The notes under the pieces were generated by a model, which was given only the letters and a program-made list of their open reading frames with translations, ran no database searches and had not been told where the DNA came from. The position numbers and the translations under genes were made by a program. From Candidatus Omnitrophota bacterium (lineage in GTDB: Bacteria > Omnitrophota > Gorgyraeia > Duberdicusellales > 4484-171): a stretch of 64,000 bases of DNA. Numbering within the stretch: position 1 is the first letter of the stretch; each line of letters begins with the position of its first letter. Shown piece after piece: positions 1 through 64,000 of the stretch. Location of the stretch: assembly GCA_018826075.1 (NCBI GenBank), contig JAHKAJ010000025.1:37608-101607 (forward strand), written 5' to 3'.

Positions 1-353
1 CGGGAATGGAGTTCGGGAAGCTCTACCGGTTTAACCAGATAATCTTCGTTATACAGTCTGGCAGCCATAGCCCTGGCTTCCTGGTCGTCTCTGCCGGTAA
101 GCATGACTACTGGTATCGAAAGAGTATCTTTGTCAGCTTTGAGATTCTTTAAGACCTCAAAGCCATTGATCCCCGGCATCATCACATCAAGAAAGATGAG
201 GTCAGGTTTTTTATGCTTAGCCAGCTCTAAACCTTTATGGCCGTCAGAAGCTTCCAAAACCTGATAAGAATGGCGTTCCAGATTTTTCTTGAGGAAAAAA
301 CTGAAATCCTCTTCATCGTCGATTACCAGGATCTTAACTGCTTTCTGAGCCAT
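1..353 (-). CDS. CheY-like response regulator receiver domain protein (partial, C-terminus beyond window edge)
   Basis: Reverse-complement translation from ATG at 353 gives MAQKAVKILVIDDEEDFSFFLKKNL...PDLIFLDVMMPGINGFEV...LTGRDD, a classic receiver domain (DD...D...K). The ORF runs off the window and is absent from the ORF track. It overlaps the downstream PilZ ORF by about 20 nt. Confidence 0.6.
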   Translation of the reverse strand, partial: MAQKAVKILVIDDEEDFSFFLKKNLERHSYQVLEASDGHKGLELAKHKKPDLIFLDVMMPGINGFEVLKNLKADKDTLSIPVVMLTGRDDQEARAMAARLYNEDYLVKPVELPELHS

Positions 354-726
354 CTTTGGCCTGCTCCTCTTTTTTAACTTTAAGGAGCTCCTTAACATGT
401 TTTTTGATTATTTTTTTGTCGACTTCCTTGACTTTAAAAAATTCAAAACCAGTGTCATAAAGCTTAACCCCCTCGAGATACTGGCTGATTCTTTCCCCAA
501 CCCAAGTGACCTTGCCTTTACAAATTATCGGCTCGGAACGCAAATAGATCTCCAAATCGACCGAAACCTCTAAGGGGATATTCTCTCTAACCGTGACCTT
601 TATTCCCCCTTCGCTAACATCTTCGGTATAAGTAGAGATCGGCGGCCTATCCGGCAAATAAATATGCACGGTAAAAGGGTACTGCACCCTGACAAAACGC
701 CTGCGATTAAGTCCATCCCACTGCAT
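334..726 (-). CDS. PilZ domain protein (c-di-GMP binding type)
   Basis: RRRFVRV and DVSEGG motifs match the PilZ RxxxR / DxSxxG signature. 130 aa, directly upstream of and overlapping the response regulator. Confidence 0.55.
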   Translation of the reverse strand: MQWDGLNRRRFVRVQYPFTVHIYLPDRPPISTYTEDVSEGGIKVTVRENIPLEVSVDLEIYLRSEPIICKGKVTWVGERISQYLEGVKLYDTGFEFFKVKEVDKKIIKKHVKELLKVKKEEQAKDGSESS

Positions 727-733
727 ATTTTTA

Positions 734-1132
734 TTATTCTAACGCTTCGAAAATTTTTTCAGCTATAAACTCTGAAAGATGATGATTAAGCGAAGAGATC
801 TTTATCTCAGTTTTTTTCGGCTCGATCTCCCGGAAAAAAACGGCTACTTCGGTAGAACTGTTAGCTTGAGGAAAACTGACATTCAGGTTAGTAAATATGG
901 CCAGGCCTTTTTGTCGGCTGCCCCGGTAAAAGCTGGCTTTTAATCCTCCGAAGATGCTAAACACAGCATCGTAAGTGGAAAAAAAATCCTGATTGATTAC
1001 TTTAGTGAAGATTTTTCCCTTTTGTTTAAACGGCTTGGTCCCTGAACCAAAAAGCCTGACTACCTCCAGCGGCGAACAAGCCAGAAGAAAAAAGGAAAAA
1101 ATAAAGATTAAAATCAATCCTTTGGTTTTCAT
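734..1132 (-). CDS. hypothetical lipoprotein
   Basis: N-terminal signal peptide with lipobox (FLLAC); no recognisable catalytic motifs. Confidence 0.4.
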   Translation of the reverse strand: MKTKGLILIFIFSFFLLACSPLEVVRLFGSGTKPFKQKGKIFTKVINQDFFSTYDAVFSIFGGLKASFYRGSRQKGLAIFTNLNVSFPQANSSTEVAVFFREIEPKKTEIKISSLNHHLSEFIAEKIFEALE

Positions 1133-2529
1133 GTCCGTTTTTCAATCGGCAGGTATTCTGCGTTAAACGAGCCTGAATACATAGCTCGCGGCCGAAAGAT
1201 CCGGTTATGCTCAAGATATTCCATTACCCGGGAAACCCAGCCCGAAACCCGGCTGACAGCAAAGATCGGCGTAAACAGTTCGACTGGAATACCCAAAGAA
1301 GAATAGACAATCCCTGAATAAAAATCAACATTAGGAAATATCTTTTTTTCAACCCCTAAGGTAGCGATCACTTTTTTCTCCAAAGCCAAAGCAACATCAA
1401 AAAGCTGTTTAACTTCTGGGTCGTCATTTTCCTTAATTAAATATTCGGCTAAAGGCCCCAGGATCCTGGCCCGAGGATCATAAGCCTTATAAACCCGGTG
1501 CCCGAAGCCCATGATCTTTTCTTTTTTGGCCCGGGCATTCTCATACCAAGAATCTACCCTATCCGAGCCGCCGATATTTTTAAGCATATGTAAAACTTGC
1601 TCATTGGCCCCTCCGTGAAGCGGACCGTTTAAAGCGGCGATTCCTGAGCCAACAGCAAAATAAATATCCGAAAGCGTAGAAGCAACCACCAGAGTTGCGA
1701 AAGTGCTGGCATTAATGCCGTGGTCAGCATGTAAAATCAAAGCGATATCCATGATCCTCTCTTGAACCGCGGTTGGGTACTTGCCGGTAATCATATAAAT
1801 AAGATTAGCAGCATGGCTTAAATTCGGATCGGAATCAATAGGCAAATTACCCTGCTTTAAACGAGCGACTGCTCCGGCTACAGAGGCAACTCCGGCGATC
1901 AAACGCAGGCTGGATTCATAATCAGCTCCCGGGTATAAACCTTCAGCCGACTCTTTGGTTTTATCCAGCCGGTTAAATTCATAAATAGCATGCTCCTCTC
2001 CCCGGGGACGAGTCTCCATGGGGATAGAATCTTCGTCAGCGCTGATCGTTCTTCCATTTTCAAATCTATAGTTATCCTGCTTCTGGGAAAAAAGTTCCTG
2101 CTTCATCAGGCTGGCTCCGAAACTAAGCGCTGACATAGTATTCATGGTCGCAACCGGAAAATTAGCTAAAAGGCGTATGGTCGAGGGAATACTGCGATAC
2201 TTGACCATCTTCTCTTTAAAAGCTTTAAGCTGCGAATTTCCCGGAAGCTGCCCGTAAAGCAGCAAATAGGAAACTTCCTCAAAGGTAGAATAAGCGCAAA
2301 GATCAAACACGTCATAGCCCCGATAGACCAGCCAGCCTTTAGCTCCATTGACATAGCCGACTTTGCTTTCGCAAGCAATAGCTCCTTCCAGGCCCGGCCC
2401 GACTAAGCACTGAATCGGCCATTGAATAGGCTTGGGCATCTCCGGCGCCGGTTCATTTCCAGTTTCCTGGCGGGATTTCTCTCTGACCTTAAGGATTAAA
2501 TCAGTAATCGCTTTTGTATTTTCATGCAT
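1129..2529 (-). CDS. gltA: citrate synthase
   Basis: GFGHRVYKAYDPRARIL is the citrate synthase signature region. Start trimmed to ATG at 2529 (MHENTK...) because the longer ORF overlaps the upstream gene. Confidence 0.8.
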   Translation of the reverse strand: MHENTKAITDLILKVREKSRQETGNEPAPEMPKPIQWPIQCLVGPGLEGAIACESKVGYVNGAKGWLVYRGYDVFDLCAYSTFEEVSYLLLYGQLPGNSQLKAFKEKMVKYRSIPSTIRLLANFPVATMNTMSALSFGASLMKQELFSQKQDNYRFENGRTISADEDSIPMETRPRGEEHAIYEFNRLDKTKESAEGLYPGADYESSLRLIAGVASVAGAVARLKQGNLPIDSDPNLSHAANLIYMITGKYPTAVQERIMDIALILHADHGINASTFATLVVASTLSDIYFAVGSGIAALNGPLHGGANEQVLHMLKNIGGSDRVDSWYENARAKKEKIMGFGHRVYKAYDPRARILGPLAEYLIKENDDPEVKQLFDVALALEKKVIATLGVEKKIFPNVDFYSGIVYSSLGIPVELFTPIFAVSRVSGWVSRVMEYLEHNRIFRPRAMYSGSFNAEYLPIEKRT

Positions 2530-2576
2530 AATCACCACCTCGCTTAAGTCATAATTATACCAGAAAGTTTTATTTT

Positions 2577-4121
2577 CTAAAGCCTTAAAATTTGGGCCCA
2601 ATAGGCTTTGAGGGGATTTTCGAAAATCACCTGCCAACGGGAAACCAAAGGCAGTTTTATTAATTTGGCCGGTTTTAATAGCTTTTTTTGGCTAAAATCA
2701 TGATATTCTGAAAGGCTGAGGCTTTGAATAAATACTTTATGCTTCTTTCCCTTTAAAACAAACCCTTGAGGGATGACTTTGAGTTCATACCCATTTACCT
2801 GTAAAAAGAAAGCTAAACTGTAGGTGTTGACTGAAAGTAAATAGTTTTCCGGAACTGCTTCTTTAAGGCCGACAATTACAAAATCTGATTCAGAGTTTGA
2901 AACTAGTTCAGCTAACCCTTGGGAAAAAGCCAAAGCATCCTGCCAATAAGGCTTTTGGTTGGAGCTGCTCACCTGCTGATAGCCCTTCCAGTAGGCGCCA
3001 AAAAATCTTGGGCCGTCATGAGTATGGGCATAAGCCGGGTTTCTGGTAATCCGTAGATAAGGAAACTTACCTTCCGGTTCAAGTGAAAAAAATTGAACTA
3101 AGATACTAAAAATAACCACAGCATAGGCCGATCTTTTAAAATTGAGTTTTAATCTTTTAGCTAACGGCCTCTGGCTAAAATCTAAAATCGCCGCCAACAA
3201 GACAAACGGCCCCAGGCAAATAGCGGCAAGCAAATGATGCCCGGATACCAGCCGGCCGAAAACCGGATAAAATAATATACCGGCTGGAATAATCACCAGC
3301 AGGCGCTTAAAGTCCTTTTTGGCTAAAGATTCTCCAAAGTAAACACAAGCGTATATACTTAAAAAAAACCAAACCGCTATGTTGGTGGCAGTAAACAAAA
3401 TATTCAAAGAATTAATCTGGCTCTCAGCCAAAGACCCGTTCAGTAAAAGATGGGATTTGTAATATGCTAGAATTTGCAGTGGTTTAAAAATTCCCGAAAA
3501 AATCGCCGCGGCCAAAATAAAAAAACTTCCTAAAGAAAAAGCAATTATCGAACGCCGGGAACGAGCTTTAAAAATTATAATAAAAAAAAGGGCCGGGATA
3601 CCCAGCAAAAAATCAAACCTGAAAAAACAGGCTAAAACAGCTAAGCTTCCGGCAAGGAAATATTTAGTATTCTTGCTGGAAACTATAGCTTGAGGTGAAT
3701 TTTTCCAAAACAAAATTAGTACTGCCAAGGAAAAAATAACCATGCCAAAAACGCTGGAATTAGGGTAAAGCAAACGGAAGAAGATCTCAGGAAACAATAA
3801 CAAAAAACAGAAACTAAAAAACAAATTTATTCTTCTGTTTGAGGCTTGATAAACCGAAAAGGTAAGCAAACATACTGCCAAGGCTCCCAATAAAGCCGGC
3901 AACAGATATAAAAAATACGGCAGGCCGCTAATCCGATAAACTAAATAGTTGACTTCGTAGGCCAGGGGCTGGTAATAGTAGCTATAAAGGAAAAACTCCC
4001 CAGCCTTGGCTTGAGCGAGATTGACTGAACCGGCCAAGATAGCTACCCCGTCAGGCTCATACCAGCCCCGGTCGCCAAAGGAAATCCCCCAAACTGCCAA
4101 AAGGCAATAAAGCAAGACCAA
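2577..4121 (-). CDS. polytopic membrane protein, GT-C/PMT-like glycosyltransferase candidate
   Basis: More than 10 predicted TM helices and Tyr/Phe-rich loops. The general architecture resembles ArnT/PMT-type glycosyltransferases, but no definitive motif was found. Confidence 0.35.
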   Translation of the reverse strand: MVLLYCLLAVWGISFGDRGWYEPDGVAILAGSVNLAQAKAGEFFLYSYYYQPLAYEVNYLVYRISGLPYFLYLLPALLGALAVCLLTFSVYQASNRRINLFFSFCFLLLFPEIFFRLLYPNSSVFGMVIFSLAVLILFWKNSPQAIVSSKNTKYFLAGSLAVLACFFRFDFLLGIPALFFIIIFKARSRRSIIAFSLGSFFILAAAIFSGIFKPLQILAYYKSHLLLNGSLAESQINSLNILFTATNIAVWFFLSIYACVYFGESLAKKDFKRLLVIIPAGILFYPVFGRLVSGHHLLAAICLGPFVLLAAILDFSQRPLAKRLKLNFKRSAYAVVIFSILVQFFSLEPEGKFPYLRITRNPAYAHTHDGPRFFGAYWKGYQQVSSSNQKPYWQDALAFSQGLAELVSNSESDFVIVGLKEAVPENYLLSVNTYSLAFFLQVNGYELKVIPQGFVLKGKKHKVFIQSLSLSEYHDFSQKKLLKPAKLIKLPLVSRWQVIFENPLKAYWAQILRL

Positions 4122-4171
4122 CCCGATCAGGGGATTCTTGAAAATTTTTAAGATTTGAAAAAAATAATTAC

Positions 4172-4618
4172 TTATTCTGATTGCTTATACACCCTGTCAT
4201 TCTCATGAACCGGCTTGATCACCTTAATACCTATTTCAAGACCCTTCTTGGCAGTAGAAATAGATTCATGCTCATATTGCATAGATTGAATGCTTTGGCT
4301 AAAATCATCATGAGCACCTTTTATATGGATCTTGTCTCCAACTTTCAAGGCAGTTTTAACCTTGATTATCCCTACCTGGATCTTTCCGAAGTAGTGAGTA
4401 ACAATACCAACTTCCCTCTCCTTGAGCTTAGCCGGAACAATCTTTACCGGCCGGGATTTCTTTTTTACTGATTTGATCTTTTTGCTAACTTTTTTGGCCG
4501 GCTTGGTTTTAGATTTTTTAACGGTTTTCTTTGCCGGTTTGGCCTTAGTTTTTTTAACCTTCGGCTTTTTAGAACTTTTACGATTTACTGACTTTTTCCA
4601 AAGCTTTACCAACGTCAT
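4172..4618 (-). CDS. lysine-rich (histone H1-like) N-terminus fused to an EF-Tu domain-2-like beta-barrel; hypothetical
   Basis: Residues 10-60 are a K/P/A-rich repeat (KKPKVKKTKAKPAKK...). The C-terminal GIVTHYFGKIQVGIIKVKTALKVGDKIHIKG...GLEIGIKV resembles the translation-factor beta-barrel pattern. Confidence 0.35.
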   Translation of the reverse strand: MTLVKLWKKSVNRKSSKKPKVKKTKAKPAKKTVKKSKTKPAKKVSKKIKSVKKKSRPVKIVPAKLKEREVGIVTHYFGKIQVGIIKVKTALKVGDKIHIKGAHDDFSQSIQSMQYEHESISTAKKGLEIGIKVIKPVHENDRVYKQSE

Positions 4619-4662
4619 TTTTCACCTCCCTTTTCCTTGGCATCATATCATAGAAAAAACAA

Positions 4663-4739
4663 TGGGGTGGGTGACGAGATTTGAACTCGCGACCACTTGA
4701 GCCACAGTCAAGTGCTCTGCCAACTGAGCTACACCCACC
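4663..4739 (-). tRNA. tRNA-His (GTG)
   Basis: The reverse complement folds as a cloverleaf: GGTGGGTG/TAGCTCAGTTGGCAGAGC/CTTGA-CTGTGGC-TCAAG/.../CACCCACC-CCA. The anticodon loop is CTGTGGC (GTG), with an extra 5' G typical of tRNA-His and an encoded CCA. Confidence 0.85.
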
Positions 4740-4749
4740 AAAAAAAGTA

Positions 4750-5052
4750 TTATTTAGGGTTATTCCTTATTTTTTGGTGGCACCGAGGCTGTAAAGCCGA
4801 GGTGCCTCTATTTATCAACTGAATCTTTTTATCTTTGCTCCAACCTTTGATCTCTGCTTCTCTTTTAAGAACCTCTGATTTAGATAAAAATTCCTCACTA
4901 TATTTTAGCTCTACCGGCCTCCTAAATTTAGTAAACCGGCAACCTTGACCCCGATTGTGTTGTTTAATCCTGTTATCTAAATTATTAGTAATACCTGTAT
5001 ATAACTTTTGATCCTTACACTTGATTATATACAAGTACCACCTTTTGTCCAT
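4750..5052 (-). CDS. GIY-YIG nuclease family protein
   Basis: YLYIIKCKDQKLYTGITNNLDNRIKQHN matches the GIY...YIG motif plus the conserved R/E. 100 aa. It lies between direct repeats of the tRNA-His 5' end. Confidence 0.75.
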   Translation of the reverse strand: MDKRWYLYIIKCKDQKLYTGITNNLDNRIKQHNRGQGCRFTKFRRPVELKYSEEFLSKSEVLKREAEIKGWSKDKKIQLINRGTSALQPRCHQKIRNNPK

Positions 5053-5172
5053 TTTCTAGATCCTTCGCCTTCGGCTCAGGATTAATTCAACTATGTACTT
5101 TTGCAAGTTCGAAAAACGCAGCAAAAGTACAAGTTTCATTAAGCTACACCCACCAAAAAAGCATTATCTATC

Positions 5173-6447
5173 TTAATTTTGCGATTCCGCAGGTTGTTGT
5201 TCTGATGTTTCTTTATTTTTTTTGGGGACAAAGATGCTTTTCAGGGTATCGACTATTTCTTCCCCGCTTTTCTTAAAAACATCAATGGTCTCATCTAGGG
5301 TGAGTTCCTTCCCCTCTTTAAGCTTGTCTCCAATATTTTCCTTAAGGTTATCGGCAACCCCCTGGACCATCAATGAACCAAAAGGAACAACTTCTTTAAG
5401 GCTATCCTTTATTGAAGTTAAGTTTAAATTAGGAGAATCCATTTTAGTCTTAATCACAAAATTAAACACCGGTTTGTCTCCGGGGCCTTTCAAGAAAGAA
5501 AGAATGGTCCGTAAAGTCTTAGTCCGGGAACTCTCCTCCTGACCCTCGGGAACTTCCAGATATTCTATATTTTCTAAAACTAAAGAACTTTCTATGGCCA
5601 GCTCATTTTCCTTAGAGTTAAAATTGCTGTTTAAAGAAAGGCTGGCCTGTTTAATCCCCCAACTCTCCGGCTTCCAAAATGCCGGCCAATAGGAACTAAA
5701 AGCATTGTATCTGATATCCTCCAGACTGACATCCAGATCCATATTTTTATGATAATAATCTACCCAGCCGTTGGCAGACATACTTTCTATAGCGCTGGTT
5801 TCTCCGACCGTAGCAAAACCTTTAGCTTTCAGATAAAATTTTTCCGGATCAGGAAAAGAAAAATTCGTCAACTTTATGTCGACATCTTTGATGATTATTG
5901 GTTTTGCTTCCCGGTTGGTTTTATCTTCAAACTCTATCCGGCTGTTGATCACCCGGATATCTTTTATGGTAACCGGGATTATCTTGACTATCTCGGGTTC
6001 ACCAGCCTCTGCGGCTTTTTTGGAAACAAAATTAGTGGCCGGGCCAGAAGTTGGTTGATTCTCAGATAACTTTTCCTCTAAGCTTCCTTGAGGTTTTCCT
6101 TTTTCAAAAAAAGGCAAAACATGTAAACCTCTCCGGTCGTTTACGATGTTAATTTTCAGGCCGTCAACAATAAGTTTAGCTACAGCTAAACGCCTAAAAG
6201 GATTAAACAAATCTAAGTAAGCATTGGCTTTATCAAACGAGATATCAGCACACTCAAAACCTTTTAACTCTATAGCGAAAGGAAAACTTACCCGTAGCGA
6301 TTCAATTTCTACTTCCTGGCCAAAATTTTTCTCTAAGTTAGCGATTATTATCTCTCTCCCCTTTAGGTTAAGAAAGATAAAAAGAGCTGCATGAAATAAA
6401 ATTATTGCAACTACCAATAAACCCAGAGCAATCAATAATTTTTTCAT
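5173..6447 (-). CDS. membrane-anchored hypothetical protein (AsmA-like architecture)
   Basis: N-terminal TM helix followed by a long beta-rich periplasmic region. The family assignment is tentative. Confidence 0.3.
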   Translation of the reverse strand: MKKLLIALGLLVVAIILFHAALFIFLNLKGREIIIANLEKNFGQEVEIESLRVSFPFAIELKGFECADISFDKANAYLDLFNPFRRLAVAKLIVDGLKINIVNDRRGLHVLPFFEKGKPQGSLEEKLSENQPTSGPATNFVSKKAAEAGEPEIVKIIPVTIKDIRVINSRIEFEDKTNREAKPIIIKDVDIKLTNFSFPDPEKFYLKAKGFATVGETSAIESMSANGWVDYYHKNMDLDVSLEDIRYNAFSSYWPAFWKPESWGIKQASLSLNSNFNSKENELAIESSLVLENIEYLEVPEGQEESSRTKTLRTILSFLKGPGDKPVFNFVIKTKMDSPNLNLTSIKDSLKEVVPFGSLMVQGVADNLKENIGDKLKEGKELTLDETIDVFKKSGEEIVDTLKSIFVPKKNKETSEQQPAESQN

Positions 6448-6497
6448 TTCAGTATTTTTCTCCTTATTCTTCGTTTTTACGATTAAGATAAAACCAC

Positions 6498-6570
6498 GTG
6501 CCCGGCAGGAATCGAACCTGCAACCCTCGGCTTAGAAGGCCGATGCTCTATCCAATTGAGCTACGGGCAC
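6498..6570 (-). tRNA. tRNA-Arg (TCT)
   Basis: Reverse complement GTGCCCGTAGCTCAATTGGATAGAGCATCGGCCTTCTAAGCCGAGGGTTGCAGGTTCGATTCCTGCCGGGCACG. Anticodon loop CTTCTAA. Confidence 0.8.
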
Positions 6571-6574
6571 AATT

Positions 6575-6652
6575 TGGTCGGGGCGACAGGATTCGAACCT
6601 GTGACATCTTGGTCCCAAACCAAGCGCTCTAACCGGACTGAGCCACGCCCCG
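6575..6652 (-). tRNA. tRNA-Pro (TGG)
   Basis: Reverse complement CGGGGCGTGGCTCAGTCCGGTTAGAGCGCTTGGTTTGGGACCAAGATGTCACAGGTTCGAATCCTGTCGCCCCGACCA. Anticodon loop TTTGGGA. CCA is encoded. Confidence 0.8.
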
Positions 6653-6712
6653 AACACAAAGGTAAATTTATTATAACTGGTTTTCTTATAGTGTAAAGGC
6701 GGTTTTGCCTCT

Positions 6713-7492
6713 CTAAAGACAAGCCGAAACGATTTCGACTACCCTTTGGTGAATTTTTTTATTCGAAGCAATATAGCCTATATTTTTATAGGTTAAAGGC
6801 TTTCCTTTTAAATCAGTTAAGCTGCCGCCGGCTTCCTCGATCAGGCATACCCCTCCGGCAAAATCCCAGGGCCGGTCATGAAATTCAACTACAAAATCCA
6901 AAACCCCTTCAGCAACATAGGAAAGATGCCGGGCTGATGAGCCAAGCATCCGAACATTAAAAACTTCCCTGGCTAAATTTCCCAAAGCCGGCAGCATCTG
7001 TTCCGGTGAATAACGAATACTGGAATCAAAGGCGATCGAACAATCCTTTAAAACATCGTTGGCCGAAACAGAAATCTTTCTGCCGTTTTTATAAGCTCCC
7101 TGGCCTTTTTCAGCGCTATACAGCTCATCGTCTTTAGGCATATAGATTATTCCGGCAACAAAATCTTTCTGCTTATGCACCAGTCCGATAGAAACTCCAA
7201 AAATATCGATGTTACGGATAAAATTATGGGTACCGTCTAAAGGGTCAATAATCCAAATATATTCTTTATCTTGGCCACTTGAGCCGCTTTCTTCAGCGAG
7301 AATAGCATGATCGGGAAATCGGGCTTTGATTTTACTGATAATCATCGCTTCAGCTTCCCGGTCCAGATTAGTGGCGAAATCACGATCGCCTTTTTTCTTA
7401 ATCTGGCTTACTTTGCCGAAATTATCCCAGAGAAATTTTCCAGCAACTCTGGCAGCTTCAATACCGACATCAAGAATTTTGCTCACCCTCAC
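6713..7492 (-). CDS. suhB: inositol monophosphatase family protein
   Basis: WIIDPLDGTHNF and the WDxAAG-like region (WDFAGG) match IMPase family motifs. Confidence 0.8.
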   Translation of the reverse strand: MRVSKILDVGIEAARVAGKFLWDNFGKVSQIKKKGDRDFATNLDREAEAMIISKIKARFPDHAILAEESGSSGQDKEYIWIIDPLDGTHNFIRNIDIFGVSIGLVHKQKDFVAGIIYMPKDDELYSAEKGQGAYKNGRKISVSANDVLKDCSIAFDSSIRYSPEQMLPALGNLAREVFNVRMLGSSARHLSYVAEGVLDFVVEFHDRPWDFAGGVCLIEEAGGSLTDLKGKPLTYKNIGYIASNKKIHQRVVEIVSACL

Positions 7493-7950
7493 CTCCGTTT
7501 CTTATAAAATCTTTTTAAACTGCGTTCGGTCTCACGCTTGACAATGTCTTCTTTGATCTTTCTGCGTTTATCCTGAATCTGTTTTCCTTTGGCTAAAGCC
7601 AGTTCTATTTTAGCAATGCCCCGGTCGCTGAAATAGACCTTCAAAGGAACAAGTGTGCAGCCTTTTTGGACAGTCAGGCCGATCAAGCGCTTGATTTCTT
7701 TTTTATGCACCAGCAGCTTTCTTACTCTTTTGGGGTCACTTTTAAAATATGAGCTTTTGGCAAATTCAGGAATATGCATATTGTATAAAAAAAGTTCGTT
7801 GTTTTCAATCCGGCCAAAACTCTCATCAAGAGAACAATTCATGGTGCGTAAGGATTTGACTTCATTGCCTCTCAGGGCGATTCCGGCATCGATGGCCTCA
7901 AGGATGGTATAATCACGCCTGGCTTTTCTATTGGTAGCGACTATCTTCAT
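7489..7950 (-). CDS. smpB: SsrA-binding protein SmpB
   Basis: The N-terminus is conserved in SmpB (IATNRKARRDYTILE..GIALRGNEVKSLR). 153 aa. Confidence 0.9.
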   Translation of the reverse strand: MKIVATNRKARRDYTILEAIDAGIALRGNEVKSLRTMNCSLDESFGRIENNELFLYNMHIPEFAKSSYFKSDPKRVRKLLVHKKEIKRLIGLTVQKGCTLVPLKVYFSDRGIAKIELALAKGKQIQDKRRKIKEDIVKRETERSLKRFYKKRR

Positions 7951-7952
7951 AG

Positions 7953-8903
7953 CTATAAAAAACTAAATCCCAAAACCTGCATTAAACTTAAAAGAAGCGG
8001 GATAGTAATAATGCTTAACAGGTGAGTAAAAAATACCCCCTGGGAAACAAACTCGCTGTCAGCTCCCCGCAGGTTAGCGATGATCGGCAGAGACACTGCC
8101 GACGGCATTGCTGCCTCAAGGACAATAAACACCCCCAGAAGTGAAAACAGCTTAAAATAAACTAAGCCAACCATAAACAAAAGCGGCATCAGCAGCAGCT
8201 TTAAAAGCCCCAGTTCAAAGATCAGCATCAGCTGCTTGGTAAAACCTTCCAGCTTGATCTTAGCCAGCCAACAGCCCAAAATTATCAGCGAAAGGACAAA
8301 ACTGGTATCGCCGACCATCTGCAAAGGGTCTAACAGGGTTTTGGGAATAAACCCAATAGTCTTAGTATAAATAAACAATAAAGCCAAAACTATGCCTAAA
8401 ACCGGCGGCGTAAATAACGACTGAAAACGAAAAGCTTCTTTCTTCTTTCGAAAAATCAGAAAACTGCCCAGGGACCACATGATCACATTATACCCGAGAA
8501 GGTAGAGAAAAATATAGACTAAAAACTTTTCACGCAGGCCGCCGGCCGGAAAAAGAAAAAAAGCTATGCTTATCGGTAAGTATCCTCCATTCTGGAAACT
8601 TATCGCGCTGATAAACTCCTCTTTGAGTTTATGGCTTTTTCCCCAGGAAACGATTAAACCCAAAAAATAGCCGACTAAAAAAATAAGAATGGCGATAAGA
8701 ATAAACACCCAAAGGGAGCTGGATAAAACTATCTGAGAACTGCCGATCAGGCGAGAAAAGATCAAAAAAGGAAAAGTAAAATTTATTACCAAAGCAGTTA
8801 AAACGCCTAAAGCCTGATCGGTAATGACCTTTCGCTTATAAAGGTAAAATCCAAAAAGGGCAATTAATAGAAGTTTAATAACTGTCAAGGATACTGATTG
8901 CAT
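7953..8903 (-). CDS. AEC (auxin efflux carrier) family transporter
   Basis: About 10 TM helices with an N-terminus typical of AEC/malate-permease-like proteins. Start trimmed to ATG at 8903 because the longer ORF overruns tRNA-Ser and tRNA-Leu. Confidence 0.55.
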   Translation of the reverse strand: MQSVSLTVIKLLLIALFGFYLYKRKVITDQALGVLTALVINFTFPFLIFSRLIGSSQIVLSSSLWVFILIAILIFLVGYFLGLIVSWGKSHKLKEEFISAISFQNGGYLPISIAFFLFPAGGLREKFLVYIFLYLLGYNVIMWSLGSFLIFRKKKEAFRFQSLFTPPVLGIVLALLFIYTKTIGFIPKTLLDPLQMVGDTSFVLSLIILGCWLAKIKLEGFTKQLMLIFELGLLKLLLMPLLFMVGLVYFKLFSLLGVFIVLEAAMPSAVSLPIIANLRGADSEFVSQGVFFTHLLSIITIPLLLSLMQVLGFSFL

Positions 8904-8920
8904 ATTAAAATATTGGTTCT

Positions 8921-9016
8921 TGGCGGAGAGGGTGAGATTTGAACTCACGGTCCCGCCATTAAGCAGGACTTCCGATTTCGAATCGGACGCATTCAACCGG
9001 GCTCTGCCACCTCTCC
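8921..9016 (-). tRNA. tRNA-Ser (CGA)
   Basis: Reverse complement GGAGAGGTGGCAGAGCCCGGTTGAATGCGTCCGATTCGAAATCGGAAG + long variable arm + GTTCAAATCTCACCCTCTCCGCCA. Anticodon loop TTCGAAA. Confidence 0.8.
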
Positions 9017-9021
9017 AAAAA

Positions 9022-9104
9022 TGCGGAAGGGGGGACTTGAACCCCCATAGTATTGCTACCACTAGGTCCTGAACCTAGCGCGTCTGCCATTCCGCCACTT
9101 CCGC
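9022..9104 (-). tRNA. tRNA-Leu (CAG)
   Basis: Reverse complement GCGGAAGTGGCGGAATGGCAGACGCGCTAGGTTCAGGACCTAG + long variable arm + GGGGGTTCAAGTCCCCCCTTCCGCA. Anticodon loop TTCAGGA. Confidence 0.8.
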
Positions 9105-9296
9105 TCTACTTCGCTCTATAACTTGTAATTTATGGTAGAGCTTCGTAGAAGCTTTACCTTTTCCAGTAATTATTTCTGCGTAGCCCTACCGGCGCTTAAC
9201 TCCTAGAAGGGCGAAGCAGAACCGCCACTTCCGCGAATACAGGCTGCTTTAAAGCTGATTATACCAAAATAACTGCTTTTTAAGGAATTTTTTTCG

Positions 9297-10094
9297 TTAA
9301 TAATTTATATAATCGTCGACGTCTAGGGGCAGGTGAAGCATTTCCTTGATCCGACGGATCCTCTGATCGGTATAAGGATGGGTCCTGAAATAGGAAAGCG
9401 GCCGGGTTTCTTTCTTATTTTCCTGATAAAGTTTCTCCTGGACTTCTATTCCGGCTTTAGGATCAAAGCCGGCCAGCTTACAATACTTGACTGCCAACTC
9501 ATCGGCATTGAGCTCATCTTCCCGGGAATAGCCCATCAAGATCTGAGCCAAAGCAAACGAAAGGCCTTGAGTAAATTGGGCATCCTGGCGGGTTCCGGCC
9601 GAAGCAACTACTAAAAGATTATAACCCATCAACGCCTGCAGGCGTTTTATGCTGTGCCGGCTGACGATGTGGCTCATTTCATGGGAAAGGACAAAAGCTA
9701 ATTCGTCATCGCTGAGCAGATCAAACAACTCCTTAAATATATAGATATAACCTCCCGGCAAAGCAAAGGCATTGACTTGGCTCTTATCCTGGTCATCTTT
9801 CTCAATAACATAAAAGTAATAACTTATTTCCGTGCGATCGGTAAATTCAACTAATTTAGAAGACACCTCATCCAGACGTTTGAGGTCATAAGGGTTTTTG
9901 GAAATCTCAAACTCCTGAGCGATCTTTTTGGCAATATTGCGGCCCATGGCTACTTCCCGTTCGGTTGAAAAAAGATAAATATCCTGAGTCTGAGTGCCGA
10001 CATTATATTCGCTTGAAATACACCCGCATAAAAACAACAACCAGCAAGTAACCAGTAACGGAAAATTTATTATTCTAAAAGAAAGGCAGGTCAT
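9297..10094 (-). CDS. M48 family zinc metallopeptidase (lipoprotein)
   Basis: HEMSHIVSRH is an HExxH zinc motif. The N-terminal lipobox is LFLCGC. Confidence 0.7.
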   Translation of the reverse strand: MTCLSFRIINFPLLVTCWLLFLCGCISSEYNVGTQTQDIYLFSTEREVAMGRNIAKKIAQEFEISKNPYDLKRLDEVSSKLVEFTDRTEISYYFYVIEKDDQDKSQVNAFALPGGYIYIFKELFDLLSDDELAFVLSHEMSHIVSRHSIKRLQALMGYNLLVVASAGTRQDAQFTQGLSFALAQILMGYSREDELNADELAVKYCKLAGFDPKAGIEVQEKLYQENKKETRPLSYFRTHPYTDQRIRRIKEMLHLPLDVDDYINY

Positions 10095-10636
10095 AAAAAG
10101 TCAGACTTCCTGAACAAAGAGACTAGGGGGCAATCCAGGCTGGCCAGATTTCGAGCGGCCCCTTCCTGGCGATCAACCACGGAGATGGCTTTAACTACTT
10201 TGATGTTTTCCTGCTTTAAAACCTCAATAGCTTTGATCAAAGATCCGCCGCTGGTAGCCACATCATCCACTACCACGACCTTCATACCTTTTTTAAGCTC
10301 CTGGCCTTCGATCAGCTTCTGACGGCCGTGTTTTTTGGGAGATTTACGGATCAAAAAACCTTTCAACTTCTTTTTATGTTTATAGGCAAGAAAACAGACT
10401 CCGCTGACTATCGGATCAGCTCCTAAAGTCGGGCCGCCGATAGCATCAATCTTCAAATCTTTGATCAGCTTAAAAACCTGGCGGGAGATCAGAAATACCC
10501 CTTGAGGGCTTAAGGATACTTTTCTTACATCAATATAGAAGTTACTGACTTTTCCCGAAGCCAGCAAGACTTTTTTCTTAAGAAAAGCTTCACGTTTAAG
10601 TAAAGATAGCAGCTGTTGTTTTTCGCTCATTGACAA
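10091..10636 (-). CDS. pyrE: orotate phosphoribosyltransferase
   Basis: Type-I PRTase PRPP-binding motif VVVVDDVATSGGS. Size about 180 aa. Confidence 0.8.
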   Translation of the reverse strand: MSMSEKQQLLSLLKREAFLKKKVLLASGKVSNFYIDVRKVSLSPQGVFLISRQVFKLIKDLKIDAIGGPTLGADPIVSGVCFLAYKHKKKLKGFLIRKSPKKHGRQKLIEGQELKKGMKVVVVDDVATSGGSLIKAIEVLKQENIKVVKAISVVDRQEGAARNLASLDCPLVSLFRKSDFL

Positions 10637-10660
10637 GATTATACTCTAAAAATAAAAAGC

Positions 10661-10688
10661 TTGCAATGGTTCCTTTCTTTTGTATAAT
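10661..10688 (+). promoter_or_regulatory. sigma70-like promoter for the Na/Pi cotransporter gene
   Basis: TTGCAA, a 16-nt spacer, then TGTATAAT (extended -10), about 50 nt upstream of the ATG at 10742. Confidence 0.4.
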
Positions 10689-10741
10689 GCCTTTTCAAGA
10701 TCATTTAAAGCTTTCATCTATCCAAAAATCGAATATAGTTC

Positions 10742-11866
10742 ATGCTTCGGGAAAAGTTAAAAATACCGCTTAAGTTAATCCTCGTCCTCGGTTTCGTTTA
10801 TTTATTTCTGGTAAGTATCGGTCTTATGGGGGAAGCCTTTAAGGGCTTTGGTAAAGACTTTGCCGAAAGCCTAATCTCAACTACCGCCAATCCCTTTATC
10901 GGACTGTTTATCGGAATTCTGGCTACCAGCATTGTTCAAAGCTCATCAACTACTACCTCAATTGTGGTCGGCATGGTTGCTTCGGGAGTCATGACTATCA
11001 CCAACGCGATTCCGATAATTATGGGTGCTAATATCGGCACTACCGTGACTGCAATGCTGGTGGCAATCGGCCATATCGGCCGCAAAGAAGAATTCAAACG
11101 AGCGGTGGCCGGAACCGCCGTCCATGACTTTTTCAATCTTATCTGCGTATGTTTACTTTTTCCGCTTGAGCTAGCCTTTGGTTTTTTAAGCAAAACTGCC
11201 GGATTTATGGCTAAAATTTTTAGCAATGTCGGCGGAGTAAAATTTACTAGCCCGATTAAAGTTGCCACAGAACCTTTAATAGATCTTATTAAAAAAATAG
11301 TTGAAAAAATAAATGTTTCCGATCATGCCCACTACATATTGCTTTTAGTTATTTCCATTGTGTTTCTTTTCACAGCCCTCTATTTCATTGTAAAAATAAT
11401 GCGTTCACTGGTAATACAAAGAGCCGAAATAGTACTTAGCAATATTTTGGGTAAGCACGCTGTCTTAACTATCATCGCTGGAGCTATTCTTACCGCTATC
11501 GTACAGAGCTCATCGATTACTACTTCTTTACTGGTTCCCCTGGTAGCAGCCGGAATATTAACTGTAGAAATGGCCTTCCCAATAACCATGGGAGCAAATA
11601 TTGGAACCACAGTAACAGCTATGCTTGCCTCCTTTGCCACCGGAAATATATCAGCAATTACCGTTGCTTTTGCTCATCTTCTTTTTAATACCATCGGTGT
11701 TTTCGTGATTTATCCGATAAAGCGTATACGCGCCATTCCGATATTTTTAGCGAAAAAATTAGGCTGGTTAGCCTCGATAAAAAGACGTTACGTTATCTTT
11801 TACGTTTTAATTATGTTTTTTATTCTGCCGGGACTCTTAATTTTTATTTCCCGGTTATTAAAATAA
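10742..11866 (+). CDS. Na+/phosphate cotransporter (NptA family)
   Basis: Duplicated GANIGTTVTAML motif, characteristic of Na/Pi-cotransporter II-related proteins. Confidence 0.8.
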   Translation: MLREKLKIPLKLILVLGFVYLFLVSIGLMGEAFKGFGKDFAESLISTTANPFIGLFIGILATSIVQSSSTTTSIVVGMVASGVMTITNAIPIIMGANIGTTVTAMLVAIGHIGRKEEFKRAVAGTAVHDFFNLICVCLLFPLELAFGFLSKTAGFMAKIFSNVGGVKFTSPIKVATEPLIDLIKKIVEKINVSDHAHYILLLVISIVFLFTALYFIVKIMRSLVIQRAEIVLSNILGKHAVLTIIAGAILTAIVQSSSITTSLLVPLVAAGILTVEMAFPITMGANIGTTVTAMLASFATGNISAITVAFAHLLFNTIGVFVIYPIKRIRAIPIFLAKKLGWLASIKRRYVIFYVLIMFFILPGLLIFISRLLK

Positions 11867-11877
11867 GGAGGTAAAAG

Positions 11878-12552
11878 ATGTTTAAAAATTTGCTTCAATT
11901 CTGGAAAGGGAAAGATTTCTTAAACGAAGTCCTCGAAGAATTTAAAAAGATGCTTGATGACAGCCAGGTGATGTTTGAGGCAGTCTATAAAAAACTTATC
12001 CTTAATCAGGATGAGCCGGGGTTAAAGGACCGGATCTACTCGATCGACAAAAAAGTAAACCAGCTTCAAAAAGACATCCGCAAAAGAATAATCGAACATC
12101 TCTCGATTCAGCCCTCGGTTGATGTGCCGACTTCCCTGCTTCTGATGAGCGTAGTCAAAGATGCTGAACGCCTGGGAGATTATGCCAAAAACCTTCTAGA
12201 AGTAAGCACTTTCCTGGAAAAACCGATCGACAAGCCTAATCATGACGAACTTTTTAATAATATCGAAGGGGAGTTGCTGGAGCTATTCCAACAGACTAAA
12301 AAAGCCTTTATGGAGTCGGACGAAAAAGAAGCAGCTAAAACTTGGGAATACCAAAAAGAAATCAAAAAACGCTGCGATGAGATAATCCGAAAATTAGCCA
12401 AAAGCAGTCTTTCGGTCAATGAAGCGGTATGCTTTACCCTGATCGCCCGTTACTATAAACGCATAGCCTCGCATTTGACTAATATCGCCACTTCAGTGAT
12501 ACTGCCCTTGACTGAACTTGATTATTTTGACGAAAGGCGAAAAGAAGACTAA
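11878..12552 (+). CDS. PhoU-like phosphate transport regulator
   Basis: Alpha-helical 224-aa protein immediately downstream of the Na/Pi cotransporter, the typical pairing. The RBS AAGGAGG precedes the ATG. Confidence 0.6.
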   Translation: MFKNLLQFWKGKDFLNEVLEEFKKMLDDSQVMFEAVYKKLILNQDEPGLKDRIYSIDKKVNQLQKDIRKRIIEHLSIQPSVDVPTSLLLMSVVKDAERLGDYAKNLLEVSTFLEKPIDKPNHDELFNNIEGELLELFQQTKKAFMESDEKEAAKTWEYQKEIKKRCDEIIRKLAKSSLSVNEAVCFTLIARYYKRIASHLTNIATSVILPLTELDYFDERRKED

Positions 12553-12554
12553 TC

Positions 12555-12716
12555 GGGGACAGGTCCCACTAGAATAGCCCTAATGTTTTCAAGTATTTTT
12601 AGGTCTTTTTTCAATTTTCTAAAATCTCCTAAGATTACCTTCTCATTTTCGATTTTCAGAAAAACCAGCAAATAATCCTTTATTTTATTGGGGTGATTTG
12701 ACTGGGACCTGTCCCC
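12555..12716. mobile_element. 162-bp MITE-like element, copy 1 (perfect 13-bp TIR GGGGACAGGTCCC)
   Basis: The left end GGGGACAGGTCCCAC and right end GGGACCTGTCCCC are exact reverse complements. A second 162-bp copy, roughly 70% identical by eye, lies at 45649-45810. Confidence 0.6.
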
Positions 12717-14176
12717 AATAGGTCTTTGCTGAAGATATTATCCAGGCCCAAAAGGCATTGGGGATCAAAATACTTCTTCAAAGCTGCCATTTGGTTGATC
12801 TCATCCTGACTATACATAATCTCTAAATAAGCTTTTTTCAGCTTACCGATTCCGTGTTCAGCTGATACTGTCCCGCCTAAGGAAACTGCCAGGCGGCAAA
12901 GTTCCTTAAGATAGCTTTTAGCCAGCTGACTCTGAGAATTGGTTTGCGGTAAAAAATTAAAATGAAGGTGTGATTCACCGATATGGCCAAAATTAAGATA
13001 ACTTAACTTTGCCTCTTGAGAAACTTTTCGGTAATACTGATGCATCTGCTTAAAATTACTTTCGGGAACAGCGATATCTGCAGCAGCCTTAACCTGTTTG
13101 GCCCGGCGTAAAAACTCATTGATCAGCTGGGGTAATTTATGCCTTATCTGATATACCTTCTCTCGTTCTTTAGCGGTTTCGGCGAAAATAGATTGATCAA
13201 GGAAAGCGCCGCTGGTTTCAATTAAACCCTGCCATTTATCGACTAGCGCGTCATACTCCTCTTTATTTTCTGCTTCCTGTTCAAAATAAACTGTGCCTCC
13301 GGCTTTTGGCATGAAAGAATATTCACGGCGCAAAAGATTTAATGAATTCTGATCTAGAAATTCTAGGGCAGCCGGATTCTGTAGGGGCGCAAAATTTTGC
13401 GCCCCTACTTTAATTCTTTCTGTAAATTGCAGGGCTTCTTCTTCCTGAGGGAAAAACAGCAAACCGTCAAAAACTCCAAAAGGGATATTTTGCAAAGCTA
13501 ATTCCAGGGAGCTGATTATACCCAAAGTCCCTTCGGAACCGATAAAAAGATCGATTAAATCCATATTGTCCCTTACAAAATACCCGGCCTGGGATTTACA
13601 GGCCGGAAGATGATAATCAGGGAGTTTAAAATCAAACTGACGGCCGGCGATCTTAAAGTTAAAAACTCTTTTTTGGGAAAAAATCTCACCCCGCCGCAAA
13701 TGAATTGCTTCTCCGGAAGAAAGGAAAATCTCAACTGCCCTGATGTAATTTCGTATCCCTCCCCAGCCAAAACCATGCACCCCTGAGGCAGCAGTTGAAG
13801 CTACGCCGCCGGCTAAAGCCAAAGGTTCGGTAGGTAAAGATCTTAGCGTTAACTTATGTTTTCTTGCTTCTTTTTCCAAATCTTGAAGCGAAACTCCAGC
13901 TTCTAGCTTAGCAGTTTTAGCCTCGGGATCGATCTGGATATTGTCCTTTAAGCCTTCTAAAGATATGATCGCCCCTTCCTGCGGAACACAACCTCCGGTA
14001 GTCCCGGTTCTTCCGCCCGAAGCAGTAAAAGGGATGTTTTTTTTAGAAAGCTCCCGGATTATCGCTAAAAGTTCTTCCTGATTTTGTGGTATATATAAAG
14101 CTGAAGCCGCCCCCTGACGATTAGAAGTATCCTCTAAGTAAGTAAGCAGATCTTTCTGGTTGGTTTTGGAGATCAT
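12680..14176 (-). CDS. FAD-binding oxidoreductase (GlcD / D-lactate dehydrogenase-like)
   Basis: FAD_binding_4-type glycine-rich motif SGGRTGTTGG. The last 12 codons and the stop are supplied by the MITE-like element. Confidence 0.75.
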   Translation of the reverse strand: MISKTNQKDLLTYLEDTSNRQGAASALYIPQNQEELLAIIRELSKKNIPFTASGGRTGTTGGCVPQEGAIISLEGLKDNIQIDPEAKTAKLEAGVSLQDLEKEARKHKLTLRSLPTEPLALAGGVASTAASGVHGFGWGGIRNYIRAVEIFLSSGEAIHLRRGEIFSQKRVFNFKIAGRQFDFKLPDYHLPACKSQAGYFVRDNMDLIDLFIGSEGTLGIISSLELALQNIPFGVFDGLLFFPQEEEALQFTERIKVGAQNFAPLQNPAALEFLDQNSLNLLRREYSFMPKAGGTVYFEQEAENKEEYDALVDKWQGLIETSGAFLDQSIFAETAKEREKVYQIRHKLPQLINEFLRRAKQVKAAADIAVPESNFKQMHQYYRKVSQEAKLSYLNFGHIGESHLHFNFLPQTNSQSQLAKSYLKELCRLAVSLGGTVSAEHGIGKLKKAYLEIMYSQDEINQMAALKKYFDPQCLLGLDNIFSKDLLGTGPSQITPIK

Positions 14177-14191
14177 CGATCGGGATCAAGG

Positions 14192-14869
14192 TTAAAAAGA
14201 AATATTAAAGCTTCCGGATAATGTCTGGCCGCTGACCAGCTCACCCTCAAAATTAACCCAGGTCCTGTCAGTTAAGGGTATATCTACGCCGAGGATCAGC
14301 CCTAAACCTTTGGTCAAATCAGACATGGTTCTTTTGCGGTCTTGCTCCAGCCAATGGATATAGTCAAGTCTTGACCACTTTGCTCCCAGGTAGGGAGTAA
14401 GCCTTAAAAAACTGTAGGAACCTGATAAACACACCTGCCAATCGTCAAGAATGGCTTTGTTCTCTATACCGTTAAGGTCTGTAGAATAAGGATGGACGCT
14501 GATATGCTGAAAACCAAAAACTAATTTTGCCTTTTTCTGGTCATAAAGTTTAAACCGCAGACCGTAACCGCCGGCAAAAGAAGAGTTATAGTCGACTTCG
14601 TCGCTGGATAAGGGATGTTGTTTTAAATTACCGACTCCGATCTTTAAGTCCAAAGCCAGCCAATCGAATAATCCGTAAGAGACCTGCAGGAAATGCTGGC
14701 TGGAGCGCAGGTCTCCTCTCTCCTGTTCAAGTTCACGCTCAAAGACAAGATGAGTTTGGATACCGGTAAAATATTTATTGGCCAGAGGCAGCTTTGTGCC
14801 GTAGGAAGGCGCCGGATAAACCGGGATTGCCGTTAAAAACAAAATCAGAACTAAAAAAAATCGGCCCAT
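14192..14869 (-). CDS. outer-membrane beta-barrel protein (hypothetical)
   Basis: Signal peptide, alternating hydrophobic beta-strand pattern and a C-terminal Phe. Confidence 0.45.
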   Translation of the reverse strand: MGRFFLVLILFLTAIPVYPAPSYGTKLPLANKYFTGIQTHLVFERELEQERGDLRSSQHFLQVSYGLFDWLALDLKIGVGNLKQHPLSSDEVDYNSSFAGGYGLRFKLYDQKKAKLVFGFQHISVHPYSTDLNGIENKAILDDWQVCLSGSYSFLRLTPYLGAKWSRLDYIHWLEQDRKRTMSDLTKGLGLILGVDIPLTDRTWVNFEGELVSGQTLSGSFNISF

Positions 14870-14911
14870 TAACAGCTATTATAGCAAAAGTTTTTAAAGC
14901 GGCAACTAGAT

Positions 14912-14952
14912 AAAAAAAACACATCCGGTTTAAAAAACTTAAACCGGGTGTG
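14912..14952 (-). terminator. rho-independent terminator of the T4P operon
   Basis: On the minus strand: 14-bp stem (one mismatch), 5-nt loop, followed by TTTTTTTT. It lies 35 nt past the stop of the last pilin gene. Confidence 0.55.
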
Positions 14953-14986
14953 TCTTGAATTTATCAACAGTGGCCGGAAACCTTAT

Positions 14987-15397
14987 CTAAGGACAAGTCC
15001 CTTCAGCCGGTTCAGGATCTGCTGAACTGAGATGCCAAGCTTCTATGCTGCTGCCTTCGCCATGAGTTGCCTCGGCGCAGAAAGTCGCAGGAGTCACGCT
15101 GTTGTCGGCCTGAGGAACCGAATAAGCCCAATGATCGGCATCTGATAAATCAAGGCTTAACAGCTCGTTAGTATTTCCGGTATCAGTGGTGGTGGTATAA
15201 TTACGTGCTTCGATGCGGTAATTCTTCTCAGCGGCGTAAATCAAACGAAGGTTGGCTTTAGCTCCTTGATCGCGAATTTTCTGCTTAACCCCGATATACC
15301 CCGGTACAGCTATGCCGGCCAAAATACTCAAAACCACAATGACTACCAGCAGCTCAATAAGAGTAAAACTCTTCAGCAAATATCTATTACTTGACAT
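14987..15397 (-). CDS. type IV pilin / pseudopilin
   Basis: FTLIELLVVIVVLSILAGIAVP is the class III prepilin cleavage/methylation N-terminus. Confidence 0.7.
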   Translation of the reverse strand: MSSNRYLLKSFTLIELLVVIVVLSILAGIAVPGYIGVKQKIRDQGAKANLRLIYAAEKNYRIEARNYTTTTDTGNTNELLSLDLSDADHWAYSVPQADNSVTPATFCAEATHGEGSSIEAWHLSSADPEPAEGTCP

Positions 15398-15425
15398 TAA
15401 TAACCGAATTTTTTTATTTTAAAAC

Positions 15426-15845
15426 TTAACTTCCGCCGCAATCCGGACCGCGTAAAGTATGATTCCCGGTACAGTTACCGTCCTGATTATAGATAACCGA
15501 CTGGCCACCATGAGAGGAACTTGAATTTTTAGTAGCCGTAGCTGTGTAGTTATCCGTACCGCTAATAGTAACATTATAATCCCAGTCTTGGTCAAGATCG
15601 ATCTGTTTAAGCTCTACATAATTACCAAGCACAGAGTCAACAGCCCCATCTGCTGCCGCTACATAGGTATCACGTTCGGCCCGGTACATCTTCTCAGCAT
15701 GCGAAATCAAACCTAAAGCAGATTTGGCTTTAGCCACCCTGGCTTTCTCAACCGCGTTAAGAAACTGCGGTATGGCAATAGTAGCCAAAATTCCGATTAC
15801 GATTACTACGATCAAAAGTTCCAAAAGCGTAAAACCCTTTCTCAT
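15426..15845 (-). CDS. type IV pilin
   Basis: MRKGFTLLELLIVVIVIGILATIAIP is a canonical prepilin leader (G|F) with the Glu5 helix. Confidence 0.75.
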   Translation of the reverse strand: MRKGFTLLELLIVVIVIGILATIAIPQFLNAVEKARVAKAKSALGLISHAEKMYRAERDTYVAAADGAVDSVLGNYVELKQIDLDQDWDYNVTISGTDNYTATATKNSSSSHGGQSVIYNQDGNCTGNHTLRGPDCGGS

Positions 15846-15930
15846 TTGAAAACCTCCTTTTCTAAAACGCCCCGTGATTATTCATTATTATACCACTCAG
15901 CCTTTACCTGTCAAAGTTCTTTAAACCCGG

Positions 15931-17160
15931 TTAACCGCCCAAGCTGGAAAGCTTAAACAAAGGCATAAACAATGATATTACGATTCCGCCGATGACTATC
16001 CCCATAAAAATAATCATCAATGGCTCAAAAGCAGCGATTATCCGTTCAACCCGGGTAGTCAATTCCTTGCGGTAATGAACCGAGACTTTATTAAAAACTT
16101 CGGATATAGTTCCGGTTTCTTCGCCGATCTTAGTCATCTCGGAGATCAACAGCGGAAAAATATTTACCTTTCTTAACTCCTCAGACAGAGAAGCCCCTTC
16201 TTTAACCCTTTCCTGGACAAAGAGAACACTACTTTTTAAGAAACTATTGCCGACACTTTGAGCGGTAATCTCCAAAGCATAGACAACCGGAAGGCCGCTA
16301 TCCAAAAGGATGTAAAGAGTCGAGGTGATCCGCTCAAGAAAAAAAGTAAGTATAACCCTGCCCAAAAGCGGTATTTTAAAACAATTACGGTCCCACCAAT
16401 GGCGCACTGCCGGGCTGTTTTTAGCTAAAAAGGAAAGAAAAACCAAACCGGCTAGACCGATCATAACCATGAAAAAATGTTCAGAAAAAAACCGGCTGGC
16501 GGCAAACATAATCCTGGTCGGCAAAGGCAATTTTACGTTAAACTGATCAAAAATAGTTATAAACTTGGGAAGAATAAATTTTAAAAATACAATAACCGCT
16601 ACAAAAGCGGCAAAAAATAAGATTACCGGATAGACCAGGGCGCTTTTTACTTTACGCTCAAACTCCATGCGCAATTCCAGATAATCGGAAAGCTTTTCTA
16701 AAACAAAGGGAAGGTTTCCCGAAGTCTCCCCGACGTGGACTATCCCCCTCCAGAGGACAGAAAAAATCCTGGGATATTTAGCAATGGCCTCGCTGAAAGA
16801 AAGGCCGCTTTTTATATGCTCACAGATCTTGCGTAAAACCTTTTCCAGCAGCAGACTTTCAGTCTGATAAGCTATGATTTCAAGGCTTCTTAAAAGAGTC
16901 ACGCCGCTGGAAAGAGTAGTCGCCAAATTCCGGGCAAAGAGAGTAAGATCGAATAACTTCACCGAGGAACGTTTCCCGCGTATCCGGGATAAACCGCTGA
17001 TCGGCGATTTTTGGCTGCCTTCTTTCTGGGTAGTTACTGAAACCACAAAAAGCCCTCTTGAACGCAAGCGAGAAACAACTTCCGATTGAGAAAGAGCATG
17101 GGTATTGCCCTTAACCGTCTTGGCTTCTTTAGTTTTAGCGATATAGTTAAATTTAGGCAT
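15931..17160 (-). CDS. pilC: type IV pilus assembly platform protein PilC (GspF family)
   Basis: About 400 aa with 3 TM helices and duplicated T2SSF-like domains. Positioned after pilB. Confidence 0.85.
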   Translation of the reverse strand: MPKFNYIAKTKEAKTVKGNTHALSQSEVVSRLRSRGLFVVSVTTQKEGSQKSPISGLSRIRGKRSSVKLFDLTLFARNLATTLSSGVTLLRSLEIIAYQTESLLLEKVLRKICEHIKSGLSFSEAIAKYPRIFSVLWRGIVHVGETSGNLPFVLEKLSDYLELRMEFERKVKSALVYPVILFFAAFVAVIVFLKFILPKFITIFDQFNVKLPLPTRIMFAASRFFSEHFFMVMIGLAGLVFLSFLAKNSPAVRHWWDRNCFKIPLLGRVILTFFLERITSTLYILLDSGLPVVYALEITAQSVGNSFLKSSVLFVQERVKEGASLSEELRKVNIFPLLISEMTKIGEETGTISEVFNKVSVHYRKELTTRVERIIAAFEPLMIIFMGIVIGGIVISLFMPLFKLSSLGG

Positions 17161-17176
17161 TGGCTGTTAAAATAAC

Positions 17177-18883
17177 TTAATAAACAACTGCCACTGAAAG
17201 GACTTCCTCCAAAGAAGTTATCCCTTCCTCCACTCTTTTTAAACCGCTCTCCAAAAGAGTGAGTGAACCGTTTTTCTTAGCAGTCTGTATGATCTCCTGA
17301 GGGCTTAAACCCCGGTATATTGCCATCCTCAGCTCTTCATTAACCAGGATGATTTCAGTAATCACTGACCTTCCTTTGTAGCCGATAAAATTGCATTTCT
17401 CACAGCCTTTGGCCCGGTAGATCACCGGAGAGCTGATATTTACACCTTCGGGAAGATTTTCCTTTTTTACTTCATAAGGCTCTTTGCAAGAACTACAAAG
17501 CTTACGCACTAACCGCTGGGCAACGATCAAACGGGTTGAAGCGGTAACCAAATAACTGGGAATACCGATATCCACTAAACGGGTAACTGTTGAAGCCGCA
17601 TCATTGGTGTGAAGAGTCGAAAAAACCAAATGCCCGGTCAAAGCCGCCCGAATAGTCATTTCAGCAGTCTCTAAATCTCTGACTTCTCCTACCAGGATTA
17701 TGTCCGGATCCTGCCGCAAAAAACAACGAAGAGTATTGGCGAAGGTCAGGCCGATCTCCGGCTTGATCTGGACCTGATTAATACCTTCTATCCGGTATTC
17801 CACCGGATCTTCTACGGTAAGAATATTTTTGGTTGAAGATTTGATCTCGTTTAGAGCCGCATAAAGAGTGGTTGATTTTCCTGAACCGGTCGGGCCGGTA
17901 AGAAAAACCAACCCGTAGGAAGAACTAATCCCTTTTCTGATCAGTTCAAGCTCCTGAGGAAGAAAACCCAATTTAGCCAGATCCAGAGGAACCCGGGTTT
18001 TATCCAAAATCCGCAATACCACCTTTTCGCCGTAAATAGTCGGCAAAGTGGAGACCCGCAGATCGATCAGGCGTTTAGCCACTTTTACCATAAAGCCGCC
18101 GTCCTGAGGCAGGCGTTTTTCGGCAATATCCATCTTGGAAAGAATTTTTATTCGTGAGACTATCGGAAGATACAGGGAAGCCGACGGTGAAGGCATATCA
18201 AATAAAACACCGTCAATACGGTAACGCAGGCTTAACTTGTCATAGTGAGGCTCAAGATGAATATCCGAAGCATTCTCCTCAATAGCCTGGCGGATCAAAA
18301 GATCCACTAGTTTAACCACCGGGGCCTCTTCAGCCTGAGCAATAAGCTTATCCAGGCTTAAGTCGGTCTCTTCGGAAATCTCTTTTATCGCCGCCCTTTC
18401 CTCTTCTCCGGCAACCTGAATAGCATCACGAAAAATCTTATCCCGGCCGTAAAAAGATTCCAAAGCCTTTAAAATATCGCTACGAGTTGAAACCACTACG
18501 TTGATCTCACAACCGGTTATTTTTTTTAAATTATCCAGAAGAATCAGATCCAGCGGATCAAACATCACCACAGTCAGGGAGTTAAGGCTGCGCGAAAGCG
18601 GAAGAACGATATTTTTAATGGCGAAATCCTGAGGAATAAGATCCTCCAGATTCTGGTCGGCGTTCGGTTTTAACTTTCCCGAAGCCAAAGAAACATAAGG
18701 AATCGAAAGCTGTTTGCTTAAAGCAATAACGATCTGCTCTTCATTTACATAGCCCAGGCGGATCAATACCTCACCAAGCTTGCCGCCTTCTTTTTCCTGC
18801 AAGGTTATAGCCTCTTTAAGCTGCTTTTCGGCTATAATCCCCTCGGAAATCAAGATATCTCCCAACTTTTTGTAACGCGCCAT
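17177..18883 (-). CDS. pilB: type IV pilus assembly ATPase PilB (GspE family)
   Basis: GspE N-terminal domain, Walker A GPTGSGKST, Asp/His boxes and a C-terminal tetracysteine CxxC...CxxC. Confidence 0.9.
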   Translation of the reverse strand: MARYKKLGDILISEGIIAEKQLKEAITLQEKEGGKLGEVLIRLGYVNEEQIVIALSKQLSIPYVSLASGKLKPNADQNLEDLIPQDFAIKNIVLPLSRSLNSLTVVMFDPLDLILLDNLKKITGCEINVVVSTRSDILKALESFYGRDKIFRDAIQVAGEEERAAIKEISEETDLSLDKLIAQAEEAPVVKLVDLLIRQAIEENASDIHLEPHYDKLSLRYRIDGVLFDMPSPSASLYLPIVSRIKILSKMDIAEKRLPQDGGFMVKVAKRLIDLRVSTLPTIYGEKVVLRILDKTRVPLDLAKLGFLPQELELIRKGISSSYGLVFLTGPTGSGKSTTLYAALNEIKSSTKNILTVEDPVEYRIEGINQVQIKPEIGLTFANTLRCFLRQDPDIILVGEVRDLETAEMTIRAALTGHLVFSTLHTNDAASTVTRLVDIGIPSYLVTASTRLIVAQRLVRKLCSSCKEPYEVKKENLPEGVNISSPVIYRAKGCEKCNFIGYKGRSVITEIILVNEELRMAIYRGLSPQEIIQTAKKNGSLTLLESGLKRVEEGITSLEEVLSVAVVY

Positions 18884-18973
18884 TAGCCTGACCTTTTAAA
18901 TAAAAAACAGATGCCAGAACCCAGAGTGTGATTGTATACCCGTTGTCCCCTGCTTCCCGCCATCTGTCTTTGG

Positions 18974-20470
18974 TTATCTTACAAAACTATCTAAAGCTAC
19001 TTTTACTGAGTCTCTCTTTACGGCGTCAACCTGCTCCCGGGAGAAAACTTGTATTTTTTTTGCGCTGATAGATACATTGTCTTCGATGATCCGCGGCGTT
19101 AAAAATAAAAGTAATTCTCGGTCCTGATTATCAGCGCCCGGGCGCTCAGTATAGCTAAAAACTTTACCGATAAAAGGAATATCGCCTAAAAGAGGGATCT
19201 TACGCTTGGTCTCTTTTTCCTCCTTACGGATTAAACCTCCGATATAAAGAGTTTCGCCGTCCTTCAAACGCAGGACACTTTTAGTGCCTCTTTCTTCAAC
19301 GTTTTTCAGGGTGCTTGAGCCGGTCAAACCTTCAATACTTATACCACTGTCCGAAGATTCACGGTTAAAGACTTCGATCATCAAGGTGATTTCCTGAGTA
19401 ATAGGATTAACTTGAGGGGTAACCCTTAGTTTAGTTCCGGTTTTTTCCCGTTCGACATTCTGGGTAACCGAACCGCCGCCTTCAGCACCACGAGTGGTAG
19501 TAACACCGATGGCTTCATTGGTAGTCAAATTAACTTCTGCAGTTTCGTTAGAAACCGTAAGTATTTTCGGCCGGGCAATAAACTTGGTCGAGGTGTCTTC
19601 GGTTACAAATTGCATCACTGAAGTAAAGCTGGTTAGATCAAGAATACTTAAGACCGGCGGGGCCAATCCTCCGACGGTGGATTGGGTAACCGGGGTCCCT
19701 TTTAAAAGACTGTTGCTAAAAGGCACTCTACTTGAACGGGCGCCGGCGGCAGCGCTGGCATAAAGGCCGTTAGCAAAGTTGAAACCTAATTTATCCAGAT
19801 GAGTCTTGGAAACATCAAGCATTTCCACCTCGATCATCACCCGGGGAACCGAGATATCCAATTTACTGACCACTTCATCGATCATCGGGAACTGGACCGG
19901 AACATCTACCACAATCAAGGAATTAGTCAAAGGGTCTTCAGTAACCTTACCGACAGCACTTAAAACAGCCTGGACAGCTTTAGCAATGCCGCCGGTTTCT
20001 TTATTATCCGTACCAGTACCGCCACTTTGGCCTCCGGACTCAAGAATATCATCTATCTCTTCCTGCATCCGGCCGCTCTGGACCCGTACATATTTCAACG
20101 AATAAACCTTGCTCACTAATTCTAAGTTAGGCTTACCCATTTCTTTGACTACAAAAATGTTTGAATCGGGGTAATAGTTATAGGCCAGGTTATTGGCTTT
20201 GAATAAAACATCCATGGCTTCCCTTAAAGGAACCCCGTCCATATAAAGGGTTAGCTTTCTCTCGCGGACCGCCTCGGTAGATACAAAATTCAGCCCGGTC
20301 TGCTGGGAAAGCATTTTTAAAACATCTACCAGTTGAGCCCCTTCAAGGTCAAGAGACACGCGCTTTTCAGCGCTGCTAAGCAGGTATCCTCCATAAATAT
20401 CATCTTGGGAAAACCCGTTACCTAAAAAGATGAACGAACCGGCTAAAATCAAAATAAAAATTTTTTTCAT
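18974..20470 (-). CDS. pilQ: type IV pilus secretin PilQ
   Basis: Signal peptide and N-terminal domains, with a C-terminal secretin core (...ETLYIGGLI...IPLLGDIPFIGKVF...LLLFLTPRII). Confidence 0.8.
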   Translation of the reverse strand: MKKIFILILAGSFIFLGNGFSQDDIYGGYLLSSAEKRVSLDLEGAQLVDVLKMLSQQTGLNFVSTEAVRERKLTLYMDGVPLREAMDVLFKANNLAYNYYPDSNIFVVKEMGKPNLELVSKVYSLKYVRVQSGRMQEEIDDILESGGQSGGTGTDNKETGGIAKAVQAVLSAVGKVTEDPLTNSLIVVDVPVQFPMIDEVVSKLDISVPRVMIEVEMLDVSKTHLDKLGFNFANGLYASAAAGARSSRVPFSNSLLKGTPVTQSTVGGLAPPVLSILDLTSFTSVMQFVTEDTSTKFIARPKILTVSNETAEVNLTTNEAIGVTTTRGAEGGGSVTQNVEREKTGTKLRVTPQVNPITQEITLMIEVFNRESSDSGISIEGLTGSSTLKNVEERGTKSVLRLKDGETLYIGGLIRKEEKETKRKIPLLGDIPFIGKVFSYTERPGADNQDRELLLFLTPRIIEDNVSISAKKIQVFSREQVDAVKRDSVKVALDSFVR

Positions 20471-20481
20471 ATTTCCTCCCT

Positions 20482-20823
20482 CTATTTTTTCTTAACAGTC
20501 ATCTTATGGACCTTATCGCCTTGGACTATAAAGACTACGTTATCGGTAATTCGCAACAAAGAGGCATTCTCAATGCTTTTAAGTTTATCTCCGACTTTAT
20601 AAACATCACCGTCAATGATCGCCTGGGGTATGGCACTACCCCAAAGAACCCCCTGAATAACCACATCCAAAGGCTTTGCTGCTTCCTGAGACGCAAGCTC
20701 AGATACTTTAGCTTCCTCCTTAGGCAATAAAGATTCAAAGGGGTTGCGATAGCTCTCAGCCGAATAAAGCAAGATCGGTAAAAGTAAAAACAACAAAAGG
20801 AAAACTATCTTTACGATCTTCAT
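20482..20823 (-). CDS. PilP-like pilus assembly lipoprotein (tentative)
   Basis: Small secreted protein between pilO and pilQ with a beta-rich C-terminus. Assigned by position and size only. Confidence 0.4.
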   Translation of the reverse strand: MKIVKIVFLLLFLLLPILLYSAESYRNPFESLLPKEEAKVSELASQEAAKPLDVVIQGVLWGSAIPQAIIDGDVYKVGDKLKSIENASLLRITDNVVFIVQGDKVHKMTVKKK

Positions 20824-21299
20824 TTAACAACAACCCCCTTCAGCTCGGCATTAACCGAGAGACTATCTTGGCTGCCGCTTAATCTGGCGCTAGTCACTTC
20901 AATATTTTTTGCCGCTAAAGAATCTACGAATTTTATGAAATCGCTGTAAGTACAGGTTGCCTGAAACTGCGCTAAGGCTTCCCAATAAGCGTCCCGGTCA
21001 AACCGGGAAAGCCTTAATGAAACTAACTCAATATTAAAAAACTTGGCTTTTTCTTCAATGAATTTTTTAACCAACAGGCTGTCTTCCTTGAATAAATTAC
21101 TTTTAAGCGTGTTGGATTGGCTATTAAGGCTTTCCCACTGATGCATAACTATCTGAGCCTCTTCGATCTCTTTATCTTCCCTGGCCAGATTAGCAAGCTT
21201 GGATGAATAATGAGAGTGAAGGCTTCTTATAAGAAAAAGGCTGACCAGGACAACTCCGATTGCCAGGATAATATTTTTATAACGGGCTAATTCCTTCAT
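20820..21299 (-). CDS. PilO-like inner-membrane pilus assembly protein
   Basis: Single N-terminal TM helix, a coiled coil and a periplasmic domain. Positioned after pilMN. Confidence 0.5.
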   Translation of the reverse strand: MKELARYKNIILAIGVVLVSLFLIRSLHSHYSSKLANLAREDKEIEEAQIVMHQWESLNSQSNTLKSNLFKEDSLLVKKFIEEKAKFFNIELVSLRLSRFDRDAYWEALAQFQATCTYSDFIKFVDSLAAKNIEVTSARLSGSQDSLSVNAELKGVVVK

Positions 21300-22786
21300 T
21301 ATTTTAAATTTATTGAAAAATAAGTGACTAAAAACTCTTTTTGCGGCTGCCGCCGGGAAGATTCAATCTCGACGGTCGAAAAAAGAGCCTGCAAAGAACT
21401 GTCATTTTTAAGCTTAGTCACGAAATCGTCTAAAGTCAAGCGTTCCTTGTAATCGTCATCGCGAAAAACATAACCGCTTATCTTGGCCTGATAACCTTTG
21501 TCCTGACGGTTAAGCTGAAAATTTTCCAACCAAAGGCCATCCGGAAGGGTCCGGCGGCTGGAGAGAGAAGTAAAAACCCCCGAAAGATTATTAAACGAAT
21601 CCAAAGCGCTTTTAAGCTTGTTCAATTCTGACTCTAAATCATCAACGGCTTTTTTATGCTGGCTCCAAGGCAGGCTTTCAAGGCCCTGGGGCACAAAAAC
21701 CGCATCTCTTTTCTTTCTTAATTCGACCTCTTTTAAGGAAACTTCGTTACCCATGATCACTGCGATAAAAAGCGCGATAGCCAATCCGGCCCCCAAGATA
21801 AGCGACATAACTCCTAACCTTAAAGGCGGGATCTCGGTCACCACCTCGGCCACTTCTAACTCTTGAGAATCTTTAGTTTTTTGAAAGCGTGGCCTGAAAG
21901 CTGCCGGGTATTGATCGGCAACTGCTGCCCCGAAAGCCTTGCTGCTTTCGACGCTGGCATTATTGCGGCGGGTTATATCGAAAGGCGAAGTTGCCTCAAC
22001 AGCAACCTGCAGGCTTTCTTCCAAAACTTTAGTCAACTCTTTACTTTCGATATCGCTGACCACTACGAATTTATCTATTTTATAGGAACGAAACTCCCGC
22101 TTAAAATACTGGTAAGAAAAATCTACCGATTCAGAAAACTTGACGGTATCAAAAACATCTTCTTTTTTAGGGATAGTCAAGTAACGATTGAACACCGGCA
22201 GGTCGTTTTGGAAAAAAGTAAGGTGGGATTCTGCTTCAGTTAAGTCCAAAAGGGCAAAATCCCGCAATTTTGAAAACTTTTTTAAAGATTTAAGTGCCCG
22301 GACTAACGATAAGGAAGACGGCTCAATAGAAACTGCTCTTGCTCCCAAACGGTTTAAAATCTCCCTTACCCGCTGAAGGTTTCCTTCACGAATACCGATA
22401 AAAGAAACACTCATCTTCTTGTCTTTAGGAAAACGGGTAGTTTCGTATGCCCACTCAAGCTCGCCTATCTTAAAAGGTATATACTTTTCAACTTCATAGG
22501 CTAATGAAGATTCGATCTCTGCTTTGCGCATCAATGGCATTTCCAGGGAACGAAAGATGAAATCCCGATCAGCCAAAGAAAGACAGATATCAGCTCCGTC
22601 GGCATTAGCATCCCTTAAAGCTTTATTGATTAAAGCTTCCAAACGGACATCTTTGTCAACAATTTCGGCTTTTGCTTCACCAAGCTCAGAAATATTGAAA
22701 TTGCTCAAAGTCATGACTTCCCGGCCGGAAACTACTGCCACGCCTAAAGAACTGACTCCTAAATATAATCCAACAGTTTTAGCCAT
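21299..22786 (-). CDS. PilM-PilN fusion protein (actin-like ATPase fold + TM/coiled-coil PilN domain)
   Basis: N-terminal about 300 aa PilM-like (ASKHN fold, ...GLYLGVSSLGVAVV...). The C-terminus carries a TM helix (LGVMSLILGAGLAIALFIAVIMG) plus a coiled coil typical of PilN. Confidence 0.7.
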   Translation of the reverse strand: MAKTVGLYLGVSSLGVAVVSGREVMTLSNFNISELGEAKAEIVDKDVRLEALINKALRDANADGADICLSLADRDFIFRSLEMPLMRKAEIESSLAYEVEKYIPFKIGELEWAYETTRFPKDKKMSVSFIGIREGNLQRVREILNRLGARAVSIEPSSLSLVRALKSLKKFSKLRDFALLDLTEAESHLTFFQNDLPVFNRYLTIPKKEDVFDTVKFSESVDFSYQYFKREFRSYKIDKFVVVSDIESKELTKVLEESLQVAVEATSPFDITRRNNASVESSKAFGAAVADQYPAAFRPRFQKTKDSQELEVAEVVTEIPPLRLGVMSLILGAGLAIALFIAVIMGNEVSLKEVELRKKRDAVFVPQGLESLPWSQHKKAVDDLESELNKLKSALDSFNNLSGVFTSLSSRRTLPDGLWLENFQLNRQDKGYQAKISGYVFRDDDYKERLTLDDFVTKLKNDSSLQALFSTVEIESSRRQPQKEFLVTYFSINLK

Positions 22787-22789
22787 ATT

Positions 22790-22978
22790 TTAACCCCGAC
22801 TGCACTCCTTGATCCAACCGTCAATATACCTGCGGTCAAAACGCCAGACTTTACCGATCTTCATCCCGGTAATCTTCTTTGAATGCAGCCAATTATAGAT
22901 CGTCTGCTTCTGCAAGCCAAGATAATCGGCCAATTCATCAACACTCATCAAACGAGGGACTGTCTTTCTTTTCATCAT
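22790..22978 (-). CDS. excisionase-family helix-turn-helix DNA-binding protein
   Basis: 62 aa; MSVDELADYLGLQKQTIYNWLHSKKI...KIGKVWRF matches the Xis/AlpA-type HTH_17 pattern. It is the first gene of the pilus operon, 3 nt upstream of pilMN. Confidence 0.6.
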   Translation of the reverse strand: MMKRKTVPRLMSVDELADYLGLQKQTIYNWLHSKKITGMKIGKVWRFDRRYIDGWIKECSRG

Positions 22979-23120
22979 TTGTTATAAAATGGTTACATTT
23001 CTATTAAATTATTTTTGTTTGCTTCTGTCAAGAATAATTTCCTACAATTTAACCCTGTTTTCAACATATTGTAGTGGTTTGGCCATACCACTAGATATTG
23101 TGCTTTCCTTTTAAACCTTA

Positions 23121-23207
23121 CCACCTACGAGGTGGAATATAGGTATATTAAATTATATTAGTAAATAAAGGGGTTTTAGGGGCTGATTTATACCACCTAC
23201 GAGGTGG
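23121..23207. promoter_or_regulatory. two copies of palindrome CCACCTACGAGGTGG in the lipA / HTH-pilM intergenic region
   Basis: Exact 15-mers at 23121-23135 and 23193-23207. The second overlaps the lipA stop codon. A related extended inverted pair occurs at 49359-49411. Confidence 0.35.
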
Positions 23208-24087
23208 TACTGGTTGGAACCAAAAGATGGGCTAAATAGGAGGAACGGACATAGGGGCCACTGGCCACTGCTTTAAAACCCAGAGTTAAAGCGTAGGTTT
23301 TTAGCTCTGAAAAAACTTCTGGATGAATATAGGCTTTTAAAGGGTAGTGGCTTAAGGAAGGTGGCAAATACTGGCCTAAAGTTAAAAAATCACAATCCAC
23401 AAAACGTAAATCTTTTAAAACCCGCTTTAGCTGCTTCTTTTTTTCGCCTAAACCGAGCATTAAACCGGATTTAGTGTAAACTTTCGAGTTTATTTGCTTA
23501 ATAGCGGCTAAAACTCCCAAGGAACGCTGGTAATCAGCGCCCGGCCTTACTTGCCGGTACAGGCCGGGAACAGTTTCCAGATTATGAGCTATGGTTTCAG
23601 CTCCGGATAAAGCTACTTCCCTAAAGGAATCTTTTCGGCCTAAAAAATCAGGTATGAGAATTTCTATTCTTTTCCCGGGGCTTAAATTTAAAATTTCCCT
23701 GACCGTCTGGGAAAAATACCCGGCTCCCCCATCGATCAGGTCGTCACGGGCAGGTGAAGTGATTACCAGATAATCCAAGCTTAAAAAACTCACTGCCTGG
23801 GCTATCCGGCGGGGTTCATCGGGATCAGGGTCTTGGGGCTTGATCTTACTCAACCCGCAAAAACTACAGCTGCGAGTGCAAGTTTGGCCTAAAATTAAAA
23901 AAGTAGCCACTCCTTTAGAAAAACATTCAGAGATATTAGGGCAGCCTGATTCATGACAAACCGTATTCAGCTTAAACTTGCGCAAAGCTAATTTCAGGCT
24001 GCGGCAGGAGTTTAAAGCAAGGTTTTTTTTAAGCCAGGCTGGCCGGGACAAATTAGGGGAAAGGCGCATATTCATGACCAACATCAA
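23197..24087 (-). CDS. lipA: lipoyl synthase
   Basis: CHESGCPNISEC and the radical-SAM CTRSCSFC cluster motifs. Confidence 0.9.
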   Translation of the reverse strand: MMLVMNMRLSPNLSRPAWLKKNLALNSCRSLKLALRKFKLNTVCHESGCPNISECFSKGVATFLILGQTCTRSCSFCGLSKIKPQDPDPDEPRRIAQAVSFLSLDYLVITSPARDDLIDGGAGYFSQTVREILNLSPGKRIEILIPDFLGRKDSFREVALSGAETIAHNLETVPGLYRQVRPGADYQRSLGVLAAIKQINSKVYTKSGLMLGLGEKKKQLKRVLKDLRFVDCDFLTLGQYLPPSLSHYPLKAYIHPEVFSELKTYALTLGFKAVASGPYVRSSYLAHLLVPTSTTS

Positions 24088-24397
24088 CAGAAATAGATGT
24101 ATTATTCACCGTAACCGTAAGATTTGTCCTATCTTTAAGTACGTAAGTTGCACTGTCGGCATCCGGGCCAATACCGTCATTACGTACACCTAAAAGTTCA
24201 TTGCTAACGTTAGAGTAAATACTGGGATTAGCCCGGCTGATAAGCTGTCCTTTCTTCAAGCCATAGTTGGCAGAATTTTCTAAAACTTTACGGAGATAAT
24301 CTCTTTCTACTAAGGACTTAAAATTCGGATTAAAACCGACAAAAGCCGACAAAAGCAAAGAAACCATGATTGTGATTGAAACTATTATTGCTATCAT
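24053..24397 (-). CDS. small pilus-associated hypothetical protein (possible minor pseudopilin)
   Basis: N-terminal hydrophobic helix, 114 aa, last gene of the pilin cluster. It overlaps the lipA start by about 35 nt. Confidence 0.3.
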   Translation of the reverse strand: MIAIIVSITIMVSLLLSAFVGFNPNFKSLVERDYLRKVLENSANYGLKKGQLISRANPSIYSNVSNELLGVRNDGIGPDADSATYVLKDRTNLTVTVNNTSISVDVGHEYAPFP

Positions 24398-25020
24398 TGT
24401 ATTACATCAATAAACCAAAAACTTATCCCCTCTTCCCGGGAAACATCAAGGCTGCCTAACACCTGATTAGCGGTAATGTTGGCAGTAATAAAATTAGGTT
24501 CATCATAGATGATATTGCCTAAACTGTCCACCCCGATCTCCCTGTGTTCCAGGTGCATCGACGGACTGTACCTTCCATCGATTAAAATCTCTCGGGTGCT
24601 AGTGGTAACCGCAGGAACAACCGTATTGTCAGTAATAGTTATCTCTAAGGCTAGACTTCCGGGATTATCGGGATCATCACTCGGTAATATTTTATAAGTG
24701 TAAATCGCGTTATCATCAGTTTCATCAGGAGTTATATGATAGATATCTTTCTCGCCCTGAAAAGTAAAAAAAGTCGTATCGCTGATAGTTATATTTCCTC
24801 CGCTGGCGGTAATCGGCGTGATTATTTCAATAGCCCCGACACAACGTATCCGCATATCATCAAGGCTGTAATTTATCTGGCTCCAGGCATTATAGCGTTC
24901 AGTGCTGATATTTACCTGTCGGATAAAAAATATCGAAAAAGCGACTAAAGCCAAAATTATAAAGCCGATCAAACCGGAAACTACAATGATCTCTATTAAA
25001 GTAAAGGCCTTTTTCTTCAT
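24394..25020 (-). CDS. minor pilin / pseudopilin
   Basis: KAFTLIEIIVVSGLIGFIILA is a prepilin-type N-terminus. Confidence 0.65.
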   Translation of the reverse strand: MKKKAFTLIEIIVVSGLIGFIILALVAFSIFFIRQVNISTERYNAWSQINYSLDDMRIRCVGAIEIITPITASGGNITISDTTFFTFQGEKDIYHITPDETDDNAIYTYKILPSDDPDNPGSLALEITITDNTVVPAVTTSTREILIDGRYSPSMHLEHREIGVDSLGNIIYDEPNFITANITANQVLGSLDVSREEGISFWFIDVIQ

Positions 25021-25033
25021 AACTTATTTTTAG

Positions 25034-25855
25034 CTAATTCTGAGTCTCAAATGCCAGCATCATCAGATTAGCCCGAGTAATACTTATAACGCCGGAAGTT
25101 GTATCTTTATACCAGCGGACTTGGAGAGTGTGAGCACCAGCGGCTACGTTAGGAATAACCGTATTGTTACTAATCAAAGGCTGCGAAAGAATCGGTGTAC
25201 CGGTTTTCTGTCCTTGCTGAGCACCGTCTAAAAAACATTTAGTAACTATATTCTCGGTACCGGCAAGGCCAGCGGGATTAGTAATATTAACAGCGATATT
25301 ATAAAAAACATTCAAATCCTTTACTACCGGATAATTAAAAGTAATAGTCAGGTCGCCTACCAACTGGAAACTGCTAGGTGGTACTGTGCAGGAAGAAGTA
25401 GCACAGCTACTGTCCATTACCCTTCTTTCAAGATGGACAAAAGGATAAGGTATTAGATTGCGCAGGGTAAGTTTTTTCCATTTATTGGCGATATTTCCGG
25501 AAGCGCCTTCATCGGGATAGGTAACAGTCACATCGATCTGCTTATAAGGTATGTTCTTGGAAGTACCTGCCCAGAAAAGTTCCTGGACTTCAGTTTCCCA
25601 ATGAAAAATATCCTCATTACCCTGTTCAATGCCTAAAAGGACATTCTCATAGGAATGGGCCAGGAGGCTTTCTTTATGGGCCAGGGCAATACTGGTTGCC
25701 CTGGCCTCATTTCTTGATCTTCTCAACAGATAATTGCCGGAACTCAACACCGCAGAAACTGCCCCGGCTCCTATGGCTATCAAAACAATAGCCACCAAAA
25801 GCTCAATAAGGGTGATACCCTTACGCTGATAATCTTTATGCCTCATGCTGTACAT
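25034..25855 (-). CDS. minor pilin / pseudopilin (large)
   Basis: GITLIELLVAIVLIAIGAGAVSAV is a prepilin-type N-terminus. 273 aa. Confidence 0.65.
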   Translation of the reverse strand: MYSMRHKDYQRKGITLIELLVAIVLIAIGAGAVSAVLSSGNYLLRRSRNEARATSIALAHKESLLAHSYENVLLGIEQGNEDIFHWETEVQELFWAGTSKNIPYKQIDVTVTYPDEGASGNIANKWKKLTLRNLIPYPFVHLERRVMDSSCATSSCTVPPSSFQLVGDLTITFNYPVVKDLNVFYNIAVNITNPAGLAGTENIVTKCFLDGAQQGQKTGTPILSQPLISNNTVIPNVAAGAHTLQVRWYKDTTSGVISITRANLMMLAFETQN

Positions 25856-25891
25856 CTACACTTGCTAATCTTTACCTAACTCTCAGCCTTC

Positions 25892-26683
25892 TTAAAGCGT
25901 CGGTATAATCGTAATAATCAAGTTGCGATCATAAGCTGTCAAATCCATAGCAGTATCATTATACCACTTGACTTCGACATTTAACTCCTCAGGAAACTCA
26001 CCATTAAACATATCCGGCGTAAGGACTACACTGCCGGTGATGTTGGGGTCAACCGCTTTAAAACCAGTAACTGCTTCTCCGGCACTGGGAACAGTCATGG
26101 TTGCCAGAGAACCTCTTGCTACACCCTCAACAAACAGCCGGGTATAAGCATTGCCTTCCGGAAAACGCTGGTAAGATTTACCTGTCCAGCCCGGGCAATA
26201 CCAAGGGTCATGTTTTCTCCATAATTCCTCAGGGTGAACACTGCCTTCAATCCTTACAGTCCAGTTAATTGTGATCTTGGCTGTTTTTTTGTACTGGCTA
26301 AGGCCTAAAATTTCAAAATTAATGGCAGTAGATAAACCGCTCATCGAAACATACTCTCCGTCACCAGGGATACGGGTAAACACTTCATTGCCCGACGCAT
26401 CAAGGTCTACATAATAGCCGAAATAGCCAGCATCAGGCGTCCCGAGCGGCGCGCGTCTGCGTAAGCTATAATGATCATCGACATATCGGCCGCAAGCAGC
26501 ATTCCCGGGTTCCCAGGAATAAAAATCTGGGTAGCGGGTGGCCGCACAACTGGTCGAGTTCTGCGGAGCAACCGGAAGCAGCAAAGGAGCTACAGCACTC
26601 TGGGCGCTGCTATCGCCAGTTTCAGCATAGACACAAGGCAGAATCAAAAGCCCTAACAACAAGCCAATCAACACACTCTTCAT
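25892..26683 (-). CDS. secreted hypothetical protein in pilin cluster
   Basis: Signal peptide (LLILPCVYA-ET). Local GC looks higher than in surrounding genes. Confidence 0.4.
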   Translation of the reverse strand: MKSVLIGLLLGLLILPCVYAETGDSSAQSAVAPLLLPVAPQNSTSCAATRYPDFYSWEPGNAACGRYVDDHYSLRRRAPLGTPDAGYFGYYVDLDASGNEVFTRIPGDGEYVSMSGLSTAINFEILGLSQYKKTAKITINWTVRIEGSVHPEELWRKHDPWYCPGWTGKSYQRFPEGNAYTRLFVEGVARGSLATMTVPSAGEAVTGFKAVDPNITGSVVLTPDMFNGEFPEELNVEVKWYNDTAMDLTAYDRNLIITIIPTL

Positions 26684-26719
26684 TCTACACCTCCTTTTAT
26701 CGCCTAAAATAAGCTTTAC

Positions 26720-28291
26720 CTACTCTCTAACCATAACCGCAGTCAATAACATGGATTTCACAGTCACCTCCAGATCCGCGCCATTGACTTCGGGTATATA
26801 ATAATGAATTCTTGCGCTATACTTTTTGCCCTGATGAAGCACTCCTAACCCTGTCATTGGATCGAAGGCTTCTATGGCTGCGGCATTGAAGATAGAGAAA
26901 TCTGCGGTAAGGCTCTTTTGATGGATAATGCTTTCAAAAACCGGATCAGCCAGCCCCTCTTGGTAGATTTTTATCATCGTAAAAAAATAGACGTCATTGA
27001 TTGCTGGAAAATTTTTGATATTGCTAATAGTATCCAGCTGCCATTCTATGATCATTGACTGGCCGCTGCGGGCCACAAAGTCAAGCCGGAAACCCGGATG
27101 GGGATTTAAAGGGTCGATAATGGGCGGGTCGATTTCATGAAAACACTGGGCACAACCACCAATACTCTTATCATAAACACAATCCTGGATAGTTTGTTCT
27201 ATCTGCAAACAATCATCGGCAATAATTGTATTGCAAGTTTTGGCAGTGACAGCATCGGCTAAAACCACCGGATCATTCCAATGGGTAAAAAGCTTAATAC
27301 AAGCGCCTCCTTCATCTCCCGGTATCAAAGGATTAGGCTGGGCATAGTCGCAGTCTGCGATCGTTCCAGTTGGTCCAGTTCCACAAGATTCGTGCTTGCA
27401 ACAATATTCGTGTTTACTACAAATTTCAGCAGTATCGGTGTAGGTGCGGCAAGCGTTAATATAGCTACCGTAAACAGGATCAATATCATACTTATAGCAA
27501 GGTGTTGTATTGCTTACCCCTAAAGCAGAATCCTCAGGACAAGGCGTGAGAGCCGGGCCTAAATCATAATAAATATCCTGGGAAGCAGTACTGGGAGTAT
27601 AGTTAGTTAAAACCGGCGTCCCCATAGAGTCAGGGATATCGATCTCAGGCCTGCATCCTCTAACAGTGATATTATCAACCGGCATAAGGTCATTCTCAAG
27701 ACAATACCAGCCGCTGCCGCCTAAAGAATCCGGCACACAATCAGGACTTTGAGGAGTTAAATCCGGGGTAGCATCCGGACAACCTTTTCTTTGACAAGAT
27801 GGTATATTATTAATTTGCCCGGGGTTACAGTTTGTCGATAATGGATCATGAACGCAGACGTCGTCAGGATCTGTAAGACTTGGGCTACAACAATCAACCT
27901 CATTGCAAGTACCACTACTAAAAGCATATTGACCACAATTAAACCCCGCACACTGTGCCTGCGGTGAACCGCTGGTCATATCTACACAACAAGCAGGACA
28001 TTTTGTGTTATATCCGAGACAGTTCTCGCAATCGATTAAACTATTGAATAAGAGGGCATTGGCGATAGGACATACAACTTCGTCCAATACTTTAGGATAA
28101 CCAGCCAGGGGATCGTCCGGATCATTAGTGGTAATACTGGCTATCTTCTCATTAGCCGGAAAGTATTTAAGGTAGGGATTTGGCTCCTCGGCAAAAGCTA
28201 GAAAACCCACCAAAAGAATACAGATTATCAATACTGCTTCCGGCAGTTCTGACTTTCGGTTTTTATTTCTTAGAAAAGACTTTTTTACCAT
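26720..28291 (-). CDS. large cysteine-rich secreted protein (putative pilus-associated adhesin)
   Basis: Likely start MVKKSF... followed by a signal/TM segment. The 520-aa body contains several dozen Cys in CxxC/CC/CxC spacings. It sits between the major pilin and the minor pilins. Confidence 0.5.
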   Translation of the reverse strand: MVKKSFLRNKNRKSELPEAVLIICILLVGFLAFAEEPNPYLKYFPANEKIASITTNDPDDPLAGYPKVLDEVVCPIANALLFNSLIDCENCLGYNTKCPACCVDMTSGSPQAQCAGFNCGQYAFSSGTCNEVDCCSPSLTDPDDVCVHDPLSTNCNPGQINNIPSCQRKGCPDATPDLTPQSPDCVPDSLGGSGWYCLENDLMPVDNITVRGCRPEIDIPDSMGTPVLTNYTPSTASQDIYYDLGPALTPCPEDSALGVSNTTPCYKYDIDPVYGSYINACRTYTDTAEICSKHEYCCKHESCGTGPTGTIADCDYAQPNPLIPGDEGGACIKLFTHWNDPVVLADAVTAKTCNTIIADDCLQIEQTIQDCVYDKSIGGCAQCFHEIDPPIIDPLNPHPGFRLDFVARSGQSMIIEWQLDTISNIKNFPAINDVYFFTMIKIYQEGLADPVFESIIHQKSLTADFSIFNAAAIEAFDPMTGLGVLHQGKKYSARIHYYIPEVNGADLEVTVKSMLLTAVMVRE

Positions 28292-28707
28292 ACTTCGCAC
28301 TCCTTGTTCACCTGGCTTCCTTTCTCGATAACACTCATATTCATTCCGCCGCAAATCCCCTCGCCTCTACGGGTTGCCGTGGCATTAAAACTGCTGCTGG
28401 TATTGGTAATCGAGTAATTAAAATATGAATCGCTGATGTACACTCCTAAGTTACTTTGATTCTCAAGTTCGTCGGCTGTGCAGACAGCTGCTGCACAAGC
28501 ATAGTAATGATTATGGTCGAGTTTATAACGCTTCTGGGAATTATAAATACTGATAAGGGTGTATTCAGCATTTTTGGCTTTGCTTTTTTCGATCGAACTC
28601 TGATAAGAAGGAATAGCCAGAGAAAAAAAGATCCCGATAATGATCAAAGCTACTAAAAGCTCGACCAAAGTAAAAGCTGCCGGTTTATTTTTATTATGCC
28701 CCCCCAT
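28285..28707 (-). CDS. type IV pilin (first gene of second pilin cluster)
   Basis: MGGHNKNKPAAFTLVELLVALIIIGIFF is a prepilin leader plus hydrophobic helix. A sigma70-like TTGAAT-N17-TATAAA lies just upstream. Confidence 0.7.
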   Translation of the reverse strand: MGGHNKNKPAAFTLVELLVALIIIGIFFSLAIPSYQSSIEKSKAKNAEYTLISIYNSQKRYKLDHNHYYACAAAVCTADELENQSNLGVYISDSYFNYSITNTSSSFNATATRRGEGICGGMNMSVIEKGSQVNKECEVW

Positions 28708-28809
28708 AACTGACCCCAATCTACTTAATTTATACCATATTTATACCTAATATTCAATATCCGCCGGAAAGGAAAAAATTTTTTGAAAGCGTTTTCATTG
28801 AAAGATAAT

Positions 28810-29589
28810 CTAAAAAACGCAAGCCTGTTCTTTGTCTTTTAAAATTACCTTGGTAGTTTGAGTTTCTTGAGGCGAAAGCAGCCCACGGTAAAGCCCGAGA
28901 TTAAAAGTTTTTTTAAAACTCTCGGCCAGCAAGGAACTTAGAAAAGCAAATCTGGTAGGATGGCCAAGCAAATCATCAAGACAGCCGGCTTTTTGACTGG
29001 CACCAAAGACATGTTTTATAGATCGGTTAATCTGTGAAAAATCTAACTGTTGGGGTATGGTTCCCTGCTGGAAAATCAGGTTGCGCTTACGCCTCTGGGC
29101 ATTACCGCCGATTTTTTTTCCGGCGATCACCAGGTCAAATTCCTCCCAGTTGGAAAAACAGAAAGCAGCCGGGCGCCTAAGATCAGCCTGTTGGCTGTCT
29201 TTGGCAAAACTGGCAAAAAGGCCGAGTGAGCGGTAAAAATCAAACAGAAACCCGCAAAGCATCCGGTAGGATTCTTTGACTCCAGCCGGCAGGCCTAAAT
29301 CCTCCAAAGCGCAAACAATACTGTAAGTGACTTCCTTGTGGTGTAAAATACAGCCTCCACCGGTAATCCTGCGGACAAAGGGAAAGGCATTATCCGGCCT
29401 CAAGACTTCCTCTGGCTCCTGACTGTAGCCAAGGCTGATATACGGCTCCTGCCAGCCATAAATCCTTAAAGTAGGTATCCTCTGGTTGGAATAATTAGCC
29501 AGGATCGCCTCATCAACAGCCATATTCCAAGCCCCGTCAGATCTTTTATCCAGAATTAAGCGCCATTTTTTAATCATTGAGCACCTCAA
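28810..29589 (-). CDS. lipoate-protein ligase / octanoyltransferase (LplA/LipM family)
   Basis: BPL_LplA_LipB catalytic domain (LRIYGWQEPYISLGYSQ, ...ITGGGCILH...). 259 aa, catalytic domain only. Confidence 0.75.
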   Translation of the reverse strand: MRCSMIKKWRLILDKRSDGAWNMAVDEAILANYSNQRIPTLRIYGWQEPYISLGYSQEPEEVLRPDNAFPFVRRITGGGCILHHKEVTYSIVCALEDLGLPAGVKESYRMLCGFLFDFYRSLGLFASFAKDSQQADLRRPAAFCFSNWEEFDLVIAGKKIGGNAQRRKRNLIFQQGTIPQQLDFSQINRSIKHVFGASQKAGCLDDLLGHPTRFAFLSSLLAESFKKTFNLGLYRGLLSPQETQTTKVILKDKEQACVF

Positions 29590-29629
29590 TTTATCTATTC
29601 AGCGAAATCCCGGCTACTGCCGGGATATT

Positions 29630-31072
29630 CTAACCCCTCCATCTTAAATCGGGAAACCGGGCAGCCCTGACCTCATCTACCCGTTTAACCGGAGCAGACT
29701 GGGGTGAGTTTTTAACCCTTTCTAAATCCAGCTCGATTTCCCGGTTGATCTCTAACATCACTTCAATAAACTTATCTAAAGTTTCTTTACTTTCAGTTTC
29801 AGTAGGCTCGATCATTAGGGCTTCTTTAACGATCAAAGGAAAATATATGGTCGGCGGATGGATTCGGTAATCAATAAGCCGCTTAGCAATATCTAAAGCT
29901 GAAGCCCCTTTTTCTTTTTGGCTCTCGGCCGAGAATACCACTTCATGCATGCAGGCCTTAGGGTAAGGCAAACAATAATAATTTCTTAACTTTTCCTTGA
30001 GGTAATTTGCGTTGACTACCGAATTCTTGGCAACCCGTAAAAGGCCTTCTTGGCCTAAACGCAAGATGTAAGCATAGGCTCTGATCAAAACTGAAAAATT
30101 TCCGTAGAAAGCTCTCAAGCGGCCGATCGAATTCTTTAAGCAATAATCAAAATAATAATTATCCTCTCTTTTAACCACCAAGGGAACCGGTAAAAAATCT
30201 ATTAATTTATCACCAACGCCCACAGCACCCAGGCCCGGGCCGCCAGAACCATGGGGAGTGGAAAAAGTCTTATGTAGATTAAGGTGGACCAAATCAAAAC
30301 CCATTTTAGCCGGATTGGTTATTCCTAACAGCGGGTTAAAATTTGCGCCGTCATAATAAAGAAAACCGCCTTTCTGATGCACAATATCGGCTATCTCCAA
30401 AATATTTTCTTCAAACAGGCCTAAAGTGTTAGGGTTAGTAAGCATTATTGCTGCTGTCTCCTCATCTACCGCTAACCTTAGTTTCTCCATATCCACCAGG
30501 CCGGATGCATCACTTTCTACCACCACTACTTTATAGCCGCACATAGCTGCTGTGGCCGGATTGGTTCCGTGAGCTGAATCAGGGATGATCACTTTGGTCT
30601 TGCGGTTTCCGGCTGACTGGTGAAATTTATGAATCATCAAAAGCCCGGTAAGCTCTCCCTGGGCCCCGCTGGAAGCCTGAAAACTAAATTGCTTCATCCC
30701 GGTTATTTCACATAAAAGCACGTTTAACTGATAGATAAGTTCCAGGGCTCCCTGGACAGCCTGAGGCTCTTGGTAAGGATGGATCTCTGAAAAACCCTCT
30801 AAGGCGGCTAAAGCCTCGTTAATTTTAGGGTTGTATTTCATAGTGCAGGAACCCAAAGGATAAAAATTAGTATCTACTGAAAAATTAAGTTTTGCTAAAT
30901 TAAGATAATGCCTGACCACTGAAAGTTCTCCCAGCTGGGGCAAACTCAAACCTTTACGCAAAAGCTTAGGCCCGAGAATATCTTCGGGGTCAACTAAAGG
31001 CACCTGGGTCTTACCGATGTAACCGGGATCATTGGAGCCGCTTTTTTTCTGAAAAATAACTTTCCTATCCAT
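29630..31072 (-). CDS. gcvPB: glycine dehydrogenase (decarboxylating) subunit 2
   Basis: SCTMKYNP and the PLP-lysine region match GcvPB. 480 aa. Confidence 0.9.
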   Translation of the reverse strand: MDRKVIFQKKSGSNDPGYIGKTQVPLVDPEDILGPKLLRKGLSLPQLGELSVVRHYLNLAKLNFSVDTNFYPLGSCTMKYNPKINEALAALEGFSEIHPYQEPQAVQGALELIYQLNVLLCEITGMKQFSFQASSGAQGELTGLLMIHKFHQSAGNRKTKVIIPDSAHGTNPATAAMCGYKVVVVESDASGLVDMEKLRLAVDEETAAIMLTNPNTLGLFEENILEIADIVHQKGGFLYYDGANFNPLLGITNPAKMGFDLVHLNLHKTFSTPHGSGGPGLGAVGVGDKLIDFLPVPLVVKREDNYYFDYCLKNSIGRLRAFYGNFSVLIRAYAYILRLGQEGLLRVAKNSVVNANYLKEKLRNYYCLPYPKACMHEVVFSAESQKEKGASALDIAKRLIDYRIHPPTIYFPLIVKEALMIEPTETESKETLDKFIEVMLEINREIELDLERVKNSPQSAPVKRVDEVRAARFPDLRWRG

Positions 31073-32411
31073 GGAGTATCTCGGCTAAATAATAGATAAA
31101 CTGATCAATATCATCTTTAGTCTTTTTCTCAGTACAAGAACTTAGGATTCCATTTTTATGCTTGGGGAACAGGTCACCGACCAAGTAACCGGGGATTATT
31201 TTCTTCCGGTAAAGTTTATCGACTATGGCTTTAGCATCCTCGACTTCCCAGATAAATTCGTTGAATACTTGCGGCGGGTAAGGAAGTTTTACACCTCTGA
31301 CTTCTTTGAGACGCCGGTAAAGATACTGGGTATTACTAAAAGAATACCTAGCGGCATTACTAAAACCTTCCCGGCCGAGCAGCGAAAGATAAACTGCCGC
31401 GGCTATAGCATTTAAAGAATGGTTTGAGCAAATGTTACTGGTAGCTTTTTCCCTACGGATATGCTGTTCACGAGCCTGCAAAGTAAGGCAAAAAGCAATT
31501 TTACCCTCCAGGTCTTGGGTCTTACCGACTATTCTTCCGGGGATCTGACGCAGGTATTCGTCTTTAGCCGCTAAAAATCCAAAAGCCGGGCCGCCAAAGT
31601 TAAGGCTGCCGCCCAGAGGTTGCCCGTCACCGCAAACAATATCTACACCTAAAGCTTTTGGTTCTTTAAGGATGGCCAGAGAAAAAGGATTAGTGACCAT
31701 TACGGTTTTTACCCCTCTTTCTTTAGCTAAAGCTGATAGATCAGCAACATCTTCTACTAAACCAAAAAAATTGGGGCTCTGAATAACTAAGCACCCGGTA
31801 TCAACATCGATTTGGCGTTCTAACGATTGCTTATCGATCAGCCCGTTATCGTTAAAATCCAATTCTTTGATCTGGAAATCCAAAGCACTTAAGTAGGTGC
31901 GCAGGGTTTGGAAATATTCCCGGTTTAAGTTTGCCGGAACAATGACTTTATTGGCTTTAGTCACCCTTAAAACCATCAGCACTGCCTCGGCTAAGCTTGA
32001 AGCACCGTCAAGCAAAGAGGCATTGGAAACATCCATTCCGGTCAAAAGACAGATATAGCTCTGATATTCATAGATCGCCTGAAGCAGGCCTTGCGAACAT
32101 TCGGCCTGATAAGGCGTATAGGCAGTCAAAAACTCTGACTGGGAAATTATAAAATCTAAAGCTGCCGGCCGGTAATGATCGTAGCAACCGGCACCTAAAA
32201 AGGAGTTGAAGTTATTTAAAGAGATATTTTTTTTAGCCAGGCCTTCCACTGCCTTTTTAGTATCCAGCTCGCTTAAACCAGAAGGAATATTCAAGGGGCC
32301 TTTAAGTTTTACCTGGGCCGGAACCTGCCGATAAAGCTCATCTAGAGAGCCTACCCCGATAACTTTCAGCATCTCTTCAATTTGTTCCTGGGTATTTAAG
32401 ATGTAAGGCAT
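31065..32411 (-). CDS. gcvPA: glycine dehydrogenase (decarboxylating) subunit 1
   Basis: GcvPA N-terminal half of the P-protein. 448 aa, between gcvH and gcvPB. Confidence 0.9.
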   Translation of the reverse strand: MPYILNTQEQIEEMLKVIGVGSLDELYRQVPAQVKLKGPLNIPSGLSELDTKKAVEGLAKKNISLNNFNSFLGAGCYDHYRPAALDFIISQSEFLTAYTPYQAECSQGLLQAIYEYQSYICLLTGMDVSNASLLDGASSLAEAVLMVLRVTKANKVIVPANLNREYFQTLRTYLSALDFQIKELDFNDNGLIDKQSLERQIDVDTGCLVIQSPNFFGLVEDVADLSALAKERGVKTVMVTNPFSLAILKEPKALGVDIVCGDGQPLGGSLNFGGPAFGFLAAKDEYLRQIPGRIVGKTQDLEGKIAFCLTLQAREQHIRREKATSNICSNHSLNAIAAAVYLSLLGREGFSNAARYSFSNTQYLYRRLKEVRGVKLPYPPQVFNEFIWEVEDAKAIVDKLYRKKIIPGYLVGDLFPKHKNGILSSCTEKKTKDDIDQFIYYLAEILHG

Positions 32412-32420
32412 AAATTACAA

Positions 32421-32457
32421 ATGTCGTTGTAGGGGCGGGTTTGAAACCCGCCCCTAC
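32421..32457 (-). promoter_or_regulatory. conserved GC-rich hairpin element immediately 5' of the gcvPA start
   Basis: ATGTCGTTGTAGGGGCGGG-TTTGAAA-CCCGCCCCTAC: an 11-bp perfect stem ending 10 nt from the gcvPA ATG. Same core as the element before gcvT. Confidence 0.5.
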
Positions 32458-32466
32458 GTTAACGGG

Positions 32467-32841
32467 TTATTCCTGTTCAACAAATTCTTTATACGTCATC
32501 TCGTCCATTAAATTATCTAATTCAGCGGGATTAGTAACTTTGACTTTTATCATCCAGCCTAAATTTTCCGGCGACTGGTTGACCAACTGGGGGTTGGAGA
32601 CTACACTGCCATTGGTCTCGACTACTACTCCGCTGAGCGGCGAATAAAGCTCACTGGCAGCCTTAGTTGACTCAATAGTACCGAATTGGGCCGACTGCTT
32701 AATGGCGTCACCGACTTTAGGCAACTCCACAAAAACAACATCGCCTAAATGGCTCTGGGCATAATCACTGATGCCAATAGTCGCTGTTTCAGCCTGGACT
32801 GCTACCCACTCATGAGACTTGGCAAATTTTAAACCGGTCAT
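32467..32841 (-). CDS. gcvH: glycine cleavage system H protein
   Basis: Lipoyl-lysine motif ESTKAAS. 124 aa. Confidence 0.9.
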   Translation of the reverse strand: MTGLKFAKSHEWVAVQAETATIGISDYAQSHLGDVVFVELPKVGDAIKQSAQFGTIESTKAASELYSPLSGVVVETNGSVVSNPQLVNQSPENLGWMIKVKVTNPAELDNLMDEMTYKEFVEQE

Positions 32842-32842
32842 T

Positions 32843-33946
32843 TCATACCCCCTTACTGGCTAACTTTTTTGTTTTTGGTATTATAAACGGAAATTTAGAA
32901 ACCACTGCCCGATAAAATTTCTCGCGTATTTTTATCATAATCTCAGTACCAACCTGAGATTGTTTTCGGTCTAGATAAGCCATACCGATAAATTGATCCA
33001 GATTGGGAGAAAATGTCCCGCTGGTCACCTCCCCCACCGGTTTATCTTCAAAGTAAACCGGATATCCCTGACGGGGAACGCTGCGTTGTTTCATTATAAA
33101 GCCTACCCGTTTTTTGTCTAACCCTTGCTCCTGGCCGACGATTATTTTTTCCTTGCCGATAAAATCTTTACTATCCTTTACTGCCCAGGATAAAGCTGCC
33201 CGATGAGGATTGATATCTTCACCAAGCTCGTGGCCGTACAAAGGATAACCGGCTTCGATCCTTAAAATATCGCGGGACCCTAATCCACAAGGAGTAATCC
33301 CGAATTTTTCACCCTTTAGGAAAAACTCATCCCACCAGAAACCAGCCTCATCCCAGGGAAGATAAAGTTCGAAACCGTCTTCGCCGGTATAGCCGCTGCG
33401 CGAGATAAGATAGGCCCGGCCTTGAGATTGGCCTTGGAGAAAATGCATATAGTCTAGGTTTGCAGCTCCTGAACCCAAACAATCAAAGATTATCTGCGAA
33501 GCCTTTGGGCCCTGAAGAGAGATCAAAGCCAATTCACTACTTTTGTCGATGATTTTAACTCCTTCCTGATTGTTTTTGTTAAACCAGGAGAAAACTTTAT
33601 CTTTGTTTAAAGCATTGACTACGCATAAAAACTTATCAGCAAAACAGTAAACCATACAATCATCGACTACTCCACCCTGAGAATTGGTGATCAAATTATA
33701 CTGCATTTGTCCGGGGCTGATCAGAGAAAGGTCATTGCTTAAAAGCCGCTGGAGAAAATTTAAAGCTTTGACTCCCAATACTTCTATCTCACCCATATGT
33801 GAGGCATCAAAGATTCCGCAAGCATTACGGGTTGCTTTGGCTTCCAGTAAAATACTTTTATACTCTAAAGGCAAAGCCCAGCCTGAAAAATCAACTATCC
33901 GGCCGTTTAAATTTATGTGTTGTTGGTAAAGAGGTGTTTTCTTCAT
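32843..33946 (-). CDS. gcvT: aminomethyltransferase (glycine cleavage T protein)
   Basis: GcvT family. 367 aa, first gene of the gcv operon. Confidence 0.9.
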   Translation of the reverse strand: MKKTPLYQQHINLNGRIVDFSGWALPLEYKSILLEAKATRNACGIFDASHMGEIEVLGVKALNFLQRLLSNDLSLISPGQMQYNLITNSQGGVVDDCMVYCFADKFLCVVNALNKDKVFSWFNKNNQEGVKIIDKSSELALISLQGPKASQIIFDCLGSGAANLDYMHFLQGQSQGRAYLISRSGYTGEDGFELYLPWDEAGFWWDEFFLKGEKFGITPCGLGSRDILRIEAGYPLYGHELGEDINPHRAALSWAVKDSKDFIGKEKIIVGQEQGLDKKRVGFIMKQRSVPRQGYPVYFEDKPVGEVTSGTFSPNLDQFIGMAYLDRKQSQVGTEIMIKIREKFYRAVVSKFPFIIPKTKKLASKGV

Positions 33947-33948
33947 TT

Positions 33949-33985
33949 ATGTCGTTGTAGGGGCGACCCGGCGGGTCGCCCCTAC
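33949..33985 (-). promoter_or_regulatory. conserved GC-rich hairpin element immediately 5' of the gcvT start
   Basis: ATGTCGTTGTAGGGGCGACCCG...CGGGTCGCCCCTAC: a 13-14-bp stem. On the minus strand the hairpin ends about 6 nt before the ATG. Confidence 0.5.
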
Positions 33986-34023
33986 GGCGATAGGTTTATC
34001 TATTAAAATATTTACGTATTGTA

Positions 34024-34686
34024 TCATATTTTCAGGATAAAAGAAAGAGTCCTTGAGCTGGTTTGGTTGCGACGGAAGGAAAAAAAATCATCGGGTAAAC
34101 AAAAGCTGCAAAGCCCTGAATCAAGGAAGTTCTCCGGCTTTAAACCTTTACCGAAAAGCTGATATTTAGCAAAACTAATCGGGTCAAAATAAGATCCTTT
34201 TGGCTCACTTTTTATAAAATCCTTAAATGGAGGGTGAGTTAAAAACTCATCCCCCACCTGATAACAGCAACTTCTTAAACCCGGGCCGGCAACTACTTTA
34301 AAAGACTCTAGACAATAGTCGATATTATCCAGGATCCCCGCTTTGGCCGAACGCCAGCCCATATGGACAACACCGATTACTCCTAATTTTTCACTGGCAA
34401 AAATAAGCGGCAGGCAGTCAGCAGTCCGAACGATTAAAACCAAGCCTTTCTCTTTGGTAAACAAAGCATCCCCTTCATGGATACCTTCCTTAGCTAGAAG
34501 TATCACTTTTGAAGAATGGACCTGGTTTAGATAGCTTGATTTAAACTTTTGATCAAGAAAAGATAAAGCGGTGTATATATCCTGAGGTAGATCTCCCGGT
34601 AAGTTATTTTTGCTAAATCCGGCAGTTACGAATGAAGGAAAACATTCTTTGAATAAACTACAATATTTATGACTGGTTAGTTTCAC
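34024..34686 (-). CDS. pgeF: YfiH/PgeF family protein (purine nucleoside phosphorylase / peptidoglycan editing factor)
   Basis: TADCLPLIF and VHMGWRSAKAGI motifs of the DUF152/YfiH family. Confidence 0.75.
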   Translation of the reverse strand: MKLTSHKYCSLFKECFPSFVTAGFSKNNLPGDLPQDIYTALSFLDQKFKSSYLNQVHSSKVILLAKEGIHEGDALFTKEKGLVLIVRTADCLPLIFASEKLGVIGVVHMGWRSAKAGILDNIDYCLESFKVVAGPGLRSCCYQVGDEFLTHPPFKDFIKSEPKGSYFDPISFAKYQLFGKGLKPENFLDSGLCSFCLPDDFFSFRRNQTSSRTLSFILKI

Positions 34687-34897
34687 CGATTTGGACTAGT
34701 TTTTCTCGTTGCTTCTGACCCTTGATGATCGTAATCTGATATTTTTTAACCTGGTAATGTTGGGCTAAAAGCTCAATCAGTTTTTGGTTAGCCCGGCCAT
34801 GGATGGCCGGCTCATTGAGGTATACTTTGAGAATGTCTTTCTCTTGAATGATCCGGGTTTTTCTGGCCCGGGGGATCACTTTCACCTTTATGGTCAT
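34667..34897 (-). CDS. DUF167 (YggU) family protein
   Basis: 76 aa; IKVKVIPRARK...LKVYLNEPAIHGRAN matches the YggU pattern. Confidence 0.5.
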   Translation of the reverse strand: MTIKVKVIPRARKTRIIQEKDILKVYLNEPAIHGRANQKLIELLAQHYQVKKYQITIIKGQKQREKLVQIGETNQS

Positions 34898-35777
34898 CAG
34901 AATCTCCGCCGATCGAATTAAGCTTTGAAGAAATATTATCGGCTCTCTTGGCTACATCATCATATTTGGAAGCGGCACTGCGCAGATGGGTCCCTAAAAC
35001 GCCGTATTCACGTATAAAAGTATTAACATCTTTTTCCAAACGCTGTAAATCAGCATAGATCTTTTTGGCCCTTTTTTCTATTTTCATCGCCTGAAACCCG
35101 ATAAAAATAGTCTTTAAGTAAGCGTAAAGAGTGCTTGGACCGACTATGAAGACTTTTTTCTGGTGGGCAAATTCTAAAAGTGAAGTCTCGGTAATAATAA
35201 AGTAATAGACTGCTTCCGAAGGCACATACATCAGGCAAAAATCACTGGTTGCCTCATCAGGGTAGATATAGGCTGAGGCTTCCTGGATGCGCTTTTTTAT
35301 ACTTTCAATACAGGCTTTACGCTTAGAAACCTTTTCCTCTTCGGAAGCATTGAAATAACTTTGAAAAACTTCCAGGGAAAACTTAGCGTCAATCGGAACC
35401 AGGCCTTGAGGAAGTTTGATCACAAAATCAACTTTCTTGCCGTCTTTAAATCCATATTGAGCGATTACCGTCTCCTCGGGAAGGACATCCCTGAGCAAGT
35501 TTTCTAAAATACTCTCACCCAGTTCTCCCCGGGCTTTGGTCGGCTTTAAAATATCATGAAAAGATTTAGTAAGTTGAAGGATCTGGCGGCTCTCCCGGTC
35601 CAGGCCGCCGATTTTTTCATAAAGCTTGGTCAGCTCTTCAGAAACAACCCGCGAAGAATCTAAAGCCTTGCCTTGGGCCTGAATAATATTTTTGCTGAAC
35701 TGTTCTCTTAAGGAAAGAAGAATAACCAGTACTACTACTGCTACTGCTAAAATAGTGAAAGCTAAATAGGTTAACAT
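34812..35777 (-). CDS. rmuC: DNA recombination protein RmuC
   Basis: N-terminal TM helix and long coiled coil, plus a C-terminal nuclease-like region (...CLMYVPSEAVYYF...), as in RmuC. Confidence 0.55.
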   Translation of the reverse strand: MLTYLAFTILAVAVVVLVILLSLREQFSKNIIQAQGKALDSSRVVSEELTKLYEKIGGLDRESRQILQLTKSFHDILKPTKARGELGESILENLLRDVLPEETVIAQYGFKDGKKVDFVIKLPQGLVPIDAKFSLEVFQSYFNASEEEKVSKRKACIESIKKRIQEASAYIYPDEATSDFCLMYVPSEAVYYFIITETSLLEFAHQKKVFIVGPSTLYAYLKTIFIGFQAMKIEKRAKKIYADLQRLEKDVNTFIREYGVLGTHLRSAASKYDDVAKRADNISSKLNSIGGDSDDHKGESDPPGQKNPDHSRERHSQSIPQ

Positions 35778-36310
35778 ATTTTTTTATAAATTTCTTTTAC
35801 TTCCGGAAGGCGGCCTTCTCCGTAGGCACCGCAGGCTAGCTCGCCTTTTTCCGGAGAAAGAACATTGTATTTATTTAAAGCCTTAAGCTTTTTAACATTT
35901 TCCTGGATAATCGGGTTCTTCCACATATTTTCATTCATTGCCGGGCAAAGCAAAACTTTAGTTTTAGTATCAAATGCACAGATGACCGTGGTCAGAAGAT
36001 TATCACAAATTCCTCCGGCAATCTTAGAAAGGGTATTGGCTGAAAGCGGAGCCACTACACAAAAATCAGCCCACTGGGCCAGGCTGATATGTTTTACTCT
36101 TTCCTCTTTTAGCGGGGTAAACATATCAAGATAAACCGGATTACCGGAAAGTTCCTGAAAGGTAAGCGGGGTAACGAATTTAGTCGCTGATTCAGTCATC
36201 ATCACTTTAACTGAAAATCCGCCTTTAATCAGCAACCGCACTAATTCGCAGGTTTTATAAGCAGCAATCCCCCCGCAGATACCGACTAAAATGTTCTTTT
36301 TGCTTTTCAT
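35771..36310 (-). CDS. coaC: phosphopantothenoylcysteine decarboxylase (flavoprotein, CoaC)
   Basis: ILVGICGGIAAYKTCELVRLL is the flavoprotein CoaC N-terminus; PAMNENMW motif present. Confidence 0.75.
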   Translation of the reverse strand: MKSKKNILVGICGGIAAYKTCELVRLLIKGGFSVKVMMTESATKFVTPLTFQELSGNPVYLDMFTPLKEERVKHISLAQWADFCVVAPLSANTLSKIAGGICDNLLTTVICAFDTKTKVLLCPAMNENMWKNPIIQENVKKLKALNKYNVLSPEKGELACGAYGEGRLPEVKEIYKKIC

Positions 36311-36312
36311 GG

Positions 36313-36927
36313 TTATTTTATTATAAGCCTATTCAAGGTATCAGCAAGGGCTTTTTTAGAGCTGATTTTAGTAATTTTTTTCTTAGGATCAATGAGAAAA
36401 GCCTTGTAGCCCAAACGCATATCCTCTAAGCTGTTAGCAACCACAAAGTCGCTTTTACTCTTTCTAAGGCTCTGATAAGCCTTATCAATCAGCTGCTTTC
36501 GGCTAGCCTCGAGTTTAAATTGAATCAAGGTTGATTTCGGAGCTAACTTTCTGATCTTAACGATGATTTTTTCTGCCGGGATAAGTTTTAAATCCAGGCT
36601 CTTTCTCCCTGAAGCAATCTTTCCCGGCCAAGATGCCTTTAATTTATAGTCACTTACTGCGGCCATATGGATTATGAAATCAAAGCCTTTAGTTTTAACT
36701 AATCTAATGACCTTATCCTTAAATTCCTCAAAATAACGGTAATAAACCGCAGAAACCCCTTTGATCTTTCCAGTACAATGAGGGTTTATCAAAAGAGTTA
36801 CTGAATGGCCTTTTCTTTTTAACTCTTTGGCTAAATAAAGGCCACTTTTACCGCTAAACCGGTTAGTCAAAATCCTTACTGAATCGATCTTTATCCAGGT
36901 GGCCCCGGCAGTGATTAGTATCTTCAT
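36313..36927 (-). CDS. coaB: phosphopantothenate--cysteine ligase (CoaB)
   Basis: ILITAGATWIKIDSVRILTNRFSGKSG is the DFP/CoaB domain. It is a separate gene, upstream of coaC. Confidence 0.75.
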   Translation of the reverse strand: MKILITAGATWIKIDSVRILTNRFSGKSGLYLAKELKRKGHSVTLLINPHCTGKIKGVSAVYYRYFEEFKDKVIRLVKTKGFDFIIHMAAVSDYKLKASWPGKIASGRKSLDLKLIPAEKIIVKIRKLAPKSTLIQFKLEASRKQLIDKAYQSLRKSKSDFVVANSLEDMRLGYKAFLIDPKKKITKISSKKALADTLNRLIIK

Positions 36928-38789
36928 ATGTCCCGCTTGCGAGTAGAAGACAAGACCAGCATCCGCAAAGATTCATCATCCCGCATCCGCATCCAGTTTT
37001 TATAAAAATTATGTTCGCGGACGATCTGGGCGATAGCCATCAAAGAACGCAGGTGAAAATTCCGCTCATTGCGCGAACCAGCTAAAACAAAAACAATATG
37101 GACCGGCGGCTTATCCGGGAAAAAGATTATCCCGGCTTTGGAACGGACAATAAGTATTTCAAAACGGTTATCTTCCTTGACTACGATATGCGGAAGAGCC
37201 AGGCCTTCTTCGATCACCGTGGTTGACTGTTGTTCTCTTTCAATAAGCAAGTCTTTGATTTCTTTCTGGTCGACATTAAGGCGCAGGCTAAGGATCTCCG
37301 AAGCTACTGAGAAAAAATCATCGCGGGAAATACTGCCGGTCAGGTCTAGGACCGGACATTTCTCGATTAAATGGTCAAAACGGTCTTTAATCACATTGTC
37401 ACGCTTATGCAGGATCTCTTTTAACTCATCTTCCAGGGAATTATCCACAAACTCCTTGGCAGTCACCCGCTCAACAATATGCATCAGGGCTGACTGGCGT
37501 TTGATGGTCCGGGCTGAAAAAACAAACCAGACTAGGCTCACGCCGATAAAAGAAAAACTTATCAACAGCGGAACTTTGCCCATCTCAAAAATCAAAAAAC
37601 TGTAGGCAATGATCGCGACTATCTGAATCCAGGGATAAAGCGGCGATTTAAAAGTCGGCCGATAATTTATGATCCGGCTCTCGCGCATAATGATCAGGGA
37701 AAGGTTGACAAAAATAAACAGCATCAGCATCAAAGTCGATGCGGTTTTGACTAAAGTCTTTAAGTCCAAAAATAAAATTAAAAATACCATAAACAGGCCG
37801 GTAAAAAAAATCGAAACATAAGGGATATTGTGCCTTTTAGAGACTAGCGAAAAAACCTTAGGCAAAAAACCGTCTTTAGCCATGGCCAAAGGAATCCGCG
37901 AAGAAGAAAGTACCCCAGCATTAGCAGTGGTAAAAAAAGCGATCATTGCTGCCAGCGATAGAAATATTGCCAAAGGTATCCCGCCTAATTTTAAAGCCCC
38001 GTGAGTCAAAGGGGTAAGTGTTGAGCCAAAGCTTTGAGCTGGAAGAATACTTATGGTAACTGCTACTGACAAGACATAGATTATCTGGACCACGAAAAAC
38101 GACAAAAACATCCCTAAAGGAATAGTTTTTGAAGGATTTTTTGTGTCTTCGGCTATTGAGGCTACTTTAGTCAAACCACCGAAAGAGATAAAAACCATGC
38201 CGGCTACTGAAAAAAACGGCCCGATTTCTACCGGCAAGAATGATTGGATATTTTGCAGAGAAACTTTATTAATCCCTAAAACTATATACAGGCCGCAGGC
38301 CAGAAGAAGAATAATCACCATGATATTTTGGAGACCGGCGCTTAGCTTTACGCTGGAAAGATTAACTAGTACAAAAATAAGGCAAAAAAATACTGCGGCC
38401 AGCTTTACATAGAAATAAAACTGAGGGTCGGCTATCGAACTTTGGGGAAGTAAATATTCCAGAAAGGCACCGATTCCCACCAAAGCAAAAGCACTCTTTA
38501 AACTGATTGAAAACCAGTTAGCCAGGCCGCCGAAGATACCCAGGAAAGGGCCGAAGCTTCTTTCGATATAAAAATAGTCGCCGCCGGATTTGGGCATGGC
38601 GCTAAGCAGTTCAGATTTACTCATTATCGAGGGGATCATCAAGATCCCGGCAAAAAAATAGGCTGAAACAATCGAAGAGCCGCCATAACGGTAGGCGATA
38701 GCCGGAAGGACAAACAGGCCGGAAGAGATCATTGCTCCAGTAGCAATGCAGAAAATATCCCATAAATTAAGCTTTTGACCGCTACTCAT
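36924..38789 (-). CDS. APC-family amino-acid permease fused to a C-terminal PTS EIIA(Ntr/Fru)-type domain
   Basis: 12 TM helices in the N-terminal 430 aa. The C-terminal about 150 aa carries GLALPH plus a following beta-sheet pattern typical of the PTS_EIIA_2 fold. Confidence 0.7.
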   Translation of the reverse strand: MSSGQKLNLWDIFCIATGAMISSGLFVLPAIAYRYGGSSIVSAYFFAGILMIPSIMSKSELLSAMPKSGGDYFYIERSFGPFLGIFGGLANWFSISLKSAFALVGIGAFLEYLLPQSSIADPQFYFYVKLAAVFFCLIFVLVNLSSVKLSAGLQNIMVIILLLACGLYIVLGINKVSLQNIQSFLPVEIGPFFSVAGMVFISFGGLTKVASIAEDTKNPSKTIPLGMFLSFFVVQIIYVLSVAVTISILPAQSFGSTLTPLTHGALKLGGIPLAIFLSLAAMIAFFTTANAGVLSSSRIPLAMAKDGFLPKVFSLVSKRHNIPYVSIFFTGLFMVFLILFLDLKTLVKTASTLMLMLFIFVNLSLIIMRESRIINYRPTFKSPLYPWIQIVAIIAYSFLIFEMGKVPLLISFSFIGVSLVWFVFSARTIKRQSALMHIVERVTAKEFVDNSLEDELKEILHKRDNVIKDRFDHLIEKCPVLDLTGSISRDDFFSVASEILSLRLNVDQKEIKDLLIEREQQSTTVIEEGLALPHIVVKEDNRFEILIVRSKAGIIFFPDKPPVHIVFVLAGSRNERNFHLRSLMAIAQIVREHNFYKNWMRMRDDESLRMLVLSSTRKRDI

Positions 38790-38836
38790 AACCAGAAAAT
38801 CATATCATAATTAGGCCTAAGAATAAAGACCCATTT

Positions 38837-38939
38837 AATCGGGACACATCCCATTTAAATACTCCCCGATTCCATTAAGCTAGCTAGCCCCGATTACCTA
38901 AGCAAGACAAGGGCTTTTTAAATGGGATGTGTCCCGATT
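38837..38939. repeat. 23-bp perfect inverted repeat (AATCGGGACACATCCCATTTAAA / TTTAAATGGGATGTGTCCCGATT) with 57-nt spacer
   Basis: Arms at 38837-38859 and 38917-38939. The spacer contains a duplicated CCCCGATT and the palindrome GCTAGCTAGC. It lies in the divergent permease / rpsU promoter region. Confidence 0.6.
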
Positions 38940-38958
38940 TTTTCGCCAATTTTTTTAT

Positions 38959-38986
38959 TTGAAAAATTCAAGAAATATGGTATAAC
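38959..38986 (+). promoter_or_regulatory. sigma70-like promoter for rpsU
   Basis: TTGAAA, a 16-nt spacer, then TATAAC, about 30 nt upstream of the GGAGG RBS. Confidence 0.4.
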
Positions 38987-39018
38987 AATGAAACCAATTA
39001 GAATCAAGGAGGAATCAA

Positions 39019-39173
39019 TGGCTGAAGTAAAAATTAGCAAAAATGAAGATTTTGAACGGGCTTTAAGAGGCTTCCGGGCTCAATGCAAGAAAGAAGGGAT
39101 CGTTAAAAAATTCAGAGAACGCCAGTACTTTATCAAACCCTCTGAGCGCCGCCGGACCAAGAAGAAAAAATAG
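39019..39173 (+). CDS. rpsU: 30S ribosomal protein S21
   Basis: MAEVKISKNEDFERALRGFRAQCKKEGIVKKFRERQYFIKPSERRRTKKKK. RBS GGAGG is 5 nt upstream. The longer ORF-track start is an artefact of the inverted repeat. Confidence 0.85.
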
Positions 39174-39186
39174 TTAAAACTCCTCT

Positions 39187-42051
39187 CTAAAAGCAAAAAC
39201 CCTTAAACGGGCAATTTTGGCATTTACGCTCTTCTCTTTCCGGTAAAAACGGTATACCGGAATCAAACAACTCATCAATAATAACCTCTAAACTTTCTAA
39301 ACAGATTTTAATCAACTTCTCTCTCTGGGAATAATCCAAATCAGAGATAAACTGATTATGCTCAAGAGTCCTTAGATTATACAATTCGGCATTCAAACTT
39401 TTTTCGGGAAATTCCCGGGAAATAAAATGATAGTAAAGCGGCAGCTGAAATGATTTTATATTCTCTTTTATCGACTCCCGCTCCAACGGCATATTTTTCA
39501 GGCTGTTAAAACTCTTAGGCATGATGTCTGAACCGCCGGTCTTATAGTCAATGATCAAAAGGCTTGAATCTTCCAATTCATCGATACGGTCAAGAGTATA
39601 GTTAAAGTTTAAACTATAGCCGCTGAAATCCAATGAACTGCTGCGCTTTTCTTCAAGGCCGACCAGGCGCTTTACCGGGCGTTCTTTTTCCTGGTCTAAA
39701 AAACTCTCCAGGCGTTTTCGGATAATCCGTTTTAGAAGAAAGGAATCGGACCTCATCCGGGCAGCCAGCTGTTGGTCAAATTTCTTATCCATCCTGGCAA
39801 AAAAGTGTTTAACAAATTTATCGTCGATTGAAGGCTTGCGGCCTTTAAAATCGGAAAAAGTCTCCTCGAGGATCTCGTGGATAAAATTCCCGATATGCCA
39901 GCTTTGCGGCTCATCCAAAAGGTCATCTTTGGCTTTTAAACCCAAAACATACTGATAATAAAATTTTAACGGGCACTGTAAATAAGTGTTTATCCGGCTG
40001 GCTGAATAAACTTGAGCCTTTAAAGATTCGATCACCTGGGGCGTCTTGGGAATCTGATATTTACGCAGGCTGGCAATCAGGGAAAACGAACTTAAGGGAA
40101 TCTCCGGGGTCAGATACTGGGATTTTTCTCTCTGGATCTTCCAGAAGATCTCTTCGATAAAACGGCTCCTCTCTTTAGCCGGGTTTTTCTCATAAATCAG
40201 ATAGGCCCGGCGGCTGGAAGCGACCAAAGAGTTGAATTGATACCTTTGGATCTCCTCCTCTTTCTCCAAGCGGTTTAATCCCAAATTAAGCATCACTTCA
40301 CGGGGGACCAAAGGTTCATAGATCTTTAATTTAGGCAAAACCCCTTCATTCATCCCGGTAATAATAACGTTCTCAAAGCTTAGCGAACGGGTTTCAAACA
40401 AACCCAGGATCTGGGTTCCCTTTAACGGCGAACCGGAAAAAGCGATTTTTTCATAACTTAGTTTCTGCTCAAAAATATCCCAAATCTGACTGAGGCTAAA
40501 CGGTTCGTCACTGAAAGTCAGATTCCCCAACTCTTCAGCCAGCGTCATTAACTTTTCAATGACTTTTAAATTAAAGGGAAATTTGTCCAGGCTGCTGTTT
40601 TCAATCAAAAAAAGCAAAAATTCAGTCAAACTTTTACTGAATTTAGAAAAACTATCGGCCTCTTGCCAATTCAAGAATAAAAGCTGATGAAGTTTACGCA
40701 GAAGCTTACGGCATTGGCTTTGCGAAAAATCAATACCCATGCTTTCCAAAGTCTCTGTCGCCAGGGAATAGATCTTGTCTTCGCTCTCGATCTGAGAAAG
40801 CTCTAAAAATAAACTGCCGCTGATTGTGCTGGGCTGGCTTGCCGAAATCAACTCCTCCAACTTATGGACAATAACTCTGGTTGCGGCAGGATCCTGAATG
40901 ATCTTGAGGTTTTTAACCATCGGGTGCCGGATGAGGTTTAAATAGTCGCGGGTATAAACCTTCTGGCCGCGCCGGCTTTCCTGGGCGCGGCGCAAAACAA
41001 CAAACAAAGCATAAAGAGAACTTCTGGCTAAAGGATAACCCATGGAAATATTACATTCATCAACTGCCGGAGAGATTTCGCTAAGCACGGCTATCAAATT
41101 GTCGGCTTGAGGAAGAACGATCACCGTATCTTGCTTATTCTCGATTTTCTTAAAGATCTCCCCGACCAAAGCCGCTTCCGACTGTTTATCAAACGCCTGG
41201 TAAAATTTTAACTCCGGGCTGGCTGCTTTATTGACTGGCGGCTCAAACCGACTATCAAACTCCCGGAAGTTTTTTTCAAGCACTGACCAATCCTGGCCTG
41301 AACCCTGAAATAAATACAAACCTTTGCCTTTAGCCTTGATCTCTTTCATGATCCGGGATTCGGTTTTCTGCAGATAAAAAAAGTTACAGAAGATAATCGA
41401 CTCAAATTCCTTAAAATCCTTGTCTTTGATTTTTTGGGAAGCTTGCCGATAGAGGCGACCGCGGGTATATAAATCCTTTTTGCTTAAGTTTTCCTGATAG
41501 GCCCGGCGGATAGCCACGATCCGCTCAAGAAGAGCATTGATGCTTTCAGGGATCTCATAGCCGATCTTAGCGCTTTTCTCGATATCTTTAAGGCTGGAAT
41601 CACTGATATCTTCCAGGTCAAGCTGTTCGATAAATGAACTGATCTCTCTGGCCCAGGGTAAAAATTCGCTGAAAGTTTCTCTTTTGTTAAGCAAACCCGG
41701 AGCGATCTCGGCGGCGATCTTATAGATAGAATAAGCCGCCTCCAGGTCGCTGATCAACTTCAGCTTCGGTTCGGCGACAATGTATTCGACAAACTCATCG
41801 ATAGTAAAAACTTTAGGCGGGTAAAAAGGTTTTTTTATTTTTTCGCTTAAAGATTTGCGCAGGAACAACCCCGGCCGGCGGCCGCCGAAAACACAAGCCA
41901 GATTGCTGAAATCAACCCTTCGACTACGCTTAGGGTTGATACTGAGCGAAGTCGAAGTATCAAAATCCGGCCGCTTAAACTCCTCGAGGATAAATCCCGA
42001 CAGGTTATCAATAAAATTATCGCCTAAATCCCAGGTTATTACTTTTGACAT
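39187..42051 (-). CDS. addB: helicase-nuclease complex subunit AddB-like (PD-(D/E)XK nuclease with Fe-S cluster)
   Basis: C-terminal IDYKTGG nuclease motif and CQNCPFKGFCF cysteines. Immediately follows addA. Confidence 0.7.
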   Translation of the reverse strand: MSKVITWDLGDNFIDNLSGFILEEFKRPDFDTSTSLSINPKRSRRVDFSNLACVFGGRRPGLFLRKSLSEKIKKPFYPPKVFTIDEFVEYIVAEPKLKLISDLEAAYSIYKIAAEIAPGLLNKRETFSEFLPWAREISSFIEQLDLEDISDSSLKDIEKSAKIGYEIPESINALLERIVAIRRAYQENLSKKDLYTRGRLYRQASQKIKDKDFKEFESIIFCNFFYLQKTESRIMKEIKAKGKGLYLFQGSGQDWSVLEKNFREFDSRFEPPVNKAASPELKFYQAFDKQSEAALVGEIFKKIENKQDTVIVLPQADNLIAVLSEISPAVDECNISMGYPLARSSLYALFVVLRRAQESRRGQKVYTRDYLNLIRHPMVKNLKIIQDPAATRVIVHKLEELISASQPSTISGSLFLELSQIESEDKIYSLATETLESMGIDFSQSQCRKLLRKLHQLLFLNWQEADSFSKFSKSLTEFLLFLIENSSLDKFPFNLKVIEKLMTLAEELGNLTFSDEPFSLSQIWDIFEQKLSYEKIAFSGSPLKGTQILGLFETRSLSFENVIITGMNEGVLPKLKIYEPLVPREVMLNLGLNRLEKEEEIQRYQFNSLVASSRRAYLIYEKNPAKERSRFIEEIFWKIQREKSQYLTPEIPLSSFSLIASLRKYQIPKTPQVIESLKAQVYSASRINTYLQCPLKFYYQYVLGLKAKDDLLDEPQSWHIGNFIHEILEETFSDFKGRKPSIDDKFVKHFFARMDKKFDQQLAARMRSDSFLLKRIIRKRLESFLDQEKERPVKRLVGLEEKRSSSLDFSGYSLNFNYTLDRIDELEDSSLLIIDYKTGGSDIMPKSFNSLKNMPLERESIKENIKSFQLPLYYHFISREFPEKSLNAELYNLRTLEHNQFISDLDYSQREKLIKICLESLEVIIDELFDSGIPFLPEREERKCQNCPFKGFCF

Positions 42052-42068
42052 AAGCTATTCAAAGTCAA

Positions 42069-45000
42069 CTATAGCGCGACTTCTTCCAACGAAAAATCAT
42101 CTAAATAAACCAAAAAACCCTTTAAAGATTTTTCAGGATAGATAGCTGAAAATATCTGCAGGTATTCTTTGATCTGACGGCGGTGTTCGGCTTCATTTTT
42201 AGCCGCAGCCTTATAATCGACTATCACCGCTTCTTTATCCTTAATTATCAGCCGATCGACTCTTTTTAAATTGCCGTAGCGATCAACTACCTCTTTCTCG
42301 CAAAATACTTTACCCTCAAAAAGATAAAAAATATCTTTAAACTCATCCCGCGACAAAAACTCCTCCAGCTTCTCAAGATAAGGAGAAAAATCCTTAACCA
42401 AAGGGTAAAACCCTTTCAGGCCAGAGATCGCTGCTTGAGCTATCAGTTTCGGATCTTTCTTGAAACAATTACCGATTCGGCTGAGCAAAGCATGGATCAA
42501 GTTTCCCTCGATGATCTTTTCCCGGTTGATCAATTCCTGCCGGTTGGCCTCTTCCTGCTTGAGCAAGCTTATCCAATCACTGTAGGTTTGCGGCCGGATT
42601 TGGATCATCGGCTGGCTCAAATCAGGCTCAAGGCCCGGGTAATGGCGCTGACTACCTGATTCAGTCAACTTTTCAGGAATAAAAAAAGCCGCCTTATTTA
42701 AGCTTGCCCCGCTTTTTTTAGGGATAAAAATATAAAGTTCGTATTGCGGCCGGGTCAAAGCCACATAGATATTGTTCAATTCGTCAACGCAGGCTTTTTT
42801 GTAACTATCCAGGTATATGGCCTTAAGTTTTTTTGAAAAAAGACGATGATTCTTGGTGATCCTGACTAAACCCAGGTTATCCATACCCTGCGGACAAACA
42901 TAAGAGTTTGTCCCTTTGGTTCCGGTCTCCGACTTTATATCGATCTTGAAAAAAGGAATGATCACTACCGGAAATTCCAACCCCTTGGACTTATGAATAG
43001 TCAAAACCTTGACTGAGCTGCTATGGGTAATGTTAACGTAAAGATCCTCGCTAGAAGCATTCTCCAGGTACTGGAAAAAATCCTCCATCCCAACGCATTC
43101 ATCTTCGCTCTTTTTTATCAACTCTAAAAATTTCATCAGAAAAGCCTGCTGGCCGGAAAATCTTTTTAAAAGGTCAAAACGGCTGTAAATACTCAAAACC
43201 AGCTCATAGACCGAAATAAATCCGACATTCTGGTAAAAATCCTGTATATACTCTTGCCAAACCCCGGGGTATTGCTGGCTAAATTTACGGTAAAGGTAAG
43301 TCGAATCCTGGGAGCGGTTTTTAGGATTGACCTCAAAGATAAATTCACGGATTTCTTCAACTGAAGAACCGCTTAATCGGCTAAAAATCTCCCCTAAAAT
43401 AAAACCGGCAAAATTTAGATCGTCAATCGGTGAATGCAGGAATTTTAAAAAGCAGATTATCTCCTTGATAAAGGAGTTCTCAATGACGTTAAGGGTCTTT
43501 TCCGACTCAACCGGTATCCCTTCGGAAAGCAGCCAGGAACTTAACAGCTCGACTTCCGAATTATCCCGAGCCAGCAAGGCAATATCTTCAGCTTGAAAAC
43601 GCTGGCGCAGGCTATTGATCAAGGCAATGAGTTTCGGCTGGATGATCTGGTTGCGCTCCTGCTGGTTTTTCTCATCAAGCCGCTCTACGGCTACATAACC
43701 CCAAAGATTTTCCGGGCGGCCCTTTTGCTCGGCATCTCTAAAAATATCAATAACCTCGTTTATATCTCCGGATAGCTCATCGCTTATCCCTGAACAATCA
43801 AGAGCCAACTTAAGGTTATCGTTTGAAAATACCTGGTTGTTGAACTCGATGATCTCTTTTTGGCTGCGCCAGTTATTGGTAAGTTGCGCCGGTATAACGT
43901 TATAACGGGAAAATTCGGCCTTGATCTGATCAAACAAGCGCACTTCTCCGCCGCGGAAACGGTAAATCGCCTGTTTTTTATCGCCGACATAAAACAACGA
44001 GCCGCCGGTGGAAAGGGCATCTTCGATCATCGGTTCCAGATTTCGCCACTGCAAAACACTGGTATCCTGAAACTCATCGATCAAGTAATGTTTAAAATGA
44101 GCGGCTAAGCGATAGTAGGCCTCGGCAACGGTGAAGCCTTGATTGTCAAAAAGTAAACGGGCTTTCCAGTTAAGTTCTTCCAAAAACAAAAGGTCTTCTT
44201 TTTTAGATACAACCTGAAAAAAACCCAGCAGTTTACCAAAAAGATCAATGTAAGGGTTATAAGCCACCATAGCATCAAGCTCACTCAAAGATACCAGTTG
44301 TTTATGGACTTTCTGCCAAATTTTGGAAAAATCTCCGGAATAGTCAGAACCTTTATTCATCAACGGGCCGGGTTTACTAAAACCCTGGGGTAACTGGGCC
44401 AGATCAAAAATGTCTTGGTTTTTATCGAGAAACTTAAGGATCCCCCGGCGGGTATTGGCATTCATCCCTTCGGGAAGCTGGCTGGACAACTCTTCGATCA
44501 GTGAATAGACCTTTTTCTTGGCTTTTATGATATCAGAACTTTTACCGGGGTAACCCTTAAACAGCCCCCCGAACTTATTGCTTAAGGTAAACAAAGAATG
44601 CATTAACCCCAGGATATCCTCTTTGGGAAACCAGCCTTTGCGATTTTCGACAAATAAGTAATGGTCGAGAAAGTCTTCAAAAAGCTTTAAAGTCTCCTTA
44701 TCACTGGACGCCTGGTCGATCAGTAAATCCAGGCAATAAGTCAAGTAGCTTTGATAATCACGCTTTATTTTAAAACTGGCTGAACGCTCGATGTTTAAAG
44801 CCGAACCTAAAAGAAGGGCATTGATAAAACTATCAATAGTCTGGACTTGGAAAAAATTATAGTGCCGGATTATTTGTTCAACGATATCCCGGGCGGCTGT
44901 CTTGGCCTGTTCCTGGCTCAATCCCAGCAACTCCAGGATATCCTGTTTTTCTTTAGGCGAAGAGAAACTGTCGAGAGCGATCCTTTTAAGCAACTCTAAG

Positions 45001-45212
45001 ATCCGCTCCTTCATCTCAAAGGTAGCTTTATTGGTAAAAGTAATGGCCAGAATCGAAGCTAAAGGTATTTTTCCCTGGCCAAGGCGGGGATCGATCAACA
45101 GCTTAAGGTATCGTTTAGCCAGGGCAAAGGTTTTTCCTGAACCGGCAGAAGCCTCGACTACCAGGACTTGAGGAAATTTAAGAAGGTTGGGATCGTTGTT
45201 GGCGCCCATCAA
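42069..45212 (-). CDS. addA: ATP-dependent helicase/nuclease AddA (UvrD/RecB family)
   Basis: Walker A EASAGSGKTFAL, UvrD helicase motifs and a C-terminal RecB-type nuclease (VDYKAA). Confidence 0.85.
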   Translation of the reverse strand: MMGANNDPNLLKFPQVLVVEASAGSGKTFALAKRYLKLLIDPRLGQGKIPLASILAITFTNKATFEMKERILELLKRIALDSFSSPKEKQDILELLGLSQEQAKTAARDIVEQIIRHYNFFQVQTIDSFINALLLGSALNIERSASFKIKRDYQSYLTYCLDLLIDQASSDKETLKLFEDFLDHYLFVENRKGWFPKEDILGLMHSLFTLSNKFGGLFKGYPGKSSDIIKAKKKVYSLIEELSSQLPEGMNANTRRGILKFLDKNQDIFDLAQLPQGFSKPGPLMNKGSDYSGDFSKIWQKVHKQLVSLSELDAMVAYNPYIDLFGKLLGFFQVVSKKEDLLFLEELNWKARLLFDNQGFTVAEAYYRLAAHFKHYLIDEFQDTSVLQWRNLEPMIEDALSTGGSLFYVGDKKQAIYRFRGGEVRLFDQIKAEFSRYNVIPAQLTNNWRSQKEIIEFNNQVFSNDNLKLALDCSGISDELSGDINEVIDIFRDAEQKGRPENLWGYVAVERLDEKNQQERNQIIQPKLIALINSLRQRFQAEDIALLARDNSEVELLSSWLLSEGIPVESEKTLNVIENSFIKEIICFLKFLHSPIDDLNFAGFILGEIFSRLSGSSVEEIREFIFEVNPKNRSQDSTYLYRKFSQQYPGVWQEYIQDFYQNVGFISVYELVLSIYSRFDLLKRFSGQQAFLMKFLELIKKSEDECVGMEDFFQYLENASSEDLYVNITHSSSVKVLTIHKSKGLEFPVVIIPFFKIDIKSETGTKGTNSYVCPQGMDNLGLVRITKNHRLFSKKLKAIYLDSYKKACVDELNNIYVALTRPQYELYIFIPKKSGASLNKAAFFIPEKLTESGSQRHYPGLEPDLSQPMIQIRPQTYSDWISLLKQEEANRQELINREKIIEGNLIHALLSRIGNCFKKDPKLIAQAAISGLKGFYPLVKDFSPYLEKLEEFLSRDEFKDIFYLFEGKVFCEKEVVDRYGNLKRVDRLIIKDKEAVIVDYKAAAKNEAEHRRQIKEYLQIFSAIYPEKSLKGFLVYLDDFSLEEVAL

Positions 45213-45248
45213 TCACAAATTGTTTTTAACCGGAGAGGATGGCAAAGA

Positions 45249-45599
45249 TTACGTTGGAAACCGTTCCTGTAACTTTTTAAAATAATAGGCGGAAAATAAC
45301 GATTCTTTTGAAGGCTCAACATCCAGCATCTCGCCGCCGCAAAAATATCCCTGTTCAGGGCCGACAAATTCTGACCAAGCTACCACCAGCTTAAACTGGA
45401 TCGACTCAAGCTCTTCAGGAATAAAATATTCGATAAACAGAACCTGGCCCTTTTTCCACTCGGTATCACTGGAAAAACAGATGCCCATCAGTGAGATATC
45501 TTTGGCTTTACCCTTGTAGATTTTCCCGACTTCGTTTAAGGGGCGAACCTCAACAAAGTCCCCCACGTTTAACCTTATCAGGCGGCGCCGATTATCCAT
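45249..45599 (-). CDS. PilZ domain protein
   Basis: RRRLIRL and DISLMG match the PilZ signatures. 116 aa. Confidence 0.55.
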   Translation of the reverse strand: MDNRRRLIRLNVGDFVEVRPLNEVGKIYKGKAKDISLMGICFSSDTEWKKGQVLFIEYFIPEELESIQFKLVVAWSEFVGPEQGYFCGGEMLDVEPSKESLFSAYYFKKLQERFPT

Positions 45600-45648
45600 A
45601 ATAAATTATTATATCAAAAAAAAGCAAATAAAAAAGGTCGACCTTTTT

Positions 45649-45810
45649 GGGGACAGGTCCCACTTTATAAACCTAATGTTTTCAATGCTTTTCTGACCAT
45701 TTTTTCAAATTCCTGAAATCTTTCTTTTTCCTCTAAGCATTTTTGATTTTTAAAAAATACAGCAAATAGCGTTTGATTTTACTGGGCTAATTTGACCGGG
45801 ACCTGTCCCC
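45649..45810. mobile_element. 162-bp MITE-like element, copy 2 (perfect 13-bp TIR GGGGACAGGTCCC)
   Basis: Same length and termini as copy 1, with internal identity roughly 70% by eye. It is preceded by an 18-bp perfect palindrome AAAAAGGTCGACCTTTTT (45631-45648) and ends 2 nt before the mazG stop codon. Confidence 0.6.
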
Positions 45811-45812
45811 GA

Positions 45813-46487
45813 TTAAAAATAGGTGGATTTTTTGGCCTGCTTTAAGATGGCCCGGCGGGTCCTGGTTTCCAGGTTGATTCCTTTACGATGGGCAATATTA
45901 GCTAAATCAATAACTATACCGCACAATAATTTCTCACTATTTTTACTTTTTTCCAAAGCTTTGACTTTAGCCTTTAAATCAACATAGGGTTTCTGACAGC
46001 TGGTTTTTTTAAAGTTTTCACCCTGCAAATAAGAAAGCTCTTTAAAAAAAATATCGGCTAAAAGTAAAGACGGTGCGGCTTGAGCCAAACGGTCTTTGAT
46101 CGAACGGCGTTTTTTCTGCTTGGCTTTACTGTTGACCCAATGCTTTAAAACTTCCTCTTTGTTGTTAAGCTTTTTTTTGCCAAAAACATGGGGATGGCGA
46201 GAGATCAACTTATGGTTTATGGTTTTAAATACTTCTTTAAGATCAAAGTTTCCTTTCTGGCGAAACATCTCGGTAATAACCACCAGAATCAAAAAAATAT
46301 CGCCCAGCTCCTCCTTGACTGACTTTAGCTGTTTCTTATCAATGGCATCGATAAGCTCATAGACTTCTTCCAGGAGGAAATTCTCCATGTTTTTAATCTT
46401 CTGGGCCCGGTCCCAGGGGCATCCCTTCGGCGAACGCAAAACTCTTACGGTTTTTAGAAGCTGGTTAAATTCTTTCATTTTTAGCAA
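45813..46487 (-). CDS. mazG: MazG-family nucleoside triphosphate pyrophosphohydrolase
   Basis: EEVYELIDAI...ELGDIFLILV is the MazG EExxE/D-rich catalytic helix pair. Confidence 0.8.
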   Translation of the reverse strand: MLKMKEFNQLLKTVRVLRSPKGCPWDRAQKIKNMENFLLEEVYELIDAIDKKQLKSVKEELGDIFLILVVITEMFRQKGNFDLKEVFKTINHKLISRHPHVFGKKKLNNKEEVLKHWVNSKAKQKKRRSIKDRLAQAAPSLLLADIFFKELSYLQGENFKKTSCQKPYVDLKAKVKALEKSKNSEKLLCGIVIDLANIAHRKGINLETRTRRAILKQAKKSTYF

Positions 46488-46518
46488 AGGTCCGGCTGAT
46501 TAGTTTGTTTTATTGCCT

Positions 46519-47076
46519 CTAACAGCCATGATTAATTAGGTAGACAAAGACATCTGAGTCGTAACGAAAAAGGCCTTTGTTTTCCCCGGCAGGATCATTA
46601 CCGTCTATGATTTTGTCTATTTTCTCTCCTAATGCTTGAAACGCAGTCGTACCCATATCCGTATCGGTTATCCGGAAAACTACGTTGACTCCGGTTTCTA
46701 TATCACCACCATCAATAAAGCAATCGCCCTCATTGTCGTATCCGTAGGGTGCACCCCAAGGATTAGGAATCGCGGCTTCAATATAAGGTCCATCCCATCC
46801 AGGTAAGTTAAGTACATTTTGTGCTACATCGGTATTCTCTATAGTCATAAGATTAGATCCGTAATCAGGGTTAGGCGCAGCGCCCTCTGTTGGAAACTTA
46901 CCCACATCAGTATAAAGAGAGAGAAAGGCAGTTCTAATAGTTTTGAAATCGCTCACTATCCGCGAAACCTTCGCCTTTTCAATAGCCTTAAAGGCATTGG
47001 GGGCGATGATAGCGGCAAGAATGGCGATGATAGCGATGACTACGATCAATTCGATTAAAGTAAATGTTTTTTTCAT
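46519..47076 (-). CDS. type IV pilin-like protein (isolated)
   Basis: MKKTFTLIELIVVIAIIAILAAIIAP is a canonical prepilin N-terminus. Start trimmed to 47076. Confidence 0.65.
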   Translation of the reverse strand: MKKTFTLIELIVVIAIIAILAAIIAPNAFKAIEKAKVSRIVSDFKTIRTAFLSLYTDVGKFPTEGAAPNPDYGSNLMTIENTDVAQNVLNLPGWDGPYIEAAIPNPWGAPYGYDNEGDCFIDGGDIETGVNVVFRITDTDMGTTAFQALGEKIDKIIDGNDPAGENKGLFRYDSDVFVYLINHGC

Positions 47077-47168
47077 ATTAATTATTTTACCACATCTAAC
47101 GTCGTGCATAAGTGGCCAAGCGAAAGAGAGGTCCAAGCCGCGAACTCGATGCGCTTGTTAGCCTGTTG

Positions 47169-47426
47169 CTATGGCTCAAGCTCAACTGTTTCGCCTTCGA
47201 TAAATTTCTTTCGGTCATCACCATTTTCTAAATAAAAACAGAATATATCTAAATCAGGGCTACCATCTTTCTTCAATGCCCTTGGTTGCGAAATAGACCT
47301 TTTTATCGGGCACCCCCCGAGAGTCGGGGAATTCCCAAGCTCAATATTATATTCTTCAAGTTGCCTTACAAATATCCCAGTAGGCTTGCCTTCCAATACA
47401 TATTCGACTGTAAATTTGTATTTCAT
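47169..47426 (-). CDS. hypothetical small protein
   Basis: 85 aa with no recognisable motif. Shares an upstream leader motif with its neighbours. Confidence 0.3.
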   Translation of the reverse strand: MKYKFTVEYVLEGKPTGIFVRQLEEYNIELGNSPTLGGCPIKRSISQPRALKKDGSPDLDIFCFYLENGDDRKKFIEGETVELEP

Positions 47427-47568
47427 TTTTTTTATTAAGCTAACACAAAAATCAGCTGTCAGCCGAGCCAGCTATATTCGACAGCGAGGATGGTCGGCTG
47501 GATGGAGTTGCTTTTCTCATTCGTTCAATGCCCAATAGTTAAATTTTCTCACTCAAGAATCAACAGAA

Positions 47569-48096
47569 TCACTTAGTTGAAGAAATAAACTCAAGAGTTT
47601 CAAAACTCTTTTCAACCAAAGGGAGAAGCTGCGCAAATTCTTCTTTACCAGCTGAAAAGGTTACAACGATTTGCTTATTGTTTTTGAAAAATTGTATTTG
47701 CATATCCTTTCCATGCAAATTAGACGATGTAGACTTTATTGCCTCGAATCCGTTAAAATTAATGATTTCTACGGTGAGATATCCTGGCTGTCGCTTCATC
47801 GTTTCAACCATGTCTTTGAGGACGTCTATTTCCTTGCGGCTTGAAAAAATGATATCGTAACCCCCCGTTAAAAATACAAACCCTAAGAATGCTGATGAAT
47901 CAATATTCTCGGGTGAGAAATTAAGAATCGTATCGTGATCAAAATCTATGGTCTTCCATCCCTGCGGTGGAATAAATTTTATAGTTTCCGTGCCCATTAG
48001 GTAAATCCCATCAACAGCGGGTTCTTGCATGCTTTGTGCAAAACAAAAAGTACAAACTATTAAAGACATGAATAGAAAAGTAAAGCTTTTCTTCAT
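47569..48096 (-). CDS. hypothetical secreted protein
   Basis: Signal peptide MKKSFTFLFMSLIVCTFCFA. RBS GGAGGC upstream of ATG 48096. Confidence 0.4.
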   Translation of the reverse strand: MKKSFTFLFMSLIVCTFCFAQSMQEPAVDGIYLMGTETIKFIPPQGWKTIDFDHDTILNFSPENIDSSAFLGFVFLTGGYDIIFSSRKEIDVLKDMVETMKRQPGYLTVEIINFNGFEAIKSTSSNLHGKDMQIQFFKNNKQIVVTFSAGKEEFAQLLPLVEKSFETLEFISSTK

Positions 48097-48181
48097 TAAG
48101 CCTCCTTTTTTTATTTTTTCATCTAACACAAAAATCAGTCGACCGACCAAACGAGAAAGTGCGCTAGGAGTATCAAGTGGA

Positions 48182-48628
48182 TTACTTTATTATAAGTTTT
48201 TTTATTCTTAGAAGGTAAATAAATAATCCCAGCGCCACAATATTTACGCCGATTGACCACGGATTTTTAGAAAGAATAAAAAAAGAAAATTCAGCCCCTA
48301 ATTTAAAAAATATGCTGATGCGATTAAATGCTATCTCGGGAGTTAGATGAAAACCAGAAACAAAAAAATAAGTTACAATTGGCGATGATAACTTTACAAT
48401 TTGAATTCCTTGATAAACAATGGACAGTTTAATCCCGGTTTTTTGATCTTCAATAAGGCACAGTCCAGAGAAAACCCCGAATAAAAAAAACAATGCGAAC
48501 AATATAGAAACGAGAATATAAATAAGCTGCATTTGAGAGGAAAATAAAGCTGAAAGTATAATTACAAACCCTGTAAAACCTCCGCCAATCTCAAAAACAA
48601 TCAATAATCTTTTTATCCATTTATTCAT
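48182..48628 (-). CDS. hypothetical membrane protein (4 TM)
   Basis: Hydropathy pattern only. Confidence 0.35.
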   Translation of the reverse strand: MNKWIKRLLIVFEIGGGFTGFVIILSALFSSQMQLIYILVSILFALFFLFGVFSGLCLIEDQKTGIKLSIVYQGIQIVKLSSPIVTYFFVSGFHLTPEIAFNRISIFFKLGAEFSFFILSKNPWSIGVNIVALGLFIYLLRIKKLIIK

Positions 48629-48752
48629 TTATTCCTCCTTATTTTTATTCTATTACTTATAGCAATTAGTAGACGACAGCTATGCTTTCTGTGATTTATA
48701 AAGTTTATAGGTAAATTATACCACTTTTTTAAGGTTTTTCATGTTGATTGCT

Positions 48753-49328
48753 TTATTTAAAATGTAATATGTCTTTAAGCGGCCTTTTGGGAACGTGCAG
48801 ACGGCCTTTTTTGTCCAGCCAATACTTAACCTTTTTGGAATCAGTTTCCAACTTGGGTTTTTCGTCCGAATAGCCGCAGGCGATCAATGAATCAATCAAA
48901 TAAATTTTAGGGATCTTGAAAATCTTTCTTAAGGCCTCTTTGTCAATACTGGCAATCCAGCAGGAGCCAATGCCTTCAGCCAATAATGACAAGATGATGT
49001 TTTCAGCAGCTGCTCCCACATCACGCAAGTCAGGATTCGGGGATTTTTTCTGGTTAGCTAAAATAATGATGTAAGCTGTGGGTCGTTTTCCCAGCGGCGG
49101 CATCCGCTTAGGATACAAATATCCGGCCCAGCGAGTCAAAGGAAATATCTTTTGGCATGGCTTTGGTTTATTTACTGCCAGGTATTCGATGAATTGCAAG
49201 TTTGCCGCTGAAGGCGCCAGGCGTCCGGCATTCACCGCCCGCTTTATCGCTGCTAAGGAAACTGGTCTTTGTTTAAACAGCCTGATCGAGCGGCGGGTGG
49301 TTATTAGTTTTTGTAGTTGGTTTTGCAT
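48753..49328 (-). CDS. nitroreductase family protein
   Basis: TRRSIRLF...APSAANLQ match nitroreductase FMN-binding motifs. Confidence 0.75.
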   Translation of the reverse strand: MQNQLQKLITTRRSIRLFKQRPVSLAAIKRAVNAGRLAPSAANLQFIEYLAVNKPKPCQKIFPLTRWAGYLYPKRMPPLGKRPTAYIIILANQKKSPNPDLRDVGAAAENIILSLLAEGIGSCWIASIDKEALRKIFKIPKIYLIDSLIACGYSDEKPKLETDSKKVKYWLDKKGRLHVPKRPLKDILHFK

Positions 49329-49358
49329 GGATGGCGCTTGTTACTCCAACCGGCTGCG

Positions 49359-49411
49359 CCACCTACGAGGAGTCCGCTGACTCGTATCTTATGGCGGACA
49401 CCTCGTAGGTG
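49359..49411. promoter_or_regulatory. long imperfect inverted repeat carrying the CCACCTACGAGG motif between ribD stop and nitroreductase start
   Basis: CCACCTACGAGGAGTCCGC...16-nt loop...GCGGACACCTCGTAGGTG: an 18-bp stem with one mismatch and no T-tract. Confidence 0.45.
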
Positions 49412-49418
49412 TAGACGG

Positions 49419-50495
49419 TTATTTGGGATAACCTGAGATTAAAATATCGTCTTTGATTCTTTCTATCTCGATATCGTTTAAAACTAAAGCCTTGTTCAAA
49501 AAAGCAATGCCCTCGGCGCCGATAGAGGTTAAGGCGGTTTTACCGCCGATTATTTTAGGAGCGATGAACAAAAAAACTTTATCCACAGCTTTAGCGTCAA
49601 CAAATCTGCCGATAGTCTCTGCACCACCTTCGACGAAAACCGACATGATTCCACATTTGTAGAGTGCTTTTAAGATTGCTCTTACGGAGAGCTTTCCGGA
49701 TTTATCTTTTTTTAGATAGACCAGCCTCACTGCTTTGGGTATTTTTCTGGCTTTTGGCTTACTGCTTAAGGCAGTCACGATTATTAACTTCTCCGGGTGA
49801 TGGTTTACAATGAAAGCCTTTTGAGGAATCCTTAAATCCGGGTCGATTACCACCTTAAAAGGAATTCTTTTTAAACCTTTTAAGCCGGGGTTATCTTTAA
49901 CTACAGTGTTTACACCGACTAAAACCGCATCGTATTTATCACGTAAAATCTTGGCTCTCCGGCGGGACTTTTCATTAGTAATCCATTGGGATTGGCCGCT
50001 GGCAGTTACCGTCTTTCCGTCTAAGCTTTGGGCCACTTTTACCACCACAAAAGGCAAAGCCTGTTTGATGTTTTTAAAAAACACTTCATTAAGCTTTACA
50101 GCTTGTTTTTGACCCAAACCTAAGCTGACTTGAATACCGGCTTTCTTAAGTTTAGCTATGGATTTACCATTTACTTTCGGGTTAGGATCTTTAACCGCAA
50201 TAACCACTTTTTTAAACTTTCTCTTGAGCAGTTCATCCAAACAAGGCGGAGTTTTTCCGAAATGACAACAAGGCTCTAAATTGATATAAACAGTTGACCC
50301 TTTTAAATCTTTAAGTTTAGCTTTTCTGATGGCTTCGATTTCAGCATGAGGAAAACCGGATTTTTTATGATAGCCTTCGGCAATAATTCTTTTACCCTTT
50401 ACAATCACCGCACCGACTAAAGGATTGGGCGAAACAAAACCTTCTCCCTTTTTAGCTAAAAAAAGAGCACGCTGGATAAAATAATTTTCCGGCAT
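49419..50495 (-). CDS. ribD: bifunctional riboflavin biosynthesis deaminase/reductase
   Basis: CMP/dCMP deaminase zinc motifs HAEIEAI...PCxxC (EPCCHFGKTPPC) plus a C-terminal reductase domain. Confidence 0.9.
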   Translation of the reverse strand: MPENYFIQRALFLAKKGEGFVSPNPLVGAVIVKGKRIIAEGYHKKSGFPHAEIEAIRKAKLKDLKGSTVYINLEPCCHFGKTPPCLDELLKRKFKKVVIAVKDPNPKVNGKSIAKLKKAGIQVSLGLGQKQAVKLNEVFFKNIKQALPFVVVKVAQSLDGKTVTASGQSQWITNEKSRRRAKILRDKYDAVLVGVNTVVKDNPGLKGLKRIPFKVVIDPDLRIPQKAFIVNHHPEKLIIVTALSSKPKARKIPKAVRLVYLKKDKSGKLSVRAILKALYKCGIMSVFVEGGAETIGRFVDAKAVDKVFLFIAPKIIGGKTALTSIGAEGIAFLNKALVLNDIEIERIKDDILISGYPK

Positions 50496-50498
50496 AAT

Positions 50499-51344
50499 CT
50501 ATGAGTATTTCAGAACCTGGCGGCGGGACTTCATCTCCTCAACCCACTGATAAGGAACCGTGACTTTACCGATCTTGGTAAACTCTTTATAGCTGCCATG
50601 GGCATCAGAACCGCCGCTTTTAAGCAAGCTGTGTTTTTTTACCATATCACTGTAGAGCAATTTTTTAGCCTGAGACATACTGGAGTAAGCCAGTTCTAAA
50701 CCATCTATTCCCGAAGAAATAAACTCCTCTATCCATTGCTGGTTGGGGATTATGTGCGGATGGGCCAGAAATGAAAGCCCCTGATATTGCCTGATCAAAG
50801 CAGCGGCCTCTCCTACCGAATATTTGAAGCGGGCCCGGTAAGCCGGTTTACCCGGTGAAAGGTATTTACGAAAAGCCTCATAAAGCGAAGTAACTATTCC
50901 TTTATTCAAAAGATATAGGGCTAAGTGCAGACGAGTGGGTATGGTGTCACCGACTTTAGCCATCAACTCCTGGCTGTCTACGTTTAAGCCCAGGGACGCT
51001 AAAATATCAGCCATCTCGATCAAGCGGCTGCGGCGCAGCAACTTGATCTTTTCTAATTCCTGGCTTAGCTGGGGGTTATCCGAATCAATAAAATACCCTA
51101 AAACATGGACTTCCACATCTTGATGCTGAGCACTCAATTCAATCGCTTCAATCAATTCAACGCCGTATTCCCGACTGCAGATACGCGCCTGGTTTACTCC
51201 GCCGACAGTGTCATGGTCAGTCAAAGCAATACAGCGCAAACTTTTTTCTTTAGCTTGCTTAAAAATATTCTCAACCGTAAGGTCACTGTCGGAAAACTTA
51301 GAATGGATATGTAAATCGCAAAGGTTATCGGTGATCTCACTCAT
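50499..51344 (-). CDS. PHP-domain phosphoesterase (possible histidinol-phosphatase)
   Basis: LCDLHIHSKFSD, LTDHDT and GSDAHG are PHP metal-binding motifs. 281 aa. Confidence 0.65.
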   Translation of the reverse strand: MSEITDNLCDLHIHSKFSDSDLTVENIFKQAKEKSLRCIALTDHDTVGGVNQARICSREYGVELIEAIELSAQHQDVEVHVLGYFIDSDNPQLSQELEKIKLLRRSRLIEMADILASLGLNVDSQELMAKVGDTIPTRLHLALYLLNKGIVTSLYEAFRKYLSPGKPAYRARFKYSVGEAAALIRQYQGLSFLAHPHIIPNQQWIEEFISSGIDGLELAYSSMSQAKKLLYSDMVKKHSLLKSGGSDAHGSYKEFTKIGKVTVPYQWVEEMKSRRQVLKYS

Positions 51345-51756
51345 TTTTAAGCTTATCCTCGGCTTTATATATTTTATCTAACACACCGTTAACAAAACGC
51401 GGCGAATCCATATCGCCAAAGCGCTTAGCCAGCTCGATTGCCTCGTTGATCGAAACTTTGGGAGGAATATCATCAAGAAAGGTCAATTCAAAACAGGCTA
51501 TCCTCAAAATATTACGGTCAATAACCGCCATCCGGTCGATGCCCCAGTTTTTTACGTATTTTTTTATCAACGAATCGATCTGGACTGAATTCTTAAGCAC
51601 GCCGTCTAATAAAATCCAGGAAAAATCAATTACTTCCTGTTTCTGGGGGTATTGTTGTAGATAACCGTCTCGGGCTTGGGCAGGATCAGCTTTAGACAAC
51701 TCTATTTGATAAAGAAGGCATAAGGCGATCTCTCTTGATTTTGTTCTTAAACGCAT
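51337..51756 (-). CDS. nusB: transcription antitermination factor NusB
   Basis: REIALCLLYQIE and the conserved helical core. 139 aa, downstream of ribH as in many rib operons. Confidence 0.85.
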   Translation of the reverse strand: MRLRTKSREIALCLLYQIELSKADPAQARDGYLQQYPQKQEVIDFSWILLDGVLKNSVQIDSLIKKYVKNWGIDRMAVIDRNILRIACFELTFLDDIPPKVSINEAIELAKRFGDMDSPRFVNGVLDKIYKAEDKLKNE

Positions 51757-52214
51757 TAAAGTTGCGAATAAATGTCAGCCATTTCTAAGGCTGAGAGAGC
51801 AGCATCGCGGCCTTTATTGCCCTGTTTGGTTCCTGAACGCTCCACAGCCTGTTCAACTGTGTCAGCAGTAATCACGCCAAAAACTACCGGAACCTTTTTA
51901 TCCTGGGCAAACCGGGCAACGCCTTTAGAAACTTCCGAAGCGATATAGTCAAAATGCGGGGTCTCACCGCGGATAACCGCGCCCAAAGCAATAACCGCAT
52001 CAAACTTTTTAGTATCCAATTTGCTTAACACTTGGGGTATCTCGAAAGCACCCGGCGTCCAGATAACCGAAATATTATCATCGCCTACCCCTGATTTCTT
52101 TAAAGCATCAAGGCATCCCGAAAGCAGCTGATTTGAGATAAATTCATTAAACCGGGAAACAACGATCGCTATCTTCTTTCCTTTACCCGAAAAATTTCCT
52201 CTTATCTCTTTCAT
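51756..52214 (-). CDS. ribH: 6,7-dimethyl-8-ribityllumazine synthase
   Basis: KIAIVVSRFNEFI...LGAVIRGETPHFDY match the lumazine synthase motifs. Confidence 0.9.
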   Translation of the reverse strand: MKEIRGNFSGKGKKIAIVVSRFNEFISNQLLSGCLDALKKSGVGDDNISVIWTPGAFEIPQVLSKLDTKKFDAVIALGAVIRGETPHFDYIASEVSKGVARFAQDKKVPVVFGVITADTVEQAVERSGTKQGNKGRDAALSALEMADIYSQL

Positions 52215-52230
52215 TTTTTAACCTCCCTCT

Positions 52231-53430
52231 CTATAAAATATGGTCAAGTTTTTCTTTTTTAGTTTTAAGATAACGCTGGTTATCACAATGAGCCGGGCTT
52301 TTTATCGGTATCCGCTCGACGATCTCCAAACCATAACCTTCCAGGCCGATTATTTTCTTAGGGTTATTGGTCAAAAGCCTAATCTTAGTCACTCCCAAAT
52401 CAACTAAGATCTGGGCTCCGATGCCATAATCGCGCAAATCAGAAGCAAAACCTAAACTTTGATTCGCCTCAACAGTATCATGGCCCTGTTCCTGTAAAGA
52501 GTAAGCTTTCATCTTGGCTTTTAGACCAATGCCTCGTCCTTCCTGACGCATGTAAAGCAGCACGCCCCCAGAGGACCCGATCATCTCTAATGACTGATCG
52601 AGTTGGCGGCCGCAATCGCAACGCCGCGAAGTAAAAATATCTCCGGTAAGGCACTCTGAATGCACGCGCACAGTTACCGGATCTTTTCCGATATCGCCTT
52701 TGACCAAAGCCAGATGTTCGGAACAATCCAGAAGAGATTCATAAAGAAAAAGCTTAAAATCTCCGTAGTCAGTGGGTAAATTTACTTGAGTAACCAGCTT
52801 TACCAATTTTTCACTTTTCCGACGATGTTCGATCAAAGAAGCAATAGTGCATATTTTCAAATTATGTTTTTTGGCAAACTCGATTAGATCAGGAAGACGG
52901 GCCATTGAACCGTCAGGATTGATGATCTCACAGATCACTCCTGCCGGATAGACTCCGGCCAGTTTAGCTAAATCTACGGCGGCTTCAGTATGACCGGCTC
53001 TAATCAACACTCCTCCTTCACGGGCCTCCAAAGGAAAAATATGGCCGGGTTTTACTAAATCACTGTTTTTTGATTTTGAATCGATTAAAACCGAGATAGT
53101 CCTTGAACGATCAAATGCAGAAATCCCGGTGGTGACACCGGTCTTAGCATCAACCGACACCCGCCAGGCGGTCTTAAAAGGGTCACCAGGAAGCTCCCGG
53201 TGCATCGGCTCTAAGGCCAACTCCTCGATCCGGCTGTGTTCCAGAGGCACACAAACCAGGCCTCTTGCCTCTTTAATCATAAAGTTGATGATTTCCGGCC
53301 GGGCAAATTGAGCACAAACCACTAAATCGCCCTCGTTTTCCCTACCTTCATCATCCACCACAATGACCATCCGGCCCTGCCGTAGATCCTCTAAAATAGC
53401 GTTTATCGGGCTGAACATAGTAAAATACAT
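52231..53430 (-). CDS. ribBA: bifunctional DHBP synthase / GTP cyclohydrolase II
   Basis: RENEGDLV (RibB) and CxCxRQ...C zinc motif CDCGRQ (RibA). Confidence 0.9.
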
Positions 53431-53531
53431 TAACTCATACCGCTAAAATTGTCAAGGCATTTTAGGCTTTGAGCAAACAAACCTAAGCCAATAACTTATT
53501 TGGAGTTAAAGAGTTAAAAAACGAGGGATGA

Positions 53532-53942
53532 TTAACGTTTGGTCCACTGGAATCTTCGACGAGCGCCTTTACGACCGTATTTTTTACGCTCTTTAGCACG
53601 GGGATCGCGGGTAAGCAGGTCTTCCCGGCGCAAGGTGCTGCGCAGCTGAGGGTCTAATTTAACCAAGCAGCGAGATATGCCTAAACTCACTGCTCCGGCC
53701 TGGCCGCTAAGCCCACCGCCCCTGACCCTGGCTAAAACATCCATCTTGTCAATGGCTTCGATCACTAAAAGGGCTTTTTTGACTTGAGCCTGGTTGTCAA
53801 CAGTAGCAAAATAACTGTTCAGTTGTTTGCCGTTGATGACGATTTTTCCCTTGCCTTGGGGAATAAGACGCACACAAGCTACAGCCTCTTTTCTGCGGCC
53901 GGTAGCGGAAAATATTTCTTTGGGTTTTTCTTTCATAGTCAT
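53532..53942 (-). CDS. rpsI: 30S ribosomal protein S9
   Basis: C-terminus KKYGRKGARRRFQWTKR. Confidence 0.9.
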   Translation of the reverse strand: MTMKEKPKEIFSATGRRKEAVACVRLIPQGKGKIVINGKQLNSYFATVDNQAQVKKALLVIEAIDKMDVLARVRGGGLSGQAGAVSLGISRCLVKLDPQLRSTLRREDLLTRDPRAKERKKYGRKGARRRFQWTKR

Positions 53943-54364
53943 AAGTTGATTACTTGCGGCTTTTGAGCTTGTTGATCGTGATCACCTTCAGCATAAACCT
54001 TTAATGATTTAATCATTACCCGACCTAGATTATTCCTGGGAAGCATGCCCTTGATTGCCGTGTAAACCACCTTGGTGGGATTCTTCTTCATCAAGTCTCT
54101 CAAACTCATATTCTTTAAACCGCCGGGATAACCGGAATAACGGTCGTAAATTTTAGTATTATACTTATTGGCCGTAAGCTTTACATGGCGGGCATTGATT
54201 ACTATAACTCTATCTCCGCAAATAGCATTAGGTGTATATATCGGCTTATGCTTACCTTGCAAAACCCTGGCTATTCTGGTAGCCAGCCGGCCTAAAACTT
54301 TATCTTTGGCATCGACTACTACCCATTTTTCCTGGCAAGAGCTGAAAAATTTAGTCTTTTTCAT
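53939..54364 (-). CDS. rplM: 50S ribosomal protein L13
   Basis: WVVVDAKDKVLGRLATRIARVLQGKHKP. Start trimmed to ATG at 54364. Confidence 0.9.
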   Translation of the reverse strand: MKKTKFFSSCQEKWVVVDAKDKVLGRLATRIARVLQGKHKPIYTPNAICGDRVIVINARHVKLTANKYNTKIYDRYSGYPGGLKNMSLRDLMKKNPTKVVYTAIKGMLPRNNLGRVMIKSLKVYAEGDHDQQAQKPQVINL

Positions 54365-54425
54365 AGGGGAAAATATACCATGTTTTGAAAGATTGTCAAC
54401 AGATAAAAACAAATAGGTCAACTGG

Positions 54426-55139
54426 TTAAAGCAGGGCTTTAGCTTGAGGAATGGTAAATTTCTCTTCGTAAAGGGCTTTTCCGGCAATAACCCCCCAAAG
54501 AAAAGGAGCTGATTTTTTTAGCTGTTTTAAGTCCTCTAAGGAAGCTACTCCTCCGGAAGCAATAAAATTCATCTGGCTAAATGTGGACAACCCCGATATC
54601 TGTTGGTAATTCATGCCCTTTAAAGTGCCGTCCCGGGAAATGTCAGTATAGATTACCCAGGTTATTCCTTTCAATTGAAGATAAGCAATAAAATCCAAGC
54701 CGCTGAAATCAGTCTTTTCCTTCCAGCCGTTTATGGCCAAACAGGAATCCAAAACATCTACGCCAATAGCGATTCTTTCCTTATCAATTGATCCCAAAAG
54801 CTGATTAAGAAAATCTTCATCTAAAGCTTTAGTGCCGATGATGATTCGTTTAGCCCCTAAAGACAAAAGTTTTTTGGCTTTCTTAATGTCGCGTATGCCT
54901 CCGCCGACCTGAATCTCAATATCCAGCTGGTCGATAATATTTTTTATTATCTCTGAATTATCGCCCTGGCCTAAAGCCGCTGAAAGATCGACCAGATGAA
55001 GAAGTTCTGCCCCTTGGTCTTGCCATTTCCTGGCTATTGATAAAGGGTCGTCACTGTAAGTCTTAGAACGATTGGGATCTCCTTTAGTCAAGCGGACGAC
55101 TTTTTCCTGGTATAGATCAATGGCCGGAATTATCTTCAT
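54426..55139 (-). CDS. hisA: ProFAR isomerase
   Basis: MKIIPAIDL...VGGGIR are HisA/HisF TIM-barrel motifs. Ordered after hisH. Confidence 0.85.
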   Translation of the reverse strand: MKIIPAIDLYQEKVVRLTKGDPNRSKTYSDDPLSIARKWQDQGAELLHLVDLSAALGQGDNSEIIKNIIDQLDIEIQVGGGIRDIKKAKKLLSLGAKRIIIGTKALDEDFLNQLLGSIDKERIAIGVDVLDSCLAINGWKEKTDFSGLDFIAYLQLKGITWVIYTDISRDGTLKGMNYQQISGLSTFSQMNFIASGGVASLEDLKQLKKSAPFLWGVIAGKALYEEKFTIPQAKALL

Positions 55140-55756
55140 AACTTTAAAAAATTATCCAAAAGGCGAAGGCCCTGGCTCTGGCTTTTTTCGAGGTGAAACT
55201 GCACTGCCCAAACATTTTCTTTATTAATACTTGAGGCAAATTCAACCCCGTAATCAGTAGTGGTGGCAATTATGCTTTTATCTTTAGGCTGACAATAATA
55301 GGAGTGTACGAAATAAAAAAAACTTTTATCCTTAATCCCTTTAAATAAATTATCTTGCTTCTCTGTCTCTTTGCTTCTTTGTTTCTTAATTTGATTCCAT
55401 CCCATATGCGGCACAGCTAAAGACTTGCTGCTGAATCTTTTAACTTTACCCTTAAACAAAGCCAAACCTTTTATTCCCGGCGCCTCTGAACTCTCTTCAA
55501 ACAATATCTGCATACCCAGGCAAATACCTAAAAAAGGAACACCAGCCTTAGCTTTTTCCTGAAGCAGCGAAAAAAGTTTTCTTTTTTTCAGTTCTTTTAC
55601 TGCCCGGCCAAAGTGGCCGACCCCGGGAAAAATAATCTTAGTGGCTTTCTCTAATACCTTAGGACTGTCGCTGACTTTAGCAGTTTTCCCCAAAAGCTTA
55701 CAGGCATTAACCACGCTCTTTAAATTCCCCATCCCGTAATCAACCACTACTATCAT
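55136..55756 (-). CDS. hisH: imidazole glycerol phosphate synthase, glutamine amidotransferase subunit
   Basis: VVVDYGMGNLKSV, GICLGMQ and VQFHLE are class I GATase motifs. Confidence 0.9.
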   Translation of the reverse strand: MIVVVDYGMGNLKSVVNACKLLGKTAKVSDSPKVLEKATKIIFPGVGHFGRAVKELKKRKLFSLLQEKAKAGVPFLGICLGMQILFEESSEAPGIKGLALFKGKVKRFSSKSLAVPHMGWNQIKKQRSKETEKQDNLFKGIKDKSFFYFVHSYYCQPKDKSIIATTTDYGVEFASSINKENVWAVQFHLEKSQSQGLRLLDNFLKL

Positions 55757-55758
55757 CG

Positions 55759-56343
55759 TTAATCGATTATGCCTTTAGTCGAAGGTATGCCTTTTCGGCG
55801 AGGGTCGATTTGAGTAGCCTGATCTAAAGCTTTACCCATAGCCTTAAAAAGCGCTTCTAGTAAATGATGCAGGTCTCCCTTACTGGACTTTATAATATAA
55901 ACCAGACTTATCCCAGCATGCTGGGTAAAACTTTCTAAAAATTCTTTAGCATCCTTAAAAGTGAAATTGGTATCGTCAAAAGTCCCTACTGGTATATCTT
56001 CACCCTCCAAAGACGGCCGGCCGGAGATATCGACATTAGCTTCGACCACCACTTTATCCATGGTCGCTGAAAAAGACCCGTAGCGGTTGATGCCGGATTT
56101 ATCGCCTAAAGCTTGTTTAAAAGCTTTGCCTAAAGCTATACCGATATCTTCGATTATGTGATGCTGTAAATCTCCGCTGGCATTAAGCTCCAAATCAAAT
56201 AAACCGTGAAAGGCAAACAAAGTAAGCAGGTGGTTTAAAGGCTCAAAACCTGTGCTTACCTTAGCCTGGCCTTCTCCGTCGATAACCAGAGTTCCATTAA
56301 TATCAACCTCATTGGTCTTTCTGGCAAGTGGCGCTTTTCTCAT
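55759..56343 (-). CDS. hisB: imidazoleglycerol-phosphate dehydratase
   Basis: IGPD motifs HHIIEDIGIALG and GxNxHHxxE. Confidence 0.9.
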   Translation of the reverse strand: MRKAPLARKTNEVDINGTLVIDGEGQAKVSTGFEPLNHLLTLFAFHGLFDLELNASGDLQHHIIEDIGIALGKAFKQALGDKSGINRYGSFSATMDKVVVEANVDISGRPSLEGEDIPVGTFDDTNFTFKDAKEFLESFTQHAGISLVYIIKSSKGDLHHLLEALFKAMGKALDQATQIDPRRKGIPSTKGIID

Positions 56344-56355
56344 GGTTCTCCCTTT

Positions 56356-57576
56356 TTAACTAGACAATCTTTTCTTTACGCTTTCAATGTGTTTATTCAT
56401 CCCTTCCAGGCCGGCTATTTTTTCCAAAACCGCCACTTCATCCAGGAGAGCTTTTTTAGTATAGCTGATCACGTGCACCTCTTTTAAAAACTCCCGCACT
56501 GAAAGGCAGGAAAAAAAACGGGCGGTCCCGGCAGTCGGCAAAACATGGCTTGGCCCGGCAGTATAATCACCCAAAGAAACCGGGCTGCTCTCACCCAAAA
56601 ATATCGCTCCGGCATTTCTTATTTTTTTCACCAGGGCTGACGGTTTTCTGGTCAAAATCTCCAAGTGTTCGGGGGCAATCCGGTTTACTGCTTCACAGCC
56701 GGCGTCTAAATTCTTAACCAGCAAAATAAAACCTGGAGTTTTACGCCCGCGCATTTCCATAACTATTTTTTTGGAATTAGTAACCAGAATGCCCAAACCG
56801 CTGCGGTGTTCGATCTGGGCCTCTAAATCAGCCGCTATATAATCGGGATTGGCATCCTTGGAAGCTAAAATCACGATTTCTGAAGGCCCGGCTAACATAT
56901 CAATATCAACTTCGCCGAAAACCTGCCTCTTAGCTTCAGTGACAAATTCATTGCCCGGCCCGATTATCTTATCTACCCTTTTGATCGTCTTGGTACCAAA
57001 AGCAAAAGCAGCTATAGCCTGAGCTCCTCCTACGCGGTAGATCTCCTTGATCTTAAGCAGGGAAGCCATAGCCAGGATAAAAGGGTCTAAATTCTTATCT
57101 TTGCCCGGAGGCGAAGCCAAGACTATTTCTTTAGTCCCGGCCACTATCGCCGGGATTACTGCCATATAGACCGAAGACACTAAAGGCGCTGTTCCGGCCG
57201 GAACATAGACCCCGACTCGTTCCAGCGGCACATAACGACTAAGCAAGGTTTTACCGTTTGAGTCTTTTACCCTGGTAGCTTTAGGGATTTGACGGCGGTA
57301 AAACTTAGTAACATTATCAATAGCTAATTTAAAAGCCGAAATGATCGAAGAGTCCAACTCGTTAAAGGCTGCGCTGATCTCGGTTTCGCTGATCCTTAAG
57401 TCTTTTTGGGATATCTTTACCTTATCGAACTTGCGGGTATATTCCAAAAGAGCGCTATCGCCGCTATCGCGGACATTCCTGATGATTTTTGCCACCCGCT
57501 CATTGACCTTATCTTTACGCAGGCGTTTTTTTCCCAGCAACTTTTCCAAACTGTCTAGATTTCTTACTACTCTCAT
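56356..57576 (-). CDS. hisD: histidinol dehydrogenase
   Basis: HisD family. 406 aa with conserved GPGNxxV and metal-binding His residues. Confidence 0.9.
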   Translation of the reverse strand: MRVVRNLDSLEKLLGKKRLRKDKVNERVAKIIRNVRDSGDSALLEYTRKFDKVKISQKDLRISETEISAAFNELDSSIISAFKLAIDNVTKFYRRQIPKATRVKDSNGKTLLSRYVPLERVGVYVPAGTAPLVSSVYMAVIPAIVAGTKEIVLASPPGKDKNLDPFILAMASLLKIKEIYRVGGAQAIAAFAFGTKTIKRVDKIIGPGNEFVTEAKRQVFGEVDIDMLAGPSEIVILASKDANPDYIAADLEAQIEHRSGLGILVTNSKKIVMEMRGRKTPGFILLVKNLDAGCEAVNRIAPEHLEILTRKPSALVKKIRNAGAIFLGESSPVSLGDYTAGPSHVLPTAGTARFFSCLSVREFLKEVHVISYTKKALLDEVAVLEKIAGLEGMNKHIESVKKRLSS

Positions 57577-60137
57577 AATTTTATAAATTGGTTAAGGGCT
57601 TCTTTTAATTGTTTCAAAAAGCCGTCGCCCCGATTATCTATCGACCCTTGAACTATTTTATCACTTCCTCCACCTCTTAGGGATAATTTTTCTCCAAACT
57701 CAAAAATTAGCTTGCGGCAACTAAAACCCTTGTTGACCAAATCATCTCCGGCTGAGCAAATAAAAATATCTTTACCCTCAACCTTTCTGACCAAAAAGAT
57801 AACTGCCAATTTTATTTTTTGCTTCAGGCTATCTGACAATTTAAGCATAATTTCTTTCTCTTCTTTAATCGAAGACGAACTAACTTCAGTGAAAAGATAT
57901 AAAAAATTAACCCCCTTTATGGCTTCCGGCGCCTTGGATAAAAGCTTCTCTTTCTCTTGATTAACCACCTGGCTGATTTTTGTTTTGTCAGGCTTCTTAG
58001 ACTCTTTCGAGCGCTCTTTCAGCTCCTCTTCCCGGCTCCTGCGAATCTCCCTAACTGCTTGCGCCTTCTTAGCTACCGAGGCTTTAATCCTTCTAATCCC
58101 GCTACTTATCGAAGACTCTGATTCGATCTCAAAATCTTCTATTTCGGCGGTATTGTCAATATGTGTGCCGCCGCATAACTCTTTACTATAGTCAGAAACC
58201 GACACTACTCTTACCCTATCCTGATACTTATCTTTAAAAAAAGCTAAGGCTCCTTCTTTTTTGGCTTGTTGAAGCTTAAGTTCTTTTTTCTCAACCTTAT
58301 CGCCGGCTTTAATAAATTTCCTGACTAAATCTCCTATTTTTTTTCTTTGCTCATCGGTTAATCGGTTAAAGTGTGTAAAATCAAAACGAAAGTTATCTTC
58401 ATCAACCAATGAACCCTGTTGAACAACGTGATCACCTAAAACCTGGCGTAAGGCAGCCTGCAAGAGATGAGTTGCGGTATGTGCCCGTGCTAAAGCCTTT
58501 CGTCTTTTGACGTCGACAATAGCCAAAGCAGCACCTTCTTCTATTTTCCCCTTAGTTACCTTACCTTTATGGACAGTAGCTTGGTTAACTTTAAAAACTC
58601 CTTCAACCTGAAATTCGCCCTGGCTTGATTTAATAATACCCTTATCTGAAAGCTGACCTCCGGCCTCAGGATAGAAGGGAGTCTTATCTAGAACAACCAA
58701 GGTTTCCTCGCCTGAAAAAACACGCTCTATAGTAACTGAAGCTTCTGTGAACTGGTAACCGAGGAATTCGGTTTCTTCGGTTAAATTTAATTCTCCTTTC
58801 TTAAATATGTTTTCATCAAACATGCTTTTCTTGCGGGAACGCTCCTGTTGCTGCTCAAGCAAAAGGTTAAAACCATTTTCATCTATTTTTAAATCCGAGG
58901 CTTTAGCCATTTCTTTAGTAAGCTCAAGCGGCAATCCGTAGGTATCATAAAAACGAAATAAATCTTCGGCGGCTACTGTGTTTTTATCTTTCGCTTTTAG
59001 GCGTTCGGATATTGAAAAAAATTGACGTTTACCCTCTTCTAAGGTCGAAAGAAACTTACCCTCTTCGGCTCGGATAACCTTAGCAATGGTATCGCTTTTA
59101 GCTATAAGCTCTGGGTAAGCATCTTTCATAGCTTCAATAACGCTAGTAGATAAATTATAAAGAAAAGCCTCTTTCTTCCCTAAAAGATTAGCACTCCAGA
59201 GAGCTTTGCGAATAATCTTCCTAATCACATAGCCTCTATCTTCATTTGAAGGATAGACACCGTCAGCAATTGCAAAAGTCGCTGCCCGAACGTGATCAAC
59301 AATGGCACAGATTAAACTCATTGTTCTTTGATCTTGGTTATCGATATTGATAAGCTTTCCTGCAGCTTTGACTATCGGCGCTAAAATATCAATTTCGAAA
59401 TTAGAATTTTTGCCTTGCAAGACGCAAGCCATCCTCTCAAGACCCATACCAGTATCAATATTATTTTGAGGTAAAGGCTCTAATTCATTCTTCCCGATTC
59501 GATTGAACTGAGTAAAAACCAAATTCCAGACTTCAACAAATCGGCCGCAGCTGCAATCAGGATTACAACTCCTCTTGCGGCAGCCGATATCCTTACCCCG
59601 ATCAAAGAATATCTCTGAACAAGGACCGCAAGGCCCGTTAGGGCCTTCTAAAGGAGCATTAGCCGGCCAAAAATTACTCTTCTCCCCCAACTTAACGATT
59701 TTATTTTTATCCAGGCCGATATCTTTCTCCCAGATCTGGTAAGCTTCGCAATCTTTGCGGTACACTGAAACCCATAGATCCTTTTCGGACAGCTTTAACT
59801 CTTGAGTCAGAAATTCCCAGGCAAATTCGATCGTCTCTTTTTTAAAATAATCGCCGAAGGAAAAATTGCCAAGCATCTCAAAAAAAGTATGGTGATAAGG
59901 AGTTTTACCTACATTCTCTAAATCACCGGTGCGCAAACACTTCTGACAACTGGTTGCCCGAGCTACTTCTTTTTTTTCACCTAAAAAGTAAGGTTTAAAC
60001 TGGTTCATTCCGGCCGAAGTAAAAAGAACCGAAGGATCATCAGGGACTAAGCTATCCGAAGGAAAAACTTTGTGGGCTTTAGCCTTAAAAAAATCCAGGT
60101 ATATTTTTCGTAATTGATCGGTCTTAGCTTCTAACAT
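57573..60137 (-). CDS. alaS: alanine--tRNA ligase
   Basis: FTSAGMNQFKPYFLG class II motif, HxxxH editing domain and a C-terminal DHHA1 domain. 854 aa. Confidence 0.95.
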   Translation of the reverse strand: MLEAKTDQLRKIYLDFFKAKAHKVFPSDSLVPDDPSVLFTSAGMNQFKPYFLGEKKEVARATSCQKCLRTGDLENVGKTPYHHTFFEMLGNFSFGDYFKKETIEFAWEFLTQELKLSEKDLWVSVYRKDCEAYQIWEKDIGLDKNKIVKLGEKSNFWPANAPLEGPNGPCGPCSEIFFDRGKDIGCRKRSCNPDCSCGRFVEVWNLVFTQFNRIGKNELEPLPQNNIDTGMGLERMACVLQGKNSNFEIDILAPIVKAAGKLINIDNQDQRTMSLICAIVDHVRAATFAIADGVYPSNEDRGYVIRKIIRKALWSANLLGKKEAFLYNLSTSVIEAMKDAYPELIAKSDTIAKVIRAEEGKFLSTLEEGKRQFFSISERLKAKDKNTVAAEDLFRFYDTYGLPLELTKEMAKASDLKIDENGFNLLLEQQQERSRKKSMFDENIFKKGELNLTEETEFLGYQFTEASVTIERVFSGEETLVVLDKTPFYPEAGGQLSDKGIIKSSQGEFQVEGVFKVNQATVHKGKVTKGKIEEGAALAIVDVKRRKALARAHTATHLLQAALRQVLGDHVVQQGSLVDEDNFRFDFTHFNRLTDEQRKKIGDLVRKFIKAGDKVEKKELKLQQAKKEGALAFFKDKYQDRVRVVSVSDYSKELCGGTHIDNTAEIEDFEIESESSISSGIRRIKASVAKKAQAVREIRRSREEELKERSKESKKPDKTKISQVVNQEKEKLLSKAPEAIKGVNFLYLFTEVSSSSIKEEKEIMLKLSDSLKQKIKLAVIFLVRKVEGKDIFICSAGDDLVNKGFSCRKLIFEFGEKLSLRGGGSDKIVQGSIDNRGDGFLKQLKEALNQFIKL

Positions 60138-60622
60138 GACTCTGATCGGGCTTTATTCAATCGTTTAAAAAAATCACCTTTGGCCAGGCCGGTTTTTTGC
60201 AAAACCAAAATAATATCCTGGTACTGAAAACCCCGGGAAGTCAAAAATCTTAACAGCTTTTGATAGCCGCGCGGCCCCGGACATTTACTTATCTTCTGAT
60301 TGATCAATGCCTCCAGCTTATCTTTAAACGGCCCTTTATTCTCCAGGGCCTCTTGGATAAACTCCGCAGCTACTCCCAGATTTTTAAGCGAGAAATCAAC
60401 CCTTTGCGGGCCCCAGCCTTTAGTCAAAGCGGCAGCAGTAAACGAAACCGCAAACTCCCGATCGTTAAGGAATTTATTTTCTTCTAAATACTGAATAATC
60501 CTCTTGATTACCGACGGGCTGTATTTTTTTCGCTTAAGGCGCTGTTCGATCTCATACTTTGAACGCGCCCGGTATTTAAGCAGCAGGAAAGAATAACTAA
60601 GAGCTTTATTGAAATCCTTCAC
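60131..60622 (-). CDS. recX: recombination regulator RecX
   Basis: Three-helix repeat architecture, 163 aa, downstream of recA in the same orientation (htrA lies between them). Confidence 0.75.
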   Translation of the reverse strand: MKDFNKALSYSFLLLKYRARSKYEIEQRLKRKKYSPSVIKRIIQYLEENKFLNDREFAVSFTAAALTKGWGPQRVDFSLKNLGVAAEFIQEALENKGPFKDKLEALINQKISKCPGPRGYQKLLRFLTSRGFQYQDIILVLQKTGLAKGDFFKRLNKARSESC

Positions 60623-62037
60623 TATTTTTCTTTAAGGACAAAATAGCCTCGGTTAGTCTTTACCAGACAGCTACCCTTTATCTGGGCAACTACCGACTGG
60701 AAATCTTGCTTGTTGTTTATTTTTTTATTCTCGATCTTACTGACAACATCACCGACTGCAAGGCCGCTTTCTTCGGCTGGTGAATTATCTTCAATAGCCA
60801 CTACCACCACACCCTCATTTCCGCTTATCCTGAATCGGTTTTTAAGACTGGTGTCAATATTTTCAACACTCATGCCCCGAAAACTTACTCCGTTGCTGCT
60901 CTCGAAAACTTCCAGCGGCTCGGTATCTTTAGGCATAGTGCCGATTTTTACGGTTGTCGAGATCCTTTTTCCGGAACGCAGTATCTTAAGCGGCACCTGT
61001 TTTCCCACCTCAGCCGAAGAAACCATTCTGGCCAGGTCGCGGCTGGTGGCAACCGGTTTTCCTTCAAATTCAAGGATCAAATCGCCTTCTTTAATATCGC
61101 TTTTTTCAGCCGGAGAATCTTTATAGACTTTAAGGACGATTACTCCTTCTTTTTCTTTGATCTCAAAATAGTTACGCAAATCATCATTTAAATTCTGGAT
61201 GCTAACACCCAACCAGCCATAGAGGATACTTTCGCCCTTAAGCAGCTTGTCTAAAATCTTTTTAGCTTTATTGATCGGGATGGCAAAACCTAAGCCTTGG
61301 TAGCCTCCGGAAGTGGTGATGATCGCCGTGTTTATACCGATGACTTCTCCTTTTAAATTTACCAGAGGGCCGCCGCTGTTACCGGGGTTGATCGCGGCAT
61401 CAGTTTGGATCAAATCGTCATGGCTCTGCTGGCGCTGGTCAAAAGCCGGTAAATACCGATGCAAAGCGCTGACTACTCCTACGGTAACCGTAGGCTCAGG
61501 GTTCTCGATAGCAAAACCAAAAGGATTTCCGATAGCTAAGACCCAGTTGCCTATTTTAAGCTCATCAGAGTTTCCCAACTTTGCTACCGGAAGGCCTTTA
61601 GCTTTTATTTTCACCACTGCTAAATCGCTTTTTTCATCTGCGCCTTTGACTTCAGCGTCAAATTCTCTACCGTCGTAAAGTTTGACTTTTACCTTGCTGG
61701 CTCCGGAGATCACATGTTCATTAGTAAGGATGTAACCGGCTTGGTCAATAATCACCCCGCTGCCCAAACCGATCCGCTTTGACTCACGCTCAGGAAACCC
61801 ACCGAAAAAATCCTCAAAAAAACGCCCAAAAGGATCGCCTTCGGATTCACCGAAAGGTGAACCAAAGTAGATCTTCTTGTTGCTGTTTTCTTTTACTTCA
61901 CTGCTTATAGAAACTACTGATTTGCCAGAGCCTGAGGCTACATCAATGGTCAGTTTTTCTAAAAGCGATAGATCTTGAGCTGAAAGCTGAACTGACAAAA
62001 TAAAACTAGCCAATACCAAAAGTATGATCTTTTTCAT
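60622..62037 (-). CDS. htrA: periplasmic serine endoprotease DegP/HtrA with two PDZ domains
   Basis: Catalytic triad context TNEHVI...D...GNSGGPLVN. Signal peptide present. Confidence 0.85.
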   Translation of the reverse strand: MKKIILLVLASFILSVQLSAQDLSLLEKLTIDVASGSGKSVVSISSEVKENSNKKIYFGSPFGESEGDPFGRFFEDFFGGFPERESKRIGLGSGVIIDQAGYILTNEHVISGASKVKVKLYDGREFDAEVKGADEKSDLAVVKIKAKGLPVAKLGNSDELKIGNWVLAIGNPFGFAIENPEPTVTVGVVSALHRYLPAFDQRQQSHDDLIQTDAAINPGNSGGPLVNLKGEVIGINTAIITTSGGYQGLGFAIPINKAKKILDKLLKGESILYGWLGVSIQNLNDDLRNYFEIKEKEGVIVLKVYKDSPAEKSDIKEGDLILEFEGKPVATSRDLARMVSSAEVGKQVPLKILRSGKRISTTVKIGTMPKDTEPLEVFESSNGVSFRGMSVENIDTSLKNRFRISGNEGVVVVAIEDNSPAEESGLAVGDVVSKIENKKINNKQDFQSVVAQIKGSCLVKTNRGYFVLKEK

Positions 62038-62075
62038 TGCCGCCTCCTTTTAAAATCAACCGGCTTAAAAACTAA

Positions 62076-63080
62076 TCAACTGACAGCTGTGTTTCCCAAA
62101 GCTGTTTCAAGATCCTTGCGCAGGGCCTCGTCTTCCTTCAATAAGGCTCGCAACTGCTCTTTACCCTGGGCTAAGTTTTTATCTTTGTAGGAAAGCCAGC
62201 TTCCGGATTTTTTGATCAATCCGCCATCAATAGCTGCATCGATCAAAGCCCCAATTTTAGAAACTCCTTCGGTATACATAATCTCAAAAATCGCCTCCTT
62301 AAATGGCGCGGCAACTTTATTTTTAACTATTTTAGCCCTGACCCTTATACCGACATTACCTGAATCCGTAGTGATAGTGGCAATCCTTCGCAAATCAATA
62401 CGCATCGAAGAGTAAAATTTTAAAGCCCTTCCTCCGGGAGTGACTTCCGGGGAACCAAACATCACCCCGATCTTCTCGCGCAGCTGGTTGATAAACACCA
62501 CGCAGGATTTAGACTTGCTTATCGCTGCCGTCAGCTTACGCAAAGCCTGGCTCATCAAACGAGCCTGGAGGGCGACTTGTGACTGGCCCATCTCACCTTC
62601 TATTTCAGCTTTAGGCACCAAAGCTGCTACTGAATCGACTACTATCAAATCTACGGCATTCGACCGCACCAAAGCTTCAACGATTTCCAAAGCCTGTTCA
62701 CCGGTATCCGGCTGAGAAATCAAAAGTTCCTCTAACTTTACTCCGATCAAGCGGGCATAATTAGGGTCAAAAGCATGTTCAGCATCAATAAAGGCAGCTA
62801 CCCCGCCGCTAAGCTGGCCTTGGGCGATAATGCTTAAGGTCAAGGTCGTCTTTCCCGAAGATTCCGGGCCGAATATTTCAATCACCCGGCCGCGGGGAAG
62901 CCCACCGACTCCTAAAGCCCGGTCTAAAGAAATTATCCCTGTAGGGATTGATTCTATGTCGAGATGAATGCTTTCACCCAAACGCATAATCGCACCTTTA
63001 CCAAATTGTTTTTCAATTTGAGCCAGAGCTAATTCTAAAGCTTTCTGTTTATTCGCCGACTCGATTTTTTCCTTTGCCAT
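62076..63080 (-). CDS. recA: recombinase RecA
   Basis: GPESSGKTT Walker A and the highly conserved RecA core. Confidence 0.95.
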
Positions 63081-63141
63081 ATCTTACCTCCTCTGTTAAT
63101 TAACCGATTATACCTTTAGCCACTTTTGCTGTCAAACCGAT

Positions 63142-63756
63142 TCAAAACCGCAGCTCTTTTTTTCCCAATATATTCTTTATGTTCTTCTTGTGCCGCAAAA
63201 CAATAAATAAAAAAAGGGCTAATGACAAAATAATGAACTCCCAGGAAAGCCCGGATTTAAAATAAGCGATAAAAGAAAATATTAAAAACGAAAAAGCGCT
63301 GATCAAAGATGCCAGGGAAACCATTTTGGAAATAAAAAATACCAGCACCCAGATAACGATTGCGCCGATCAAAACCGGAAACAAAGCCGGAAACTTTAAC
63401 CCTAATCCGCAAATCGCCCCAATACTGGTAGCAACTCCTTTTCCGCCTTTAAACTTTAAAAAACAAGTCCAATTATGGCCGATGACCGTGAACAAAGCCG
63501 CTAAAATAAAGAGAGAGGCTCCGGGACTTTTAACTAAAAGCGAAACCATCAGGGGAGCGATAAAACCTTTGAAAAAATCCAGGCTGAATACGAAAATCCC
63601 CCAGTTTTTTCCCAAAACCCGGGTTACGTTAGTAGCGCCGATATTACCGGAACCAAAAGTCCGGATGTCTTTCTTTTTAACCAGGTAAACGGTTATAAAC
63701 CCAAAGGGGATACTTCCTAAAATGTAACTAACGACCAGAGGAATTATTTTTAACAT
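63142..63756 (-). CDS. plsY: glycerol-3-phosphate acyltransferase PlsY
   Basis: SGNIGATN and FKGGKGVAT are PlsY motifs. Confidence 0.9.
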   Translation of the reverse strand: MLKIIPLVVSYILGSIPFGFITVYLVKKKDIRTFGSGNIGATNVTRVLGKNWGIFVFSLDFFKGFIAPLMVSLLVKSPGASLFILAALFTVIGHNWTCFLKFKGGKGVATSIGAICGLGLKFPALFPVLIGAIVIWVLVFFISKMVSLASLISAFSFLIFSFIAYFKSGLSWEFIILSLALFLFIVLRHKKNIKNILGKKELRF

Positions 63757-64000
63757 TTACCGCCTTCACCCCTCTTAAAAAATAATCGATACCGGAAACC
63801 AGCGTAAAGATCACCGCCACCAAGGATATAGAAAAAGAATGAGGCCACCTCAGTAAAATCCAAAGGATGGTAAACATCTGGGAAAAGGTAGTCAATTTAC
63901 CGAAAATAGAAGGGGTGATCGCGACCTCGGCTTTAAGCCGGTTTAAAATTATAACCCCAAAAAAAATAATCAAATCCCGGCTGACCACCACCAAAACAAC
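63728..64000 (-). CDS. CDP-alcohol phosphatidyltransferase (PgsA-like), C-terminal part; N-terminus beyond window
   Basis: Hydrophobic C-terminal segment typical of PgsA. The ORF is open at the window edge. Confidence 0.45.
   Translation of the reverse strand, partial: VVLVVVSRDLIIFFGVIILNRLKAEVAITPSIFGKLTTFSQMFTILWILLRWPHSFSISLVAVIFTLVSGIDYFLRGVKAVNVKNNSSGR

Follow-up and report, generated by a model that had tools for sequence, protein, structure and literature searches.

A GIY-YIG nuclease gene between repeats of the tRNA-His 5' end in an Omnitrophota bacterium: a candidate homing-type cassette

What kind of genetic element is made of one short nuclease gene placed between two copies of the beginning of a tRNA gene, with the tRNA gene itself left intact? 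This question is raised by a locus of a Candidatus Omnitrophota bacterium, for which a stretch of 64,000 nucleotides (referred to here as the window) was analysed. A first-pass annotation, made from the letters of this stretch, had proposed either a small mobile insertion with duplication of its target or a remnant of tRNA-associated integration, and had considered stand-alone GIY-YIG cassettes that target tRNA genes to be poorly catalogued. The arrangement was not found described in the literature searched in full text.

The insertion at tRNA-His

The tRNA-His (GTG) gene lies on the minus strand at 4663-4738, with an encoded G-1 at 4739 (4663..4739 as a whole), and is intact, its CCA being encoded (ARAGORN; Rfam tRNA model, 69.2 bits). 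An exact 19-nt direct repeat, AGCTACACCCACCAAAAAA, is found at 4727-4745 and again at 5142-5160, and can be extended to approximately 29 nt, over which the copies differ by 2 substitutions and 1 indel. The repeat of the tRNA-His 5' end noticed in the first pass is therefore real, and its coordinates hold with a one-base shift at one end, since the proximal copy starts at 4727 and not at 4728. Both copies are read on the minus strand: the proximal one (copy A, TAAATAATAC-T7-GGTGGGTGTAGCT, 4727..4756, read 4756->4727) continues into the remaining tRNA-His, and the distal one (copy B, TAGATAATGC-T6-GGTGGGTGTAGCT, 5142..5170, read 5170->5142) is located 18 nt past the stop codon of a DUF748 gene, which is the position of the tRNA-His 5' end in relatives with an empty site. 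Each copy consists of a -10-like box, a T-run and nt -1 to 12 of tRNA-His. The boxes may act as promoter elements; a promoter scan with a consensus did not call them.

Copies A and B bracket a segment of about 415 bp which contains the open reading frame (ORF) of a 100-aa GIY-YIG nuclease (4750..5052, minus strand) and a hairpin. The ORF had been placed exactly between the repeats, and it is indeed bracketed by them, but its stop codon (4750-4752) falls within the flanking portion of copy A. Likewise, the hairpin lies between the repeats as described, with a perfect stem of 11 bp (5094-5104 / 5121-5131) in place of the 10 bp claimed at 5095-5130. Even when up to 2 mismatches were allowed, the 64-kb window contained no third copy of the 19-nt repeat, and 0 of 100 shuffles reached two matches. 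A general promoter element, which had been named as one of the observations that would refute an insertion, was thus not seen, the repeat being unique in the window. A search for further GIY-YIG paralogues with similar repeats had been recommended; in the 64 kb, the copy number of GIY-YIG genes is one. The arrangement is not an assembly artefact, since it is present on nine independent contigs (NCBI, ENA, JGI, Logan); all nine of these near-identical contigs are occupied, none of them carrying a cassette-free allele.

The DUF748/YhdP-like gene (5173..6447, minus strand) is the conserved upstream neighbour of tRNA-His in Omnitrophota, and served as the anchor for the comparison of the locus in relatives that had been recommended. 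In three of them (L094, L096 and L097) the approximately 415-bp segment is missing: the DUF748 stop codon is followed, after about 21 nt, by tRNA-His, with no cassette, in a synteny that is otherwise kept (Mem_trans - SmpB - inositol phosphatase - tRNA-Pro/Arg - DUF748 - tRNA-His). Their DUF748 proteins, 46-47% identical to that of the window, are the most similar among the relatives with a readable tRNA-His locus. The closest relative (L093, 67%) has another gene after DUF748 and then the contig end, and is uninformative in this respect. These empty sites were obtained by searching for similar proteins and then inspecting the contigs that encode them; when metagenomes were scanned with the DUF748 protein, only 3 loci were returned, with no empty site among them. 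The orthologous site is thus empty in L094, L096 and L097 and occupied in the window, L101, L102 and others, a presence/absence difference between species and not within one population. On this comparison of sequences, the reading of the segment as an insertion relative to the closest relatives with a readable tRNA-His locus is supported.

The nuclease and its structured ends

The encoded protein matches the Pfam GIY-YIG family (PF01541; E=1.2e-20, 74 bits against a cut-off of 22.6), its residues 5-77 covering profile positions 2-77 of 78, and belongs to the UPF0213/YhbQ type. Seven residues (Y8, Y18, G20, R28, H32, N33 and E65) are invariant across an alignment of 25 homologous sequences and would, by homology, be the canonical GIY-YIG residues with catalytic roles. 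The closest solved structures, PDB 1ZG2 (BH0048, E=8e-16) and 1YWL (EF2693, E=5e-12), are both UPF0213 members deposited as hypothetical proteins, single-domain and of the same size as the window protein. The catalytic domain takes up 73 of the 100 aa, with no additional DNA-binding domain, and the last ~20 aa, which are read through a 3' hairpin and correspond to tails that are variable among homologues, are probably incidental. No match was obtained for the protein in PADLOC, PHROGs or NCBIfam, whose group I intron endonuclease model also failed to match. Moreover, no other ORF, and in particular no DDE, HUH, Ser or Tyr transposase, is present between the repeats, the GIY-YIG domain being the only one.

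UPF0213/YhbQ-type proteins form a huge family whose function is not agreed, and no paper on their genomic context or mobility was found in the literature searched. The related proteins group into 12,679 clusters (50% identity), and among the 150 best of these nearly all are 80-150 aa long. In a rough tree the tRNA-linked members fall into three clades, namely Omnitrophota members 5' of tRNA-His, Omnitrophota members located 3' of a tRNA, and a clade from the Candidate Phyla Radiation and Margulisiibacteriota, mostly downstream of tRNA-Gln, while the members from Proteobacteria, Planctomycetota and Nitrospirota, which make up most of the wider family, are not tRNA-adjacent.

The ORF is preceded by a structured leader (5053..5141, minus strand) composed of the helices P1 (TAAT/ATTA) and P2, with a tandem GA/GA loop between them, and of two hairpins. 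Hairpin 1, the long one, corresponds to the perfect 11-bp stem described above (5094-5131), and hairpin 2 (~5060-5082) reads ATCCT-GA-GCC GAA GGC-GA-AGGAT. The latter has the form stem-GA-GC...GC-GA-stem (ATCCTGAGC...GCGAAGGAT), and a Shine-Dalgarno-like AAGGA is predicted to be paired within it. The window leader RNA folds with a predicted energy of -30.1 kcal/mol (z=-4.5), and when the leaders of the window, L101, L102, L106 and L016 were compared, 9 of 32 predicted pairs were compensatory; P1 alone, TAAT/ATTA in the window, appears as GCAT/ATGC, GCGT/ACGC and ACAT/ATGT in relatives. At the other end of the cassette, a 3' hairpin, GGCACCTCGGCTTTACAGCCTCGGTGCC, followed by ACCA (4779..4806, minus strand, identified by folding), repeats the leader hairpin motif in inverted orientation, and equivalents of it are found in L101, L102, L105, L106, L107 and L092. 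The ORF is therefore flanked by inverted copies of one hairpin motif, the ends of the cassette being subterminal hairpins and not classical terminal inverted repeats. The copy number is low, with only one clean motif pair in the 64 kb.

A second feature of the tRNA-proximal end is a junction inverted repeat (4735..4780, minus strand), in which CCACCAAAAAA (4780->4770) is complementary to TTTTTTGGTGG (4745->4735), with arms 24 nt apart. The second arm is made of tRNA-His flank and nt -1 to 4, that is, the first five tRNA bases; the cassette end, CCACC plus a few bases, perfectly complements them. The length of this inverted repeat varies between 9 and 14 bp across species, and its flank part changes on both arms, being A6/T6 in the window (11 bp), ATT(T)/(A)AAT in L101, L102 and L107, ATGATGCAA/TTGCATCAT in L106 (14 bp) and AAAATT/AATTTT in L092. 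A junction stem of at least 8 bp was present at 6 of 65 tRNAs in the non-redundant loci, and all 6 are cassette-associated; none was found at the empty-site tRNA-His genes.

Neither the leader nor the hairpins correspond to a catalogued RNA, as a scan with Rfam 15 of the window region and 8 related loci returned only tRNAs and one group I intron (at L035). In the window itself, Intron_gpI gave no match at E<=1 between 4000 and 7000 and tRNA-His is uninterrupted, which does not fit a group I intron carrying a GIY-YIG ORF. A hammerhead-like reading of the CUGAG...CGAAG motif was rejected by eye, given that the window copy retains neither G8/A9 nor the GAAA core. Furthermore, hairpins with a CCA end downstream of tRNAs were dropped as evidence of cassettes, because they also occur at controls (L097, the tRNA-Pro of L106 and the tRNA-Asp of L035).

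Recurrence within and beyond the Omnitrophota

The closest homologues of the window protein, 63-67% identical to it, have the same location. The order DUF748 - GIY-YIG - tRNA-His is found in L101, L102, L016, L106 and L107, and the linkage is kept in L110 with a response-regulator gene in between. In L101, L102 and L016 the sequence GGTGGGTGTAGCT stands upstream of the leader at tRNA-His, and the junction between copy B and the leader, GTAGCT|T[AG][AC]ATGA, is common to these three loci and the window. Their DUF748 proteins are only 22-25% identical to that of the window, against a GIY-YIG identity of 66-67%, a difference which counts in favour of a selfish cassette but may simply reflect constraint on a small enzyme domain as compared with a fast-evolving membrane protein.

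The modules of the cassette are variably present. Most tRNA-His cassettes repeat 13 tRNA bases only, without flank; L106 lacks copy B, L107 the leader and L110 the 3' hairpin. L102 has two tandem cassettes, of which the tRNA-proximal one is ORF-less, L092 retains a solo hairpin module only, L101 shows two additional hairpin remnants on the upstream side and, downstream of tRNA-His, a GIY-YIG gene of a different lineage, and in L105 the cassette is followed by only the 5' half of tRNA-His. Moreover, the outermost copy in L102, GGTGGGTG, differs from the resident tRNA, GGTGGCTG...CAGCCACC, and the tRNA-His of L101 has a G4.U69 wobble. As far as the sequences allow, both observations fit the import of a 5' piece or of a whole tRNA from a donor, the wobble being as expected from partial co-conversion, and both could be indirect hints of cleavage of a cassette-free allele followed by gene conversion.

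Across the instances examined, the repeated tRNA piece measures 11, 13, 14, 26-29 or 33-41 nt, and a fixed staggered cut or a plain target-site duplication is therefore disfavoured. Of the small mobile insertion with target duplication proposed in the first pass, the insertion relative to relatives stands, but a simple target-site duplication is not supported, with pieces ranging from 11 to 41 nt. In fact, the tRNA piece looks like a part of the cassette, because its junction with the leader is conserved despite the divergent DUF748 and because the outer copy in L102 is not of resident sequence; the repeat thus looks element-borne.

The association with tRNAs is not restricted to tRNA-His. A family-alignment scan was carried out with one genome per species, and the best 80 loci were retained as an unselected set. 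Twenty tRNA or tmRNA genes were located within 250 nt of the nuclease ORF in these 80 loci, against 1.2 expected from the remainder of the same loci (Poisson p=6e-18), and 19 of the 20 were co-oriented with the ORF (p=4e-5), whose end is often 0-16 nt ahead of the tRNA. In a Saccharibacteria chromosome (L041), a 33-nt exact repeat made of 21 nt of flank and nt 1-12 of tRNA-Gln surrounds a 78-aa GIY-YIG ORF; its distal copy is interrupted at nt 12/13 by a 36-nt GC hairpin and then continues to nt 20, and a second GIY-YIG gene comes after the same tRNA-Gln. In Ca. Velamenicoccus archaeovorus (L106), a gap of 4 nt separates the end of a GIY-YIG ORF from tRNA-Pro, and nt 1-11 of that tRNA recur ahead of the ORF, with a second GIY-YIG ORF preceding tRNA-His. 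A 3'-end version is found in L010, where the GIY-YIG ORF lies between two copies of 20 nt from the tRNA-Tyr 3' end.

Inserts without any ORF between repeated tRNA ends were frequent in the loci examined, several of them with the hairpin motif. The window contains one, since nt 1-13 of tRNA-Leu recur 130 nt upstream and enclose, with the tRNA itself, a 117-nt insert which is missing from L093; further cases are found at tRNA-Gln and tRNA-Glu in L033, at tRNA-Arg in L016 (both ends), at tRNA-Pro in L010 and at tRNA-Ser in L025. As some repeats start exactly at nt 1 and the inner copy at the tRNA-Pro of L010 is followed by CCA, repair templated on a mature tRNA was considered; it was not adopted because L016, the window and L041 repeat genomic flank. 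The recurrence of the design at other tRNAs and in other phyla makes it look like an undescribed kind of selfish element and not a one-off.

Origin of the cassette and its known counterparts

The explanation proposed here, to which we give about an even chance, is that ~4740-5141 together with one copy of the repeat constitutes a homing-type selfish cassette, residing in tRNA 5' ends and regenerating the tRNA end that it interrupts. It would be composed of the domain-only GIY-YIG gene of UPF0213 type, the tandem-GA hairpin leader, the inverted 3' hairpin and its own version of the first 11-13 bases of the tRNA. The nuclease would cut a cassette-free tRNA gene in the region of the D-arm, at approximately nt 12/13, and the break would be repaired from a cassette-bearing copy, with the body of the tRNA providing homology on the right and the short copy B a landing pad on the left. 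By such copying the cassette would arrive with a fresh tRNA 5' end, leaving an intact tRNA-His and a 13-nt relic upstream, which is the anatomy observed. The co-orientation and the gaps of 0-16 nt suggest that the nuclease mRNA may be carried on the tRNA transcription unit, from which tRNA processing would free it. Eventually, decay of the ORF would give rise to the ORF-less hairpin modules, and recombination between the repeats may restore the empty site. Decay products are in fact present (the ORF-less cassette of L102, the solo hairpin of L092, the stacked remnants of L101 and the ORF-less tRNA-Pro remnant of L010) and are counted in favour of homing, along with the empty sites, the recurrence of the design at other tRNAs, the tRNA association, the seemingly element-borne repeat and the invariant GIY-YIG residues; homing endonuclease genes usually pass through a life cycle with which decaying ORFs, stacked copies and empty sites agree. 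Counted against it are that all nine near-identical contigs carry the cassette, that the protein is a catalytic domain only, without a DNA-binding domain of the I-TevI/Seg kind, that the regenerated tRNA would recreate any target lying within it, so that self-immunity is left unexplained, and that most members of the wider family do not lie beside tRNAs.

The main rival, which is possible though we think it unlikely, is that the nuclease gene is a passenger resident in a tRNA operon and not currently mobile: an ancestral UPF0213 gene would have been fixed between DUF748 and tRNA-His and co-transcribed with the latter, the repeats and ORF-less copies would come from local tandem duplication and deletion, and the hairpins would be elements of RNA processing or translation control. 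It is kept alive by the deep linkage of DUF748, GIY-YIG and tRNA-His, maintained in six or more divergent Omnitrophota, which is equally compatible with old vertical inheritance and loss in one clade; the covarying helices of the leader, the predicted sequestering of the Shine-Dalgarno-like AAGGA by hairpin 2, the variable presence of modules in L106, L107 and L110 and the resemblance of L102 to a tandem duplication all agree with it as well. Nevertheless, a passenger gene leaves unexplained why repeats bracket a GIY-YIG ORF also at the tRNA-Gln of Saccharibacteria, the tRNA-Pro of Velamenicoccus and the tRNA-Tyr 3' end of L010, as well as the ORF-less inserts between tRNA-end repeats at other tRNAs, the non-resident outer copy of L102 and the presence of the hairpin motif in both orientations, which a one-strand RNA signal would not need.

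Known modes of integration fit the locus poorly. For a transposon-like element of the IS/MITE kind, in which the GIY-YIG protein would act on the inverted hairpin ends and insert into tRNA D-arms through staggered cuts that create a target-site duplication, there speak the inverted hairpin copies around the ORF, the ORF-less derivatives and the direct target repeats, which in the window and L041 include host-specific flank; this reading is nevertheless improbable, since a known transposase fold is absent, the duplication has no fixed length (11, 13, 26-29 or 33-41 nt), the conserved copy-B/leader junction and the L102 outer copy argue for a repeat that travels with the element, and a single copy exists in the 64 kb examined. 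Still far less probable is the remnant of an integrase island, with tRNA-His as the attachment site and the repeats as attL and attR, the second option of the first-pass annotation. Although tRNA-His is an integration hot spot, where in strain L001 the tRNA-His 3' end is directly followed by a large element with a serine recombinase and terminal inverted repeats of 88 nt, no integrase or integrase fragment lies between the repeats of the window, and among 110 loci no larger insert with an integrase was found between the same repeats; the same small ORF is the sole cargo in all instances, and it is the 5' end with the promoter region that is repeated, whereas tRNA-targeting integrases duplicate the 3' part. 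Integrative elements that target tRNAs share with the cassette direct repeats of part of the tRNA and the regeneration of an intact tRNA, but they need an integrase, usually use the 3' part and bring kilobases of cargo, none of which applies here.

The homing-type cassette has its nearest documented case in SegB of phage T4, a free-standing GIY-YIG homing endonuclease encoded in the T4 tRNA gene cluster, which targets a conserved tRNA-gene sequence (the T-psi-C motif) through a recognition site spanning 27 bp and spreads via break repair, co-converting neighbouring tRNA genes (PMC2330249). The likeness resides in a GIY-YIG gene among tRNA genes. SegB is, in contrast, a phage protein encoded between tRNA genes, without duplication of a tRNA end, hairpin ends or ORF-less derivatives, whereas the window protein is a 100-aa, catalytic-domain-only UPF0213 type of bacterial chromosomes. 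SegB also carries a separate DNA-binding region. Free-standing endonuclease ORFs of mitochondria, such as the GIY-YIG ORF in Allomyces atp6 and the LAGLIDADG ORFs in Ophiostoma rps3, bring along a replacement gene end. They resemble the cassette in lying inside an essential gene that is kept intact by the carried copy of its terminus, the displaced terminus being left as a short direct repeat, although they occupy the 3' end of organellar protein-coding genes, while the present cassettes target bacterial tRNA genes, at the 5' end or in some cases the 3' end, and their repeat has only 11-41 nt. REP/RAYT systems likewise have a lone small nuclease-type gene between inverted copies of a short, stable palindromic motif, with gene-less copies of the motif elsewhere. 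RAYTs are, however, Y1 (HUH) transposases, and REPs reach tens to hundreds per genome and are not tied to tRNAs, in contrast with a tRNA-associated GIY-YIG enzyme and a single clean motif pair in 64 kb. What sets the cassette apart from SegB, the mitochondrial ORFs and REP/RAYT is its domain-only nuclease, its target at the 5' ends of tRNA genes on bacterial chromosomes, its inverted repeat at the junction and a leader built of tandem-GA hairpins.

In a wider sense, it is put forward tentatively, with the balance of our judgement somewhat against it, that certain UPF0213/YhbQ clades are the engines of undescribed bacterial selfish elements, which would home into tRNA genes, at the conserved D-arm (or T-arm), in Omnitrophota, the Candidate Phyla Radiation and related lineages with small genomes. 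Their nucleases would recognise not a long sequence but DNA structure, in the form of the junction inverted repeat and of tandem-GA hairpins or cruciforms; the tRNA end would be regenerated from the carried copy, and MITE-like ORF-less hairpin modules and tRNA-end micro-duplications would be left behind. If this is true, there would be practical interest in a nuclease of about 80 aa which is guided to its site by DNA or RNA structure, and in the covarying leader RNA that goes with it and is not catalogued. The short duplications of tRNA ends that are scattered over genomes of Omnitrophota and the Candidate Phyla Radiation would be explained, and phage SegB and the mitochondrial elements that replace gene ends would have a bacterial chromosomal counterpart. 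Moreover, should it hold for some clades, the UPF0213/YhbQ family would be given a biological role.

Variants of the cassette at tRNA-His

At two comparison loci on other contigs (L102, 2873-3090, and likewise L104), the space separating the ORF-bearing cassette from tRNA-His is occupied by a second cassette copy, which has no ORF but keeps the leader, the 3' hairpin and the inverted repeat at the junction with the tRNA. This copy resembles a non-autonomous derivative. At a further locus (L105, 2750-2940), two identical copies of the 3' hairpin module come after the GIY-YIG ORF, and next to them stands the 5' half of tRNA-His alone, which comprises nt -1 to about 38 and stops after the anticodon loop; no complete tRNA was found at this locus with ARAGORN.

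Differences were also seen among strains carrying an identical nuclease protein. They vary in the sequence flanking the distal repeat copy (GATAGCTGATAATTT vs GATAGATAATGCTTTTTT; L004, 4140-4175, and L006, with 5155-5172 as the equivalent in the window), while the 13 tRNA-derived bases of that copy are unchanged. One strain whose cassette is identical (L001, 8628-10290) has, directly after the 3' end of tRNA-His, a large serine recombinase gene with Resolvase, Recombinase and Zn_ribbon domains, enclosed by terminal inverted repeats that match perfectly over 88 nt. The recombinase gene stands in place of the gene present there in the window, which lies downstream of tRNA-His on the minus strand (4172-4618) and encodes a 148-aa protein whose N-terminal half is rich in lysine and which matches the peptidase U32 C-terminal domain weakly, below threshold. 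A 33-nt imperfect tandem repeat (4490-4558) is located inside the N-terminal coding region of this gene.

Duplicated tRNA ends around inserts without an ORF

Nucleotides 1-13 (GCGGAAGTGGCGG) of the window tRNA-Leu(CAG) (9022-9104, minus strand) are found again at 9222-9234, the two copies enclosing a hairpin-rich insert of 117 nt without an ORF (region 9105-9234), and a TATAAT box is located upstream of the distal copy only. In L093, the relative with the closest DUF748 protein (67%), tRNA-Leu is present without the insert. Moreover, both the first 14 nt and the last 17 nt of tRNA-Glu are duplicated nearby at L033, enclosing inserts of 63 and 48 nt, and the first 13 nt of tRNA-Gln are duplicated at the same locus around a 68-nt insert (3700-3915 and 7710-7803 for the two tRNAs jointly).

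GIY-YIG genes at other tRNAs and away from them

A GIY-YIG gene comes after tRNA-Gln at six loci (L011, L013, L041, L047, L081 and L082), which belong to several phyla. On the Saccharibacteria chromosome among them (L041, 3427-4252), GIY-YIG genes of two different subfamilies flank tRNA-Gln on both sides, and the duplicated 5' piece of this tRNA has a GC-rich 36-nt palindrome inserted at nt 12/13. In addition, a UPF0213/YhbQ-type family member with 59% identity to the window protein lies 7 nt downstream of tRNA-Gln at L108 (1922-2249), with spoVG and a glmU-like gene on either side.

At L035, a group I intron (3564-3834; Rfam, 72.5 bits) is located upstream of a GIY-YIG gene which stops 3 nt before tRNA-Met, and the intron appears to interrupt a tRNA-like gene, the 3' exon of which has ...GCGCAACCA as its end. 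The GIY-YIG gene of L024 has no adjoining tRNA, and about 220-270 nt upstream of it the hairpin motif of the cassette leader, GTCATCCTGAGCGACACTGAGCGAAGCGAAGTGGAGTCGAAGGATT, occurs twice in tandem (880-975); the link between this motif and the gene family therefore extends outside tRNA loci.

What the first reader, a model, noticed from the sequence alone, without database searches (positions are those of the whole stretch)
12555..12716. Two copies of a 162-bp element with perfect 13-bp terminal inverted repeats; candidate MITE or structured ncRNA family
Elements at 12555-12716 and 45649-45810 have identical length and exact termini (GGGGACAGGTCCC / GGGACCTGTCCCC). Their interiors are roughly 70% identical by eye, with shared blocks CCTAATGTTTTCAA, CAGCAAATA and GATTT(T)ACTGGG.TAATTTGAC.GGGACCTGTCCCC. 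Each TIR is itself a near-palindrome (GGGAC-AG-GTCCC). The element is non-coding but clearly a dispersed family.

Both copies sit exactly at the 3' end of a minus-strand gene. Copy 1 supplies the last 12 codons and the stop codon of the FAD oxidase, and lies 2 nt after the convergent PhoU stop. Copy 2 ends 2 nt before the mazG stop. Candidate roles are a miniature transposable element, a REP/BIME-like structured repeat acting as a terminator or mRNA stabiliser, or a small RNA gene.
Basis: seen in the sequence. Interest (0 to 1): 0.7.

Follow-up and report, generated by a model that had tools for sequence, protein, structure and literature searches.

The report
Transposase-linked inverted-repeat doublet, Omnitrophota genome
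The two 162-bp sequences are real copies of a small dispersed non-coding repeat whose ends match the signature of repeats that flank a known class of bacterial tyrosine transposase genes, so it is a new example of a known kind of miniature mobile DNA rather than a new type of element.

Summary
Positions 12555-12716 and 45649-45810 are both 162 bp, share exact 13-bp inverted termini (GGGGACAGGTCCC / GGGACCTGTCCCC) and have 66% identical interiors.

I found at least five more distinct copies (148-163 bp) in contigs of this and related Omnitrophota. Syntenic relatives lack the element, and orthologous FAD oxidases lack the element-encoded tail.

- **No sign of a classical MITE or structured RNA.** There are no target-site duplications, no Rfam match, no terminator or promoter, and no convincing covariation.
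- **Termini under constraint.** All 13 ends seen are perfect although interiors are only 61-84% identical.
- **Link to a known class.** The terminus starts with GGGGACAG. This fits GGGGWSAS, the published signature of inverted repeats flanking TIRYT genes (RAYT-like HUH tyrosine transposases), which also occur as dispersed singles, dimers and clusters.
- **Direct association.** The exact 13-mer brackets a TIRYT gene in a Blautia contig. Seven of ten plasmid-borne TIRYT genes carry closely related flanking repeats.

Best reading: a REPIN-like doublet of TIRYT sites, made or moved in trans without duplications. It is tolerated at gene 3' ends, where it can replace the stop codon.

No TIRYT gene was found in the roughly 80 kb of this genome I could reach. 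New member of a known kind; modest interest.

The parts
12555..12716 (.). Copy 1 of the 162-bp doublet. It lies between the convergent PhoU and FAD-oxidase genes, in the position where relatives have a NUDIX gene.
12555..12567 (+). Left terminal 13-mer GGGGACAGGTCCC of copy 1 (fits GGGGWSAS)
12704..12716 (-). Right terminal 13-mer of copy 1 (GGGGACAGGTCCC on the minus strand)
12680..12718 (-). C-terminal tail L-GTGPSQITPIK and stop codon of the FAD oxidase, read from the right end of copy 1. The junction lies after the conserved ...DLL.
45649..45810 (.). Copy 2 of the 162-bp doublet, between the MazG stop codon and the PilZ-like gene, at a break in gene order relative to relatives.
45649..45661 (+). 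Left terminal 13-mer of copy 2
45798..45810 (-). Right terminal 13-mer of copy 2. One strain (L048) carries a G-to-A SNP at window position 45803.

Best explanation
Each element is a doublet: two inverted copies of a 13-bp site (GGGGACAGGTCCC) separated by about 136 bp of AT-rich, loosely conserved spacer.

The site belongs to the GGGGWSAS class of terminal inverted repeats. These flank genes for TIRYTs, which are RAYT-like HUH/Y1 tyrosine transposases of the IS200 superfamily. In some genomes the same repeats also occur dispersed as singles, dimers and clusters.

The element is therefore the TIRYT counterpart of a REPIN. It is a non-autonomous repeat that a TIRYT encoded elsewhere in the genome recognises at the two 13-mers. 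By analogy with RAYT and IS200/IS605 enzymes, that protein would cut and rejoin single-stranded DNA, which leaves no target-site duplication.

Copies persist where they do little harm. They sit right after, or in place of, stop codons at gene 3' ends, where AT-rich ends supply an early in-frame stop, and they are co-transcribed as a long hairpin.

**Shown:** family membership, dispersal, presence/absence between relatives, perfect conservation of the termini against diverged interiors, absence of duplications, the motif match, and physical association of the exact 13-mer with a TIRYT gene in Blautia.

**Inferred:** that a TIRYT exists in this genome, that it acts on these sites, and the single-strand mechanism.
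For: 1. **A real family.** w1, w2, L006=L027, L033=L038, L031=L037, L028 and L024 form one family (nhmmer E 1e-18 to 1e-48).
2. **Termini constrained.** All 13 termini seen are 13/13 perfect while interiors are 61-84% identical.
3. **No duplications.** No direct duplication flanks any of the 6 complete copies. Flanks are mostly TT|GGGG...CCCC|AA.
4. **Absent from relatives.** Syntenic relatives lack the element. L039 and L042 have FAD oxidase-NUDIX-PhoU, and L054 and L058 have no element after MazG.
5. **Published signature.** TIRYT genes are flanked by TIRs with consensus GGGGWSAS, and TIRs form dispersed families of singles, dimers and clusters (PMC3733652). The consensus is also given as GGGG[AT][CG]A[CG], for subclass 2.1 Y1 enzymes (PMC6006769). 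GGGGACAG fits exactly; the chance for a random 8-mer is 1/8192.
6. **Direct association.** In L016 (Blautia) a 267-aa Y1_Tnp protein (Pfam E 1e-16; HVH and RY motifs) has GGGGACAGGTCCC twice upstream, once overlapping its 3' end, and three inverted copies downstream.
7. **Independent replication.** Seven of 10 plasmid-borne homologs are flanked by inverted repeats with cores such as GGGGTCAGACCCC, GGGGTCAGGCCT and GGGGACAGAT.
8. **Same 13-mer in other phyla.** A scan for the terminal pair hit 17 loci in Bacillota, Actinomycetota and Omnitrophota. There the 13-mer caps local hairpins, lies between housekeeping genes, and occurs as singles, dimers and arrays.
Against: - No Y1_Tnp/TIRYT gene was found in the window or in about 80 kb of this genome. 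None of the best 120 profile hits is named Omnitrophota.
- As far as the two papers read here report, no experiment shows that TIRYTs move TIRs.
- In this family each 13-mer alone folds weakly as single-stranded DNA (-2.4 and -3.5 kcal/mol, no better than shuffles). Y1 enzymes normally read hairpins.
- Copies are old and diverged, with no near-identical pairs. This is unlike active REPIN populations.
- There is no clean empty site. Both window copies sit where gene content or order differs from relatives, so simple insertion is not demonstrated.
Confidence: 0.6

Rival explanations
1. A classical MITE: an internally deleted cut-and-paste insertion sequence, mobilised by a DDE transposase that binds the 13-bp terminal inverted repeats.
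For: It has perfect TIRs, is under 200 bp, is non-coding, is dispersed, and is absent from relatives. Two contigs break in or beside the element, as repeats often cause.
Against: No target-site duplication flanks any of 6 complete copies. No transposase is in the window or in the flanks of 89 neighbouring ORFs in other phyla. The terminus matches a class tied to HUH, not DDE, enzymes. There are no near-identical copies.
Confidence: 0.1
2. The element is kept mainly for a host function at the RNA level. It would be a co-transcribed intercistronic or 3'-end hairpin that stabilises or processes mRNA, whatever its origin.
For: It folds into a long hairpin with z-scores of -3.9 to -6.2. In 5 of 6 copies whose right side could be read, a gene on the same strand ends at or inside the right end; in 5 of 7 the next gene starts within about 50 nt of the left end. 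An element sits at the same FAD-oxidase codon in a 72%-identical ortholog, which suggests long retention. There is weak excess covariation: 5 double changes against 2.1 in shuffles, reached by 12 of 500 shuffles.
Against: There is no Rfam match. The RNAalifold covariation term is about 0 on both strands. The 13-bp stem never covaries, which points to sequence-specific rather than structure-specific constraint. Both strands fold about equally well. No terminator or promoter was found. A strain carries a SNP in one terminus.
Confidence: 0.12
3. An invertible DNA switch. The two 13-mers (half-sites GGGAC/GTCCC around a central AG) would be crossover sites for a site-specific recombinase that flips the 136-bp interior.
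For: The inverted sites are perfect. At the same junction (…LL|GGGG) the window copy and the L024 ortholog copy have opposite orientation. Either orientation gives an early stop in the read-in frame.
Against: Seven contigs of the w1 locus and seven of the w2 locus from different samples all show one orientation, as do the duplicate contigs of three other copies. There is no conserved promoter inside and no recombinase nearby.
Confidence: 0.06

Closest known systems
TIR repeats of TIRtrons (TIRYT-associated terminal inverted repeats; Di Nocera et al. 2013, PMC3733652; TnpA-Y1 subclass 2.1 of Quentin et al. 2018, PMC6006769)
   Same: The terminus GGGGACAG fits the GGGGWSAS signature. The repeats are dispersed as singles, dimers and clusters. 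The exact 13-mer brackets a TIRYT gene in Blautia. Related cores flank 7 of 10 plasmid TIRYT genes.
   Different: The cognate TIRYT has not been seen in this genome. This family has a long (about 136 bp) spacer with conserved blocks. The phylum (Omnitrophota) is not among the published examples I read.
REPINs / BIMEs mobilised by RAYTs (Bertels and Rainey 2011, PMC3116915)
   Same: Two inverted short sites form a hairpin doublet. The elements are extragenic, lack target duplications, and depend on a presumed trans-acting single-copy HUH/Y1 enzyme.
   Different: There is no GTAG/GTGG tetranucleotide next to the site. The site itself is a weak hairpin. Copy number appears low and copies are diverged rather than a cloud of near-identical sequences.
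Bacterial MITEs such as Correia elements (Neisseria) and ERIC/IRU (from my own knowledge)
   Same: Elements of 100-170 bp with terminal inverted repeats, near gene ends, co-transcribed as hairpins, sometimes supplying stop codons.
   Different: Correia elements have a TA duplication and known promoter and IHF sites. No duplication or promoter was found here.
Integron attC sites (from my own knowledge)
   Same: An imperfect palindrome directly after a gene's stop codon, with conserved ends, a variable middle and an orientation bias.
   Different: The ends do not match the RYYYAAC / GTTRRRY core sites. Copies are not arranged in cassette arrays, and no integrase is present.

Membership tests
TIRYT-associated TIR repeats (TIRtron TIRs) | Outer end of the repeat fits GGGGWSAS | tested here: met
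   GGGGACAG at all 13 ends seen. Consensus taken from PMC3733652 and PMC6006769.
TIRYT-associated TIR repeats (TIRtron TIRs) | The same repeat flanks, in inverted orientation, a gene for a RAYT-like Y1/HUH transposase | tested here: inconclusive
   Met for the exact 13-mer in a Blautia contig (L016). No such gene was found in about 80 kb of the window's own genome, and the rest of that genome could not be searched.
TIRYT-associated TIR repeats (TIRtron TIRs) | Repeat also dispersed in the genome as singles, dimers or clusters | tested here: met
   Dimers at 7 or more loci in Omnitrophota contigs. Singles, dimers and arrays in other phyla.
REPIN / REP (RAYT-dependent) | GTAG or GTGG tetranucleotide 0-2 nt 5' of a stable hairpin | tested here: not met
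   The bases before the 13-mer are mostly TT or TC, never GTAG. The local fold is -2.4 and -3.5 kcal/mol, no better than shuffles.
REPIN / REP (RAYT-dependent) | Two inverted sites forming one long hairpin | tested here: met
   Terminal stem of 13-16 bp. MFE -45 to -55 kcal/mol, z -3.9 to -6.2.
MITE (DDE transposase-derived) | Terminal inverted repeats, small size, no coding capacity | tested here: met
MITE (DDE transposase-derived) | Direct target-site duplication flanking each copy | tested here: not met
   None at 6 of 6 complete copies. The flanks are inverted (TT...AA), not direct.
MITE (DDE transposase-derived) | Autonomous IS with the same ends | not testable with these tools
None was seen in the loci held.
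Rfam structured RNA families | Score at or above a family's gathering threshold | tested here: not met
   Only tRNAs in the window. Weak chance hits to plant miRNA hairpins. Nothing at 13-mer sites in 17 other loci.
Intrinsic terminator | GC-rich stem followed by a T-run | tested here: not met
   The scan found no terminator-like site in either element. The runs are arranged T-run, stem, A-run on both strands.
Inverton (invertible promoter) | Both orientations present in a population; promoter inside | tested here: not met
   One orientation in all same-strain contigs. No promoter-like site conserved. Reads could not be examined.

The most novel reading that the evidence does not exclude
The 13-mer may be the recognition site of a domesticated TIRYT system that has stayed unchanged across Bacillota, Actinomycetota and Omnitrophota.

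On this reading the doublets are not just tolerated junk. They would be retained under selection at orthologous gene ends: the same FAD-oxidase codon in species only 72% identical, yet flipped. The enzyme would both invert and relocate them, and they would mark points where gene content is remodelled, such as the NUDIX replacement and the MazG relocation.
Probability: 0.1. Interest if true: 0.6.

Novelty: new member of a known kind. Interest (0 to 1): 0.3.

Why it matters
It extends a little-studied class of bacterial repeats, those tied to TIRYT tyrosine transposases, to an uncultivated phylum.

It shows that one exact 13-bp site is shared by otherwise unrelated repeat families in several phyla. 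That argues for a very conserved protein-DNA recognition which nobody has tested biochemically.

Practical consequences:
- Such doublets break assemblies.
- They rewrite gene 3' ends. Here they add 11 codons and a new stop to an FAD oxidase.
- They coincide with gene loss or reordering, so annotators should recognise them.

The finding does not open a new category of element.

Tried and rejected
- **Rfam.** Searched at gathering and at permissive thresholds on the window and on 17 other loci. Nothing relevant.
- **Literature search for the sequence itself.** Only unrelated primer hits.
- **Omnitrophota plus MITE in the literature.** No papers.
- **Phage origin.** 0 and 1 hits in viral contigs.
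- **Promoter or terminator role.** No conserved site.
- **Coding potential of the interior.** An in-frame ATG in L006 is lost by frameshift in other copies. I read this from the alignment and the flanking sequences.
- **A shared neighbouring gene in other phyla.** Pfam on 89 flanking ORFs gave only housekeeping families in the 25 shown. That ORF set missed the Blautia TIRYT, which tblastn found later.
- **A clean empty site.** Both window loci differ from relatives by more than the element.
- **A TIRYT in Omnitrophota.** The profile search returned more than 7,000 homologs, with no Omnitrophota name among the 120 listed. One Syntrophomonadaceae TIRYT I fetched has a different hairpin, GGGACGGTTC.
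- **DNA-uptake sequence.** Rejected. Only four sites in 64 kb, and the site is shared across phyla.
- **Tn3-type ends.** Rejected. No 5-bp duplication and no inner TAAG.
- **attC.** Rejected. The core sites are absent.

Full report
**1. The observation**

Positions 12555-12716 and 45649-45810 are each 162 bp. Each starts with GGGGACAGGTCCC and ends with its exact reverse complement.

The 13-mer occurs exactly four times in the 64-kb window. With up to two mismatches there are five matches against 0.61 expected, and no shuffle out of 100 reaches five. The interiors lie in the same orientation and are 91/137 = 66% identical.

The gene context is also as stated:
- PhoU (11878-12552, plus strand) stops 2 nt before copy 1.
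- The FAD oxidase (12680-14176, minus strand) reads 34 nt into the right end of copy 1 and takes its stop codon there.
- The MazG stop codon (45813-45815, minus strand) lies 2 nt beyond copy 2.

**2. The organism and the family**

The exact FAD-oxidase protein occurs on contigs of MAGs GCA_018829265.1 and GCA_018827675.1 and of several groundwater metagenomes. Its named homologs are almost all from Candidatus Omnitrophota.

One metagenome scan with a family-specific pattern, followed by an nhmmer profile, gave these further distinct copies:
- L006=L027, 162 bp
- L033=L038, 163 bp
- L031=L037, 148 bp, with an internal deletion
- L028, 162 bp
- L024, cut by a contig end

L006 comes from the same MAG as a MazG 80% identical to the window's, so it is a related Omnitrophota genome despite its 'Planctomycetia' label.

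Interiors are 61-84% identical pairwise, yet all 13 termini seen are 13/13 perfect. With about 18% divergence from the consensus per interior site, 169 unchanged terminal positions cannot be neutral. The termini are constrained as sequence.

One strain does carry a G-to-A change in the right terminus of copy 2 (window position 45803). The constraint is therefore not absolute on short time scales.

**3. What the element is not**

- **No Rfam family.** Nothing reaches threshold on the window or on 17 loci from other phyla.
- **No clear structured RNA.**
  - The element folds into a long hairpin on either strand (z -3.9 to -6.2). The RNAalifold covariation term is about 0 on both strands.
  - A pair count shows only a weak excess: five double changes against 2.1 ± 1.1 in shuffles, reached by 12 of 500 shuffles. 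The tool's own notes say this can arise without structure.
  - The 13-bp terminal stem never varies.
- **No promoter or terminator.**
  - No terminator-like site turned up in either copy. Only one weak promoter-like match touches an element, at 45792-45820 in copy 2, and it is not conserved in the other copies.
  - The flanking runs are T-run, stem, A-run, the reverse of a terminator.
- **No target-site duplication.** None flanks any of six complete copies. The flanks are mostly TT|GGGG...CCCC|AA, that is inverted rather than direct.
- **No transposase or recombinase nearby.** Gene calls covering window positions of about 10.6-64 kb list only housekeeping functions.

**4. Presence and absence in relatives**

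FAD-oxidase orthologs are typically 486-488 aa and end ...NIFDKELL plus 0-4 residues. The window protein is 498 aa and reads ...KDLL|GTGPSQITPIK, with the junction after the conserved LL.

In syntenic relatives with 66% and 62% identical oxidases the order is FAD oxidase-NUDIX-PhoU. In the window the element sits exactly in place of the 129-aa NUDIX gene, from the LL codon to 2 nt from the PhoU stop.

After MazG, relatives at 82% and 80% identity have no element and a different gene order: MazG-PilW-PilZ-UvrD, or MazG-MarR. The window has PilW-MazG-element-PilZ-UvrD.

The element is therefore polymorphic between related genomes. Both window copies coincide with larger differences, so I could not recover a clean empty site.

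In L024, whose oxidase is 72% identical, an element joins at the very same codon (...RELL|GTGPALKA*). There the gene enters the opposite end, so that copy is flipped relative to copy 1. I cannot tell whether this reflects an old insertion that was later inverted or a second insertion at a preferred site.

**5. Orientation**

In window orientation:
- A minus-strand gene ends at or inside the right end in five of the six copies whose right side could be read.
- The next minus-strand gene starts within about 50 nt of the left end in five of seven copies.
- The two remaining left ends face convergent gene ends.

All three read-in genes use the frame TTG GGG ACA GGT CCC and meet a stop within 9-12 codons. 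This fits selection for harmless insertions and co-transcription within operons. The numbers are small.

**6. The terminus in other phyla**

A genome-collection scan for the terminal pair found 17 loci. They come from Lachnospiraceae, Syntrophomonas, Dethiobacter, Formimonas, Pontibacillus, Propionicimonas, Anaerotardibacter and other Omnitrophota.

Only L006 shares the interior. Elsewhere the 13-mer caps a local hairpin with a lineage-specific stem, for example GCCAC-13mer-GTGGC or ATGTCAA-13mer-TTGACAT. These hairpins occur singly, as inverted pairs, or as arrays of several forward then several reverse units.

As single-stranded DNA these hairpins are stable (-10 to -15 kcal/mol), with the stem GGGG/TCCC closing the loop ACAGG. 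The window-type ends alone fold weakly (-2.4 and -3.5 kcal/mol).

In the hairpin-forming families the pair next to the motif is often G:T on the motif-forward strand and never A/C; the A/C cases all lie in families without a local stem. That hints at strand-specific folding.

The neighbours are housekeeping genes. Sharing an exact 13-mer across phyla cannot be chance.

**7. Identification**

Two papers resolve this.

Di Nocera et al. 2013 (PMC3733652) described TIRYTs. These are RAYT-like tyrosine transposases whose genes ('TIRtrons') are flanked by terminal inverted repeats. Many of those repeats share the motif GGGGWSAS. Some form moderately abundant dispersed families 'organized as REPs in dimers or clusters'.

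Quentin et al. 2018 (PMC6006769) place most TIRYTs in TnpA-Y1 subclass 2.1, which has a C-terminal helix-turn-helix, and give the same consensus as GGGG[AT][CG]A[CG].

GGGGACAG fits exactly.

Using TIRYT sequences from the first paper's Additional file 5, tblastn against all loci held found one gene, in L016, a Blautia contig. Its features are as follows:
- It encodes a 267-aa protein with a Y1_Tnp domain (Pfam E 1e-16) and the HVH and RY motifs.
- On its strand, GGGGACAGGTCCC lies twice upstream.
- The motif overlaps the gene's 3' end once.
- Three inverted copies lie downstream.

As an independent check I searched plasmid records with this protein and fetched ten hits. Seven are flanked within a few hundred bases by inverted repeats with closely related cores:
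- Rhodospirillum rubrum: GGGGTCAGACCCC
- Sporomusa: GGGGTCAGGCCT
- Pseudomonas aeruginosa: GGGGACAGAT...
- Iodobacter: GGGGTCAGAG...
- Legionella and Pseudoalteromonas: GGGTCAGG and GGGTCAGAG
- Acetoanaerobium: GGGACGGTTC

**8. Mechanism and its limits**

I conclude that the window elements are doublets of a TIRYT-type site, the analogue of REPINs for this branch of HUH/Y1 enzymes.

[quoted passage not shown] IS200/IS605 enzymes act on single strands without making duplications. That matches the lack of duplications here.

What is missing:
- The enzyme in this genome. None lies in the roughly 80 kb I could reach. The profile search returned more than 7,000 homologs with no Omnitrophota name among the 120 listed.
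- Any biochemical test of TIRYTs on TIRs.
- Recent, near-identical copies.

For these reasons I put confidence at 0.6. A host RNA-level role (0.12), a DDE-type MITE (0.10) and an invertible switch (0.06) remain as rivals. The first of these is compatible with the main reading as a later co-option.

**9. Verdict**

The element is a new member of a known, though obscure, kind.

It is of modest interest. The most notable points are the exact cross-phylum conservation of the 13-bp site, the flipped copy at an orthologous codon, and the coincidence with gene loss and reordering.

Noticed in passing
window 13381-13408, 32429-32457, 33957-33985: Three 'double-foot' GTAG-tagged palindromes (GTAGGGGCG...CGCCCCTAC). 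One lies inside the FAD-oxidase coding sequence; two are intergenic and preceded by ATGTCGTT. GTAGGGGCG occurs 6 times against 0.27 expected. They look like canonical REP sequences, a second HUH-type repeat family in this genome.
   Followed up: partly
window 38837-38939: A 103-bp doublet with perfect 23-bp inverted termini AATCGGGACACATCCCATTTAAA (core GGGACACATCCC, a variant of the 13-mer). It is intergenic, about 80 nt upstream of a small plus-strand gene starting at 39020.
   Followed up: no
window 12553-12718 versus L039 11464-11853 and L042 11464-11859: Relatives have a 129-131 aa NUDIX hydrolase gene between the FAD oxidase and the next gene, overlapping the oxidase stop codon. In the window the 162-bp element occupies exactly that space.
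   Followed up: yes
window about 45200-48600 versus L054: Gene order differs from an 82%-identical relative. The window has nitroreductase, three small genes, PilW, MazG, element, PilZ, UvrD. The relative has nitroreductase, MazG, PilW, PilZ, UvrD. The element lies at the new MazG|PilZ junction.
   Followed up: partly
L024 (= L046) 1-90: In a species with a 72%-identical FAD oxidase, an element joins at the same codon (...ELL|GGGG) but in the opposite orientation, giving the tail GTGPALKA*. The contig ends inside the element.
   Followed up: partly
window 45803 (L048 2797): One strain (ENA contig k141_443622) has GGGGACAAGTCCC, a single SNP in the right terminus of copy 2, among 10 SNPs in 6.35 kb.
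   Followed up: yes
window 45631-45648 and 45608-45616: An 18-bp perfect palindrome AAAAAGGTCGACCTTTTT abuts the left end of copy 2. On the minus strand an extended -10-like TGATATAAT lies just upstream of the PilZ-like gene, so that gene may have its own promoter outside the element (read by eye).
   Followed up: no
L008 7178-7328 and L009 1440-1594: Another Omnitrophota MAG carries a different 151-155 bp family with the same 13-bp termini but an unrelated interior. The interior contains CTGATGAGTC, but there is no Rfam hammerhead hit.
   Followed up: partly
L001 3580-3763, L011 5674-5820, L017 5135-5344: In a Coprococcus MAG the 13-mer hairpins form arrays of about 33-bp units, several forward then several reverse. 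This gives concentric palindromes whose central hairpin is a compensated variant (TGGA-ACACG-TCCA). How such arrays arise is unexplained.
   Followed up: no
L016 4272-5881: A Blautia TIRtron: a 267-aa Y1_Tnp gene (5213 to 4410, minus strand) whose C-terminus (…TGTGPVD…) is encoded through one copy of the 13-mer, with further copies on both sides.
   Followed up: yes
L068 2900-2945 and 3810-3835: A Syntrophomonadaceae TIRYT gene is flanked by hairpins GTGTCAGAGGGACGGTTCTCTTGACAC. The foot is the same as in some 13-mer hairpins (GTGTCAG...TTGACAC) but the top differs.
   Followed up: no
window 4666-9104: Five tRNA genes on the minus strand.
   Followed up: no
window 1-64000: 39 of 41 ORFs of 200 aa or more are on the minus strand, and GC skew is negative throughout. 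This is consistent with one replication arm.
   Followed up: no
window about 28285-28707 (L061 5449-5871) and about 15430-15850 (L018 8332-8751): Two type IV pilin-like genes hit Pfam ComP_DUS, the DNA-uptake-sequence receptor domain; one hit is unmarked and one is weak. I considered the 13-mer as an uptake sequence and rejected that.
   Followed up: partly

Follow-up and report, generated by a model that had tools for sequence, protein, structure and literature searches.

The 64-kb stretch of Candidatus Omnitrophota DNA analyzed here (the window) carries a glycine cleavage operon in the gene order DFP - flavoprotein - RmuC - yfiH/pgeF-like - gcvT-H-PA-PB, which is kept in relatives. Two short palindromes, A and B, separate the yfiH-like gene from gcvT and gcvH from gcvPA, respectively, and a third, C, lies within the gene of an FAD-linked oxidase (Table 1). 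Copies A and B are 29-nt near-perfect palindromes sharing a common plan, GTAGGGGCG-N11-CGCCCCTAC; both their positions and this arrangement of a shared core followed by its complement agree with an earlier sequence-only reading of the same DNA. Along the mRNA, the stop codon of the yfiH-like gene is followed by 38 nt, hairpin A, 10 nt and the gcvT ATG, and the gcvH stop codon is followed by 9 nt, hairpin B, 17 nt and the gcvPA ATG. Neither hairpin therefore sits directly on a translation start, as had been proposed, and the proposed distance of 6-10 nt between hairpin and start codon holds for gcvT but not for gcvPA. The stems of both copies comprise 13 bp with a 3-nt loop (as DNA, 14 bp around one central nucleotide), so that the 13-14 bp originally assigned to the gcvT hairpin can be retained, whereas the 11 bp assigned to the gcvPA hairpin is too short. 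The predicted RNA folds of the 29-mers are strong for copy A (-27.1 kcal/mol, z = -6.1) as well as for copy B (-25.1 kcal/mol, z = -7.4); that of copy C reaches -22.6 kcal/mol, and RNAfold stems over the three copies span 12-13 bp with loops of 3-4 nt. Direct reading of the leaders revealed no Shine-Dalgarno sequence between hairpin and start codon at gcvT or gcvPA, and none is present in the gcvT leaders of two cleanly readable relatives.

Table 1. Palindromes, adjoining flanks and host genes in the window (positions counted from its first nucleotide)
Feature	Position	Strand	Description
Probable REP copy A	33957..33985	.	29-nt double-foot palindrome GTAGGGGCG-ACCCGCCGGGT-CGCCCCTAC on the mRNA (minus) strand
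Probable REP copy B	32429..32457	.	29-nt double-foot palindrome GTAGGGGCG-GGTTTCAAACC-CGCCCCTAC on the mRNA strand
Probable REP copy C	13381..13408	.	perfect 28-nt palindrome GTAGGGGCGCAAAATTTTGCGCCCCTAC
Flank adjoining copy A	33949..33956	-	AACGACAT (mRNA sense), within extra DNA absent from relatives
Flank adjoining copy B	32421..32428	-	AACGACAT (mRNA sense), common to copies A and B
yfiH/pgeF-like gene, upstream of copy A	34024..34686	-	Cu-oxidase_4 family
gcvT (aminomethyltransferase), downstream of copy A	32843..33946	-	Pfam GCV_T, GCV_T_C
gcvH, upstream of copy B	32467..32841	-	Pfam GCV_H
gcvPA (glycine dehydrogenase subunit 1), downstream of copy B	31065..32411	-	Pfam GDC-P
FAD-linked oxidase (GlcD / D-lactate dehydrogenase-like), host of copy C	12680..14176	-	Pfam FAD_binding_4, FAD-oxidase_C; homologue alignment

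These hairpins are repeats. The mRNA-strand 17-mer CGCCCCTACAACGACAT occurs exactly twice in the window, as compared with a chance expectation of ~0.06 matches even when three mismatches are allowed, and at the same time 9 of the 11 inner positions differ between copies A and B. The inner sequence of copy B recurs in other phyla (e.g., L049 and L023), and a 28-mer identical to copy C is found in a Bacteroidia contig (L055). Copy C, located in coding sequence, had been overlooked in the sequence-only reading. Its host open reading frame is intact (498 aa); the palindrome is translated in frame as VGAQNFAPL and occupies the place of a variable 9-residue linker in 20 aligned homologues, with a net gain of two residues. 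Copy C took the place of ~22 nt instead of merely being added to the gene, which counts against a mobile repeat. In total, the window holds three copies per 64 kb (two extragenic, one intragenic), all of them singletons at least 1.5 kb apart.

A comparison of the same junctions in related Omnitrophota established that the gcv hairpins are lineage-specific. The best GcvT match in the metagenome collection was only 53% identical, and the relatives used here were obtained from a protein index; three of them have syntenic gcv operons with GcvT identities to the window of 72% (L281), 64% (L282) and 61% (L284). None of the three has the palindrome at either junction, and their spacers are short: 29, 14 and 14 nt between yfiH and gcvT (in the above order) vs. 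77 nt in the window, and 7, 3 and 14 nt between gcvH and gcvPA vs. 55 nt in the window. Since the syntenic relatives are without hairpins and their junctions measure 3-29 nt vs. 77 and 55 nt, the hairpins are lineage-specific insertions. Indeed, both gcv junctions display the presence/absence at orthologous sites that characterizes a mobile or recently gained element, and the alignment with the closest of these relatives (L281) shows a clean 48-nt gap. The surplus DNA at each gcv site amounts to 48 nt rather than 29 and includes the 8-nt flank AACGACAT, a further observation that counts against a mobile repeat. A wider survey of 42 other gcvT loci (193 kb) yielded no palindrome of the A/B/C type.

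Beyond the window, scans for the palindrome turned up at least 120 genome loci, which belong to more than 20 phyla, as well as at least 120 uncultivated viral contigs. Although lengths of 24-34 nt (genome scan) and 26-31 nt (viral scan) were permitted, 214 of 253 distinct copies among the matches listed measure 28 or 29 nt. The 9-nt foot GTAGGGGCG was demanded by the search pattern and is invariant in this sample for that reason; its near variants GTAGGGGCA, GTAGGGGTT and GTAGGGACG co-occur with GTAGGGGCG palindromes in the same loci. The inner 10 nt vary yet remain complementary, with 89-99% of the 73 distinct types paired at the three outer variable positions and all four pair types represented at the variable stem pairs (compensatory variation). 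The two central pairs are complementary in 67-73% of distinct inner types vs. 25% by chance, which counts against a hairpin-only model because such a model does not require central pairing, and the palindrome centre shows a GC/AT bias. Among the loci listed, ~72% of copies are intergenic though these loci are 87% coding, and most follow a gene, with a stop codon at a median distance of 35 nt in genome loci and 24 nt in viral loci; copies in the genome collection lie chiefly between convergent or tandem genes. T-runs are the commonest 6-mer in family flanks. Across the family, there is no target-site duplication or conserved flank apart from a weak preference for pyrimidines on the 5' side and purines on the 3' side, and a lower stem formed by the flanks does not differ from shuffled partners. 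The flank AACGACAT was rejected as a family feature: ten viral matches to CGCCCCTACAACGACA are attributable to chance and occur without the palindrome. Six common palindrome variants had no match in cultured phage genomes (INPHARED), and a literature search for the literal sequence returned only unrelated eukaryotic matches.

The family is tied to genes of the RAYT/TnpA_REP type. In one locus (L015), a palindrome (positions 3133-3160 of that locus) lies in frame inside a RAYT-like gene (NCBIfam REP_Tyr_transpos, E = 2.9e-16) with motifs NHIH, WQ and YVDRNP, and another copy is found ~100 nt upstream. A second palindrome is in frame within a RAYT-like gene fragment (L098). For a third RAYT-like gene (L297), identical copies are located upstream of the gene, within it and at its 3' end, and two more (L298, L299) have internal copies. 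Palindrome-translated peptides occur in 89 of 120 RAYT homologues as compared with 1/120 and 0/120 in two control families, and 87 of 94 such peptides fall between the HuH and WQ motifs. With the motifs NH[IFV]H, WQ and YIxNNP as the mark of subclass 2.4 tnpA_REP genes, the palindrome is found both inside and flanking genes of this subclass, in other genomes. Neighborhood, on the other hand, contributes little: a RAYT gene lies within ~8 kb of the palindrome in only 2 of the 240 loci listed, and the tie accordingly consists of action in trans and of the enzyme genes' own sequences rather than of adjacency. A tblastn search of the window with 121 RAYT protein queries found no RAYT gene and matched only palindrome-encoded peptides. 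When the ORFs lying up to 4 kb from the palindrome in 240 loci were clustered all against all in search of a linked partner gene, only phage structural genes from the viral set emerged; no recombinase or regulator recurrently adjoins the palindromes over the same range, and the genes between paired copies in three loci (L071, L125, L188) were uninformative. It was L015 that revealed the tie to RAYT.

These observations match a described class of repeats. According to Quentin, Siguier, Chandler and Fichant 2018 (PMC6006769), REPs of subclass 2.4 are long, with three G-C pairs at the bottom of the stem and a "double foot" formed by 5' GT[AG]G and 3' C[TC]AC; the same authors describe REPs inserted in frame into the HuH-Y interval of tnpA_REP, and a subclass that is spread patchily over many phyla. 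The corresponding RAYT Group 4 is present in 17 bacterial classes (Bertels, Gallie and Rainey 2017, PMC5581495). All three window copies start with GTAG and end with CTAC, and the bottom of the stem has three consecutive G-C pairs (GTAG-GGG...CCC-CTAC). Hairpins A, B and C are thus very probably copies of a double-foot REP-type repeat of the RAYT/TnpA_REP subclass 2.4 (Bertels Group 4) kind. The gcv hairpins accordingly belong to a common kind of genomic repeat and do not form a switch dedicated to glycine or translation, in agreement with the intra-operon REP-like repeat that the sequence-only reading had offered as an alternative; the scattering of the motif over unrelated positions is what that reading had itself named as telling against its preferred translational-control or processing element.

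Several other interpretations of the hairpins were weighed against this one. A dedicated gcv cis-regulatory RNA, in which a protein- or metabolite-responsive hairpin occludes or positions the ribosome at gcvT and gcvPA, would be in keeping with two stable structures (-25 to -27 kcal/mol) 10 and 17 nt upstream of starts on the mRNA, with the 8 additional nucleotides (AACGACAT) that both copies have in common on the start-codon side and that are generally absent from the family, and with the general expectation that a stem whose end lies at -11 would intrude on the region bound by the 30S subunit. We nevertheless regard such a role as unsupported and very improbable: the same junctions are empty in the three closest syntenic relatives, as are the 42 other gcvT loci; the palindrome also occupies coding sequence in the window, hundreds of unrelated contexts and transposase genes; and, given the divergence of their inner positions, copies A and B have no particular loop or stem sequence in common by which a ligand or protein could recognize them. 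Nor is there an Rfam match. The sequence-only reading had recognized no motifs of a glycine riboswitch (RF00504) in the gcvT leader, and the absence of this riboswitch was upheld, as nothing relevant from this or any other Rfam family scored at the gathering threshold in the entire window, or at E <= 10 with permissive filters over positions 32300-34400. A selected RNA element of whatever origin, which would terminate or attenuate transcription inside the operon or act as a barrier stabilizing its mRNA and so fix the proportions of the T, H and P proteins, draws on the transcription termination and mRNA stabilization credited to REPs in PMC3733652, and on the link, made in PMC12306157, between translational control and E. 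coli REPs located up to 15 nt downstream of an ORF. It also draws on the 9 nt that separate copy B from the gcvH stop codon, on the clustering of family copies near stop codons and on the T-runs in family flanks. Relatives lack the hairpins, however, and no T-run follows either gcv copy on the mRNA strand; we consider this interpretation very improbable. The more specific candidate of an intrinsic terminator was rejected, given mRNA-strand tails (AACGACATAA and AACGACATTT) without a T-run and a terminator scan that gave only a weak plus-strand (antisense) call at copy A.

The third interpretation moves from RNA to duplex DNA, with the palindrome bound by a dimeric protein, whether as an operator, as a site for a nucleoid protein or as a dif-like 11-6-11 tyrosine-recombinase core. 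The fixed 28-29 bp, a dyad symmetry that is perfect into the two central base pairs, and the combination of a conserved outer 9 bp with an inner 10 bp that varies like a spacer would all suit such a site. A spacer, however, needs no self-complementarity, in contrast to the pairing retained at the outer variable positions by nearly all distinct types; copies are located in coding sequence and number three per 64 kb, no recombinase or regulator recurrently adjoins them, and the enzymes to which the family is linked are of the HuH/Tyr type, with single-stranded hairpins as their substrates. We consider a duplex site extremely improbable. Two related candidates, the abutted terminal inverted repeats of an insertion sequence and a dif-like site, were dropped once the link to HuH/Tyr enzymes emerged.

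A REP-type origin of the hairpins suggests the following scenario, modelled on the studied TnpA_REP and IS200/IS605 enzymes. In single-stranded DNA (e.g., at a replication fork), the palindrome would fold into a hairpin, and a HuH/Tyr enzyme whose gene lies at another site of the genome could recognize this hairpin together with the GTAG foot and then cleave and rejoin the single-stranded DNA, allowing copies to spread in trans. The presence of GTAG on both strands would make either strand a possible substrate. TnpA_REP is known to act on folded single-stranded REPs (Corneloup et al. 2021, PMC8266576). In the passages of the RAYT/TnpA_REP literature cited here, no activity is reported for any subclass 2.4 enzyme, and REP mobility in general is described in PMC6006769 as lacking formal demonstration; transposition chemistry at hairpins A, B and C is proposed by analogy. 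A cognate RAYT gene is assumed to reside somewhere in the Omnitrophota genome. Copies in this lineage would have landed in two very short gcv junctions and in a tolerant linker of the FAD oxidase. Any effect on gcv expression would then be a by-product of REP copies rather than conserved regulation, and it is plausible to predict side effects on translation or mRNA stability, such as an obstacle to initiation on gcvT and gcvPA, ribosomes stalled at the stop codon of gcvH, which precedes hairpin B by 9 nt, or protection of an mRNA 3' end. A more far-reaching joint proposal holds that the GTAGGGGCG-foot palindrome represents one horizontally spreading lineage (> 20 phyla), copied by RAYTs in trans into host-infecting viruses, and that the two 48-nt insertions rebuilt the gcvT and gcvPA initiation regions (from near-abutting genes to structured 77- and 55-nt spacers), and that these spacers later acquired a role in throttling or uncoupling translation within the glycine-cleavage operon; taken as a whole, we judge it unlikely.

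A conspicuous pair of hairpins beside two start codons of a single operon readily suggests regulation, whereas the repeat in this case is selfish or neutral. The 28-29-nt GTAG...CTAC signature may be of practical value, as it helps to avoid false riboswitch or attenuator annotation in metagenome-assembled genomes and accounts for recurrent peptides in predicted proteins (e.g., VGAGFKPAPT, RGVLQYAPT, VGAQHAAPL). This analysis also provides clean filled vs. empty sites for what is very probably a double-foot REP, an example of its in-frame tolerance in a housekeeping enzyme, and a record of such REPs from an Omnitrophota genome as well as from uncultivated viral contigs. Should a RAYT gene indeed be present in the same genome, it would offer a compact test system for subclass 2.4 enzymes acting on a strand-symmetric substrate.

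Known systems resemble the window copies to different degrees. The glycine riboswitch is the usual leader element of gcvT, and position upstream of this gene is the sole likeness to RF00504, the leader here comprising 77 nt of which 29 are palindrome. The small dispersed repeats (SDR) of Nostoc reportedly are very small hairpin-forming repeats whose presence varies at orthologous sites, and the same is true of Rickettsia palindromic elements; some members of both groups lie in frame within protein-coding genes, as does copy C, a likeness by description only. To our knowledge, neither has a transposase link. Classical REP, BIME and REPIN elements of E. coli and Pseudomonas (RAYT Groups 2 and 3) are likewise GC-rich extragenic palindromes with a GTAG foot, located mostly downstream of genes; a single HuH/Tyr enzyme that uses single-stranded hairpins as substrate is presumed to mobilize them in trans. 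They are distinguished by an unpaired GTAG at one end only, bulged or short stems, and a usual occurrence as inverted doublets at hundreds of copies per genome, whereas the window copies are singletons with a perfect palindrome in which GTAG pairs with CTAC, which sets them outside the classical type. The GTAG-tagged REP super-family (Di Nocera, De Gregorio and Rocco 2013, PMC3733652), which occurs in Cyanobacteria, Chloroflexi and the PVC group, is alike in its GTAG terminus, stems of up to 12-13 bp, complementary stem changes among sub-families and some intragenic copies, but its tag is an unpaired motif at one end, and GTAGGG is absent from the text and supplements. The closest match is with the subclass 2.4 double-foot REPs, i.e., RAYT Group 4. 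Relative to the passages of PMC6006769 and PMC5581495 devoted to them, the present case differs in its host (a metagenome-assembled genome of Omnitrophota, a phylum those passages do not name), in the absence of a cognate gene from the window, in copies on uncultivated viral contigs, and in a fixed 28-29 nt length and GC/AT centre bias that the same passages do not describe. The features shared with these descriptions are the GTAG/CTAC ends, the long stem with three bottom G-C pairs, the copies in frame inside tnpA_REP (in the HuH-Tyr interval) as well as flanking it, and the patchy spread over multiple phyla.

The two palindromes before gcvT (copy A, GTAGGGGCGACCCGCCGGGTCGCCCCTAC) and gcvPA (copy B, GTAGGGGCGGGTTTCAAACCCGCCCCTAC) are real features of the operon, each folding into a 13-bp stem with a 3-nt loop (-27.1 and -25.1 kcal/mol, respectively, with no shuffle as stable); the 11-bp stem given for gcvPA by the sequence-only reading was too short. 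The distance of 6-10 nt between hairpin and start codon, noted in the same reading, holds for gcvT (10 nt to the ATG) and fails for gcvPA (17 nt). The sequence reported as common to both copies on the start-codon side is confirmed as AACGACAT, directly 3' of each copy on the mRNA strand, and the 17-mer CGCCCCTACAACGACAT occurs exactly twice in the window (~0.06 occurrences expected even with three mismatches allowed). No Shine-Dalgarno sequence is present in either gcv spacer, no T-run follows copy A or B on the mRNA strand, and neither the glycine riboswitch nor any other Rfam model matches, be it under gathering thresholds or at a permissive E <= 10; the sequence-only reading had likewise recognised no glycine-riboswitch motifs in the gcvT leader.

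The foot GTAGGGGCG has exactly six occurrences in the window, i.e., three palindromes with both strands counted, and these are its longest GC-rich palindromes. The third (copy C, GTAGGGGCGCAAAATTTTGCGCCCCTAC), 28 nt long and perfectly palindromic, lies within an intact gene for a FAD-linked oxidase (498 aa), where in-frame translation gives VGAQNFAPL. In an alignment with 20 Omnitrophota homologues, this segment stands where the others have a variable 9-residue linker (consensus ELKKKNVLS), with a net gain of two residues only, ~22 nt having been replaced rather than a simple insertion having occurred. Since the palindrome is also found in a coding sequence 19 kb away, the element is not specific to translation starts.

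Palindrome copies, gcv genes and other features of the window
Feature	Position	Strand	Remarks
Five-tRNA cluster	4666-9104	minus	4666-4738, 6497-6570, 6578-6652, 8924-9016, 9022-9104
FAD-linked oxidase gene	12680-14176	minus	contains copy C
Copy C	13381-13408
Two GC-rich inverted repeats	25679-25706 and 49360-49411		not members of the REP family: GGCCAGGGCAAT-ACTG-GTTGCCCTGGCC, and a pair of 18-nt arms, CACCTACGAGGAGTCCGC / GCGGACACCTCGTAGGTG, with 16 nt between
544-aa ORF	26720-28354	minus	directly downstream of gcv and lipoate-ligase block; no Pfam match
gcvPA	31065-32411	minus	followed by gcvPB and lipoate-protein ligase
Copy B	32429-32457	minus (mRNA)	in gcvH-gcvPA spacer
gcvH	32467-32841	minus	stop codon 55 nt before gcvPA ATG
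gcvT	32843-33946	minus
Copy A	33957-33985	minus (mRNA)	in yfiH-gcvT spacer
Extended -10-like motif	34015-34035	minus	over yfiH stop codon
yfiH-like gene	34024-34686	minus	upstream of gcvT; stop codon 77 nt before gcvT ATG

The window is part of a Candidatus Omnitrophota MAG; GCA_043812175.1 and assemblies from JGI, ENA and Logan encode a protein identical to its GcvT, with identical hairpins in all of them. Three Omnitrophota relatives (L281, L282 and L284; GcvT 72, 64 and 61% identical to that of the window) keep the synteny DFP - flavoprotein - RmuC - yfiH - gcvT - gcvH - gcvPA - gcvPB, and none has the palindrome at either gcv junction, the stop-to-ATG spacers measuring 29, 14 and 14 nt for yfiH-gcvT and 7, 3 and 14 nt for gcvH-gcvPA, respectively. 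At the yfiH-gcvT junction, the window and L281 align base for base on either side of a clean 48-nt gap holding the palindrome, and the gcvH-gcvPA junction is likewise 48 nt longer in the window; in both places (33947-34000 and 32412-32466), the extra DNA exceeds the palindrome by 19 nt. Another 42 gcvT loci, 193 kb in all, have no GT[AG]G...C[TC]AC palindrome. Absent from these loci and from the relatives' junctions, the hairpins are thus no conserved element of gcv regulation, and the comparison identifies them as lineage-specific additions to the operon. Despite their common AACGACAT flank, which is not a feature of the wider palindrome family, copies A and B differ at 9 of 11 inner positions. 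The -10-like motif at the yfiH stop codon (TGATACAAT in the window, TGTGATAAAAT in L281) is conserved in all four aligned sequences (window and relatives, alignment A2). In L282 and L284, just 8 nt separate it from the likely gcvT ATG, so that gcvT mRNA would have almost no leader there; this would account for the absence of a Shine-Dalgarno sequence. In the window, the REP insertion moves this ATG ~70 nt from the motif.

Scanning a species-representative genome collection for GTAGGGGCG-N6-16-CGCCCCTAC (24-34 nt allowed) and IMG/VR viral contigs for the same feet with N8-13 (26-31 nt allowed) yielded the palindrome in at least 120 genome loci from more than 20 phyla (including, among the loci listed, Chloroflexota, Cyanobacteriota, Bacteroidota, Desulfobacterota, Omnitrophota, Bacillota, Planctomycetota and Patescibacteria) and on at least 120 uncultivated viral contigs. 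By our own estimate, 18 fixed bases in 596 Gb would give roughly a hundred matches by chance; the raw counts therefore prove nothing, and the properties of the copies carry the case. Among 253 distinct copies (loci L001-L242 listed in both scans, plus the window), 214 are exactly 28 or 29 nt long. Their inner 10-11 nt are self-complementary, with recurrent types including ATTCATGAAT, GGTTTSAAACC, GTTCGCGAAC, TATTGCAATA, CAGCATGCTG and CACGGCCGTG, and all three window variants are also seen in other phyla. Among 73 distinct types of 10-nt inner sequence, 89-99% keep Watson-Crick pairing at the three outer variable positions, with all four pair types present, and this is compensatory variation; the two central (would-be loop) pairs are complementary in 67-73% vs. 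25% by chance, and the centre of the 28-mers is GC in 31 types, AT in 21, TA in one and CG in none. Flanks of the listed copies are random but for a weak pyrimidine/purine bias, and no target duplication surrounds them. Crude gene calls assign 87% of the sequence in these loci to coding regions, and approximately 72% of copies are intergenic, mainly between convergent or tandem genes in the genome loci, at a median distance to the stop codon of 35 nt (genome loci) or 24 nt (viral loci), and related-foot copies (GTAGGGGCA, GTAGGGGTT, GTAGGGACG) are present in the same loci. Length, inner sequence, flanks, placement and variants all point to the behaviour of repetitive extragenic palindromes.

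Viral copies often occupy short gaps beside capsid, portal, terminase and tail genes (e.g., contigs L125, 492-1150, and L154, 3630-8575), with four copies on contig L188 (5521-12444); cultured phage genomes (INPHARED) gave no match to six common variants. In one genome locus (L071), two copies (2633-2660 and 6491-6518), whose flanks are reverse complements over at least 15 nt, surround a 3.8-kb segment containing an FtsJ-like methyltransferase gene; the arrangement may reflect an inverted duplication or a segment capable of inversion.

In the loci listed, no protein family recurs next to the palindrome; the link to RAYT (TnpA_REP) transposases comes from copies within their genes. In a Salinibacteraceae MAG (L015), a gene with a weak Y1_Tnp match adjoins one copy and contains another, and its product is a RAYT-like HuH/Tyr protein (motifs PNHIHG, WQRGFYDH and YVDRNP). 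Its score against the NCBIfam REP-associated tyrosine transposase (E = 2.9e-16, 59.7 bits) falls below the 80-bit cut-off because the match is split by an insertion, namely the palindrome GTAGGGGCGTATTGCAATACGCCCCTAC, read as RRGVLQYAPT; locus L098 has the same arrangement. Of the best 120 homologues, many of which JGI annotates as "REP element-mobilizing transposase RayT", 89 contain peptides directly encoded by palindrome family members (e.g., RGVLQYAPT, VGAQHAAPL, VGAHGRAPL, VGATGRSPL, VGAYCNTPL, VGAQRRCAPT), compared with 1/120 (the window's own protein fragment) and 0/120 in two control families. The stretch between the HuH and WQ motifs holds 87 of the 94 peptides of this type. Around and inside an Anaerolineae RAYT gene (L297), one and the same 29-nt palindrome occurs three times (237 nt upstream, inside and at the 3' end), and copies also lie inside the RAYT genes of L298 and L299. 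The 64-kb window has no RAYT gene, nor do viral loci L123-L242, and one is nearby in only 2 of the 240 element-bearing loci listed; a cognate enzyme would therefore have to act in trans.

Some RAYT homologues (P0266, P0284, P0262 and P0261), expanded to 266-349 aa, carry, in the interval from HuH to Tyr, long tandem arrays of degenerate peptide units derived from the palindrome, e.g., (GRGVLPTD)n and (GKGVWDEEGEVDRK)n. A RAYT-like gene that itself contains a palindrome (L299, 1303-1863; L300, 1302-1862) separates HsdS from HsdR in a type I restriction-modification operon and overlaps the hsdS end by 4 nt.

Between the two readings proposed from sequence alone, the preferred one, a translational control or processing element, is not supported, as the palindrome also occurs in a coding sequence and is absent from the relatives' gcv junctions; the alternative, a REP-like repeat, gains support from the third copy, the spread over genome and viral loci, and the RAYT link. 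Judging from studied relatives, such a repeat would fold once the DNA is single-stranded, and a genome-encoded HuH/Tyr enzyme would recognise foot and hairpin, cleaving and joining single strands and thereby seeding new copies; a double foot would offer the same substrate on both strands. Sequence comparison shows that the element was gained at two gcv operon junctions and that an in-frame copy survives in a tolerant protein linker. Possible by-products include lowered initiation at gcvT (owing to the stem end at -11), uncoupled translation of gcvH and gcvPA, stalled ribosomes at the gcvH stop codon, which precedes copy B by 9 nt, and protection of upstream mRNA. For E. coli, PMC12306157 discusses a role in translational control for REPs that follow an ORF within 15 nt.

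In the wider GTAG-tagged REP super-family, as defined by Di Nocera et al. (2013; PMC3733652), the tag is unpaired and present at one end, whereas the family described here has a double foot. Enzymes of TnpA_REP Groups 2 and 3 bind and cleave folded single-stranded REPs, GTAG having a part in recognition and cleavage-site choice (Corneloup et al., 2021; PMC8266576). The closest match is subclass 2.4, characterised by Quentin et al. (2018; PMC6006769) by the motifs NH[IFV]H, WQ and YIxNNP, long REPs with three G-C pairs at the stem bottom, a double-foot form (5' GT[AG]G, 3' C[TC]AC) and, as a feature described there as unique, in-frame REP insertions within tnpA_REP between HuH and Y. The same authors report subclass 2.4 as abundant in Cyanobacteria and Bacteroidetes and scattered in other phyla, which fits horizontal transfer; the same clade appears as Group 4, in 17 bacterial classes, in Bertels et al. 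(2017; PMC5581495). The three G-C pairs, double foot and in-frame tnpA_REP insertions so described are exactly matched by our palindrome family, and by sequence the window hairpins fall within the definition of a double-foot subclass 2.4 REP. Complementarity through the would-be loop is consistent with, although no proof of, the collapse of an inverted REP dimer suggested as the origin of the double foot by Quentin et al. Overall, the window element is a known kind of REP, and what is new is its host and its sites.
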